A DNA stretch of 40,003 nt from the IMG/VR virus record IMGVR_UViG_3300045988_056140; one strand, 5' to 3'. The notes beneath the pieces were generated by a model. It did no database searches and was not told the origin of the DNA. It saw nothing but the letters and a program-made list of their open reading frames with translations. The first letter of the stretch is position 1, and each line of letters begins with the position of its first letter. The translations under genes were made by a program, and so were the position numbers. Source of the DNA: a virus. Below, one piece after another: positions 1-40,003 of the stretch.

Positions 1-119
1 TGTTCGACAATGATTTCAGTCACATAGACCTTTTTGCCGTCCTTGTCATCATAGGTTCTTGTCTGAATACGGCCTTCAAGGGCAATCTTCATGCCTTTGT
101 GAAGGTATCTTTGGCAGAA
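1..119. repeat. Exact 119-bp direct repeat, copy 1 (identical to 39885..40003)
   Basis: tgttcgacaatgatttcagtcacatagacc...gtatctttggcagaa occurs at both window ends, checked by eye base for base. Confidence 0.95.
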
Positions 120-290
120 CTCGCCGCTTTTGCCCCATGCAACGCAGCTGATGAAGTCAGCTTCCGGCTGGCCGTCAGACTTGAAAACTCTGTCTACCGC
201 CAAGCGATAGGAAGCAACGCACTTGCCGGACTGCGTGTGCCGGATGTCAGGATCAGCCGTCAATCGGCCAATCAGAATTACTTTGTTCAC
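1..290 (-). CDS. ssb: Single-stranded DNA-binding protein, 5' part (gene continues at 39884..39779 across the circular junction)
   Basis: GTG at 290 forms a GTGA overlap with the recT stop at 287-289. The translation is VNKVILIGRLTADPDIRHTQSGKCVASYRLAVDR...ISCVAWGKSGEFCQRYLHKGMKIALEGRIQTRTYDD, a typical OB-fold SSB N-terminus. Joined product is 131 aa. Confidence 0.9.
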   Translation of the reverse strand, partial: MNKVILIGRLTADPDIRHTQSGKCVASYRLAVDRVFKSDGQPEADFISCVAWGKSGEFCQRYLHKGMKIALEGRIQTRTYDDKDGKKVYVTEIIVE

Positions 291-1225
291 TGACCTTCAC
301 CCCCGAACAAAGCCGCCTGAATGTCGTTCTGTTCGCTGGTTGCCTGTTCAGGCTCGGAAGGCTGCTCCATGACGATGACATCAGGGTCATTGTCAACATA
401 GTCCTTCGTGCCGTCCTCGTTGATGACGGCCATATCAGCATCAATGGCAGAAGCCATGTCGATAGACATGATGCCCCACTTGCTGATCAGCTGCCGCAAC
501 ATGGTCTTGTATGCCATGCCGTCAAAGTCCTTGTACCAGAAAGAAGAATACATCCACGCATCTTTCGGATCATAGTTCCCGGCCAAGTAATCCGCATACG
601 AAACCTTTTTCTTTTCTCCGTACCTTGTTTTGACCGTGCCGCCGTCCTTTGAAAACGCCTGACTGTACTTGTCAGCGTGGGCAAGCATCCTGTTCCGGCT
701 CCAATAGATAGCCTTTCTGAAGCCGTTGGTATACTCGAACATGGCATAGTAGCCGATGGTTTCAGCCGCTTCACGCTGTTCTTCATCCTCGATCAGCTTG
801 ACTTCGATTTCCTCATTCAGAGGATCGAACTTGACCAGTTCCCCGGCCTTAATTGCAAGAACATTCAGCTTCTTGTACTGGCCGGAACGGATAGCAAGCT
901 GTATGTAGCCCTTATAGCCAAGCTGGAACTGCGCCACCTTGCCGCGCTCCTTGTCGTTGAAGGGAACCATGTAATATTGTCCAAGCTGGGGAGAAGGGGA
1001 CAGCTTCAAGCTTTCGCCCAGCAGAGCAGCGGAAAGGATACTCTGATTTGTGCATTCCTGAAGCGCCGGATTTGTCTGCACCGCAGACACGACATCAGAA
1101 ATGAACCGCTGGCCGTCCTTGCCGCCGATGACCTGATTGATGCGCTGCTTGACCGCATCGCCTGTGAGATAGGAACCGATGCCAAGCCGCTTCTGAGACT
1201 TCTGAAGTGAATTATTGACTGCCAT
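287..1225 (-). CDS. recT: RecT-family single-strand annealing recombinase
   Basis: 312-aa ORF with the RecT-like core ...AQFQLGYKGYIQLAIRSGQYKKLNVLAIKAGELVKFDP.... It lies in a YqaJ/DUF1351/RecT/SSB cluster. Confidence 0.88.
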   Translation of the reverse strand: MAVNNSLQKSQKRLGIGSYLTGDAVKQRINQVIGGKDGQRFISDVVSAVQTNPALQECTNQSILSAALLGESLKLSPSPQLGQYYMVPFNDKERGKVAQFQLGYKGYIQLAIRSGQYKKLNVLAIKAGELVKFDPLNEEIEVKLIEDEEQREAAETIGYYAMFEYTNGFRKAIYWSRNRMLAHADKYSQAFSKDGGTVKTRYGEKKKVSYADYLAGNYDPKDAWMYSSFWYKDFDGMAYKTMLRQLISKWGIMSIDMASAIDADMAVINEDGTKDYVDNDPDVIVMEQPSEPEQATSEQNDIQAALFGGEGQ

Positions 1226-1241
1226 TGTCGTTCATCCTTTC

Positions 1242-2069
1242 TTATATAGCCTTATATCTGATGCCGTTGTTTCTGAGCCAAGCGCCCAGCGCCTTTGCTT
1301 CGTCAGCGGAAAGAAGCGCCTGAAAACCAATCCACTTACGGGAAGGAAGGTTTTCAATGTCATCAGGGTCGTTGATGTTGGTCATGACCTGTGAATGCTT
1401 GACTGCTGCCGATTCTTCCTTCTGCTTCTGCTGCGCCGCTTCCCATGCCGCCTTCTTTTCAGCCTGTTCTTGGAGCCTGTGGGCTTCGCTGACGGCTTTT
1501 GCAAGGTCAAGGGTATCAACGTAGCACTCCCGCGCTTCAAACGCATAGGACGGCAGAGAAGCGATAACAGCAAGGTCTTTCGCAACCTGATCCAGCTTTG
1601 CGTCAATGGCTTCCTGAATGGACTTCATGGAAACAGAAGCATTCAGCCACTTGTCATCAACCACAAGCCGATGATTCAACGGGACAGACGGAAGCTTTGC
1701 GGCAAGAGCAATGCCGAAGTATTCAAGAATCGCATCCAGCTTTTCTGCCTTCTTTTTTTCGTCAAACTCCTTGACCTGCTTGTCCACGACAGACACCGAA
1801 TTATCAATAATCTTGACAAGTTCGGCAATCTGTGCCTTGAAGGTATTGAACGGCTGCATATACTCTTTTTCCTGCCGAATGCGTTCATCATTCAGGGCTT
1901 TCTTTAACCGGTTCAGCGCCGCACGGTCTGCCTTGGCTTCCTTCACCTGATCTTCCGTGTAAACCATAGTTTCATAGACAGACACTTTGTGAAGCAGCTC
2001 TGACTTCAGTTCTTCATAGTTGAAGGTTATCGGCGCAGGAAGCGCCACTTCGTTGATCTTTAATTCCAT
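1242..2069 (-). CDS. DUF1351-like phage protein (recombination-module accessory)
   Basis: 275-aa coiled-coil-rich ORF beginning MELKINEVALPAPITFNYEELKSEL. Its position between the exonuclease and RecT is typical of DUF1351. Family recalled from memory. Confidence 0.65.
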   Translation of the reverse strand: MELKINEVALPAPITFNYEELKSELLHKVSVYETMVYTEDQVKEAKADRAALNRLKKALNDERIRQEKEYMQPFNTFKAQIAELVKIIDNSVSVVDKQVKEFDEKKKAEKLDAILEYFGIALAAKLPSVPLNHRLVVDDKWLNASVSMKSIQEAIDAKLDQVAKDLAVIASLPSYAFEARECYVDTLDLAKAVSEAHRLQEQAEKKAAWEAAQQKQKEESAAVKHSQVMTNINDPDDIENLPSRKWIGFQALLSADEAKALGAWLRNNGIRYKAI

Positions 2070-2084
2070 GTGTTTCTCCTTTTC

Positions 2085-2747
2085 TTATATTTCCGGCAAC
2101 AGAAGCGCCGGCTTCTTTTTGGCCTGAACGCTTTTCCAGAAGTCAGCTTCTTTCTGCATCAGGTATGCAATATCTTCCTGAACATCCGAACGTTCAATTT
2201 TGTAGTGCTTTGTCTGAAGCATGATGTCACCGCCCGGAAACTCATATTTCAGTTGTGCTTTCAGGACGGCAAAATCAAATTCTGTGACCATCAGATAATG
2301 AAGTACCTGTATGTAGTAGTTATCCGGGATTCTGTGATCCCACTTTTCCTTCTGCATACTCTGAAGGATGTTGGTGGTCTTGATTTCAAGAACGCCCTTC
2401 CTGCCGTCCTGATCCGTAAGCCATCCATCAAGAGACGCATGGGCAAAGGGAAAAGCATCATTCAGCCAGAGATTGTTTTCGGCATAGCCTACTTCGTATT
2501 CAGGGAAGTCCAGCGCAAACAGATTCCGCAGATAGCTTTCAGCAGCGTGACCATACTTCACATACGGCTTTTCGCTTATATCTTCCGGTGTCACAATGCC
2601 GATCTTTTCCTGCCACAGTTCAAGATTGGACTTGTACGGATTCAAGCCAAGCACCGCCGCCGCGTCAGAACCGCCGATGTAGTTTTTTCTTGCGTTCAGC
2701 CATTCATCGTGGCTTGACAGGATTTTCATTTCAATCAAGGCATTCAC
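2085..2747 (-). CDS. YqaJ-like (lambda Exo-type PD-(D/E)XK) recombination exonuclease
   Basis: 220-aa ORF with the N-terminal motif YIGGSDAAAVLGLNPYKSNLELWQEK, typical of the YqaJ viral recombinase domain. It is paired with RecT. Confidence 0.85.
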   Translation of the reverse strand: MNALIEMKILSSHDEWLNARKNYIGGSDAAAVLGLNPYKSNLELWQEKIGIVTPEDISEKPYVKYGHAAESYLRNLFALDFPEYEVGYAENNLWLNDAFPFAHASLDGWLTDQDGRKGVLEIKTTNILQSMQKEKWDHRIPDNYYIQVLHYLMVTEFDFAVLKAQLKYEFPGGDIMLQTKHYKIERSDVQEDIAYLMQKEADFWKSVQAKKKPALLLPEI

Positions 2748-2786
2748 TCCTTCTGAGATTTAGCAGATTTGGGGCTGGCCGTGGCA

Positions 2787-3479
2787 CTAATACAGAATGT
2801 CATAAGGTTCTTCGCAGATTTCTACAATGTGTTGGCACAGGGCTTCAGGAATCTTTGGCCTTTCCATGCTGTTCTTCAGCGCACTTGTTCCACCGCGGGG
2901 AAGGATGATGCCCATTTGTTTTGCCTTCCTGATGGTTGCCCCTCTTGGGCTTCTTTCGTGGCATGGGTCGCCGTTTTTGCAGATGGGCTTAAACCTCGGG
3001 AACGGGTGGTTTGTCCAAATGTCGGTAGGCTTCATTCTTGTGTCACCATACTGGCAGTATGTGACTGTGTAACGGGGAAGTCCCTGCATCCAGGTCATCT
3101 TTCTCATGCCACCACGGGGATTTTCGATGAAGTAAAACTTCGGTTTCAGCTCACGGATAAGCTGTAAAACATGCTGATCGACCGCATCGCAGAACCTCGC
3201 GTATTCGCTGACGGGATCAAGATTGCCGGTCACGGCGTTCTTGCGCCGGTGATGACTGATTGCCGCAATGCTGAATGTCGTGCAGTCCGGGCTTGCCCAT
3301 ATAACATCCGGTCTGCCGAACCGCTGAATGATGTCATCAGCCGTGACCGTCATGATGTCGGCATACAGGTCAATGTTTTCAAAGTGCTTGTCCCACTCGA
3401 CAGAAAACACTTCGTGACCGTGGGCTTCAAAGGCCTTGCCGATGCTTCGCGTCCCGGCGAAAAGTTCAAGAACCTTCAT
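2787..3479 (-). CDS. DNA (cytosine-5) methyltransferase, orphan
   Basis: Motifs ELFAGTRS (AdoMet binding), ASPDCTTFS (catalytic Cys, a PC-motif variant) and FIENPRG (ENV-like). Start placed at ATG 3479, with GGAGGA 7 nt upstream and an ATGA overlap with the upstream stop, rather than the track start 3500. Confidence 0.72.
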   Translation of the reverse strand: MKVLELFAGTRSIGKAFEAHGHEVFSVEWDKHFENIDLYADIMTVTADDIIQRFGRPDVIWASPDCTTFSIAAISHHRRKNAVTGNLDPVSEYARFCDAVDQHVLQLIRELKPKFYFIENPRGGMRKMTWMQGLPRYTVTYCQYGDTRMKPTDIWTNHPFPRFKPICKNGDPCHERSPRGATIRKAKQMGIILPRGGTSALKNSMERPKIPEALCQHIVEICEEPYDILY

Positions 3480-3682
3480 TCTATGTAATCCTCCGTACAT
3501 TTCTTGTGGTTTGTTTCAAGACAGTCCGTGCAGATAAGTTCGCCGTTCATCTCCCAGCATTCATCGTCCTGTATGTGTTCGCCGCACTCATAGCACACAG
3601 GCCGCCTTGCAAGCCACGCTTCGGCCTGTCTTTCGTGATCTTCCCATTGACTGTAATTATCAGGACAGCCCATCTGGATCAC
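3476..3682 (-). CDS. Small Cys-rich (zinc-ribbon-like) hypothetical protein
   Basis: 68-aa ORF with CYECGEH...CTDC, translationally coupled to the methylase. Confidence 0.55.
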   Translation of the reverse strand: MIQMGCPDNYSQWEDHERQAEAWLARRPVCYECGEHIQDDECWEMNGELICTDCLETNHKKCTEDYIE

Positions 3683-3863
3683 CGCCTACCGCCTGAATGC
3701 GGGCAATGTGCTGTTCATAGCTCACTGGCTGCTCTGCCGGATGTTCAACCCATGCCCGGAACATCATCACGGCCACAGTTGCCCACAGAAGCACAACCAC
3801 GGCAGTCAGGCAAGCGTCCTTATAGCCGCGTTTGCGCTGGTTTCTCGTTTTCGTTCGTTTCAT
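3660..3863 (-). CDS. Small membrane protein (basic N-terminus plus one TM helix)
   Basis: 67 aa, MKRTKTRNQRKRGYKDACLTAVVVLLWATVAVMMF. AAGGAAGAAGG RBS just upstream of ATG 3863. Confidence 0.5.
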   Translation of the reverse strand: MKRTKTRNQRKRGYKDACLTAVVVLLWATVAVMMFRAWVEHPAEQPVSYEQHIARIQAVGGDPDGLS

Positions 3864-4047
3864 GTGCCTTCTTCCTTATCTTTAGCTTTTCTTCTTCGAT
3901 GAGCACCGCCGCTGCGGCTTGCTCTATGCGCTTCATGCGCCTGGCTCTTTCTTCGTCCGTCAGGATTGGTTGGTAGACATACGCCGTCAGACCCGGAAAC
4001 TTGAAAACCCTCGGTTCACCATAGACATCCTGACTTTGACTTTTCAC
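3820..4047 (-). CDS. Hypothetical protein
   Basis: 75-aa ORF with a GTG start at 4047 preceded by AAGGGAG with a 7-nt spacer. Confidence 0.5.
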   Translation of the reverse strand: MKSQSQDVYGEPRVFKFPGLTAYVYQPILTDEERARRMKRIEQAAAAVLIEEEKLKIRKKAHETNENEKPAQTRL

Positions 4048-4107
4048 AAAAACACTCCCTTTCTGTTATGATTTAACCTATTCGGTCATTGGTTGTCCGA
4101 ATGCTGG

Positions 4108-4332
4108 TTATTCCTCCGGGATGTCCCTGAACAGCAGCTCCAGCGTGTCCAGCGTCCAGCCCTCGGCCATCAGTGCCTTGCCGCGCTTTTCCAACCAGCG
4201 CAGATCAGCAAGGTATTTCCGCTTGCGATACAAAAGCCGCTGCTCCTTCTGCGCCAGCTTCACAGCGTCCGTTTTCTTCAGGCGCTCGATCTCGGCGTCA
4301 ACCAGTTCTTCCGGTGTGATTTTCCTTGACAT
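4108..4332 (-). CDS. Hypothetical protein
   Basis: 74-aa ORF with a GGAGG RBS 8 nt upstream of ATG 4332. Confidence 0.55.
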   Translation of the reverse strand: MSRKITPEELVDAEIERLKKTDAVKLAQKEQRLLYRKRKYLADLRWLEKRGKALMAEGWTLDTLELLFRDIPEE

Positions 4333-4354
4333 CGGTGTTACCTCCTTCTGCTAA

Positions 4355-4370
4355 GTTCAAAAAGTTAAAC
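4355..4370. promoter_or_regulatory. Remote operator-like site S1 (GTTCAAAAAGTTAAAC)
   Basis: One mismatch from the 16-bp palindrome repeated in the cI/early-promoter region. The surrounding 22 nt (ctaagttcaaaaagttaaactt) nearly repeat 5431-5452. Confidence 0.5.
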
Positions 4371-4580
4371 TTTTCGTGTAAAAAAATATTCGCCGATTTC
4401 TGCCGCTTCAAAGCCAAGTGCGTTCTTGGTTTTTTCGATTTCATCGGCAGTCCACTTGATCTTGTTATTCAGTCTCATGGAAAGCCCAGCCTTAGAAAGC
4501 CCGATTGCTTCAGCGAAGGCTTCCTGCGTCCCGTACACCTCGCGGATTTTACCGCGCAGCTTTGCATAGCTTGCACTCAT
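4365..4580 (-). CDS. Cro-like HTH protein (DUF739-like)
   Basis: 71 aa, MSASYAKLRGKIREVYGTQEAFAEAIGLSKAGLSMRLNNKIKWTADEIEK...YFF. Pattern recalled for DUF739 phage Cro-like regulators. Confidence 0.65.
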   Translation of the reverse strand: MSASYAKLRGKIREVYGTQEAFAEAIGLSKAGLSMRLNNKIKWTADEIEKTKNALGFEAAEIGEYFFTRKV

Positions 4581-4584
4581 TAAA

Positions 4585-5091
4585 TCAATCCTTTCTTTTT
4601 GAGTTTCTTTTATTATTCGCTTGTTCTTTTATTGAAGCCCATCTAATATTTCCAGGCTCATAGTTCCCGTCCACATTTATTCTGTCAATCGTATAACCAG
4701 ATTCGTTAAAGTGCGGAAGAATAGAAACATAGTCATAAAATGCTTGAAAGTCATTCACCCATTCGGCACAAACTCTGATTCCGCGTCCACCATAATTGGG
4801 GAAGTCTTTGCAATGTGGATGGTTACATCGCCTTTTCATTCCCGCCCAAGTACGAAATGTCTTTGTATGCGATAGCCCATGCGTAACATGATTTCCCTTT
4901 TTGGACACTTCGATAAAAAGGCAACCACAAGACCTTGTGTTTCCACTGTGCAAAGCGTTTAGCGGAACAAGTGTTTTGTTCCCACATTCGCATTCACACT
5001 CCCATAGCGCGTGTCCGTGTTTATCTTTTCCAACACGCTTCACGGCAGTAAGCCGACCAAACTTCTGACCGGCAATGTCTTTGTATCTCAT
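4585..5091 (-). CDS. DNA-binding protein with Cys cluster and AP2/HNH-associated C-terminal domain
   Basis: 168 aa with GRLTAV...WECECECGNKTLV...SCGC followed by YGGRGIRVCAEW...IDRINVDGNYEPGNIRWASIKEQANN. Common phage family, annotated variously. Assignment from memory. Confidence 0.55.
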   Translation of the reverse strand: MRYKDIAGQKFGRLTAVKRVGKDKHGHALWECECECGNKTLVPLNALHSGNTRSCGCLFIEVSKKGNHVTHGLSHTKTFRTWAGMKRRCNHPHCKDFPNYGGRGIRVCAEWVNDFQAFYDYVSILPHFNESGYTIDRINVDGNYEPGNIRWASIKEQANNKRNSKRKD

Positions 5092-5152
5092 GCATTCACT
5101 TTCCTTTCCGGGCGGTTTAGCCGCCGCCCTTCGGCTTTGTGCTTCATTCGGC

Positions 5153-5299
5153 TCAATACTCCGCCGGGTCGATAAGTCCCATGTCGTTGCAGAGCATGAA
5201 GATGTAAGAGTAATTGCTTCCCTGCTTTTTAAGCATCTTCTCGCGTTCTTCTTTCAGTTCTGCCAGCAAGTATTCTTTCATTTCTTCGATAGTCATCAT
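5153..5299 (-). CDS. Small early protein (48 aa), first gene of the leftward early operon
   Basis: AGGAGG at 5313-5308 lies 8 nt upstream of ATG 5299. The longer track ORF (to 5398) would begin inside the -10 element and reads through the operator repeats. Confidence 0.5.
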   Translation of the reverse strand: MMTIEEMKEYLLAELKEEREKMLKKQGSNYSYIFMLCNDMGLIDPAEY

Positions 5300-5326
5300 T
5301 TCAATTTCCTCCTGCCTGTTGGCTGT

Positions 5327-5342
5327 GTTCAACTTTTTGAAC
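5327..5342. promoter_or_regulatory. Operator S2: 16-bp palindrome GTTCAACTTTTTGAAC
   Basis: Exact repeat of the site at 5375-5390. Inverted half-sites GTTCAA/TTGAAC. Confidence 0.65.
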
Positions 5343-5374
5343 TTCTTTTGCAAAAAAAATATGTTCGATGCGTT

Positions 5375-5390
5375 GTTCAACTTTTTGAAC
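5375..5390. promoter_or_regulatory. Operator S3: 16-bp palindrome GTTCAACTTTTTGAAC
   Basis: Exact repeat of S2, located immediately downstream of the predicted early-promoter start site. Confidence 0.65.
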
Positions 5391-5399
5391 TCTGCCATT

Positions 5400-5427
5400 A
5401 TTATACTGCTATAATTTTATTTGTCAA
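5400..5427 (-). promoter_or_regulatory. Early leftward promoter (TTGACA-N16-TATAAT)
   Basis: On the minus strand, TTGACA at 5427-5422 and TATAAT at 5405-5400 are both consensus hexamers. They sit in the divergent region facing the repressor gene. Confidence 0.65.
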
Positions 5428-5434
5428 TACCTAA

Positions 5435-5451
5435 GTTCAAAAAAATTAAAC
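5435..5451. promoter_or_regulatory. Operator S4 (GTTCAAAAAAATTAAAC), between the two divergent -35 elements
   Basis: Variant of the palindrome with one extra base. A further degenerate copy (TTGCAAAGTTGAAC) lies at 5459-5472. Confidence 0.5.
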
Positions 5452-5458
5452 TTGCATA

Positions 5459-5487
5459 TTGCAAAGTTGAACTTTCGGTGATATAGT
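5459..5487 (+). promoter_or_regulatory. Repressor-gene promoter (TTGCAA-N17-TATAGT with TG extended -10)
   Basis: TTGCAA at 5459-5464, TG at 5479-5480 and TATAGT at 5482-5487, about 25 nt upstream of the repressor start. Confidence 0.55.
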
Positions 5488-5511
5488 ATGTTTTGGAAAG
5501 GGAGTGATATT

Positions 5512-5868
5512 ATGAGAGTTCCGATATACAGCCGGATTCAAAATGCAATGGATATAAGGAATATGAAGGCTGTTGACATCTGCGAAAAGACAGGCATTCC
5601 AAAATCTTCAATGTCTATGTATTTGTCTGGCAAAGTTGAACCGAAGTCAGATCGCCTATACAAAATCGCAAAATGTCTTGATGTAGCTGAATCATGGTTG
5701 CTTGGCTATGATGTTCCAATGGAAAGGACAAAGGCGCAAAAAAATAACGATGCCATTTCTGACATCGTTCTAAAATTACGCAGTGATGAAGAATTCCTAT
5801 CTATTGTAGATAAAATTAGTAAGATGGATTCCGAAAAGCGGAAAAGCTTAAATGCTTTTCTGGATTAA
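5512..5868 (+). CDS. CI-like XRE-family HTH repressor (no S24 peptidase domain)
   Basis: 118 aa, MRVPIYSRIQNAMDIRNMKAVDICEKTGIPKSSMSMYLSGKVEPKSDRLYKIAKCLDVAESWLLGYD. GGAAAGGGAG RBS before ATG 5512. Divergent from the early operon. Confidence 0.8.
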   Translation: MRVPIYSRIQNAMDIRNMKAVDICEKTGIPKSSMSMYLSGKVEPKSDRLYKIAKCLDVAESWLLGYDVPMERTKAQKNNDAISDIVLKLRSDEEFLSIVDKISKMDSEKRKSLNAFLD

Positions 5869-5978
5869 ATGCCTGTGGATGCTTTGAGCATGATTTGATA
5901 AATAAGGTCTAATAGTTCGACATCATTGCATCTTTCCAATAGTTTGACAATTTCGTGTATGTATGTTGACTTATCCAT
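5865..5978 (-). CDS. Possible 37-aa helical micro-protein
   Basis: MDKSTYIHEIVKLLERCNDVELLDLIYQIMLKASTGI, below the ORF-track cutoff. AAAGGA lies about 8 nt upstream. It resembles the 36-aa ORF at 30075-30185. Confidence 0.3.
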   Translation of the reverse strand: MDKSTYIHEIVKLLERCNDVELLDLIYQIMLKASTGI

Positions 5979-6258
5979 TTTAGACATCCTTTCATTAGAG
6001 GGGAACTAATGTTCTTCGGGTTAATTTTACGAAATTGCAACAAAATTTGAAACCAGAAACAAATGCCATTTTTGGAAAAGGTTGCCCGGCCACCGTGCCA
6101 CCGAATGACCGGGCGTGTAGCAGCTCGTGAGTTGCAGCCCCTCACCTGCTATGGTTACATAATAGAGCGAATTTTCATAAAAAGTAAACACTCAAACCGG
6201 GATAATCTATGTTACAGACGAATTAAACGATGTAAGGAAAGGATAACGGGGGATTTTT

Positions 6259-6834
6259 ATGGAAAAGCAGACTATTATTCAACAAATTCAGCCACAATGC
6301 GACAACCTTTATAAGAGCATCAAGGACGCAGCGATGACGCAGCATAGGACGCACCGTGAGATTGTGGAGCGCACAGGCGTTCCCCGGTCTACCGTTGCAA
6401 AGTTTCTGTCCGGGGCACTGGCAAGCCCCAGCGTGTTTTATATCGCCGCCCTGTGCAAGTATCTCAATCTTTCTATGGATGGACTGTTTGACACAGAGCC
6501 GCAGAGTGAGCGGGAAGCGGGGGAGAACGCCGACCTTCAGGCCAAGCTAAACAGCGCCGAACAGCAAATAAAGCATCTGAACGAAAAGTGCGGGATGCTT
6601 CAAGCCGGAATCAGGGAGCGAAAGCCCGTTATTTATGGGCTGGCTGGCCTGTGCATATTCCTTTCCGTTGCCCTGTGCGGATATATCGCGCTGGACATCA
6701 GTGATAAGAAGCACGGCCTTTTTGTTGCAAACAGATTCCCCGTCATTGGGTGTGCGCTGTGCATTCTCATTGGTGCCGCCGTCTTTGGGTTCCTATACTA
6801 TGTTGCAAAAAGCAGAAGAAAAAAGGATAAATAG
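6259..6834 (+). CDS. Membrane-anchored XRE-family HTH protein (HTH, coiled coil, 2 TM helices)
   Basis: 191 aa. HTH HREIVERTGVPRSTVAKFLSG, coiled coil ADLQAKLNSAEQQIKHLNEK, then hydrophobic segments VIYGLAGLCIFLSVALCGYIAL and VIGCALCILIGAAVFGFLYYV. Ends in KSRRKKDK. Confidence 0.75.
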   Translation: MEKQTIIQQIQPQCDNLYKSIKDAAMTQHRTHREIVERTGVPRSTVAKFLSGALASPSVFYIAALCKYLNLSMDGLFDTEPQSEREAGENADLQAKLNSAEQQIKHLNEKCGMLQAGIRERKPVIYGLAGLCIFLSVALCGYIALDISDKKHGLFVANRFPVIGCALCILIGAAVFGFLYYVAKSRRKKDK

Positions 6835-6884
6835 AAAGACAGTTTAATATAATCGAACAATAACCTAAGAAAGAAGTTGATTTT

Positions 6885-8537
6885 TTGTATTATCAACCGA
6901 AGATAGATTTCAAGCCCGAAGAAGTCATTGACTATTTAAGAAAGTCCCGGTCAGATGATCCGCTGCTGACCGTTGAAGAAGTGCTGTCAAAACATGAATC
7001 CATGCTGGACGAATGGGCTGAAAAGCACCTCGGCGCTGTCGTACCGGAAGAAAATAAATACAGGGAAGTTGTGTCCGGCGAGACCATAGCAGAGCGCCCG
7101 GAGATCAACCGCGTTCTGCGCCTTATCGAATCGCCGCGATACAAGGCTGTGGCTGTGGTAGAGCCACAGCGTTTAACCCGTGGTGACTTAGAGGACATAG
7201 GCCGATTGATGAAGCTGTTGAAGCACACCAACACCATTGTCATCACACCGCAGCGCATTTATGACTTGCGTGATGAATACGATTGGGACGCTTTTGAAAG
7301 GGAACTGAAGCGCGGAAATGACTACCTTGAATATACGAAGAAGATTTTGAATCGTGGCCGTTTGCTGTCCGTCAGCCAAGGAAACTATGTCGGGAATACT
7401 GCGCCATACGGCTATGACAAAACCTTTGTCACAGAAGGAAAGCGCAAGTGTCCTATCCTCGTTCCGAATAAAGAGGAAGCAGACGTTGTGCGCATGATGT
7501 TTGATTTGTACGTCAATAAAGACATGGGCTGTACAACCATCTGCAAGAAGTTTGATGAAATGGGCATTAAGCCGCCGAAAGGTGAACATTGGTCTACGGC
7601 AGCAATGACAAAAATGCTTGAAAACATTCACTATATTGGAAAAGTGAAATGGAACCACCGGAAAACGCTGACCATAGTTGAAGAAGGGGAGTTCAAGAAA
7701 ACAAGGCCAGTTGCAAAAGTGGGCGAATATCTGATCTACGATGGGAAGCATGAAGCTATTGTCTCTGAAGAACTTTTCAATGCCGCGCAAGCGAAAAAAG
7801 GAAGAAACACCCGCCAGAAACGAAACACGAAAATCAGAAACCCGTTTGCTGGCCTGATTTGGTGCAAGTGTGGACGCGCAATGTCTTTGCGGACATATAA
7901 AAACCGGGATGCAGAACCGCGCCTTCTGTGTGATGGACAAACGTACTGCAAAACCGGCTCCTGCACATACGCTGATATAGAACAGCGTGTAAGCACAATC
8001 CTTGCCGATTGTATCAGGGATTTTCAGGTCAGATTGAAAAACAATGAGGGTGATTCCGTCAAGCTGCATATGCGTCTTATCAACAATCTGGAAGCCAAGC
8101 AGAAAGAGCTTGAAGCAAAGGAACTGGCTCAATGGGAAGCGCAAGCCGATCCTGATCCGGCAAAGCGGATGCCGCAGCATATCTTCCAACAGCTCAACGA
8201 AAGGCTTTTGAGGGAGAAGGAAGAAGTCAGACAGGCACTTTGCAAGGCTTACGAATCCATGCCTGAACCTGTTGATTATGCAGAAAAGATAAAACTGTTC
8301 ACTGAAGCGCTCAATGCGCTGCACAATCCAGATATGGACGCGCAAACAAAAAACAGGCTCCTGAAAGCCTGTATCGAACGCATTGAATATCATAGGGATG
8401 CACCGCAGAGAATACGCAGTCAGCAGGTACGCTATTACGACAAGGAACAGAAGCGCACTCGCAACAAGTCACCTCTAAACACCGGGGGAAACTGGACTTC
8501 GCCTGAGATCGTTCTTGATGTTAAACTAAGGGTGTGA
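6885..8537 (+). CDS. int: Large serine recombinase (phage integrase)
   Basis: 550 aa. Resolvase-type catalytic N-terminus (YLRKSRSDD), recombinase domain, zinc ribbon (CKCGRAMSLR...LLCDGQTYCKTGSC) and a C-terminal coiled coil. TTG at 6885 is the only in-frame start after the upstream stop at 6861. Confidence 0.9.
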   Translation: MYYQPKIDFKPEEVIDYLRKSRSDDPLLTVEEVLSKHESMLDEWAEKHLGAVVPEENKYREVVSGETIAERPEINRVLRLIESPRYKAVAVVEPQRLTRGDLEDIGRLMKLLKHTNTIVITPQRIYDLRDEYDWDAFERELKRGNDYLEYTKKILNRGRLLSVSQGNYVGNTAPYGYDKTFVTEGKRKCPILVPNKEEADVVRMMFDLYVNKDMGCTTICKKFDEMGIKPPKGEHWSTAAMTKMLENIHYIGKVKWNHRKTLTIVEEGEFKKTRPVAKVGEYLIYDGKHEAIVSEELFNAAQAKKGRNTRQKRNTKIRNPFAGLIWCKCGRAMSLRTYKNRDAEPRLLCDGQTYCKTGSCTYADIEQRVSTILADCIRDFQVRLKNNEGDSVKLHMRLINNLEAKQKELEAKELAQWEAQADPDPAKRMPQHIFQQLNERLLREKEEVRQALCKAYESMPEPVDYAEKIKLFTEALNALHNPDMDAQTKNRLLKACIERIEYHRDAPQRIRSQQVRYYDKEQKRTRNKSPLNTGGNWTSPEIVLDVKLRV

Positions 8538-8556
8538 TTTTTTGCACCAACCATTT

Positions 8557-8596
8557 CCATCAGTTGTGCGCCTATACAGCAGAGCATGACTGATGG
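8557..8596. other. Candidate attP core (imperfect palindrome CCATCAGT-N24-ACTGATGG)
   Basis: Perfect 8-bp inverted repeats at 8557-8564 and 8589-8596 with partly symmetric flanks, 20 nt downstream of the integrase stop. Confidence 0.3.
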
Positions 8597-8655
8597 ATAT
8601 AGCTAAACCAAACCGGAAAAAGCCTTATATATCAACGGAAAGGAAGATCGAAATG

Positions 8656-8811
8656 AATACATTAGGATTGCTTGAAACGCTGTTGGTTGCCAATATGATA
8701 ACTGCGGAGGAATACAAAGAAAGAAAAGCGGTGTATGTTGAAGCGCTGCTCGAACTGTACTGTTTGGGGATTATAACACAAGAACAGATGAATGAAAAGC
8801 TGAATAATTGA
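8656..8811 (+). CDS. Small SHOCT-like protein (51 aa)
   Basis: MNTLGLLETLLVANMITAEEYKERKAVYVEALLELYCLGIITQEQMNEKLNN, two L..L...G.IT.EEY-like repeats. GGAAAGGAAG RBS before ATG 8656. The track start 8593 is less likely. Confidence 0.45.
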   Translation, partial: NTLGLLETLLVANMITAEEYKERKAVYVEALLELYCLGIITQEQMNEKLNN

Positions 8812-8823
8812 AGCCGGAATCGG

Positions 8824-8855
8824 GAACCGGTGGCGCTTTGTCACCGGTTCTTTTT
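8824..8855 (+). terminator. Rho-independent terminator
   Basis: GAACCGGTG (8824-8832) pairs with CACCGGTTC (8842-8850), followed by TTTTT. Confidence 0.7.
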
Positions 8856-8931
8856 ATGTGCCGAAATAACCAAACACTTTTCACATTTTTTGTGAGGGAA
8901 AACGAAAATTTGGCATTATTCAAGAATTACA

Positions 8932-8965
8932 TTGATTTTCTGCCTTTCCAGAATTATCATATAAT
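8932..8965 (+). promoter_or_regulatory. Putative promoter of the zinc-ribbon moron
   Basis: TTGATT (8932-8937), 17-nt spacer, TATCAT (8955-8960), with an overlapping TATAAT at 8960-8965. Confidence 0.4.
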
Positions 8966-8991
8966 CACTTTAGAATAAAAGGAGATTTGCT

Positions 8992-9240
8992 ATGATTTGC
9001 CCAAAATGCGGAAGCGAAAATGTCACTATCTCGATGCAGCAGGTGGCAGGGAAAACCAAAAAGCACGGTGTTGGATTTGGCGGCCACATGAACAATGCGG
9101 CCAGAGGGCTGACCGCTGTTTGCACACTGGGTATGTCAAACTTGGTATGGAAAAAGTCAAAGGGAACGGAAAAGACAAAGTTTGAAAACCAGAAGGTTTG
9201 CCTTTGCCAGAACTGCGGCAGTTCGTGGACAATCGAATAA
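8992..9240 (+). CDS. Zinc-ribbon protein, moron-like (own promoter and terminator)
   Basis: 82 aa, CPKCGS...CQNCGSS flanking a hydrophobic core GLTAVCTLGMSNLVW. AAAAGGAG RBS. Confidence 0.7.
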   Translation: MICPKCGSENVTISMQQVAGKTKKHGVGFGGHMNNAARGLTAVCTLGMSNLVWKKSKGTEKTKFENQKVCLCQNCGSSWTIE

Positions 9241-9257
9241 ATCAGCATAAAAAAAGA

Positions 9258-9281
9258 GGGGAAGGCCGTGAAGCCTTCCCC
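9258..9281. terminator. Bidirectional terminator between convergent genes
   Basis: GGGGAAGGC (9258-9266) pairs with GCCTTCCCC (9273-9281). An A-run lies upstream and a T-rich tract downstream. Confidence 0.75.
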
Positions 9282-9285
9282 TTTC

Positions 9286-11064
9286 TTATGTGATGAATGA
9301 AATGTCGATTGGCAGCCATGTGTTGTTTGGAGCGTCAGCCCATGCAGAGCCGTTTCTATACCGGGCGAAACGCACAAGCCCCGCAGCAGTAACGGTGCAA
9401 AGCCAAATTGCCGTTCCGCTGCCCTGACAAATGAAATTGCCCTGTATTTCCGGCCTGTACCCATCCGGCAGTGTTGTGATGGTCACATTGTCCGTGCCGC
9501 CCGTCAAGGTTGCCTTCGGCGTGACAACGCCCTTCAAATAGACAACGCCGCCGACCTTTCTATATCGCAATGTGTTTCCAGCGTTTGCGGCGTATGTTTC
9601 AAAGTCGCTTGTGAGCTTTGCCGTTATCCATCCGGGATTTGCTGTTATCTCATACCCGTTGCGGAAGATGACCGGAAGGCCAAATTCAATGCCTTCCGCA
9701 AGCTCTGACACCTTGCCAAAGGCAAGGCCGCGCCCGGAAGCATTGAAGTCCAGCAGCGTGAAGGCCGTGGGTATCTCCACGGTTTTCCTGATTGTGGTGA
9801 AATAATCTGTCACCGATAGCCTGACATCATAGGCAGAATCAACATTCAAGTCGGCGGCGGTTATCAGCGTGGTTGACAGGGTGTACCCTGTGCCCTCTTT
9901 CAGCTTTATCCATGTGCTTGATGCCCTTGCTTTATATTCCAAAACATATTTGCTTGTGTTTTGATTTGAGACGGGGGAGATATTGAATCCAAAGCCAATT
10001 TTGCCGTGCGTACCGTCATAGTTTTCCGTACCGTCTGCCAAGCATCGCACAGCAGATACGCCACGGATGACCGGTGCGGCGTATGCAATGACCGTCAGCG
10101 TTTTGGTTGTCTTGGCTGTGCGTCCTCTGCTGTCTGTGACGGTGACTGTCACGGCCTTTGTTCCGCTGGACAGTGTGCCGGTGATGGGAGCTGCCCCGGA
10201 ATAAGTCTTTCCGTCCACGGTGGTCTTGTACGCCTTGATGGTGGAGCCGTAAGCCCCAGCCGCCACAATGCCGATCTTGACCTTCGATTTTCCCTGCACA
10301 AATGCGCCAAAATTCGCGGCAAGGCCGGAAACCGTTTCCGTCATGGAAACGGCTGAAATGGTAGGTACAACAGCAGCCGGGACGCTGGCCTTGAAGGAAA
10401 CCGTCTTTGTGCCTATCAGCGTACTGCCGTTGTAGGTCTTACAGGTGATGGTGCAAGTGCCGGATGTTCCGGAAGGAATCTGACTTGCAAGGGAAAGCGG
10501 AACATCCCACGCTTTGCTCGTTCCAAGGCCGCTGCCAATAGTCCCGGTTGCGTTGCCGAACTTAAACGTCAGCGTGTGCGTGAAGGCGCTTGCCGCCCTC
10601 GGCATATTGATTGTGATACTTGATCCCATGTTGACGCTGCTTGCTGACAGCGTGGGCGTGGTTGCCCGTGGGATCGTGTCAAATGTGCCGCTGCCGGTTG
10701 CCGTAACATCGCCATAGTATGTGCCGCCCAGCGTGACCTTGATCCCGATGGTAGACGCAAAAGCACAAGCCTTGCTTCCGTCTGCGTTATGTGCTACGGT
10801 AACGGTTTTTGTGAATAGCGTTTTCGTCTGATTGCCGGACAGCGCCGCAGAAAACGAAAATGTGTATTTCGTCCCGTTGATGGTCAGACTGCCGCTTTTG
10901 CTTGCGCTGCTGTTGATGGTGTAGCTTGCGCCGGTGGAAACAAGCTGCACCTTGACCGTGACACTGGATGTGTTGTTTGCCACGGACTGACTGCCAACTG
11001 TCCAAACGATTTTCATTTGATAGCCTGTCCGGATCGCCTTTGTGATCGTTCCTGTTTTCGCCAT
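9286..11064 (-). CDS. Receptor-binding/tail fibre protein A (DUF859-like core, beta-rich C-terminal head)
   Basis: About 592 aa, last gene of the tail operon. It shares the core IPRAT.P...PRA.S.FTHTLT...GSTLIGT...TDSRG with the paralog at 13353-15287. Start at ATG 11064 (AAGGTGGG RBS). The track start is GTG 11073. Confidence 0.75.
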   Translation of the reverse strand: MAKTGTITKAIRTGYQMKIVWTVGSQSVANNTSSVTVKVQLVSTGASYTINSSASKSGSLTINGTKYTFSFSAALSGNQTKTLFTKTVTVAHNADGSKACAFASTIGIKVTLGGTYYGDVTATGSGTFDTIPRATTPTLSASSVNMGSSITINMPRAASAFTHTLTFKFGNATGTIGSGLGTSKAWDVPLSLASQIPSGTSGTCTITCKTYNGSTLIGTKTVSFKASVPAAVVPTISAVSMTETVSGLAANFGAFVQGKSKVKIGIVAAGAYGSTIKAYKTTVDGKTYSGAAPITGTLSSGTKAVTVTVTDSRGRTAKTTKTLTVIAYAAPVIRGVSAVRCLADGTENYDGTHGKIGFGFNISPVSNQNTSKYVLEYKARASSTWIKLKEGTGYTLSTTLITAADLNVDSAYDVRLSVTDYFTTIRKTVEIPTAFTLLDFNASGRGLAFGKVSELAEGIEFGLPVIFRNGYEITANPGWITAKLTSDFETYAANAGNTLRYRKVGGVVYLKGVVTPKATLTGGTDNVTITTLPDGYRPEIQGNFICQGSGTAIWLCTVTAAGLVRFARYRNGSAWADAPNNTWLPIDISFIT

Positions 11065-11065
11065 A

Positions 11066-12676
11066 TCAACCACCCACCTTCTTGAAGCTCAAATTGTTAT
11101 TTGCCCTTGGAATAAAAGCAAAGTTCCCAAGCTGAAGGGAATGGAGAAAATGGCCGTCTGTCACATACAGCTTATTGTCTGAGAAATAAGCCACTTCAAC
11201 AGCGTCCTGAAGGAAAGATATGCGGTCATTGCTGATCTTCAATTCCAGCTCATTTCCGACCTGTCCCAGCAGAATTGAGCCGTCCACAAATCGGATGTAT
11301 TTGCGGATTTCTTCAAACTCTGCATCTGCACCCGCTGCCACAGCATCAATGTCAGCGCTGAATTGATTGAACTGGATTTCCACGCTTTCCTTCGTCTGCT
11401 CGATCTCCGTACTGACAGAGGAAACAAGCGCGTCCGTCTGATCCTTCAGGTAGTAGTTTTCAGCTACAACGGATTTGATGTTTTCCTCTGACACCTGCAA
11501 GGATGCAAGCAAATTCTGCTCCACGTTGTAAATGGCCGTAGAAGCCGTTTTGGACGCATTTTCTATTTGCAGTATAATTTCACTCTGCGCCCCGGAAATG
11601 CCTGCCAGTGCCCCGGAAATGCCCAAAAACACCCCGCCAAGCGTCAGTTTGTTTGCTCCCGGTTCCAGCAGCTTCAAAGACAGCTTTGAAACAAGGAAAT
11701 TCTGATCTATTCCGTGGGGCGTGCTTTCCACCTTGACATAAGTTCCAAGGTGAAAGCTGCTGAAGGAAGCATTCACGGTGGCCAGGTCAGCCGCCGTCAG
11801 GTCAATGGTTTCAGACTGGTTGACAAGATTGGCCAAATGTGCATTGGCTTTGGTCAGCAGGTTTGCCGCTTCTGTAACATCGTCCCATGTGTGCGTTGCG
11901 AAAATAAGGCCGTACTTGTCAGCGGATTCTTCGTCAACGATATAATCAAGGCCATCATTGACAGAAGCGATTGTCAGGCGGTTGTCTGTGTCTTTACCTT
12001 CATCGTCCTTCAGCTTTGCGCCCAGCGGGATCAGCGCCGTTGCAATGTCCGTGCCTTTCCTGATCCGCTTTAGGTCAAGCAGATTCTTCCCGAAGGTGAT
12101 CTTCTGCGGAGAAAGCAGCGTGAAGTCTTGCAGATAGTCAATATAGTTGATATAGCCTTCATGCCGGATGACGATATAGCCGCCCAGCAGGTCAATCAGC
12201 TTCTTTTGCAGCTCTGTCCATGTATCAACATAGTCGATGTTTGACCGGACGATATAATCATTCGGATCAGTGACTGTGACATTTCCAACGGTGAACCATT
12301 TCGATTCCTCTACCTGCGCATTGTGGTTATCTATCAGCAGGTTAAGAAAACCGGCCACCGTCCCGGAATAGTCGTATGGCCTTTGAATGCTGTCCAAAAG
12401 GAAGGCAAGCTCACCCTCACAGGCAATGCGCTTTTCGTTGTGGAAGCCGATTTCATCATCAAGCACACGCCCACGGAATATCAAATAGTCATCTTGATAA
12501 ACCGTGATGATCGACCGCAGCTTTTTTATGGCGTTGTACTGTGGATGATCGGGATAAACTGTGAATAAGAAGCTGCCGGTCTTGTTCAACTCCAATTCCA
12601 CGGAAGGACTGAATATTTTCAGGCTTTCCAGGTTGCTGTTATACAGCGTCAGGCCGTCGCAATATACCCTGTACAT
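11066..12676 (-). CDS. Tail-associated protein Tal-A (prophage tail endopeptidase-type N-domain plus coiled-coil extension)
   Basis: 536 aa, MYRVYCDGLTLYNSNLESLKIF...FRGRVLDDE.... It follows Dit-A with a 1-nt gap. Homologous to 15292-17460 at both N- and C-termini. Confidence 0.8.
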   Translation of the reverse strand: MYRVYCDGLTLYNSNLESLKIFSPSVELELNKTGSFLFTVYPDHPQYNAIKKLRSIITVYQDDYLIFRGRVLDDEIGFHNEKRIACEGELAFLLDSIQRPYDYSGTVAGFLNLLIDNHNAQVEESKWFTVGNVTVTDPNDYIVRSNIDYVDTWTELQKKLIDLLGGYIVIRHEGYINYIDYLQDFTLLSPQKITFGKNLLDLKRIRKGTDIATALIPLGAKLKDDEGKDTDNRLTIASVNDGLDYIVDEESADKYGLIFATHTWDDVTEAANLLTKANAHLANLVNQSETIDLTAADLATVNASFSSFHLGTYVKVESTPHGIDQNFLVSKLSLKLLEPGANKLTLGGVFLGISGALAGISGAQSEIILQIENASKTASTAIYNVEQNLLASLQVSEENIKSVVAENYYLKDQTDALVSSVSTEIEQTKESVEIQFNQFSADIDAVAAGADAEFEEIRKYIRFVDGSILLGQVGNELELKISNDRISFLQDAVEVAYFSDNKLYVTDGHFLHSLQLGNFAFIPRANNNLSFKKVGG

Positions 12677-12677
12677 A

Positions 12678-13325
12678 TCACAACCCCGCTTCCTGATAAG
12701 AAAAGGAAATGGTTCCTTCTCCCGTCACGGAAACGCTATTGTTTCCGGCCTTCAATTCCAGTTCTGGAAGGGTATAGCTGCCGCTGCCCAAATCCCAAAT
12801 ATTGTATGTGTCGTATACAATGTGCAGAGGGTTTTCGGCGTTAATCACCACTTCCGGCACAACACGCTTGCGGAGATTGGGCAGGGAAAGGGTGCTTTCG
12901 CCGCTGACGGCCTGCGTGATAACCGTTTTTGCCGCTTTGTACTTCCACGGCTCACAATCACAATCCACGCCAATTTTTCCGATGTTCTTTTCGCTGGTAA
13001 ACGCAGATACAAAGCACCTTCCGACATAGTAAAAAAGCGGATCATCATCAATGACGATCCGCATTTTTTTACCATGTATTGCGTTTTTGATGGTTGAAAA
13101 CAGTGTAAGGAATTCACTTTGTGGCACGATGGTTGAAAACTGAAATTTGTGGGTGCAGTCCTCATATTTCGGCTCACCAAAATAATCCGTCAGATCAATA
13201 GACCCGTCTGCACCTTCCACATCAATTTTCACTGCCTTTGTTTTCGGGGCTGCAATCTCTTTTGAAGTCAGTATCAAGCTAAAATCATCATAGCTGTGAT
13301 ATGTTCCAAAAGTGACCCCTTTCAT
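12678..13325 (-). CDS. Distal tail protein Dit-A
   Basis: 215 aa, Sipho_tail-like: MKGVTFGTYHSYDDFSLILTSKEI...DVEGADGSIDLTDYFGEPKY...CDCEPWKYK. Confidence 0.8.
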   Translation of the reverse strand: MKGVTFGTYHSYDDFSLILTSKEIAAPKTKAVKIDVEGADGSIDLTDYFGEPKYEDCTHKFQFSTIVPQSEFLTLFSTIKNAIHGKKMRIVIDDDPLFYYVGRCFVSAFTSEKNIGKIGVDCDCEPWKYKAAKTVITQAVSGESTLSLPNLRKRVVPEVVINAENPLHIVYDTYNIWDLGSGSYTLPELELKAGNNSVSVTGEGTISFSYQEAGL

Positions 13326-13352
13326 TTTGCACCGCCTTTCTTGATTTGATTT

Positions 13353-15287
13353 TTATGCCGTTCGTTTCCAAGTGTAAACCGCCAGATACGGCGGCATGTT
13401 GTTGTGGGGATTTCCTCCGCCTTTTAGTGTTCCTGCCGGATACATTTCCCCTCCGTTCCAATCTTTCCACCCTCTATTAAAATTGCCCGTTGATGCAAAA
13501 GCGTTCTTACCTAAATACAACGTATTACTACGGTAACTGCTATCATTTGATGCATTATCAGCCAGTTCTTGGTACATTCTTCCTTGCATCAAGTGATTTC
13601 CGTGGCTTGGCATCTCTCCTACTGTAAGCGTGTGCTTTTCCTCGCCGCCGGTGCTGCCCGCCGCATGCTTCGCGCCCGCCGCCAGTAAAAACACGTCCTC
13701 CAGCCGCTCCCACGTCCCGCCGAAAAGCTCTGCGGGGCTGGTCGGATCAGCCGAAATGTAAACTTTACCCACAGGCAGAAAAATGTCCACCAACGCGGCT
13801 TTAAGGGTTGTCAAATCGCCCACAAACAAATCTCCGTCTATCCTGACATTTTTTTCAAAATTTGAGTCCCATGCAACGTCAAGCCGTTTTTCCGTGCCCA
13901 CATGGGCGCGGCGGCCAACGCCCACGGAGTTTCCGCCCTCTCCCAAGTCTACAGTTGCCTCGGATGTGGGTACAGCAAAAGACAGCGTTCCGCCGGATTC
14001 GCCCAGCTTGTCTACCGCCCGCAGCTCAATGGTATACGGGGATTCCACCGCCAGCGTTATCCCCGCAATGATACCGGCATAGTTATCTCCGCTTGCGCTT
14101 TCGGCAAAAAACGTGACCCAAGCAGACCATTCGCCAGATTCCGCTTTGTATCTGGCTTGCACGGATGCGGCGTTGTTGCCGTCCAATCTGGAGTACTTGC
14201 GGCTGCAAGCCACATAAAGCGCTGTGCCGTCATCGTCCAGTGTGCCATCAGCAAGAGCACGGGCGCAAACAAGAGCGTCTGCGGTGGTATTGCGCTCCAC
14301 AGAGGGCGGCGTGTAAGCCAACACCGTGATAGAGGCGCTGGCCGTGCCGATGATGCCTCGGCTGTCGGTGGCCGTGCCGGTGATTGGCAGCGTTCCAGGC
14401 GTCGCCAGAATCTCCGTGGTGGGTGCCTGCCCTGTGTAGGTCTGCCCGTCCACTGTTGCGGCATAGGATTTGATGGTTGCGCCATATTTGCCGCTGGCGG
14501 TGTGGGTGATCTTGGCCTTGGTGCGCCCTTGGATGTACAGCCCATTAAACGGCGCCGCCAAAGAGCTGACGGGCGACACGGCGAGGGTGTCGCTGGGCTG
14601 CGTGGTGCTGTTGCTGGGCACCGTGGCAGTAAATGTGACCGCCTGTGTGCCTATGAGGGTGCTGCCGCTGTAGGACTTGCATGTCAGCGTACCCGTGCCG
14701 GTGGCGCTGTTGGGGATCTGCGCGGCAAGGTCATAGGGCACCGCCCATTGCGCTTCTGCGCCCGCGCCCTCGGCAATGGTGCCGGAGGCTAAGCCGAAAG
14801 TATAGGTCAGCGTGTGGGTAAAACTCGACACCGCACGGGGCAGGCCGATGGGCACGGTTTGCCCCATGACCACCGCGCCAATTACCGGCACGGTAGCGCG
14901 GGGGATGGTGGGCAGCGCAAAGCTCTGCGCCGCCGCCGTGGCCGTCAGATAGCCGCTGTCCTTCCACACCTGCCCGCTGAAGGCCGCCACCGTGAAGGTC
15001 TTGCTGCCGTCCGAATCGTGGGCGATGGTCAGGGTGCCGGAAGCGAGGGTGCGTTCCTTGTAGTCGGTGATGTTGGAGTACGTCCCACCGGCGTACACCG
15101 TCACGCCATTGATGGCAACGGCGGACATTTTTACAGCGTTGGAATAGAACTGATGCCCAGGTGTAATGCCGCACGACCAGCTGATGGTGGATTTATTGCC
15201 GGCAATATCCTGACCGGCCAGCTCCCATTTCACCCAGAAATAGGAGTCATATACTGTGGTTGTTTTTACGATACCGATAGATGCCAT
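13353..15287 (-). CDS. Receptor-binding/tail fibre protein B (DUF859-like core plus tail-collar-like C-terminus)
   Basis: 644 aa with the same core motifs as RBP-A. The C-terminus HTLTVGEMPSHGNH...GGGNPHNNMPPYLAVYTWKRT resembles the phage tail-collar domain. Confidence 0.78.
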   Translation of the reverse strand: MASIGIVKTTTVYDSYFWVKWELAGQDIAGNKSTISWSCGITPGHQFYSNAVKMSAVAINGVTVYAGGTYSNITDYKERTLASGTLTIAHDSDGSKTFTVAAFSGQVWKDSGYLTATAAAQSFALPTIPRATVPVIGAVVMGQTVPIGLPRAVSSFTHTLTYTFGLASGTIAEGAGAEAQWAVPYDLAAQIPNSATGTGTLTCKSYSGSTLIGTQAVTFTATVPSNSTTQPSDTLAVSPVSSLAAPFNGLYIQGRTKAKITHTASGKYGATIKSYAATVDGQTYTGQAPTTEILATPGTLPITGTATDSRGIIGTASASITVLAYTPPSVERNTTADALVCARALADGTLDDDGTALYVACSRKYSRLDGNNAASVQARYKAESGEWSAWVTFFAESASGDNYAGIIAGITLAVESPYTIELRAVDKLGESGGTLSFAVPTSEATVDLGEGGNSVGVGRRAHVGTEKRLDVAWDSNFEKNVRIDGDLFVGDLTTLKAALVDIFLPVGKVYISADPTSPAELFGGTWERLEDVFLLAAGAKHAAGSTGGEEKHTLTVGEMPSHGNHLMQGRMYQELADNASNDSSYRSNTLYLGKNAFASTGNFNRGWKDWNGGEMYPAGTLKGGGNPHNNMPPYLAVYTWKRTA

Positions 15288-15291
15288 GTTA

Positions 15292-17460
15292 TCACCGTCC
15301 TGCCCATCTGATTGTAATGCCCTTTTTTGTGCTCATCTCGTAGCCGCCAAGATTCATGGCGCTCAACACAACAGCTTCTTTAATGTGCAGCTTTTGGCCG
15401 GAAAAATAGCTGATCTCATTTCCGTTGCCGTCGTAAAACGACAGTTTTCCAGCCGTAAAACGGGCAAAAGCCGAGAATTTTAAGTCGTCCTTTGTCTGCC
15501 CGACCTCCACGCCATATATGGGGTTTTGATTCTCATCCTCCGCGATCTTTCCGGTTTTGATGTAACCCTCGGTGGCCGTCACCTTGGCGGTAACGTCTTT
15601 GACTTGCCCGTCAATGCTTTTTACGGTTTCTTCCACCGACTTGATCTCGGTGTATTGCTGTGTAATGGCCTGCGAGTTGACCTCAATGTTTCCCTCGGTC
15701 GATTGCTTAAAAGTGTTAAATTCCGATTTCTCAGTGTAGGTTTCGGCCACGGCCAACTTGAATTTATCCACTTCCTGTGACAGTTCTGTGACCGCTGTGC
15801 GCGTTTCTGTCACAAGCGGCTTTGCGCTCTCGGTCATGGCCTTGCTGATGCAGTAAGCGCCGGTGTATGCCGTTTGCCCATCGGAGTAGGTGATTTTTGT
15901 GCGGCTCCACAAATAGTGTCCGTCCGTGATGTCGGGTGCGGTGCTTTGCCATGTTCCGCCGGACAACTCTGTGTCAGATGTCGACAGGTAGTATTCTACC
16001 GTGGTTTCCACCACGGACACACCGGCAGCACCCGGGTCACCCTTGCTGCCAGGTGCACCGTCTTTTCCGACAATGCGGATAGGCGTACTCCATGTGCCAG
16101 CCGTAGCAGATGCAGCCACCTTCTGCGACATCCACACCACGGCGGAGGTCAGATCGGTATGCCAGCCGCCCTCTGAGCCGTCGCCCGTGGGCACTGCGGG
16201 GGTGTCTGTGCCGTCATGGTAGGTGATCCACACAGACGCGCCAGCAGGTCCTGGGGTAAGCTCTATGTCCTCAATTTTTTTTGACAGATCTACACGGACG
16301 TTTGCAATACCCTCCGTCACTGTCTTTGCAGCGTCGAGTTGAGATCCGGTATAGGTGCGCCGCGTAGTGCCCATTGTGATTTGAGTGTTGCCCGGATTGA
16401 GGATGTCGGGGGACAGTTCCATAAGCGGGTAGGACGCGCTGTAGCCGTGGGGTGTGCTGGCCAGCATGGTCATGCGGCCAACTCTAAAATGTTGCACTGT
16501 ATCCTGCCATCCCAGATCCACAGCCTTACAGGTGATGGTTTCCGGCATAGACAGCCCGCTGTCGAGCAATACAGATGCCGCTTTTGTCCTTAAATTTGCG
16601 GCAATCGTCACATCGTCCCATTTGATATGCCGGGTAATGCGCCCATATGTGGCCACGCCAGACTTGCTATAGATGATTTTACCGGACTTCACCAAGTCAT
16701 CCGTCAAGTCACCGTCCGGCAGATTCCAGATGGTCAGGCCGTCCTTGCCCTCCGGGAGAATAGCAGTGTAAATGTCCGCACCGTCCGTCTCGCTGGACAG
16801 GTCAAGAAGATTTTCGGCGAATTCCACCGTCTGCGTGTTTGTCAGCGGCAGCGCGGCGTAATAGTCCAAATAATTGCCGTCATCTTCGTAACGAATCAGC
16901 AGATTCCCGCCCAGGGAAGATTTGAACAGCTTATCGGAAATAGTGGTCATCGCCGTGGCGTACTCCTCGGAGCTGCGGGTAATATAATTGTTCGGGTCGG
17001 ACACGGTGACCACGCCGGGCTTGATCTGCTGCTCTGCGGTCACCTGCGCATTGTGCTGTGACAGAATCCAGCGGAAGAAAAACTCCACCACATTTCCGCT
17101 TGCGGCGGCGGCCTTATAGGCAGCATCCTCCGCAAAGTCATCCGGGAAAATGAACGGTGGTATGATGCTGTCATTCAGCACCGCCATAATGCCCTCTGTT
17201 TCGATTTTGTGCGCACCGTAGAAATCTTTTATATCGCTGGTTATTCTTCCCCTATATATGGGGAAAGTGCCGTCCAGCAGCTCCACAAGGCCGCTCATGC
17301 GGCGCAGATTGCTTAAATAGGGATGTTCTGCGTCCACCGTAAAGGACATTTCCCCGGCCTTGCTGACCGCCAGCTTCACAGAGGGGTCACGGACGATTAG
17401 TTTTTCATCCGCAAGGCGCGGGTCATACAGAATATAGTTTTTGTATTTGAGTTGATACAT
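15292..17460 (-). CDS. Tail-associated protein Tal-B (with short collagen-like stretch)
   Basis: 722 aa, MYQLKYKNYILYDPRLADEKLIV...YRGRITSDI..., with GKDGAPGSKGDPGAAG. TAATG overlap with the Dit-B stop. Confidence 0.8.
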   Translation of the reverse strand: MYQLKYKNYILYDPRLADEKLIVRDPSVKLAVSKAGEMSFTVDAEHPYLSNLRRMSGLVELLDGTFPIYRGRITSDIKDFYGAHKIETEGIMAVLNDSIIPPFIFPDDFAEDAAYKAAAASGNVVEFFFRWILSQHNAQVTAEQQIKPGVVTVSDPNNYITRSSEEYATAMTTISDKLFKSSLGGNLLIRYEDDGNYLDYYAALPLTNTQTVEFAENLLDLSSETDGADIYTAILPEGKDGLTIWNLPDGDLTDDLVKSGKIIYSKSGVATYGRITRHIKWDDVTIAANLRTKAASVLLDSGLSMPETITCKAVDLGWQDTVQHFRVGRMTMLASTPHGYSASYPLMELSPDILNPGNTQITMGTTRRTYTGSQLDAAKTVTEGIANVRVDLSKKIEDIELTPGPAGASVWITYHDGTDTPAVPTGDGSEGGWHTDLTSAVVWMSQKVAASATAGTWSTPIRIVGKDGAPGSKGDPGAAGVSVVETTVEYYLSTSDTELSGGTWQSTAPDITDGHYLWSRTKITYSDGQTAYTGAYCISKAMTESAKPLVTETRTAVTELSQEVDKFKLAVAETYTEKSEFNTFKQSTEGNIEVNSQAITQQYTEIKSVEETVKSIDGQVKDVTAKVTATEGYIKTGKIAEDENQNPIYGVEVGQTKDDLKFSAFARFTAGKLSFYDGNGNEISYFSGQKLHIKEAVVLSAMNLGGYEMSTKKGITIRWAGR

Positions 17461-18125
17461 TACAGGCTCGCCTCCTGATATGTAACCGTGATACTGCCGG
17501 TGCCGCTGGCGATTTTAGCTTTCAGAATGTTGTTGCCAGCCGCAAGACGGATAGCGGGCAGAATGTGATCTCCCGCGCTGATGTTGATTGTGCTGCTTCC
17601 CCAAAGCAAGGTGGTGTCCTGGGTCACCGTGATGGCGGGAATCACCGGGCGGCTTTCATTCGGAAGCGAAAGTTGCTTATAGGCCGTCCCCAAGTCAGAG
17701 CGGGACACCGTTGTTCTCTCGTTCTTGTATTTCCACGGATCGCAATCAACAGTAACAGGGATCGTCTGCTTTATTTTGTTAAGCTTAACGTCACCGGCAG
17801 AACACCGCCCACTGTAATAGTGAGCGGTGTCCTCGGAAAATTTCACTTTGACACGCTTCCCATGTACGGTGTTGCAGAAATCGGAGATTGCGGAAGGCCA
17901 ATCTTTCCCATTTAATGAGGGAACGCCGATAAGTTCAAGTTTGATAGTACGGTTTTTATAGGTGGCTTCTCCGGTCAGTGCATCGGAAGCGTCAAGCAGA
18001 CCGTCCCGACCCGGAACATCAATCATATTCGTGCGGACTTCCGGCAGAGATATGGACTTACTTGCAAGCAGCAGGCCATATTCTGCGTAGGTGTCTTTTC
18101 CGTCAAAAAATACTTTTCCCATCAT
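17460..18125 (-). CDS. Distal tail protein Dit-B
   Basis: 221 aa, ...MIDVPGRDGLLDASDALTGEATY...VDCDPWKYK. The start overlaps the stop of the second tape-measure gene. Confidence 0.8.
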   Translation of the reverse strand: MMGKVFFDGKDTYAEYGLLLASKSISLPEVRTNMIDVPGRDGLLDASDALTGEATYKNRTIKLELIGVPSLNGKDWPSAISDFCNTVHGKRVKVKFSEDTAHYYSGRCSAGDVKLNKIKQTIPVTVDCDPWKYKNERTTVSRSDLGTAYKQLSLPNESRPVIPAITVTQDTTLLWGSSTINISAGDHILPAIRLAAGNNILKAKIASGTGSITVTYQEASL

Positions 18126-19831
18126 ACGACCCTCGCCCTCCTTGCATTGATTTTGGCCAGTTCTTCATCCATGCCTGGTGCAAGCAAACCGACAACCTGG
18201 CCGCTGTCCATGATGACTTTCATATTTGCCAACATAGGCAAATACTGTTCCAGCAGCATTACAATTCTGCCGGAATCGCTGCCACCGCTTGTGCTTGCTG
18301 CTCCGTAAGAGCCACTTGTATAGTTTCTGCTGATGTTTGCATCTGCCGTAATAGTGCCAGCGTCAAAGCTCATGTTGCCTTCGATGTCCTTTTTCACCGA
18401 TGAAAATTCATCGCTAAACCCTTCGCCCAAGCCTTCAGCCATAAAGCCGCCGATACCGGCGAACACTTTAGACGGGGAGTGGATGCCCAAGAAATCCTTA
18501 ACTCCACCTACAATTCCACCGAAAAAGTCTTTTACTTTTCCAATAACCCACGAACCCATGTTTTTGATGCCGTTCCAAAGTCCTTCGACTATGTTTTTGC
18601 CGACATCGAAGATTGCCGGGATGCCGTTGATGATCCCTTTCACGATAGACGAAATGATTTGCGGGATTTTTGATACCAAATTCGGTATGGCGCGGATCAG
18701 ACCGCTCGCAAGTGCAGCAATAAGCCTGATTCCACCTTCAATCAGTTTCGGCAAGTTGTCAATCAGCTTATCGACTATGACATCAACCATTTCCAGCACA
18801 CAGTCAATCAGCATATCGATGTTGTCAAGGATGCCGCTTACAAGCGCAATGATTAAATCCATGCCAGCAGCAACAATGCTTGGTAGGTTTTCAAGCAAAA
18901 TCTGGACTGCCATCGGAATGATCGTTTGGGACGCTTCTGTTATGAGTTGCGTAAGCCCTTGGATGATGATATTTATGCGCGGAATGATATTTTCGCCAAC
19001 AGCAACAAGACTATCGACAAAATTGGTAGTCAGCTCCTTGAAGTTCGCATTATCATCCGCAATACCAACAAGCAGGTTTTGCCATGCGCCCTTCATGGAC
19101 GCAACAGAACCTTGGATCGTGCTTGCCGCTTCGTTTGCCGCGTACCCCTGCATTCCGACCATTTCGATGTAATCGACAAGAGCGCTTTGGCAATCCGCAA
19201 GGTTTTCAATCTGGTATGCTGTGGCACGTCCATTTGCCGCGTTCCACTCGTTTACCTTGTCAATAACTTCCTGAAAGCCCTCTTTCGTGGGCGTGATACC
19301 GATTTGCAGGTTGTCCAGCATGGTATAGTTGGACTTCATGATTCCGTTGAAAGCATTCTGCACGGCTTCCTGAGAATTGCCGGTTGCTGCCACAACGTCT
19401 GCTTCCGCATTGATGATCCTGTCGGCAAGCTCTGCCGCCGCCTGTTCATTCCCGCCAAGCGCCGTTTTCAGACCAGTGGCAAAGCCGTTCACCTGCTGCA
19501 AGTATTCATTCTGGCTCATTTGCACGGTGCTGTATGCGTTCTTCGCCTTCTCTGCGATAAAGTCATAGGCTTCGCCAAACATCAGTTTTGCGCCGCCTAC
19601 AAGCTGCTCATAGTCCGCATACGCAGACAGCGCTTGCTTGCCGACAGCCACAACAGCAGCACCACCCGCAGCAACGGCAGCAGCACCGATCTTTCCCATC
19701 GTGCTTAACAGTTTAGAGCCTTTCCGCTCTGCGTGTTCTGTGGTTTCATTGATTTCGTTTTTTGCTTCATCCGACCCGGAAATAGCAATTTTGCCAAGTA
19801 GCTTAAAAATTTCCAAGTGACCTTCACCCAC
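18122..19831 (-). CDS. Tape measure protein 2
   Basis: About 565-569 aa. N-terminus (L)EIFKLLGKIAISGSDEAKNEINET, long helical/hydrophobic middle, GIHSPSKVF motif, C-terminus VIMDSGQVVGLLAPGMDEELA. Starts at GTG 19831 or, more likely, TTG 19816, which is the homologous position to the TMP-1 start. Confidence 0.75.
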   Translation of the reverse strand: MGEGHLEIFKLLGKIAISGSDEAKNEINETTEHAERKGSKLLSTMGKIGAAAVAAGGAAVVAVGKQALSAYADYEQLVGGAKLMFGEAYDFIAEKAKNAYSTVQMSQNEYLQQVNGFATGLKTALGGNEQAAAELADRIINAEADVVAATGNSQEAVQNAFNGIMKSNYTMLDNLQIGITPTKEGFQEVIDKVNEWNAANGRATAYQIENLADCQSALVDYIEMVGMQGYAANEAASTIQGSVASMKGAWQNLLVGIADDNANFKELTTNFVDSLVAVGENIIPRINIIIQGLTQLITEASQTIIPMAVQILLENLPSIVAAGMDLIIALVSGILDNIDMLIDCVLEMVDVIVDKLIDNLPKLIEGGIRLIAALASGLIRAIPNLVSKIPQIISSIVKGIINGIPAIFDVGKNIVEGLWNGIKNMGSWVIGKVKDFFGGIVGGVKDFLGIHSPSKVFAGIGGFMAEGLGEGFSDEFSSVKKDIEGNMSFDAGTITADANISRNYTSGSYGAASTSGGSDSGRIVMLLEQYLPMLANMKVIMDSGQVVGLLAPGMDEELAKINARRARVV

Positions 19832-19852
19832 TTTCTGTGAAGATAAAATAAA

Positions 19853-19878
19853 AGAAGGCCACCGGAAAGCAGCCTTCT
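19853..19878 (-). terminator. Hairpin/attenuator between the two tape-measure genes
   Basis: Minus-strand RNA AGAAGGC-UGCUUUCCGGUG-GCCUUCU, extendable through G-U pairs to a UUCC tetraloop, followed by UUUAUUUUAU. The 5' arm overlaps the TMP-1 stop codon. Confidence 0.45.
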
Positions 19879-21616
19879 ATCGTGTGTTTCCTCTTTGTGT
19901 GTTTCTCAACCTATCCGACAACCGCATATCTATTTCGGGTGTCAATTCTCCGACTAATACGCCGGAATCCAGCATAACGCCGTGTGGCATAGACCGAGCC
20001 AAAAAGTCAATCAGGATTTGGTTTTGCTCAATCAGCGTCTTTCTGATTCCTTCGTTTTCCAGCATGACAGCAGTCCGGACATAATCAAGCAGCGTGTCAA
20101 TGGGCGCGATGGCTTCCTTTCCGGCTTCGCCACCACCAAGCAGCGTGTTTCCGATGCTGCCGAAGATGGTAGGCCGGTCAAGGATGCCGCCTTCAGCGTT
20201 CCACTTGACGTTGAAGTTCGGCAGCTTACCCTTGCCAGCAATACCGAAAGGCGCTTTGCCGCCGCTGACAGAGATTTTCGGGATTTTCAGGTTGCTGAAA
20301 ATCTTGCCAATGCTCAACGGGAAAAAGCCCTTGATTTTATCAATGGCTTTCTTCACAGCGTCACGCGCCCCCTCGATCTTGTCAGCAATAGCGTCCTTGA
20401 TATTGCCAAACGTGTTCTTTACCCTTGATACAACATCCTTCAGGTCGTTGAACTTGCTCTTGATCCACTTGACCGCAGAAGAAGTAGCGGACTTGATCTT
20501 TTCCCACATTTTCAGCCAGAAGTTGCGGAAGCCCTCATTGTTCTTCCAAAGGTACACAAAAGCCGCCACAAGGCCGATGATAAGCGACACGATCAGGCCG
20601 ATGATATTTGCCCTCATAGCCAGATTCAACGCTTTCACGCCGCCTGTGACCAGCTTCAGGGCAGTTGTGGCCTTGCCCATGATGCTCCCCCACTTCAGCA
20701 CAAGGACAAACCCGGATACCGTGACCGTGGCGGCAAGGATGCCAGCCGCCCACGCTTGCACGGTGCTTTTGTTCTGCTTGAACCATTTGATCATGTCCTT
20801 TATTTTGGTGATAAAGGATTGAAGCAATGGCACAGCAGCGGCCACCATTTCGGCAGTCTTATTCTTGATAGCGGTCAAAATCGGCTCACCAACACGCCCC
20901 AGTTCCGCAAAGGCACTCGACAGTTTTTCGTTTGCTCTATTCGCCGCCATAACATCGGCGTTGGTTTCCTTGTACTGATCCGATGCCTTTTTATAAGTGC
21001 TGTTCAGCGTGTCCATGATAAGCTTCTGACGCTCCTGCTCGGTGCTGCAAGCGTCAAGCTTTGCCTGAAATTCCTCTTCGCCGATGCCAGCCCAATTCAG
21101 CGCATCAACAAGACCGCCTGTGAGCTGTCCGGTCTTTGCCGTTTCGTTGGCCGCTTCTGTCAAGCCCTCAATAGGCAAGCTATCACCGAATGTCGCAAAA
21201 ACGCCGGTGCAGATGTCCGTCCATGTCTGCAAATCCTTTTCGTTGTCGGTCATCACCGCCAAATGGTTTGCCGCTTCAACAGATACATCAGTATCACCCA
21301 AAACGGCCTGTAAATCCTGATAGGTTTTCTTCGCCGCTTCGGAAGAATGGCCGTTCGTGACAAAAGCTGTGTCCAGCTTGCCCATTTCCGTTCTATATTC
21401 TCTGGAACCCTCAATAGCTGCTACCCACGCGCCGCCTAACGCCACACCAGCGGACAAAACAGCCTTTCCGATTTTCAGTGCCGATTCACCAATCTTCTTG
21501 AAGGAAGCATCTGTTTTCTTGCTTCCCTTATCCGCTGTTGACGCAGTTTCTTCAATGGCTTGCTTTGCCTGTGCGTTATCAACGGCAATCGTTCCTAACA
21601 GCTTGAAAAGTTCCAT
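19877..21616 (-). CDS. Tape measure protein 1
   Basis: 579 aa. N-terminus MELFKLLGTIAVDNAQAKQAIEET, TM-like segments, GGGEAGKEAIAPIDTL, C-terminus VMLDSGVLVGELTPEIDMRLS. GGGAGGG RBS. Follows the G/G-T chaperones. Confidence 0.85.
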   Translation of the reverse strand: MELFKLLGTIAVDNAQAKQAIEETASTADKGSKKTDASFKKIGESALKIGKAVLSAGVALGGAWVAAIEGSREYRTEMGKLDTAFVTNGHSSEAAKKTYQDLQAVLGDTDVSVEAANHLAVMTDNEKDLQTWTDICTGVFATFGDSLPIEGLTEAANETAKTGQLTGGLVDALNWAGIGEEEFQAKLDACSTEQERQKLIMDTLNSTYKKASDQYKETNADVMAANRANEKLSSAFAELGRVGEPILTAIKNKTAEMVAAAVPLLQSFITKIKDMIKWFKQNKSTVQAWAAGILAATVTVSGFVLVLKWGSIMGKATTALKLVTGGVKALNLAMRANIIGLIVSLIIGLVAAFVYLWKNNEGFRNFWLKMWEKIKSATSSAVKWIKSKFNDLKDVVSRVKNTFGNIKDAIADKIEGARDAVKKAIDKIKGFFPLSIGKIFSNLKIPKISVSGGKAPFGIAGKGKLPNFNVKWNAEGGILDRPTIFGSIGNTLLGGGEAGKEAIAPIDTLLDYVRTAVMLENEGIRKTLIEQNQILIDFLARSMPHGVMLDSGVLVGELTPEIDMRLSDRLRNTQRGNTR

Positions 21617-21660
21617 GTTGTTCCCTCCCTAAATTGATAGGGCAGGGTAGGGGCTGCAAC

Positions 21661-22415
21661 TCATTCTTCTTGTGGCACGAATGATGTTATTTCCATAGAA
21701 TGCTTGACGATTTCGACCAGCTCTTTCTTGCTTGTCGTTTTAGGTTCTGGGCGGCTGCTCTGATTTGTCGCGTCAACGAATTCCGCATAAGAGCGCTCAA
21801 AATCCTTGTGCAGCCAGTATTCCCACATGGCCTTTTCTTCCTGTTCCTCATTTCGTATGCGGACAACCGTGCTGATGAACTCATACAGCCGCCCGGTCTT
21901 TGCCATCTGATCCAACAAAATCATTGGATTTGCATACCGCTGAAACAGAACATCGAAGAATTGAATATCGCCTACTTGAACAACTTTACAGCTTCCTGAA
22001 AAAAATCTGCAAACTCCTTTTTCTTCACAAGGTCAACGACCATGCTTGTGAAGGTCATTACCGGGAGCTTTGCAATGTCGGCGGCCTTCATGCCGGACAA
22101 ATTGGACAGCAGCGCATAGATGTCATTTTTGCATTTGCCGATGTTCGCCATCAGGATTGCGGCGATGTCCAGAGCCACAGAAATGCCGACAGATGTAAGG
22201 TCGTTGCTGTTGTCGGCAGCTTCTTCCTTTTCGTCCTTCTTCGCCATGCTCTTAACAGCGGCCTTGACATCATCGGATGCAAAACAAGCCTTGAACTCCT
22301 TGATGCCGATTTTGCTGACGATGCTTACAAGCACAAACAAATCATCAGCCTGGAGGTCTCGCAGCGCATAGGTTTTTTCGATGTTTTCAGGCATTTTACA
22401 TAACCACACTTTCAA
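21661..22415 (-). CDS. Tail assembly chaperone G-T fusion (programmed -1 frameshift product, about 251 aa)
   Basis: The -1 frame is open from well upstream of the G stop down to 21661. The track ORF 21661-21924 is its distal part. Shift site T_TTT_TTT at 22005-21999. Confidence 0.65.
21972..22415 (-). CDS. Tail assembly chaperone G
   Basis: ORF of about 140-147 aa between the major tail protein and TMP, carrying a slippery heptamer near its 3' end. The start is uncertain (TTG 22415 or ATG 22394). Confidence 0.75.
   Translation of the reverse strand: MKVWLCKMPENIEKTYALRDLQADDLFVLVSIVSKIGIKEFKACFASDDVKAAVKSMAKKDEKEEAADNSNDLTSVGISVALDIAAILMANIGKCKNDIYALLSNLSGMKAADIAKLPVMTFTSMVVDLVKKKEFADFFQEAVKLFK
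21999..22005 (-). promoter_or_regulatory. -1 ribosomal frameshift slippery heptamer U_UUU_UUU
   Basis: The G-frame codons gat ttt ttt put the 7-T run in X_XXY_YYZ phase, 9 codons before the G stop. Confidence 0.65.
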
Positions 22416-22438
22416 TTATTTTTGCATTTAGTGCAAAT

Positions 22439-22475
22439 AAGGGCAGAACCACTTACATTTTGTGATTCTGCCCTT
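22439..22475 (-). terminator. 10-bp stem-loop after the major tail gene (possible attenuator)
   Basis: AAGGGCAGAA pairs with TTCTGCCCTT around a 17-nt loop. The downstream U-tract is weak. Confidence 0.35.
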
Positions 22476-22480
22476 ACAGA

Positions 22481-23068
22481 TCAGATTTCGGATGCCTTCG
22501 GGTAGTAGATATGCCAAGGCAGCTTCTCCAGGTCGCTGGTCAGGTCTGCGTGGCACTCGAATGTGTACTTGCCGACAGCGCCTTCCTTGTTCTTGCCTTC
22601 CGGCTCAAAGCCGGACGTACAAAGTGCGTTTTCCATAATGGCAATGATGTTTTTACCTTCCAGCGTCTTGCCGACAAAGGCGATATTCTCCCAGTAGTCA
22701 CCCTCGGAAATGTTTGCCTTCGGTTCGATCACATCATAGTTGGCTGCATCCTCGGACGTGCCGTCTGTGCCGATGGTAGCGGCCTTGATAATGTCCTTGG
22801 TTAGCTCAATGAAGTTGATTTCCATTTTTCCCGTCTCGCCGGTCTTGACCTCCAGCCCCTTGGCCTTCACCAGTGCGCCGTCAACCTCGATGTTGGTAAT
22901 CTCCGGCACGATGGACAGCTTGGAGCCGCCGGAAGTGGCACCAACAATGGTGCTGTCAAAGTTCCATGCGTTGCTGGTATACTTCAGACCCTTGTGGATC
23001 GTACCAGCACCGAACATGATATTCTTGGGGGTATTGGCAGATACGCCGGTCTTGCCCTCTTTGCTCAT
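22481..23068 (-). CDS. Major tail (tube) protein
   Basis: 195 aa, MSKEGKTGVSANTPKNIMFGAGTIHKGLKY...VKAKGLEVKTGETGKMEINFIE. Position upstream of the chaperones. phi13-like family from memory. Confidence 0.8.
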   Translation of the reverse strand: MSKEGKTGVSANTPKNIMFGAGTIHKGLKYTSNAWNFDSTIVGATSGGSKLSIVPEITNIEVDGALVKAKGLEVKTGETGKMEINFIELTKDIIKAATIGTDGTSEDAANYDVIEPKANISEGDYWENIAFVGKTLEGKNIIAIMENALCTSGFEPEGKNKEGAVGKYTFECHADLTSDLEKLPWHIYYPKASEI

Positions 23069-23069
23069 A

Positions 23070-23453
23070 TCAGCTCACCTTCCATTCCTTGCATTGTAGA
23101 TTGATTTGGATTTTCTTCAGTTCTTCGTCCCCGGTCGGGACGATCAGAGAACTGCCATAGAAAACGGCCACGGCTGAACCATCGTCAACCATGACCGTCT
23201 TGCCATATACCTTGTTGAAATAGTTCTCGATCTTCGCTTTTGCATTTTCCAGTGTCAGCCATGTGCCACGGCTGAAGCCTGACAGCATGAAGGTCGTTTC
23301 CTGCAAGCCGTCCTCTGTCATAGGCTCTGTTTCCGTGTACTCACCGACAAAATAGGGGTATACAATCGGCTCCTTGGTGTATTCGCCGAATTCGTATTCA
23401 AGCCCCAATTCTGTCATGCCGTCTGACACGACTTTCAGCAGATTTTTAGACAT
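23070..23453 (-). CDS. Tail terminator/tail completion protein
   Basis: 127-aa ORF between the HK97-gp10-like protein and the major tail protein (synteny). Confidence 0.6.
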   Translation of the reverse strand: MSKNLLKVVSDGMTELGLEYEFGEYTKEPIVYPYFVGEYTETEPMTEDGLQETTFMLSGFSRGTWLTLENAKAKIENYFNKVYGKTVMVDDGSAVAVFYGSSLIVPTGDEELKKIQINLQCKEWKVS

Positions 23454-23932
23454 TAGTCATCAAACCTCGCTTTGAAGATTTGTTCAGCCCTTCGGATGAT
23501 CTTGTTCTTGTTTTGGTCAAATGCGGTTTGCAGCATCCGAACAGGCTTTTTTCCGTTCGTCTTGTAGAACTTCTGGCCGTCCTTGCCATACACGATGATG
23601 ACTTGGCCGTTGAATGTCGGCTTTTTCTTACCTGTGACCTTTTCAACAGGGACATACCATGCGCCAACACGACCATTGCGCTTCAACGCCCATTCACCGG
23701 TTCCCAGCTCCATCCAGATAGCATTTTCCAGAGGACTTCCAACAACAGCTTCACCCTTGGATTCATCGACATTTGCAGCCCACGATCCTTTAAGCTGGCC
23801 TTGGTCAACAGGCGTGTTTCTTGCCGTGGCTGACACAAGTTCCGCAGACGCTTCCAGCAGAAACGCGCCGACAGCATCATCAATGGCTCTGTTTACCTGA
23901 ACATGGTTGTCAATAAATTCAATGTCTGCCAT
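23453..23932 (-). CDS. HK97 gp10-family head-tail joining protein
   Basis: 159 aa, ...ARNTPVDQGQLKGSWA..., characteristic of the HK97 gp10 family. Confidence 0.7.
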   Translation of the reverse strand: MADIEFIDNHVQVNRAIDDAVGAFLLEASAELVSATARNTPVDQGQLKGSWAANVDESKGEAVVGSPLENAIWMELGTGEWALKRNGRVGAWYVPVEKVTGKKKPTFNGQVIIVYGKDGQKFYKTNGKKPVRMLQTAFDQNKNKIIRRAEQIFKARFDD

Positions 23933-23934
23933 TG

Positions 23935-24279
23935 TTACTGCCCCCCTGTGTATTTCAGATAGATTTCAAGCTGTGATCCGCTGCCAAGCTCCATTGGATT
24001 GTCGATCAGCGTAACTTCGTATCGCTTGCCGCCGATGACCATTCTGCTGTTTTCAGCATTGATCCGGCTGTCAAGCGGCACATAGTCAGCTACAAAGACG
24101 TGTGTGGATTCTTGGATTTTGGCGTTGAAGGTTGTATGTCTGGAATCGCCAGCAGAAAGGTCAAGCCAGCCTTTTAGTGTCTGTGCATCCGTCCACGACT
24201 TTACATTCTCGCCAATTTCGTTTTTGGTGGAAGTGTAGACTTGGATCGTTGCTGTGATATTGCCGCCAATGCCTTTCAT
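23935..24279 (-). CDS. Head closure/head-tail adaptor protein
   Basis: 114 aa, TIQVYTSTKNEIGENVKSWTDAQTLKGWLDLSAGDSR pattern, plus synteny. Confidence 0.7.
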   Translation of the reverse strand: MKGIGGNITATIQVYTSTKNEIGENVKSWTDAQTLKGWLDLSAGDSRHTTFNAKIQESTHVFVADYVPLDSRINAENSRMVIGGKRYEVTLIDNPMELGSGSQLEIYLKYTGGQ

Positions 24280-24824
24280 ACTCTCAACCCCTGTCCAAAC
24301 CGCGCCTTCATATAAGGCCGTAGGAAGCCCGTCAGAGCCTTCGGAAATCCGATAGTGGAATTATCCCCGGTCATGTCGAAATACGTCACAGAGTGCCTTG
24401 AAATCGTCTCAGAGGACACGCCAGCCTTGTCCCCGTTGTCAAGCTGCCATTTCAGCATATTCGCCACGCCCAGCTTGACATCTGCGGGATAGACAACCTT
24501 TGTGATGACAACGCCGCTTTCCTCATACAAATCCTCATTGACGGTGATTGCGCTGCCGACAACAGCTTTGACAGTGACAAGGCCATCATTCAAGTCAGAT
24601 TCCGTGACTTGCAGCGTGTCACCAACCTTGAACGGATTTGCGTTCTGCACCAGCAGCACATTATCTGCCATAGCAACCGCCACGGCACGGAACGCCCGTT
24701 TCTGGAAGTTGTTATTGGTATATGCACGAATAAGAAGTTCAAGCGCCTGAAGCCGTGCTTCAAGCGCCTGATCCTCTTCATCCGTTGTCACAAACTGCCG
24801 AAGTTCGGCAACGGTCATAATCAT
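24276..24824 (-). CDS. gp6-like head-tail connector protein
   Basis: 182 aa, MTVAELRQFVTTDEEDQALEARLQALELLIRAYTNNNF. Directly downstream of the capsid gene. Confidence 0.7.
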   Translation of the reverse strand: MIMTVAELRQFVTTDEEDQALEARLQALELLIRAYTNNNFQKRAFRAVAVAMADNVLLVQNANPFKVGDTLQVTESDLNDGLVTVKAVVGSAITVNEDLYEESGVVITKVVYPADVKLGVANMLKWQLDNGDKAGVSSETISRHSVTYFDMTGDNSTIGFPKALTGFLRPYMKARFGQGLRV

Positions 24825-24848
24825 AAGGTTTCAGCTCCTTACTTCTTG

Positions 24849-25724
24849 TCACTTCTTGAACTTCGCCAGAACCACCTTGGAAGTGTTGGACAGGGCAACG
24901 GCATAGTGCTTATCAACGGAAATGTCGGTCTTGCGGGACAGGCTCACGCGGTCAGTCTCCACATTGGTGTCACGCTTCAGGTAGATGGTCAGCGCGGCAG
25001 CGTCATCCTCGGTTTCCGCATCATTGTTCAGCTTGACGATGGGGCAGGCGTAGCAATCAACCTGACTGCCGGTTTCGCCAACCTTCACCACGGGCACCTT
25101 CTTGGACGGCACCACACGGCAGTTTGCGATCATGCCGATCTCGCCGGACAGGATGACACCGGCCTTGTACTTGTCCGCGCTGATGAAATCAGAATCCTTG
25201 CGGAGCTGCGTCACCTGCTTGGGGTGGACGAAGATGACCTTTTCGCTGTTGACCTCCTCCTCGAACAGATCAATAGCGTCCACGATGCCGGAATACTTGA
25301 TCGCGGCGGCGCTGCCGTCATAGGTGAGCTGTGCGCCCTGAAGGGCGGTCATAGCATCACTGTCCACCTTGGAAGCAATGGACTTCGCAAGCTGGGTGTT
25401 GGTTTCGCCAACAGGGTTGCCGTAGCCGGAAAGAACCGCTTCGTCCGTCAGCTCAACGGCCTTCATGGCCTTCTTGACGGTGACGGTAGTGGTGGAGGCG
25501 GTCAGCTTCACGGTTTCAGCGGCCACACCCTCCGCGATGTCGGCAGCATCGCCAATATAGGCGTACTGCGGCACGGTAACGGTGTTGCCAGGAACGCCCT
25601 GAAGGGTGGTGTCGATCTTCGCAAAGGGCGCGACAACGATCTTGCTTGCGATTTTAGCGGAGATCATGTCCGCCATGACCTGGGGATTAATCAGGTCAGA
25701 AAGTTTGGTAGTCTGATTAGCCAT
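24849..25724 (-). CDS. Major capsid protein (HK97 fold)
   Basis: 291 aa, MANQTTKLSDLINPQVMADMISAKI.... Preceded by the scaffold gene. No prohead protease (SPP1-like arrangement). Confidence 0.85.
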   Translation of the reverse strand: MANQTTKLSDLINPQVMADMISAKIASKIVVAPFAKIDTTLQGVPGNTVTVPQYAYIGDAADIAEGVAAETVKLTASTTTVTVKKAMKAVELTDEAVLSGYGNPVGETNTQLAKSIASKVDSDAMTALQGAQLTYDGSAAAIKYSGIVDAIDLFEEEVNSEKVIFVHPKQVTQLRKDSDFISADKYKAGVILSGEIGMIANCRVVPSKKVPVVKVGETGSQVDCYACPIVKLNNDAETEDDAAALTIYLKRDTNVETDRVSLSRKTDISVDKHYAVALSNTSKVVLAKFKK

Positions 25725-25744
25725 TGTATCAGTTTCCTTTCATG

Positions 25745-26401
25745 TTAGTTTTTTGTGAGTTCTGCGTAGGTATCGGGATTCTCGTTGAACAGCTTCAGCC
25801 GTTCCTGGTAGCTCATTTTGGCGAAGTCATCCTTCGTCACAGAATCGCCGCCGCCCTGTTCGTCAGGTAGCTTGTTCTCGATGACCTTCTTACTGCCGGA
25901 GCCTTCAAACTGCGCCGGGAACTGCGTTTTTAGCCCGGCCAGCTTGTCATCCATGCCCTTGATCTTGCCGTTTTCGTCAAGCGTCAGTTCATCGGCACTG
26001 TACTTCTCGCGCAGCTTGAAAGCCAAATAGTCGGGATCAACCGCCTTTGCATCGCGCAAGGCAAGCTGAATAGCATTTTCCAGCTTGGTCTTTTCAAGCT
26101 CTGCCTGAAGCTGCTGCACCTGCGTTTCATAGCCGGTGATCTTGCCCTGCAAGTCCTCATTGCCCTTGGTGCCCTTCTTCAGCTCAGCAATCAGGCCGTT
26201 GGCGGTGTCCAGTTCGGTTGTCTTTCCGTCAAGCAACGCCTGAAGGGAATCATACTTCCCCTTGCCGACATATTCTCCGCTGCCAAGGTTGGCAAGCTTG
26301 ATTTGCTTGTCCTTGTTGGCTTCGTTGCCGTTGTAGGCGTTGAGCGCGGTTTCCACCTGCTTATAGAGTTCTTCGCCCAAAATCTCTTTCAGAAATTCCA
26401 T
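25745..26401 (-). CDS. Scaffolding protein
   Basis: About 218 aa, acidic and coiled-coil: MEFLKEILGEELYKQVETALNAYNG.... AGGAAG RBS before ATG 26401. The track start 26446 is less likely. Confidence 0.75.
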   Translation of the reverse strand: MEFLKEILGEELYKQVETALNAYNGNEANKDKQIKLANLGSGEYVGKGKYDSLQALLDGKTTELDTANGLIAELKKGTKGNEDLQGKITGYETQVQQLQAELEKTKLENAIQLALRDAKAVDPDYLAFKLREKYSADELTLDENGKIKGMDDKLAGLKTQFPAQFEGSGSKKVIENKLPDEQGGGDSVTKDDFAKMSYQERLKLFNENPDTYAELTKN

Positions 26402-26529
26402 TGTTTGTACTTCCTTTCTTGTCATTGTTTTTAAGCGTGGTATCATCCACTGACAAGCACCCGTTTAAGCGTCCGGGCGCAAGACAAGTTTATTTGTTGG
26501 ATAGTTTAAGCGCCGTGTCCTGGGCAATG

Positions 26530-26564
26530 AAAAAACCATATCCGTGATGTCACGAAAATGGTTT
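26530..26564 (-). terminator. Terminator after the endolysin gene
   Basis: Minus RNA AAACCAU-UUU-CGUG-ACAU-CACG-GAU-AUGGUUU followed by UUUC. The 5' arm overlaps the endolysin stop. Confidence 0.5.
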
Positions 26565-27420
26565 AATCAGCTCTGATATAACCGGCAAATCCGGCATCCG
26601 TCAGCCGCTTCAGCATCTTTTCCGCGTTCTCGCGGACGGCGAAGGCGCCCACCTGCACGCGGTAGAGCTTATTGGTGGCAGGCTGCTCCGGCTCGGGGGC
26701 GGGCTCTACCGGCTCGGCAGGCGTGGGCTGCTCCGGTTCATCGCCAGTCAGGATAGCGTTCACACGATCCTGTACGGTGTCGTAGTCGTACCCCGCTGCC
26801 TCCAGGCGCTGGCGGCGGTCGGAGCCATTGCCCCACTCGCCGCGGATCACCTCCCGGGCAACCTCGTCCACGGACTTAGCGGGCGCGGCCTGCTCCTTCC
26901 CCTTGAAGTTCACGCCGAAGTAGTCGCAGATGCCCTGGGCGATGGTCTCGCCGATAAGCCCGGTATTCTCCACGATCCACTTAGACGCAGTGGGGTTATC
27001 GTGGAACTCGCACTCGATGTAGGCCGTAGGGGCGGCAGGCACCCGTACCTCGTACAGGGAAGCGTCCACCCGGATATTCTCGCTGGTGCCGGGGGTAACG
27101 GGTGCCAGGCGGTTAAAAATGGCCTTGCAGGCCTTCATGCCCTCACCGTTGCTGTTAAAGCAGAACATCCGCGTGCCGCTCACCGTGCCGTTAAAGGCAT
27201 TGGTGTGGATGGGAACATGGAGGTCAGCGCCGAAGGCGTTAGATGCCTGGCACTTCTCCTGCATGGATTCGTCATGCATCAGCTTCACGGTCACGCCGCT
27301 GCGCTCCAGGGCGGCCTTGCAGGCCTCGGCGATCTTGCCGCACTGTACGCCCTCGGTGGTGTCGCCGTAGGCGTAGCGGTTATCGTACTGGTTGCTGGGG
27401 GAAAGAAATACTTTAGGCAT
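26563..27420 (-). CDS. Endolysin: N-acetylmuramoyl-L-alanine amidase plus CW_7-like repeat plus SPOR domain
   Basis: 285 aa. N-terminus MPKVFLSPSNQYDNRYAYGDTTEG (amidase type), middle VIRGEWGNGSDRRQRLEAAGYDYDTVQDRVN (CW_7-like), C-terminus YRVQVGAFAVRENAEKMLKRLTDAGFAGYI (SPOR-like). Confidence 0.85.
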   Translation of the reverse strand: MPKVFLSPSNQYDNRYAYGDTTEGVQCGKIAEACKAALERSGVTVKLMHDESMQEKCQASNAFGADLHVPIHTNAFNGTVSGTRMFCFNSNGEGMKACKAIFNRLAPVTPGTSENIRVDASLYEVRVPAAPTAYIECEFHDNPTASKWIVENTGLIGETIAQGICDYFGVNFKGKEQAAPAKSVDEVAREVIRGEWGNGSDRRQRLEAAGYDYDTVQDRVNAILTGDEPEQPTPAEPVEPAPEPEQPATNKLYRVQVGAFAVRENAEKMLKRLTDAGFAGYIRAD

Positions 27421-27628
27421 TGCTTTCCACCTCGCATTCCTCGGGAATACCGGCCAGCGAAGTCAGCAGCGACAGCACACCGGACAGCAGGGAAGCGCTG
27501 CCCACCATGATCCAGTTTACTTCACTCAGCACCGCGCTGGTGCCGATGGTTGCAACCGCAGTCTGCGCAACGGTTTTCAGCGCTCTGATACCAGCCTTCT
27601 TGATCCAATCCTTCCAACATCTTTTCAT
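27413..27628 (-). CDS. Holin (phiLC3/LL-H-like family)
   Basis: 71 aa, ...IRALKTVAQTAVATIGTSAVLSEVNWIMVGSASLLSGVLSLLTSLAGIPE. Overlaps the endolysin start by 8 nt. Confidence 0.75.
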   Translation of the reverse strand: MKRCWKDWIKKAGIRALKTVAQTAVATIGTSAVLSEVNWIMVGSASLLSGVLSLLTSLAGIPEECEVESNA

Positions 27629-27812
27629 GGTTATTTACCATCCTTTCATAAATTAAAAAACAACCTGTAAATTTTAATTACAAGTTGCTTTCTTACGAAG
27701 TTTGTTAAATTGTCTTTAGTTGTTTGTTGTGTTTTTACTTGATTATTTACTTGACTGCAACTTGTGAACGCACGATAAACGCATCAAAAACGCACAGCGT
27801 GTGTTTTGGGCA

Positions 27813-27845
27813 TAGAAAAAGCACCGTGCGGATGCATGGTGCTTT
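27813..27845 (-). terminator. Terminator between the MuF-associated small gene and the lysis cassette
   Basis: 12-bp stem AAAGCACCxUGC/GCAxGGUGCUUU with a GGAT/ATCC loop and one mismatch or wobble. A U-run follows on the minus strand. Confidence 0.6.
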
Positions 27846-28072
27846 TATGCCACTTTCTCAATCTTTTCAATATCCTCGCTTCGCAGCTCAAAGTATGCTT
27901 CAGGCGCATACGCACGAAATGAAAGGATATTATAATCAAGCTCTTCGCCGTTGTCATCGAACGCCGGTTCAATGCCTAACGAATATCCTTCGATGACATC
28001 GCCATTGGAAAGCGTAATTCTTAATTTGGTTTTTCCTGCTGACATAACTTCAGCTTCAATAATTTTACTCAT
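27845..28072 (-). CDS. Small acidic protein, translationally coupled to MuF (candidate immunity protein)
   Basis: 75 aa rich in D/E. ATG 28072 lies 1 nt after the MuF stop at 28074-28076. Confidence 0.6.
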   Translation of the reverse strand: MSKIIEAEVMSAGKTKLRITLSNGDVIEGYSLGIEPAFDDNGEELDYNILSFRAYAPEAYFELRSEDIEKIEKVA

Positions 28073-28073
28073 A

Positions 28074-29522
28074 TTAATCCCAATCCTTTACCGGGTACGC
28101 ATGAACGCCGCTGTTACTATAATGAATAGCCAGCTTTACAACATCAACATATTTTTTGGTGCCATAATTATACGCCATTCCGATGGGTTTTGCAAGAGAA
28201 ATGTATTCTTTTGGATATTCGGCCTTCTCGCTCCTAAACTCAATCAAGCCAGTGCCAAAAAGGCCAGACAAGAGCGCTTCAACATCTGTCCCCTCATAAA
28301 AGAATGTTGAATGTTCGCCACTCTCGTTTTCTTGCTGTTCCCGTTTTAGCCGTTCAGCAGTTCCAGCAATGTGTTGATCTTGCTTTTGCTTTCTGACTTT
28401 AAGATTGATGTTCCCTGCCGCAAGTGCCTTCTTGAAGTCATCTGCTTTTCTTGCATTTACATCTTTTGGGCAAGCGAAAAACTGAAGTCCAATGCGCTTC
28501 AGGCTGTCTTGCTCTCTGCTGGTTGCGCCGAGGAACTTTCGCTTGTAATCCTCAAAGTTTTCCGTCTTGTCAATCCCAAAGAACGCAGCCCGATCTTTCA
28601 GCGTGTTCAATTCTTCTTCATCCAGCGCCCACCGCGCCCTTGTGTTGGCCGTGCAGCGGCAGTTGACAACTTCGGCAGCTCCACCAGAAGGATCGCCGGG
28701 GAACATCAAGCCGTTGGAAAACTTTTCGTCAAGTTCCCTGATTTCACCGTCAACCCTTGCGTGGGAAGGCCGTGTTCTGCCATCTAAGGCGCTGTCCCAC
28801 ATCCGCACAACATCCGCGCCGCGCTTTGCGGCAGCTTTTCTTGATTCCTCTGTTGACTGCTGCTGTATACGGTGTGATTCAGTTCTAACAATACGCTTTG
28901 CGTTGGATAGAGGGACATTCACCGTGCTTTTCAAGTTCCGTGCAATGTCGGAATATGGCAGACTGGAAGCAATGCCCCGGCTGATCTCCTGTGTGATGGT
29001 CTTTTTCAGCTTCTTTACATTCACGCCCAGCGCGTTATAAAGACCGTTGCTGACCTTGGAATCGGTCAGTACGGCCTTGACCGCTGCCGCTTGGTCAATG
29101 GGCACGACCAGCGGAACGCCTTGCCCCGCTATGTCGTACATAGTCCCGATAAAGCCCGTTTCATAGCACCCATTCAGGTATTTGTCAATGGTGGCGTAAT
29201 TGTCACCGTGCATCTTGTCAAGAATGCCGCTGACCTGCCCCTGAAGCGCTTTTTGATAGTTCTGCTGATAAATCTTTGACCGCTTCTGTGATTGCAGCAG
29301 CGCCCTCGTGGTATCGTCAAGACCGTCCTGTGAAAGCGCCTGATCCAGAAGGTCTATGTCAGCCTGAAACAGCTTCACTTTCTCGTTGATGTCCTTCAGC
29401 GCCTTGGCATACTGTTTTTCAAGTTCTTGGATAACCTTCTTTTCTTCCTCTAACTGGTATTCAAGAACTTCCTTTTGGCGTTTGTTAATAGTATCACCAC
29501 CCCAACAGAAAAAGGAAACCAC
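28074..29522 (-). CDS. Minor head protein (SPP1 gp7/Mu F family) with C-terminal toxin-like extension
   Basis: 482 aa. MuF core RIVRTESHRIQQQS...ALDGRTRPSHARVDGE...VVNCRCT. An extra ~150 aa ends ...QDQHIAGT...LFGTGL...AIHYSNSGVHAYPV. GTG start with AGGAAG RBS. Confidence 0.8.
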   Translation of the reverse strand: MVSFFCWGGDTINKRQKEVLEYQLEEEKKVIQELEKQYAKALKDINEKVKLFQADIDLLDQALSQDGLDDTTRALLQSQKRSKIYQQNYQKALQGQVSGILDKMHGDNYATIDKYLNGCYETGFIGTMYDIAGQGVPLVVPIDQAAAVKAVLTDSKVSNGLYNALGVNVKKLKKTITQEISRGIASSLPYSDIARNLKSTVNVPLSNAKRIVRTESHRIQQQSTEESRKAAAKRGADVVRMWDSALDGRTRPSHARVDGEIRELDEKFSNGLMFPGDPSGGAAEVVNCRCTANTRARWALDEEELNTLKDRAAFFGIDKTENFEDYKRKFLGATSREQDSLKRIGLQFFACPKDVNARKADDFKKALAAGNINLKVRKQKQDQHIAGTAERLKREQQENESGEHSTFFYEGTDVEALLSGLFGTGLIEFRSEKAEYPKEYISLAKPIGMAYNYGTKKYVDVVKLAIHYSNSGVHAYPVKDWD

Positions 29523-29523
29523 A

Positions 29524-30075
29524 TTATGTGGCTTCCTTAAATCTCCACTTAAAGCCGTAAGCCGTTCGTGTCTTACCGTTCAGGCAATGGCTTATTGCAC
29601 CAGTGAACTTACCGCTAATTTCCCGTTCAGCAGCCGATGCAGAAGAATACTCCTTGATTACATTCCCATCTAAATCGCACTGCACGATGGGCTTTTCGAT
29701 TTTGGCGTTTGTTCGTTCTCGTTTTGTTCCATACATATTGTTGTACGATCTGGAACACCATTCAAGGTTGTCAGCGCAGTTGTTGTGCTTGTTTTCGTCT
29801 TTGTGGTTTACCTGAACAGCATCAAGGTTTTTAGTAGGAATAAAAGCTGCCGCAACAAGCCTGTGAACATCAAAGGATGTGTACTTGTTCCCTTTGCAAA
29901 GGTTCACAGCTAAATACCCGGCGTTTGTTTGGTGCGTTGACATCAAACAGCCCTTGCGGAACTGTTTGCCTGATCTTGCGTGTGGAACATACCTGTCAAG
30001 GCTTCTGACGCGCCCAAGATTACTTACTTGGTATAGTCCTTCGTAGCCTTGAATGTCTCTCCAAACTTCTTCCAT
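29524..30075 (-). CDS. HNH homing endonuclease (NUMOD4 plus HNH_3-like)
   Basis: 183 aa, WRDIQGYEGLYQVSNLGRVRS (NUMOD4) and VHRLVAAAFIP...VNHKDENKHNNCADNLEW (HNH). Confidence 0.85.
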   Translation of the reverse strand: MEEVWRDIQGYEGLYQVSNLGRVRSLDRYVPHARSGKQFRKGCLMSTHQTNAGYLAVNLCKGNKYTSFDVHRLVAAAFIPTKNLDAVQVNHKDENKHNNCADNLEWCSRSYNNMYGTKRERTNAKIEKPIVQCDLDGNVIKEYSSASAAEREISGKFTGAISHCLNGKTRTAYGFKWRFKEAT

Positions 30076-30185
30076 CAGCTCACCCCCAGCAGCGCCTTTT
30101 CCATCAGCGTATAAAAGAAAGCTAAATCTTCATCGCTCATGTTCTTCAGCATCTCCACGATTGCGCTCTTGTAGTAGTCAGACAT
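30075..30185 (-). CDS. Possible 36-aa micro-protein coupled to the HNH gene
   Basis: MSDYYKSAIVEMLKNMSDEDLAFFYTLMEKALLGVS. AAAGGTGG RBS and a TGATG overlap with the HNH start. Confidence 0.3.
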   Translation of the reverse strand: MSDYYKSAIVEMLKNMSDEDLAFFYTLMEKALLGVS

Positions 30186-30226
30186 AATATAGCCACCTTT
30201 CTTTGTTTTGTGGCTCTATTCTATAC

Positions 30227-30311
30227 CATTGCGCAAGTACATTCAATAGGCGTTATAGCCAAAATTATGTCATTGCGTTAGTACAATTTATACACTTGCG
30301 CAACTATACAT
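30227..30311. promoter_or_regulatory. Three direct repeats (CATTGCGCAAGTACATT / CATTGCGTTAGTACAATT / ACTTGCGCAACTATACAT), probable RHH operators
   Basis: Copies start at 30227, 30271 and 30295. The third overlaps the -35 element of the RHH promoter. Confidence 0.5.
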
Positions 30312-30324
30312 AGAGTGCTATAAT
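30296..30324 (+). promoter_or_regulatory. Promoter of the RHH gene (TTGCGC-N17-TATAAT with TG extended -10)
   Basis: TTGCGC 30296-30301, TG 30316-30317, TATAAT 30319-30324. AAGGAGG RBS before ATG 30354. Confidence 0.6.
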
Positions 30325-30353
30325 ATTGTAAATCTTTGGTAAGGAGGTAAGCC

Positions 30354-30542
30354 ATGGGAACAGCAAGAACAAAAGCAAATAACAAGTGGAACTCAAAAGC
30401 CTATGACAGAATCAATCTGACCGTACCGAAAGGGCAGAAAGATGAAATCAAGGCCCATGCCGACAGCATGGGCGAAAGCGTAAACGGCTTTATCAACAGA
30501 GCAATCAATCAGACAATGGAAACAGACAAAAAAGAGGGCTGA
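30354..30542 (+). CDS. Ribbon-helix-helix (Arc/CopG/antitoxin-like) DNA-binding protein
   Basis: 62 aa, KWNSKAYDRINLTVPKGQKDEIKAHADSMGESVNGFINRAINQ. Only plus-strand gene inside the late region. Confidence 0.7.
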   Translation: MGTARTKANNKWNSKAYDRINLTVPKGQKDEIKAHADSMGESVNGFINRAINQTMETDKKEG

Positions 30543-30556
30543 AAAGTCCTCTTTTT
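30532..30556 (+). terminator. Terminator of the RHH gene
   Basis: AAGAGG (30532-30537) pairs with CCTCTT (30548-30553), followed by a T-run. Overlaps the RHH stop and abuts the portal stop. Confidence 0.5.
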
Positions 30557-32000
30557 ATTCTTCCGGCACAACCTCATTCAAGGCGGCTTTTGCAGCAGCC
30601 GTTTCGTCAGTTTCCGGCTTCGGGAATCTGTCTTTATACTCGGTATAATCCAAGTCAAGCACATCACACACTTGTTCCATAAGGACTTCGTTTCCAATCT
30701 GTGCCGAAAGATTCAGCAGTGTTGTAATTCTTGCCTGTTGCTCCTGTGCTTCAATGAGCTTAATTTGTGCGTTGTCCTGTTCGTTTGTGATGATTTCCCT
30801 TGTAAAGTCGAAATACACATCATTTTGAGTGTAGTCCGTGCCCTGCGTGTCGTTGATTTCCTTCAGCACCAGCTTCAGCAGCTTGCGCATGAACTGTTTA
30901 AGGCTCGGAAGAAGGCCGTCACACTTCATATCAAGCAAAGCATATCGTGATTTGATAACTACATTCGTAATGTTGCCGTCTCCGACCTGCGCAGAATTGA
31001 ATCCCATCCCAAAACGATATATGTTGCTTTCATCCACTTCCATCTTGGTTTTCCGGGCTTCCACCGGGATGTCCACGGTCTTGATGTCAACGCCGCCTTC
31101 ATCGTCCACGCCGATGTGCTTTTTCGCCTTGATATTCAGCATCAGTTCATCCAGGTTGTCACCCTGAAAGCCCCTGACCACATACAGCGCTTCGTTGGTG
31201 TCCTGGATGTTGTTGGAAAGGCCTGCATTCATGAGGTCATAATCATCAATCAGGTCTTTTATGGGCTTCACGCCGCTGACCTGCTTCTTGCCATTGTCCA
31301 GCCGGAAGAAGGGAATTAGGCCGTAGTCCTCATAGTAGGTGCTTTCGTCACCGTCCTTCTTGTAGAGGATATGCGGCCTTGGATTGATTTCAACGGACTT
31401 GTCCAGTTCGATTTTGCCATCATCTTCCTGGCAATAGAAAACGGTTTGGGTATTGTCCCAAACCTGAATCCGCTTGATTTTCTTGTTGTCCTTGCCGATA
31501 CGCTCAATGTACCAGTAGATCACATAGGCGCAGCCGTCATCTGTTTCCTTCTCCCGGACTTCCACCACACCGATGCTGTCAGCCGTTTGAAAGGCCGTCC
31601 TGTCGTTTTCATCCTTATAGGCGTACATATATTCAAAGCCCTTGGAAATGCAGCCCACAAGCAATTCATACAGTTCTGCGGCAAAGGATTCATTTTCATT
31701 GAAATATGCGTCAAGCTCCGTCTGAAGCTCCGGGATGTCGGACTTCACAAAGCCGTCTTTGGCAGAAAGCATGTACTGTGCTTGCTGATCTGTCAGCAGC
31801 TTGAAAAACGGATGGCTGATTCTGATATTGCTCTTGGTCTTATCTTCCTGGAGCTTCCCGTCTGCGTCAAAGAAGAAAATCCGATAGTTGTTAATATCAT
31901 GGTTGCCCTCGTAGTATTTCAATCCTACCTTTGCAAGCCGCTTTTTGGTGCTTGCTGCATCGCTATCCATGAATGCCTTAATCTCACTGACTGTAAGCAT
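30555..32000 (-). CDS. Portal protein (SPP1 gp6-like)
   Basis: 481 aa, MLTVSEIKAFMDSDAASTKKRLAKVGLKYYEGNHDI.... Position downstream of TerL. Confidence 0.85.
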   Translation of the reverse strand: MLTVSEIKAFMDSDAASTKKRLAKVGLKYYEGNHDINNYRIFFFDADGKLQEDKTKSNIRISHPFFKLLTDQQAQYMLSAKDGFVKSDIPELQTELDAYFNENESFAAELYELLVGCISKGFEYMYAYKDENDRTAFQTADSIGVVEVREKETDDGCAYVIYWYIERIGKDNKKIKRIQVWDNTQTVFYCQEDDGKIELDKSVEINPRPHILYKKDGDESTYYEDYGLIPFFRLDNGKKQVSGVKPIKDLIDDYDLMNAGLSNNIQDTNEALYVVRGFQGDNLDELMLNIKAKKHIGVDDEGGVDIKTVDIPVEARKTKMEVDESNIYRFGMGFNSAQVGDGNITNVVIKSRYALLDMKCDGLLPSLKQFMRKLLKLVLKEINDTQGTDYTQNDVYFDFTREIITNEQDNAQIKLIEAQEQQARITTLLNLSAQIGNEVLMEQVCDVLDLDYTEYKDRFPKPETDETAAAKAALNEVVPEE

Positions 32001-32014
32001 AGGGATTCACCGCC

Positions 32015-32461
32015 TTACTGTAAAAAATCGTGCTGCCATGTGTGCCGGTCATAGGCTTCTTTTATCTGCCTGATTGCCGACACGGCGATTTGGTTTTCAA
32101 ATTCTGCGTGGTCATCACAGTATTTTTCGTATGCTGTGATGTCGCCAAGCACCTGTTTATAATGCTCCTGGCTATGGTTTGTGCCTAAATAGATTTCATC
32201 GGCAAACCTCAAAATCCTAACACGGCAGTCCTTGGCGTGGCGCTCCCGGCCTTCGTCCCGAATCGTGTCAATGTCCGTCTGCATGGTTTTCATGTTCTTT
32301 TCAAGGCCGGAAACCTTTGACAGCACTTCGTGATTGAGCTGCTTTCCAAACCAGCCGAAGATTGCCGTCCAAGGATTGATGTTGATTTTGGACACCTGCA
32401 AAAGCGACATGATAAGCACCAGCGCACCGCCGCTGCCGTAAAGGATTTCTTTGATAGTCAT
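32015..32461 (-). CDS. Membrane/coiled-coil protein of unknown function between TerL and portal
   Basis: About 148 aa from ATG 32461: MTIKEILYGSGGALVLIMSLLQV (TM helix), then a helical domain with RILRFADEIYLG. Confidence 0.55.
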   Translation of the reverse strand: MTIKEILYGSGGALVLIMSLLQVSKININPWTAIFGWFGKQLNHEVLSKVSGLEKNMKTMQTDIDTIRDEGRERHAKDCRVRILRFADEIYLGTNHSQEHYKQVLGDITAYEKYCDDHAEFENQIAVSAIRQIKEAYDRHTWQHDFLQ

Positions 32462-32496
32462 TGTGTGGCACTCTCTTTCATTTTTTGTATTTATGA

Positions 32497-33729
32497 TTAA
32501 GTCAGCCACTTCTTGACTTTTCTCCAACCTTCAACGCCGTACCGCAACGCTGCCATTGCGTCATCCTGAAACGGGACAGGTTCATCAAGATATTCACCTG
32601 ACTTATCATCTTTTTTCCATTTCCATTGCTGCAACTCTTTGATGGTATTCACGCAATGCGGATGGACATATATTTTTCGCTGCTTCAGCCAGTCAATTTG
32701 CGCTTTGACTGATCCGGCAGAGCCGCCCTTGTCCACGCCCCTTGCACGGAATCCGGCCTTCTGCCACATCTTGATTCTGTCCGGCTCTGCTGAATCACAC
32801 CACATCTGTTTTTTGCTGGGGACATCCATGTCCTTTGCAAGCTGTATGATCTCTGAAGTGTCCTTCTCAAAGACATAGATTTCAGACAAAATATGAATAT
32901 CATCGTCCTTGATTCCAAGCAACAGAACAGCGTTGGCGTGGTTAAATCCGAAGTCCTGACCTATGGCAATATCGTCATAATCGTTCAGGTTCCGGCTAAC
33001 CTCTTTAACCTCCCAATTATGGAGAATTAAGCCGCCTATTTCGCCCCATTCCCCAAGGCCATATATCTGATACCCTTCAGGATCAACGGCCTTCCTGCGC
33101 TCCATACGGGCTTTGTAGGCATCATCTATGAAACGGTTCATCAGGTATGTGCTGTGGTGTGTCAGAACATTGTCATCCGGCATATCAAAAAAGGCCTTCT
33201 TAATCCAGTGATTCTTGTTCACCGGATTGAAGGTCATTCTGATCTGATAAAACTGACCGGGCGGCAATTCGCCACGCAAACGGTCATCTATGATTTCAAC
33301 ATCAGCCTGTGTCAGCTCTGTCGCTTCCTCGCACCATACGTCAGTCAGCTTGCCGCGCTGGAAGGTGATGGACTTCAGCTTTTCACGCTGCTTGTCATCA
33401 TTCATGCCCCGGAAGATGATCTTGTTCCCGTTGGCCTTGCAGGTGAGCTGCAAAGGGGACATATTGATTTGCCAGTACCGTTCCGCTTGATCTCCAAACA
33501 TACGGTAAATAGCGCCAGTCAGCTCTGCAAAGGTGCTGTCGCGGTTTGTGATGTCTGATTTACGGATGCAAACAAGGTTTCTGCCCTTATCACGCATCAG
33601 CCGCAGGATGTAATTCTGCGCCGTGTCAACGCTCTTCCCAGAGCCAGCAGAACCTTTCATCACAATATAGCGCTTTGTGCTTCGGTCAACCTCTTTGAAA
33701 CAGGGATTTGCTTGGACTTTGATATTCAC
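32497..33729 (-). CDS. terL: Terminase large subunit (PBSX-like family)
   Basis: 410 aa. Walker A in RYIVMKGSAGSGKSVDTAQNYILRL. Nuclease half follows. Confidence 0.9.
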   Translation of the reverse strand: MNIKVQANPCFKEVDRSTKRYIVMKGSAGSGKSVDTAQNYILRLMRDKGRNLVCIRKSDITNRDSTFAELTGAIYRMFGDQAERYWQINMSPLQLTCKANGNKIIFRGMNDDKQREKLKSITFQRGKLTDVWCEEATELTQADVEIIDDRLRGELPPGQFYQIRMTFNPVNKNHWIKKAFFDMPDDNVLTHHSTYLMNRFIDDAYKARMERRKAVDPEGYQIYGLGEWGEIGGLILHNWEVKEVSRNLNDYDDIAIGQDFGFNHANAVLLLGIKDDDIHILSEIYVFEKDTSEIIQLAKDMDVPSKKQMWCDSAEPDRIKMWQKAGFRARGVDKGGSAGSVKAQIDWLKQRKIYVHPHCVNTIKELQQWKWKKDDKSGEYLDEPVPFQDDAMAALRYGVEGWRKVKKWLT

Positions 33730-34070
33730 AGCGCATCAGCCGCCTTAAAAGCTTCAAGCAGCTTCGGAAACTGGATTGCAAAGAAGTCAATCATTTCTTC
33801 GTTCTGCGCCCATGCGGAGTTCTCGGCCAGACCGCTTTCAAAAAGAAAAGCATGAATGATCTCATGCCGTTTCACCTTGTTCGTCTGAACTTGTAAATTT
33901 GCCTTACAAGTTGGATCATCCCTGTTTTTGTCGTATGATTCAACGAACATTTCTTTTGTGGTTTCGTCACAAATTCCATCGCACCCAACAAGGCGCGATT
34001 CTTTTTCATCGCCGCAAACCGTCAATGTGTATTCAGTTCCCAAAACGTTAATTTTCATCTTCATCACCAT
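33726..34070 (-). CDS. Small HExxH (zinc-metallopeptidase-like) protein embedded between terS and terL
   Basis: 114 aa with KRHEIIHAFLFESGL. Overlaps terS by 23 nt and terL by 4 nt. Confidence 0.6.
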   Translation of the reverse strand: MVMKMKINVLGTEYTLTVCGDEKESRLVGCDGICDETTKEMFVESYDKNRDDPTCKANLQVQTNKVKRHEIIHAFLFESGLAENSAWAQNEEMIDFFAIQFPKLLEAFKAADAL

Positions 34071-34605
34071 AGTCCACCGTGATATTCAGCTCCATGTCAA
34101 CTTCCTGTTCCACGCGGTCAGTATAAATCCCGTATGCCTTACCAAGCAGTTCAGCGGCCTTATTTGCATCAGATAGCCGCGCCGGAATTTCAACAACCTG
34201 CGGTATTTCTTCTTTTTTTGTCTGCTTTCGCATTGTTCCGTTTGAATCGGGAACATATTTTGTTTCTTCTTTTGATAGCGTGACAACAACAGATTCCGTC
34301 ATTTCCCTTCGCATTACCGCTGAAAGGTATCTCATGACTTCATCTTGGTCAGCAACAAGCGCCGCTTCTTTCTCTTTCATCCGTTTGTCGATGTAATCAC
34401 GGATATTAGGTTTTTGTAGGTTTTCTGTTGCAATTACGCCAGCCGTTTTCTTTGAATACCCGGCTCTGATTGCGGCCTGCGTTGCATTTAGGTCAATCAG
34501 GTATTCGTCACAAAACCGCTGTTGTTTTGCCGTCAGCTTCTTATCAGCCACAATCTCACCGCCTTTCAGTAATTTATTGCACCATAGGCGGCAGCCTAAC
34601 GCCAC
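34048..34605 (-). CDS. terS: Terminase small subunit (Terminase_2-like)
   Basis: LTAKQQRFCDEYLIDLNATQAAIRAGYSKKTAGVIATENLQKPNIRDYI. The true start may be GTG 34551 (MADKKL...). Confidence 0.8.
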   Translation of the reverse strand: MALGCRLWCNKLLKGGEIVADKKLTAKQQRFCDEYLIDLNATQAAIRAGYSKKTAGVIATENLQKPNIRDYIDKRMKEKEAALVADQDEVMRYLSAVMRREMTESVVVTLSKEETKYVPDSNGTMRKQTKKEEIPQVVEIPARLSDANKAAELLGKAYGIYTDRVEQEVDMELNITVDYGDEDEN

Positions 34606-34670
34606 CGCCCCCGGGGTGAGGTATTTAATGCACTTTCACTGGCGGGAAAGAACACTGGTGCTTGAAATAG

Positions 34671-34703
34671 AAAAAGCCCAATAGGGAAGTACCCTATCAG
34701 GCT
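34671..34703 (-). terminator. Strong terminator-like hairpin upstream of terS
   Basis: Minus RNA AGCCUGAUAGGG-UACUU-CCCUAUUGGGCU (12 bp, 2 G-U pairs) followed by UUUUCUAUUUC. Confidence 0.6.
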
Positions 34704-34741
34704 CATTAAAGTTGCGCTTCCTCGGAAGCTATAAATTTTCT

Positions 34742-34771
34742 ATTATAACAATATCACATTTCAACTATAAA
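34742..34771 (-). promoter_or_regulatory. Extended -10 promoter-like element just after the DUF1492 gene
   Basis: Minus strand TTTATA-N18-TGT-TATAAT, with TATAAT at 34747-34742. Confidence 0.4.
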
Positions 34772-34777
34772 CTTCTA

Positions 34778-35230
34778 TCAACTAATGTCATTTTCTTCGG
34801 AAATTTTGATGATTTTTTCAACAGCTTGCAGAGCTGTCCCATGAAGTTTACAAACCCATTGATAAGAACGCCCCATATAGCACGCTATCTGCTCCCATGT
34901 TTTGAACTGCACATAGCGCATATTCAAGACAGTATGTAGCCGCGCATCCTCCACCCGGTCTATTGTCGCTGTCACGGCAGCTCTCGCGTCAACAAGCCGG
35001 TCAATCTCCTGGTTAATCTCTGCTTCAAGGTCAACAATTTTCGCCACAGCATCAGAAAGCTTGTCCTGACTGCCACCGCCAGAAACAACATCCGGCTTCA
35101 GTGTTGGCGTGATCTTCGTGACCATCGCTTTCAGGCGGTGAAGTTCTTCAATATCCCGGTTGATCTTCGTATCAAGCCGCCTAATCTGCTGAAGGTATCG
35201 CTTTGCAGAATTGTTTTTCTCAGCTTCCAT
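34778..35230 (-). CDS. Late-gene transcriptional regulator (DUF1492/sigma-70 region-4-like)
   Basis: About 150 aa from ATG 35230: MEAEKNNSAKRYLQQIRRLDTKINRDIEELHRLK...VLNMRYVQFKTWEQIACYMGRSYQWVCKLHGTALQ. Immediately upstream of terS. Confidence 0.7.
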   Translation of the reverse strand: MEAEKNNSAKRYLQQIRRLDTKINRDIEELHRLKAMVTKITPTLKPDVVSGGGSQDKLSDAVAKIVDLEAEINQEIDRLVDARAAVTATIDRVEDARLHTVLNMRYVQFKTWEQIACYMGRSYQWVCKLHGTALQAVEKIIKISEENDIS

Positions 35231-35510
35231 CGGTTTCACCGTCCTTCCGTTCGCCGTAGGAGCAGAAGTCGTCCGGCTTTCGCTTCTGGAACCAGCAAAT
35301 ACTGCATCTCCCGCCAAACTCATGCGTGCAGTCCTTGCACCGCACCACCGGCACAGCGTCCACGGTGGGCGTATCGGCTATGAGCTTCTGAATTTTGCTG
35401 TGTGCAGCAAAGTTTACAAGCCATTTCAACTCGTCTGTAATCTGCACCTGTGCAGACATATAGGCCTCGGATTCGTCCACGGCCATTTGATCAGCGTCAA
35501 TCAGCCGCAT
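35220..35510 (-). CDS. Hypothetical Cys-rich protein (paralog of 35497-35799)
   Basis: 96 aa from ATG 35510 (GGAGGTGA RBS): MRLIDADQMAV...VDAVPVVRCKDC...FCSYGERKDG. Confidence 0.55.
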   Translation of the reverse strand: MRLIDADQMAVDESEAYMSAQVQITDELKWLVNFAAHSKIQKLIADTPTVDAVPVVRCKDCTHEFGGRCSICWFQKRKPDDFCSYGERKDGETDGS

Positions 35511-35799
35511 CGTTGTCACCTCCGTCCATCTTCGCCCCGCAATCCTCGCAGTATTTTTTTGTAGGCTTGTCCCAACTGCCCTCAGTGGTAATGACAAAGC
35601 CGCACACAGGGCACAACCACTCATCACCGCCAAGATGCCCCCAGCGAGTGTGCACCACCGGCGCAACGTCGGCGGCGGGGATTGTGCTTACTCGTTTCGC
35701 TGCCTTTCCAATCCGTTTTTTAATGCACTCACAGTCGGCGCTTCTGCTCATGGCCTCCAAAATGCCAACGGTGGCGTCTTTATCAATGTATTCAGCCAT
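35497..35799 (-). CDS. Hypothetical Cys-rich protein (paralog of 35220-35510)
   Basis: 100 aa from ATG 35799 (GGAGGAG RBS): MAEYIDKDATV...ADVAPVVHTRW...CPVCG...YCEDCGAKMDGG. Confidence 0.55.
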   Translation of the reverse strand: MAEYIDKDATVGILEAMSRSADCECIKKRIGKAAKRVSTIPAADVAPVVHTRWGHLGGDEWLCPVCGFVITTEGSWDKPTKKYCEDCGAKMDGGDNDAAD

Positions 35800-35971
35800 T
35801 GTCGTTCTCCTCCCCGGTAAACCACTTCCGCAGTTTGTGAGCGCACGAAACACACAGCTCGTAGTCATTGTCGTTTATGTCGTTTTTAATTCGCCGCATA
35901 CCGGCATAGGTGACGGAGTTGAACGGGATTATCTCCGCTCCGCAACGGTCACACACTCTCTTTGTTGCCAT
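35792..35971 (-). CDS. Small zinc-ribbon protein
   Basis: 59 aa from ATG 35971 (AGGAGGG RBS): [14 protein letters not shown]...CVSCAHKL. Confidence 0.5.
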   Translation of the reverse strand: MATKRVCDRCGAEIIPFNSVTYAGMRRIKNDINDNDYELCVSCAHKLRKWFTGEENDNG

Positions 35972-36143
35972 TGTCAGCCCTCCTATTCCATGCTTCCGCT
36001 TCCTGCTCTCTGGAAGCGTGCATTTCTCTGAAATTGTCACATACCGGGCATCCTTCATGCTGCCCCACAATGAAATATTCCCCGCAAGCATATCCGAACA
36101 GCGGTCTACGCCCACACTTCGGGCAGGGATTCAGTTCAATCAT
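35949..36143 (-). CDS. Lar-family restriction-alleviation-like protein
   Basis: 64 aa, [14 protein letters not shown]...C..C...[11 protein letters not shown]. The ELxPCPxCG start and AWNRR end are hallmarks recalled for the Lar family. Confidence 0.6.
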
Positions 36144-36928
36144 GATTTAACCACCTCCACCAGCTCCACGCGCTCGCAGCGAATCTTGCCGTCCGTGTTA
36201 TACGGAACGCAGACACCGCAAAGCCATTCCCAGCGGATCAGAACTTTCCAAATGTCGCGGTTTTTGCGACCATAGTTCTTTTTCACCCATTCCAGCGGCG
36301 CAACATTTATGCCGCAGCCACATTCGTTCGTGCGGTTGAAATTCACATTCTCCGTTATTACGCTGCCCTTTTCAATTTTCCAGCTTTCCGGCGCGGCATA
36401 TTCGCCGCCAAAAATCTTATAGGCAATGTACCCGTCCGGTGTACGCTCAAAATGTGCTTCCATGTAGTTGACAGAGGATAGCAGTTCTTTGGCATCGCTC
36501 AGGTCGGCACAGCTCAGGTTGGCGCTGTGTAGGTCGGCATCGCGCAGGTCGGCACCGCTCAGGTCGGCATCGCTCAGGTCGGCACCGCTCAGGTCGGCAC
36601 CGCTCAGGTTGGCATCGCTCAGGTCGGCACAGCGCAGGTTGGCACCGCGCAGGTCGGCATCGCGCAGGTCGGCACCGCTCAGGTTGGCATCGCTCAGGTC
36701 GGCACAGCGCAGGTTGGCACCGCGCAGGTCGGCATCGCGCAGGTCGGCACCGCTCAGGTCGGCACCGCGCAGGTTGGCACCGCTCAGGTTGGCATCGCTC
36801 AGGTCGGCACCGCTCAGGTCGGCACCGCTCAGGTCGGCACAGCGCAGGTCGGCACAGCCGCCACCAAGTTCGTCATTCAGCCACTTCATGTGTGCCGCCA
36901 AAATCTCATTAAGTTTTTCCTTGGTCAT
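36140..36928 (-). CDS. Pentapeptide-repeat protein with C-terminal globular domain (DUF5758-like)
   Basis: 262 aa. About 24 consecutive A(D/N)LxG/C/R/D pentapeptides ([25 protein letters not shown]...), then ...[46 protein letters not shown].... Confidence 0.85.
36491..36850. repeat. 24 tandem 15-bp units (ggcaNNgNNcaggtN) encoding the pentapeptide repeats
   Basis: Unit boundaries read directly from the sequence. Coding repeat, not a spacer-containing array. Confidence 0.9.
36596..36745. repeat. Perfect 75-bp tandem duplication (36596-36670 = 36671-36745)
   Basis: Five 15-bp units repeated without any mismatch. This encodes [25 protein letters not shown] twice, in frame. Confidence 0.9.
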
Positions 36929-37460
36929 TTTTTTCTCCTTCTTCGATCATCATGAATCCGCTTTGTAGCTGCTTAATCGTGTCCTGCAAGGGAAGCGCTA
37001 CCTGCTGCCGCGCCTGCTCTCGCTTGGCAAGGATTTCATAGCACTGCCGGAAATTAGCCCGTTCAGCCATCGGGTTTTCAGAAATGCAAATATTTCTGAA
37101 TCCAAGCCGTTCGACGGTTTTCCTGGTCAGCGGTGAGAAACTGTCCATAGCGCCCTGCACATTGTACATTCCGTGCCTTTTAATTGCCCTCAGAACTTCT
37201 TCCCACCCTTCGCCCCAATCCGGGATGTCACCGTTTTGGACATTGGCAGACAGCTCCCGAATGTCCGCAATAGACGGTGACCACTTATTTGTTGACACCC
37301 ATTTCCGAAGGACAGCTTCGGCGACAGGGAAGGGAATGTCTTGCAGCTCACGGAACCACAGTTCCATAGCTTCCTTATTCGGAAGGATCTGTTCTCGCGG
37401 GTAGTAAGTGCGGATTGCAGACGCGAACAATCCAAATTCCCGTTTTTCCATTACTTGCAC
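36909..37460 (-). CDS. G39P-like helicase-loader protein
   Basis: 183 aa, [61 protein letters not shown] resembles SPP1 G39P (from memory). Downstream of the replisome organizer. Confidence 0.5.
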
Positions 37461-37648
37461 CCCCTTGTTTTTTTCTTTGTTGATGTCACGATCCCCACTT
37501 TGTAATCATCGAAAGCCCGCCGTTCCATCTTCGCCCTTTTGATCGTGCTATTCTCGCTTTCAATGACCGTCTTTGCGTCTATGTATTTCTTGCAAGTGTC
37601 GTGACACCCAGCGGCTCTTTCTGCGCAGTCTTTACAGGGGTATTTCAT
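37451..37648 (-). CDS. Small Cys-rich protein
   Basis: 65 aa, MKYPCKDCAERAAGCHDTCKKY.... Confidence 0.5.
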   Translation of the reverse strand: MKYPCKDCAERAAGCHDTCKKYIDAKTVIESENSTIKRAKMERRAFDDYKVGIVTSTKKKTRGCK

Positions 37649-38490
37649 GATTCACTCCATTCCGCAGCCATCTTGTAGAAGTCATCCAGTTCTTCAGCTT
37701 TGGACTGCTTGTGATAGGGTTGATGGTTTGGGTCTGGGCTTCCGGCTCTGTCATCGTAGTTGCCATCAAGGACTTTTGCCATATTGGAATCCTTAATGAG
37801 CCAATCGAATGTTGCTGACCAATTACTGCTGTTTTTCCCCTTTAGGAAAGACGATGCTTCGGCCTTTTCAAACAGCGTTTTGAAGTCCTCAACAGAATAG
37901 TTGTTCAGCCGGGCTTTTATTGCTTTCTTCCGTGCATCAGATAAAGCCCTTACAGAAGGGAAGGAGACACAGACGGAATTGAAGGAGGCTACGATTCCCT
38001 TATAATCTATCTTATCTCTTTCTATTTCTTCTTCTCTTTCTTCTTCTATATCTTCTTCTGCATCGTCTACAAGACATCTCGTAGAATCTACGGTAGATTG
38101 AAGTGCCTTTTGTTTTGCCCTCCATCTGGCTTGCGCAAGGCGCTTGCTTTCCCTGATTTTATCCATGCCTTCAATGTTCTGATGTTCTTCCCAACCGGCG
38201 ATGGAAAAGAAACCGTTGTCTGTCACCACCATTCCAAGCTGTTCAAGTGCTTCCAGCGCAAGCCGGACGGTGTTTTCTTCAAAGTCCAGTTCATCAGCAA
38301 GCATTTTCGGCGTGTAGGGGATATTTTCTGTCAGAAAGATCAGCCCATTGGAATTGCACCGCCCGGCCATTGTCAGCAGCATCACCCAAATCAGGACGAT
38401 GTTGTTTCCGTCCGGGAGCCGCCGCAGGTGCTTGATTTTGCGGTTGTCGAACATATCCGTTGTGATCTTAATCCACTTTACATCAGCCAC
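37645..38490 (-). CDS. Replisome organizer (Phage_rep_org_N/DnaD-like)
   Basis: KWIKITTDMFDNRKIKHLRRLPDGNNIVLIWVMLLTMAG...GWEEHQN. Start placed at GTG 38490. The track start 38580 overlaps the upstream gene. Confidence 0.75.
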   Translation of the reverse strand: MADVKWIKITTDMFDNRKIKHLRRLPDGNNIVLIWVMLLTMAGRCNSNGLIFLTENIPYTPKMLADELDFEENTVRLALEALEQLGMVVTDNGFFSIAGWEEHQNIEGMDKIRESKRLAQARWRAKQKALQSTVDSTRCLVDDAEEDIEEEREEEIERDKIDYKGIVASFNSVCVSFPSVRALSDARKKAIKARLNNYSVEDFKTLFEKAEASSFLKGKNSSNWSATFDWLIKDSNMAKVLDGNYDDRAGSPDPNHQPYHKQSKAEELDDFYKMAAEWSES

Positions 38491-38704
38491 ACTTGCCGCC
38501 CCCCAAAGAATACCGGGCGTAGCTTGTCCGCTCACCGTAGCGGTTCTTGCCGCTGACAATCTCTGTCTTGATGGAAACACCCTGCTTTTTCAGGTCGCTG
38601 ATCCTGGACGCAAGCCGCATGATGCCGTATTCCTCCATCGCGGTTGCGCTGGTGATACTGCCGTAATCTTCAAGGTGCCTGATGATTCTTTCGCATTGTG
38701 TCAT
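38483..38704 (-). CDS. Winged-helix DNA-binding protein
   Basis: 73 aa from ATG 38704: MTQCERIIRHLEDYGSITSATAMEEYGIMRLASRISDLKKQGVSIKTE.... Confidence 0.6.
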   Translation of the reverse strand: MTQCERIIRHLEDYGSITSATAMEEYGIMRLASRISDLKKQGVSIKTEIVSGKNRYGERTSYARYSLGGGKCG

Positions 38705-39071
38705 TCGGTTCACCGTCCTTTCTTGCGTATAGATCAAAGCCAGCTTCCCATTCCCTGTAAAGATTCATGAAATCGTCAAGTTCCATTGTTACAAGGATCG
38801 GCGCATTGTTTTTCTTGTGGAACACAGCCGGAAGTCTACCTTCGCCGCCAGCTTCAGCGTCCCGCTTTGCCTGTGCCATCCAGTCATAAAGGCGCATAGT
38901 CTCCTGGTGTTTTGCTTCGATGTGTAGGCCATTAAGGCCTACAACATCGGAAGCATCACCAGTGTTGCCGCAGTATTGCGCTGTGCGTCTGGCATCATAA
39001 CCGTATTCGCGGAACTTTGAAGCAAGCAGCCGTTCAAATCGTGCGCCCTTCTGTTTGCTGTTCACGGGCAT
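38670..39071 (-). CDS. Holliday-junction resolvase-like PD-(D/E)XK nuclease (Hjc type)
   Basis: 133 aa, SKQKGARFERLLASKFREYGYDARR...DASDVVGLNGLHIEAKH (GxxFER ... D ... ExK). Confidence 0.65.
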   Translation of the reverse strand: MPVNSKQKGARFERLLASKFREYGYDARRTAQYCGNTGDASDVVGLNGLHIEAKHQETMRLYDWMAQAKRDAEAGGEGRLPAVFHKKNNAPILVTMELDDFMNLYREWEAGFDLYARKDGEPNDTMRKNHQAP

Positions 39072-39588
39072 TAGAATCTTCCTCCTTTAACGAATCTGCG
39101 TAGGAGTAATAGTCCCCCTGAACTTCGTTGGCACGAATCGGAAGCAAATACCCAACCGGGATTTCCTCTATTTCCCCACGCCCACGGTAAACCGGCTCTG
39201 TAACTACGATTCCGGAAACTGGGTTTTCTGCTTGGTAGAACCTCGGATTTTGGAAGCAGGAAAGAAATTTCACATTGACAAGAACATTTTTCCCATCACC
39301 CTTTAGCCGTCTTGCTGTTCGGTGTGCGTCAATGATTCTCAAATCCGGCGTAAGCGTTAATTGGTACTGATCTTGAATAAGCTCTTTGACCGGAAACTGC
39401 TCCAATTCAGCGATTTTTTCAAGGCCGAAGCAGATAATATTTTTGGGGAATATGTACGCTCTGAATCCATCCGGTGAAACAAAAATGTTATTCCCGTCAA
39501 TATCAAACCGACATGCGCGTTTACCGCTGCACAGTGCATCAAAAACTTCCTTTTGCGCCTTGGTATAATTCATTTCGTCACCCCCCAT
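39034..39588 (-). CDS. Hypothetical protein
   Basis: About 179-184 aa. ATG 39588 is coupled to the upstream stop, or ATG 39573 follows a GGGGGGTGA RBS. Confidence 0.55.
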   Translation of the reverse strand: MGGDEMNYTKAQKEVFDALCSGKRACRFDIDGNNIFVSPDGFRAYIFPKNIICFGLEKIAELEQFPVKELIQDQYQLTLTPDLRIIDAHRTARRLKGDGKNVLVNVKFLSCFQNPRFYQAENPVSGIVVTEPVYRGRGEIEEIPVGYLLPIRANEVQGDYYSYADSLKEEDSNAREQQTEGRTI

Positions 39589-39764
39589 CAGAGATCACAC
39601 CGACCGGAAGGATTCTTGCTGTGCGTGATAGGGCAAATGCCTTCGTGGTATCTCTCCAAGCAGCGCTTACAGAAAGCTTTGTGGCTGTCCTTCTGATAGT
39701 TGGTAGTGGGATTGACAACAGGCTTGTGATAGCCGGTCTGATGATTGGTCTTGGTCTTGTTCAT
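39588..39764 (-). CDS. Small Cys/His-rich protein (58 aa, below track cutoff)
   Basis: MNKTKTNHQTGYHKPVVNPTTNYQKDSHKAFCKRCLERYHEGICPITHSKNPSGRCDL. AAGGAG RBS 8 nt upstream of ATG 39764. Confidence 0.5.
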   Translation of the reverse strand: MNKTKTNHQTGYHKPVVNPTTNYQKDSHKAFCKRCLERYHEGICPITHSKNPSGRCDL

Positions 39765-39778
39765 GTTTTATTCTCCTT

Positions 39779-40003
39779 TCAGAACGGCAGATCACTGTCA
39801 TCTTCGTCAATCTCTGTGAAGCCCTGCGCCGGTTCCGCATAGCTGCCGGAATCGCTCTGCTTCTTGCTTTCACAGAATTCGTGGTGTTCGACAATGATTT
39901 CAGTCACATAGACCTTTTTGCCGTCCTTGTCATCATAGGTTCTTGTCTGAATACGGCCTTCAAGGGCAATCTTCATGCCTTTGTGAAGGTATCTTTGGCA
40001 GAA
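39779..40003 (-). CDS. ssb: Single-stranded DNA-binding protein, 3' part (39885-40003 duplicates 1-119)
   Basis: ...MKIALEGRIQTRTYDDKDGKKVYVTEIIVEHHEFCES...FTEIDEDDSDLPF, with the acidic SSB C-terminal tail. Confidence 0.9.
   Translation of the reverse strand, partial: FCQRYLHKGMKIALEGRIQTRTYDDKDGKKVYVTEIIVEHHEFCESKKQSDSGSYAEPAQGFTEIDEDDSDLPF
39885..40003. repeat. Exact 119-bp direct repeat, copy 2 (identical to 1..119)
   Basis: See copy 1. Confidence 0.95.

Follow-up and report, generated by a model that had tools for sequence, protein, structure and literature searches.

The tail region of this gut phage encodes two complete tail initiator sets, each comprising a tape measure protein (TMP), a distal tail protein (Dit), a tail-associated protein (Tal) and a putative receptor-binding protein (RBP), with one set nested inside the other behind a single pair of tail assembly chaperones. 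The window, i.e. the whole 40,003-nt stretch of DNA that was analysed, represents a circular 39,884-bp assembly with a 119-nt overlap, corresponding to a phage of ~39.9 kb. As the best explanation, and with roughly even confidence, we propose that two kinds of virion are assembled from common components, each kind started by an independent tail initiator complex.

Results

Gene organization of the tail region

On the minus strand, one G/G-T chaperone pair is followed by TMP-1, TMP-2, Dit-B, Tal-B, RBP-B, Dit-A, Tal-A and RBP-A (Table 1), and all open reading frames (ORFs) were found with the order, strand and coordinates given in an earlier note on this DNA. The eight tail ORFs are intact and tightly packed, each has profile matches, and one operon with gaps of 0–45 nt holds both sets; the 4-nt ATGA overlap of TMP-2 and Dit-B and the short intergenic gaps likewise agree with the earlier description. 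The arrangement in which one set encloses the other, TMP-1 (TMP-2, Dit-B, Tal-B, RBP-B) Dit-A, Tal-A, RBP-A, is genuine. In the chaperone genes, the -1 frame stays open past the end of G, and a T_TTT_TTT slippery site lies at 22005..21999. The tail completion gene is present as a single copy in the circular genome and, by analogy to phage 80alpha, its product probably serves the N-termini of both TMPs as a common partner. No second copy of the major tail protein was found among the ORFs scanned with profiles, and a single tube protein serves both sets. Apart from a 550-aa serine integrase, no recombinase was found.

Table 1 Features of the tail region, with positions in the window.
Feature	Position	Strand	Details
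Tail completion / Neck1-type protein	23453..23932	-	phrog_5 at 2.9e-11
Major tail (tube) protein	22481..23068	-	phrog_885 at 6e-60
G / G-T tail assembly chaperone pair	21661..22415	-	phrog_1021; single pair
TMP-1, constant tape measure protein	19877..21616	-	579 aa, ATG start
Intrinsic-terminator-like hairpin	19843..19878	-	11-bp stem, 4-nt loop, then TTTATTTTAT; directly after TMP-1 stop
TMP-2, inner-cassette tape measure protein	18122..19816	-	564 aa from TTG
Dit-B, distal tail protein, inner cassette	17460..18125	-	221 aa; phrog_33 at 7e-16
Tal-B	15292..17460	-	722 aa; N-terminal Prophage_tail / phrog_3558 domain
RBP-B	13353..15287	-	644 aa; DUF859 N-terminal part, Gp10_C-type C-terminal domain
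Dit-A, constant distal tail protein	12678..13325	-	215 aa; phrog_33 at 2e-12
Tal-A, constant tail-associated protein	11066..12676	-	536 aa; phrog_3558 at 4e-129
RBP-A	9286..11064	-	592 aa from ATG; alternative start 11073; DUF859 N-terminal part
Strong terminator-like hairpin	9257..9282	-	3' of RBP-A; ends late operon

Two tape measure proteins

Both TMP-1 and TMP-2 are matched by phrog_58 (3e-33 and 7e-48), phrog_991 and phrog_3981, and each matches more than ten PHROG TMP families. In tblastn searches, TMP-1 matched annotated tape measure genes of S. thermophilus and C. perfringens phages and others, as well as gp14 of Listeria phage P35. The TMP-1 start has the Shine-Dalgarno sequence GGGAGGG, and the protein ends in a class I C-terminus (VMLDSGVLVGELTPEIDMRLS...RGNTR; classes below). 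For TMP-2, which carries the N-terminal motif EIFKLLGKIAI and also a class I C-terminus, an alternative GTG at 19831 would give 569 aa, but the TTG at 19816 chosen by gene callers is likely the real start.

The two TMPs had been described as clearly homologous, a claim that did not hold: BLASTP aligned only a 21-aa C-terminal motif (E = 0.02), and a common N-terminal motif was seen by eye and in the family comparison, i.e. the proteins are alike only at their two ends and otherwise belong to different TMP families. That both are complete and not halves of one gene was borne out, as each family supplies the only TMP in single-set phages. There, each TMP family occupies the canonical place after the chaperones and before Dit; here, TMP-1 follows G/G-T but precedes TMP-2, and TMP-2 precedes Dit-B but follows TMP-1. 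At 1.5 Å per residue, we estimate tails of ~87 and 85 nm for TMP-1 and TMP-2, respectively. Across relatives, the second TMP spans 538–1207 aa and the TMP-1 ahead of it 575–703 aa (582 and 1207 aa in relative L146), ranges that are hard to reconcile with two TMPs in a single tail lumen.

Dit, Tal and RBP pairs

The remaining three pairs are homologous yet diverged, as had been proposed. Dit-A and Dit-B share 33% identity over their full length (BLASTP, 2e-38). The AlphaFold model of Dit-A (pLDDT 79.7) includes among its best PDB matches the Dit proteins of SPP1 (2x8k, E = 1e-8), TP901-1, p2 and 80alpha, and it also matches chains in the NF5 baseplate, monocin tip (9j1k_K) and Douge baseplate entries; judged by this model, Dit-A is predicted to adopt the Dit fold with a tube-like N-domain and a galectin-like C-domain. 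Dit-B is a predicted Dit by its full-length identity to Dit-A and its phrog_33 match. PF06605 matches Tal-A with 65.8 bits and Tal-B with 37.8 bits (gathering cut-off 31.3), and each Tal starts at the Dit stop codon or at most 2 nt away, which marks both as Tal proteins. They are 32% identical over the N-terminal 420 aa (BLASTP, 1e-49), with a weak C-terminal match and a fibre-like C-terminal extension in Tal-B.

RBP-A and RBP-B, 36% identical over 470 aa (BLASTP, 3e-72), are both matched by PF05895 (DUF859) and phrog_372 ('tail protein'), while the C-terminal domain of RBP-A differs from that of RBP-B and belongs to phrog_7127 ('receptor binding tail protein'). These families, the distinct C-terminal domains and the position after Tal suggest that both are putative receptor-binding proteins. 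Within the inner cassette, RBP-B varies most (32–52% identity where Dit-B is 86–92% identical), and G+C reaches 0.63 at 14001-15000, within RBP-B, vs about 0.48 in the flanks.

Recurrence, age and relatives

An identical layout was found in at least 23 contigs (46 index blocks; SPAdes, MEGAHIT and Logan assemblies). Among non-redundant TMP-1 homologues (n=73, 47–100% identical), a second TMP visible to tblastn lies directly downstream in 59 of 65, and the other six carry a long ORF followed by Dit at that place. All 48 non-redundant relatives with both ends visible (TMP-1 47–100% identical; human, sheep and buffalo gut) show TMP-1, a second TMP and a variable cassette, then Dit-A/Tal-A/RBP-A, with Dit-A 4.2–8.8 kb downstream of TMP-1. 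Every inner cassette examined is a TMP, Dit, Tal and fibre set from one of at least three families (Dit 139–293 aa, Tal 321–932 aa), and set A is constant. The earlier note had suggested that a block of ~6.5 kb was inserted between TMP-1 and Dit-A; the nested position stands, but not a one-off insertion in this genome, for the layout is clade-wide, with an inner cassette that has been replaced again and again. The layout is old and not a recent insertion. At the DNA level, no repeat found between the two sets exceeds 49 nt at 73%, so the sets are old or xenologous and not the product of a recent duplication.

A search for relatives with one set, which had been advised, yielded single-set phages for each type: in L001, TMP-2-like/Dit-B/Tal-B is the only set, in L140/L143 a single TMP immediately precedes Dit-A-like/Tal-A-like, and in L155-L172 a TMP-1-like protein is the only TMP. 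Each set type can thus work alone. Within the TMP-1 clade itself, none of the 48 relatives is single-set and neither set was lost; this could mean that the sets depend on each other, as occasional set loss might be expected for fully independent tips. INPHARED relatives are exclusively unannotated metagenomic entries and genome matches are MAGs, i.e. the clade is uncultured; we found no published description of such a two-set phage.

TMP end motifs and cognate pairing

The C-terminal motif class of a TMP tracks the type of the Dit/Tal that follows, even where the TMP body is of another family. L006-type Dit is accompanied by class II (16 cases by regex and 17 on reading by eye), L016-type Dit by class III (12 cases), and Dit-A, Dit-B and L031-type Dit by class I. 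In all 40 non-redundant cases, TMP-1 belongs to class I (38 by motif pattern and 2 variants read by eye), whatever the adjoining cassette, and the sole TMP before the Dit-A-like protein of L140/L143 is also class I. At the other end, 30 of 33 same-genome TMP pairs have their N-terminal 25 residues in common, with 48% identity there vs 21% in the remainder. L001 differs in its chaperones and tube protein, and its TMP has a different N-terminus on a body 75% identical to TMP-2. The TMP of phage 80alpha binds the tail completion protein through residues 1-37 and Tal through C-terminal helices, contacts that the end motifs fit, the N-terminus being shared within a genome and different in L001. The co-variation also fits the two cognate initiator sets proposed earlier, and we infer from these sequence comparisons that TMP-1 pairs with Dit-A/Tal-A and the second TMP with the inner Dit/Tal. 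As both TMPs of the source genome are class I, cross-pairing is possible there.

Expression signals and selection

The hairpin after TMP-1 recurs in 27 of 33 non-redundant relatives with differing stem sequences, compared to 58 of 687 other ORF ends, and the second TMP has a TTG start in 18 of 30. Hairpin and weak TTG start probably set the ratio of the two TMPs; since the hairpin lies upstream of both Dit/Tal sets, it does not by itself account for the ratio of initiators. No promoter-like site or switch was found between the two sets. Estimates of dN/dS were 0.07 for TMP-1, 0.11 for Dit-A, 0.09 for Tal-A and 0.07 for RBP-A, and 0.12–0.15 for TMP-2 (vs close relatives), 0.10 for Dit-B and 0.09–0.28 for Tal-B. 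Judging from these values (0.07–0.28), purifying selection acts on both sets.

Discussion

We propose that TMP-1, Dit-A, Tal-A and RBP-A would form a constant set A and that TMP-2, Dit-B, Tal-B and RBP-B would form an exchangeable set B in the slot between TMP-1 and Dit-A, with chaperones, heads, and the tube and tail completion proteins common to both. Each TMP would dock with its C-terminus into its own Dit/Tal hub, while the same N-terminal motif would let either TMP finish the tail at the head-proximal end. A single infection may then give two kinds of tail and hence two kinds of virion with different receptor-binding tips, one tip constant and the other swappable, and in relatives whose second TMP has another length the tails may differ in length too. 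Recombination between the conserved flanks could refill the slot, providing a constant and a swappable tip without DNA inversion or a mutagenic retro-element; hedging of the host range, as suggested earlier, may be the purpose. Somewhat more tentatively, we extend this to a temperate gut siphophage clade of the type 'one genome, two tails', in which co-expressed sets compete for tube, chaperones and heads and bursts contain two virion types. Receptors, and often tail lengths, would differ between the two, at a ratio tuned by the terminator and the weak start codon.

An alternative is that both Dit rings, Tals and RBPs sit in a single composite tip on every virion, with different roles for the two TMPs. 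The co-occurrence of both sets in 48 of 48 genomes would suit such a tip, as would the several Dits in two separate rings reported for some phages (Nocturne116 paper) and the terminator that parts TMP-1 from the remaining genes, hinting at another dosage or role. We nevertheless regard it as unlikely: swapping of the inner cassette among at least three unrelated Dit/Tal families against a constant set A is not what one would expect of fitted parts, a TMP with a matching C-terminus comes with every cassette, the TMPs share the head-proximal motif yet differ up to twofold in length, and in other phages each set type makes up a whole tip by itself. It is also rather improbable that only one set makes infectious tails and that the other is conditional (on host or regulation) or forms, for example, free tail-like killing particles. 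Unequal TMP expression is suggested by the conserved hairpin and the frequent TTG start (18 of 30) before the second TMP, and F-type tailocins are made up of TMP, Dit, Tal and RBP, in line with the match of the Dit-A model to the monocin tip chain 9j1k_K; however, both sets share an operon with 0–45 nt gaps and no promoter-like site or switch in between, both TMPs keep the motif that, by the 80alpha analogy, would end the tail for head joining, and selection is equally strong on either set.

That the inner cassette is a mere passenger, left over from recombination or inserted selfishly and of no function to the phage, appears very improbable. Although it is nested, deviates in G+C (0.63 vs about 0.48) and has its closest outside relative in the unrelated phage L001, its ORFs are all intact with dN/dS of 0.09–0.28, all genomes retain a cassette even where TMP-1 identity is as low as 47%, and its TMP is adapted at the N-terminus to the head-proximal module of the resident phage. 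An assembly chimera of two related phages, a concern for this metagenomic sequence and one raised earlier, has a negligible chance of being the explanation and is excluded by the circular contig with its 119-nt overlap and by the recurrence of its junctions in at least 23 contigs that stem from many samples and three assembly pipelines; moreover, dozens of IMG/VR and MAG contigs share this layout while differing in sequence.

The retention of two sets by a clade would test how initiator complexes find their partners, and the co-varying TMP ends are direct, mutable candidates for a partner recognition code. If two virion types are indeed made, they would represent a new route to a broad or hedged host range in the gut without DNA rearrangement, and one phage may have two receptors, which bears on the inference of phage-host networks. 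Relatives such as L146 predict two tail lengths per lysate, and the TMP-1/Dit-A slot looks like a natural plug-in site for tail-tip engineering.

Comparison with known systems

In textbook siphophage tail assembly, each genome provides a single tape measure and a single hub. The canonical module (SPP1, lactococcal p2/TP901-1, staphylococcal 80alpha) has the same families and gene order as each set described here, but only one TMP and one Dit/Tal hub, whereas two complete sets are nested behind a single chaperone pair throughout this clade. Several receptor-binding proteins on one baseplate are familiar from phi92, CBA120 and SP6/K1-5. Shigella phage Sf14, with two long tail fibres, likewise broadens host recognition with more than one RBP; in such multi-RBP phages, however, the RBPs sit on one hub with one TMP, while here each RBP belongs to a set with a Dit, a Tal and a TMP of its own. 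Phages with two Dits (a hetero-hexamer in Nocturne116, two separate Dit rings in others) share the feature of more than one Dit gene, but place both Dits in a single tip, built with a single TMP and a single tip protein, in contrast to the separate Tal, RBP and TMP that accompany each Dit here.

The invertible segments G of Mu and C of P1 give two host-recognition populations from one genome (S/S' fibres in P1), as the present genome would under our reading. There, fibre tips alternate; here, whole initiator complexes (TMP, Dit, Tal) are doubled and, if our reading is true, both are expressed in the same cell. All eight tail genes lie on one strand, no repeats of the invertible type were found (the longest inverted repeat has 28 nt at 71%), and no invertase was identified by the cassettes among the scanned ORFs, with ORFs of 82 and 72 aa beside RBP-A yielding no family assignment where scanned; a switch of the Mu G / P1 C type is not indicated. 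Diversity-generating retroelements act on phage tail fibres, as in Mtd of BPP-1. No template/variable repeat pair was found here, the best direct repeat (49 nt at 73%) lying between the two RBP paralogues, and no reverse transcriptase was seen among the scanned ORFs. The would-be purpose may still be the same, with receptor specificity varied within a lineage, here by the swap of whole cassettes.

Genome organization and the two tail-tip sets

The identical 119-base ends of the window show that the assembly closes into a circle, as a genome of 39,884 bp and not a fragment of a larger record. The genome is that of a temperate siphophage, featuring a lysogeny region with a serine integrase and repressors, early genes for RecT, a RecE-like exonuclease and a methyltransferase, and a minus-strand late operon encoding the small and large terminase, portal, minor head protein, scaffold, major head protein, adaptors, and the tail proteins listed in the table. 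The slippery heptamer lies in the correct frame where the chaperone G ORF overlaps the -1 frame, which stays open past the end of G and runs on into an 87-aa ORF. A G/G-T frameshift is expected at this place, and there is a single such pair for two tape measure proteins (TMPs). All eight tail-tip genes 3' of the chaperones are intact, with gaps of 0-45 nt. An endolysin/amidase-like gene is located inside the head module, while no lysis cassette follows RBP-A, where the opposite-strand integrase gene region begins within ~750 bases. Besides the high-G+C stretch in RBP-B (flanks ~0.48), G+C also rises to 0.56 in RBP-A and in the C-terminal part of Tal-B; such peaks in tip genes fit a mosaic origin.

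Positions of features in the window and in related loci (own coordinates)
Feature	Position	Strand	Remark
Identical ends	1-119 and 39885-40003		119 bases
HNH endonuclease gene	4585-5091	minus	early region
Serine integrase	6885-8537	plus	lysogeny region
Tail-tip genes	21616..9286	minus	order TMP-1, TMP-2, Dit-B, Tal-B, RBP-B, Dit-A, Tal-A, RBP-A
High-G+C stretch	14001-15000		0.63; DUF859 part of RBP-B
Hairpin after TMP-1 stop codon	19878..19843		11-bp stem, then TTTATTTTAT
Slippery heptamer T_TTT_TTT	21999-22005	minus	end of chaperone G
G/G-T chaperone pair		minus	single
Major tail protein (tube)	22481-23068	minus	single
Tail completion protein	23453-23932	minus	single
Endolysin/amidase-like gene	26563-27420	minus	phrog_435, phrog_7698; between minor head protein and scaffold
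HNH endonuclease gene	29524-30075	minus	between portal and minor head protein
Two TMPs in L146	9992-15884		582 and 1207 aa
Second TMP in L056	11781-13397		TMP-1 paralogue
Second TMP in L128	3916-5535		TMP-1 paralogue
Two-piece Tal-A match in L133/L134	9995-12989		

Profile searches of the window proteins revealed two TMPs, two distal tail proteins (Dit), two tail-associated proteins (Tal) and two DUF859 tail proteins (the putative receptor-binding proteins, RBP), the latter with different C-terminal domains. The AlphaFold model of Dit-A (pLDDT 79.7) had solved Dit proteins, including those of SPP1, TP901-1, p2 and 80alpha, as its best PDB fold matches, and also matched chains in the NF5 baseplate, monocin tip and mycobacteriophage Douge baseplate entries; sequence searches with Dit-A, Tal-A or RBP-A gave no PDB match, and the fold search alone provided matches. 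Together with the intact genes and the pair identities, these results confirm the double tail-tip set proposed in the earlier note. Its description of all pairs as homologous but diverged held for Dit, Tal and RBP (32-36% identity, E-values 2e-38 to 3e-72 in pairwise protein alignment), whereas the alignment of TMP-1 with TMP-2 was restricted to a 21-residue C-terminal motif. Both TMPs were nevertheless matched as tape measures by profile, and the idea that they are two halves of one gene was discarded, as both have complete motifs at either end and each family serves other phages as their sole TMP.

These other phages use a single set. In L001 (MT836707), a TMP 75% identical to TMP-2 directly follows a chaperone-sized ORF of an otherwise unrelated tail module and precedes Dit-B (81%) and Tal-B (81%) homologues, with no further set. 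L140, L141 and L143, whose tube proteins are 47-66% identical to that of the window, encode one TMP, directly followed by Dit-A-like (~50%) and Tal-A-like (~63%) proteins. In the loci L155-L172, one TMP of 737-1208 aa, 35-65% identical to TMP-1 over its N-terminal 350-440 residues, precedes one Dit, one Tal and one DUF859 protein. This sole-TMP occurrence supports both TMP families as genuine, complete tape measures, and, judged from gene content, each set type appears sufficient alone in other phages.

A clade-wide layout with an exchangeable inner cassette

Searches of IMG/VR with TMP-1 and Tal-A and of 185,579 species-representative genomes with a TMP-1 profile yielded 172 loci, onto which window proteins and cassette seeds were mapped. 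Among 73 non-redundant TMP-1 homologues (47-100% identity), 65 had enough downstream sequence; a second TMP was visible by tblastn ~50 nt after TMP-1 in 59 of them, and the remaining six contained a long ORF and then a Dit at this position. A Dit-A homologue, where present, was located 4.2-8.8 kb after TMP-1 in 48 of 48 cases. The two-set layout is thus a feature of the whole clade, and not the one-off insertion between TMP-1 and Dit-A that had been suggested. None of the 48 has TMP-1 directly before Dit-A, and the nearest single-set phages (L140/L141/L143) use a TMP family other than TMP-1.

The stretch between TMP-1 and Dit-A always holds another tail-tip set, belonging to at least three families: the B type of the window (Dit of 221 aa, phrog_3558 Tal), the L006/L016 type (Dit of 272-293 aa, phrog_538 Tal of 321-670 aa, fibre proteins) and the L031 type (Dit of 139-142 aa, phrog_3558 Tal). 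At least four different inner cassettes occur among genomes whose TMP-1 and Tal-A are ≥90% identical to those of the window, and B-type cassettes with 86-92% identity in Dit-B reach only 32-52% in RBP-B, with RBP-A still at 93-99%. In L056 and L128 the second TMP is a TMP-1 paralogue (58-59% identical, 538 aa) before an L031-type Dit, indicating that the slot can also be filled by a duplicated TMP-1. A separate observation concerns Tal-A, whose homologue matched as two pieces ~1.2-1.4 kb apart in L133/L134 and L136-L139, which could mean that Tal has gained a domain, an intein or intron, or a mobile gene. The loci originate from human, sheep and water-buffalo gut; MAG bins carrying them in the species-representative genomes are of inconsistent taxonomy (mostly Clostridia, Oscillospiraceae, Acutalibacteraceae), so that the host is placed only roughly. 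No cultured or annotated relative was found, as INPHARED gave two unannotated faecal contigs at the DNA level and one full-length protein match.

TMP termini and expression signals

The last 45 TMP residues fall into three motif classes that track the type of Dit/Tal encoded right after. Class I ('..LDSGxLVGxLxPxxDxxL..RG') occurs with Dit-A, Dit-B or L031-type Dit, each followed by a phrog_3558 Tal, class II ('..NNREFARLVKAV') with L006-type Dit, and class III ('..AAYFEQARWAI' or '..RNAVDDWRWRG') with L016-type Dit. This match persists when the TMP body comes from another family: the TMP bodies of L006 and L034 are 62-77% identical to TMP-2, yet their C-termini are class II and the Dit is of L006 type. 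TMP-1 was class I in 40 of 40 non-redundant cases (38 by motif pattern, two variants by eye), whatever the adjoining cassette, and so was the sole TMP before the Dit-A-like protein in L140/L143. The first 25 residues ('ELFKLLGTIAIDNxxANxAIDET'), in turn, recur in both TMPs of the same genome in 30 of 33 pairs, with a median identity of 48% vs 21% over the rest; L001, whose head-proximal module differs, carries another N-terminus on its TMP-2-like body.

Of 33 non-redundant relatives, 27 have a terminator-like hairpin at the TMP-1 end, its stem differing widely in sequence; such hairpins stand at 58 of 687 other ORF ends of these loci. TTG is the start codon of the second TMP in 18 of 30 non-redundant cases; TMP-1 uses ATG (20) or GTG (7), and TTG in no case. 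The Shine-Dalgarno sequence of TMP-2 lies within a second small hairpin. A promoter scan gave sites no commoner than in shuffled sequence (18 vs 13.8 +/- 3.8) and was left aside. From the hairpins and start codons, we infer that TMP-1 would outnumber the second TMP and all tip proteins. It is also plausible that hairpin, leader and shared N-terminal codons on one side and Dit-A on the other could serve as homology arms for cassette exchange.

Possible roles of the two sets

An assembly artefact is unlikely. The exact Dit-A protein was present in 46 blocks of the assembly collection, in 37 of which the longest carrying contig measured 20-50 kb, and 23 Dit-A-carrying contigs were read. Three of them, assembled from different samples (SPAdes, MEGAHIT, Logan), are reported here: L003 (39,939 bases) and L005 (39,936 bases) are of whole-genome size, and L004 comprises 31,224 bases. 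The eight genes and their order are those of the window in L003 and L004, while L005 is circularly permuted, starting inside RBP-B. This recurrence and the circular closure dispelled the earlier concern about a chimera. Given the absence of long direct or inverted repeats at 9000-22500, a recent tandem duplication, with which the low protein identity also disagrees, and an invertible switch were excluded; no repeats indicative of a DGR were found there either. That the inner cassette is a passenger is likewise unlikely. dN/dS values against relatives were 0.07 (TMP-1), 0.11 (Dit-A), 0.09 (Tal-A) and 0.07 (RBP-A) for set A, and 0.12-0.15 (TMP-2, close relatives), 0.10 (Dit-B) and 0.09-0.28 (Tal-B) for set B, with 0.13 for the tube protein as comparison; by this measure, selection maintains both sets.

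We see an even chance that the sets form two independent initiator complexes, and hence two virion types per genome, one with a constant and one with a swappable tip. The two TMPs would share one head-proximal partner and each dock into its own hub, Dit-A/Tal-A being the partners of TMP-1 and the inner Dit/Tal those of the second TMP. The main rival, one composite tip, draws only on the strict co-occurrence of both sets and on reports of phages with two Dit rings, but is rather doubtful in view of the exchange of the cassette as a module, the matched TMP ends and the unequal TMP lengths (575-703 aa for TMP-1 vs 538-1207 aa for the second TMP), which argue against both spanning one tail. Conditional use of one set, or its use for another purpose, is improbable. 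L146 shows the most extreme length mismatch seen and is the best candidate for seeing two tail lengths, predicted at ~87 and ~181 nm.

Comparison with known systems

The TMP of phage 80alpha binds the tail completion protein through its residues 1-37 and Tal through its C-terminal helices (10.1101/2024.12.10.627806); the TMP-end pattern of the clade fits these contacts. The component protein families are ordinary, while their arrangement is not: a single chaperone pair is followed by two tape measures and two Dit/Tal/RBP hubs, a layout that includes an exchange slot and is kept throughout a clade. No description of dual TMP/Dit/Tal sets was found in the full-text literature outside subscription papers, so that an earlier description may exist; phrases such as 'two tape measure' turned out to mean the chaperones. 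A review of how phages of Gram-positive hosts adsorb shows a single TMP ahead of the tip genes.
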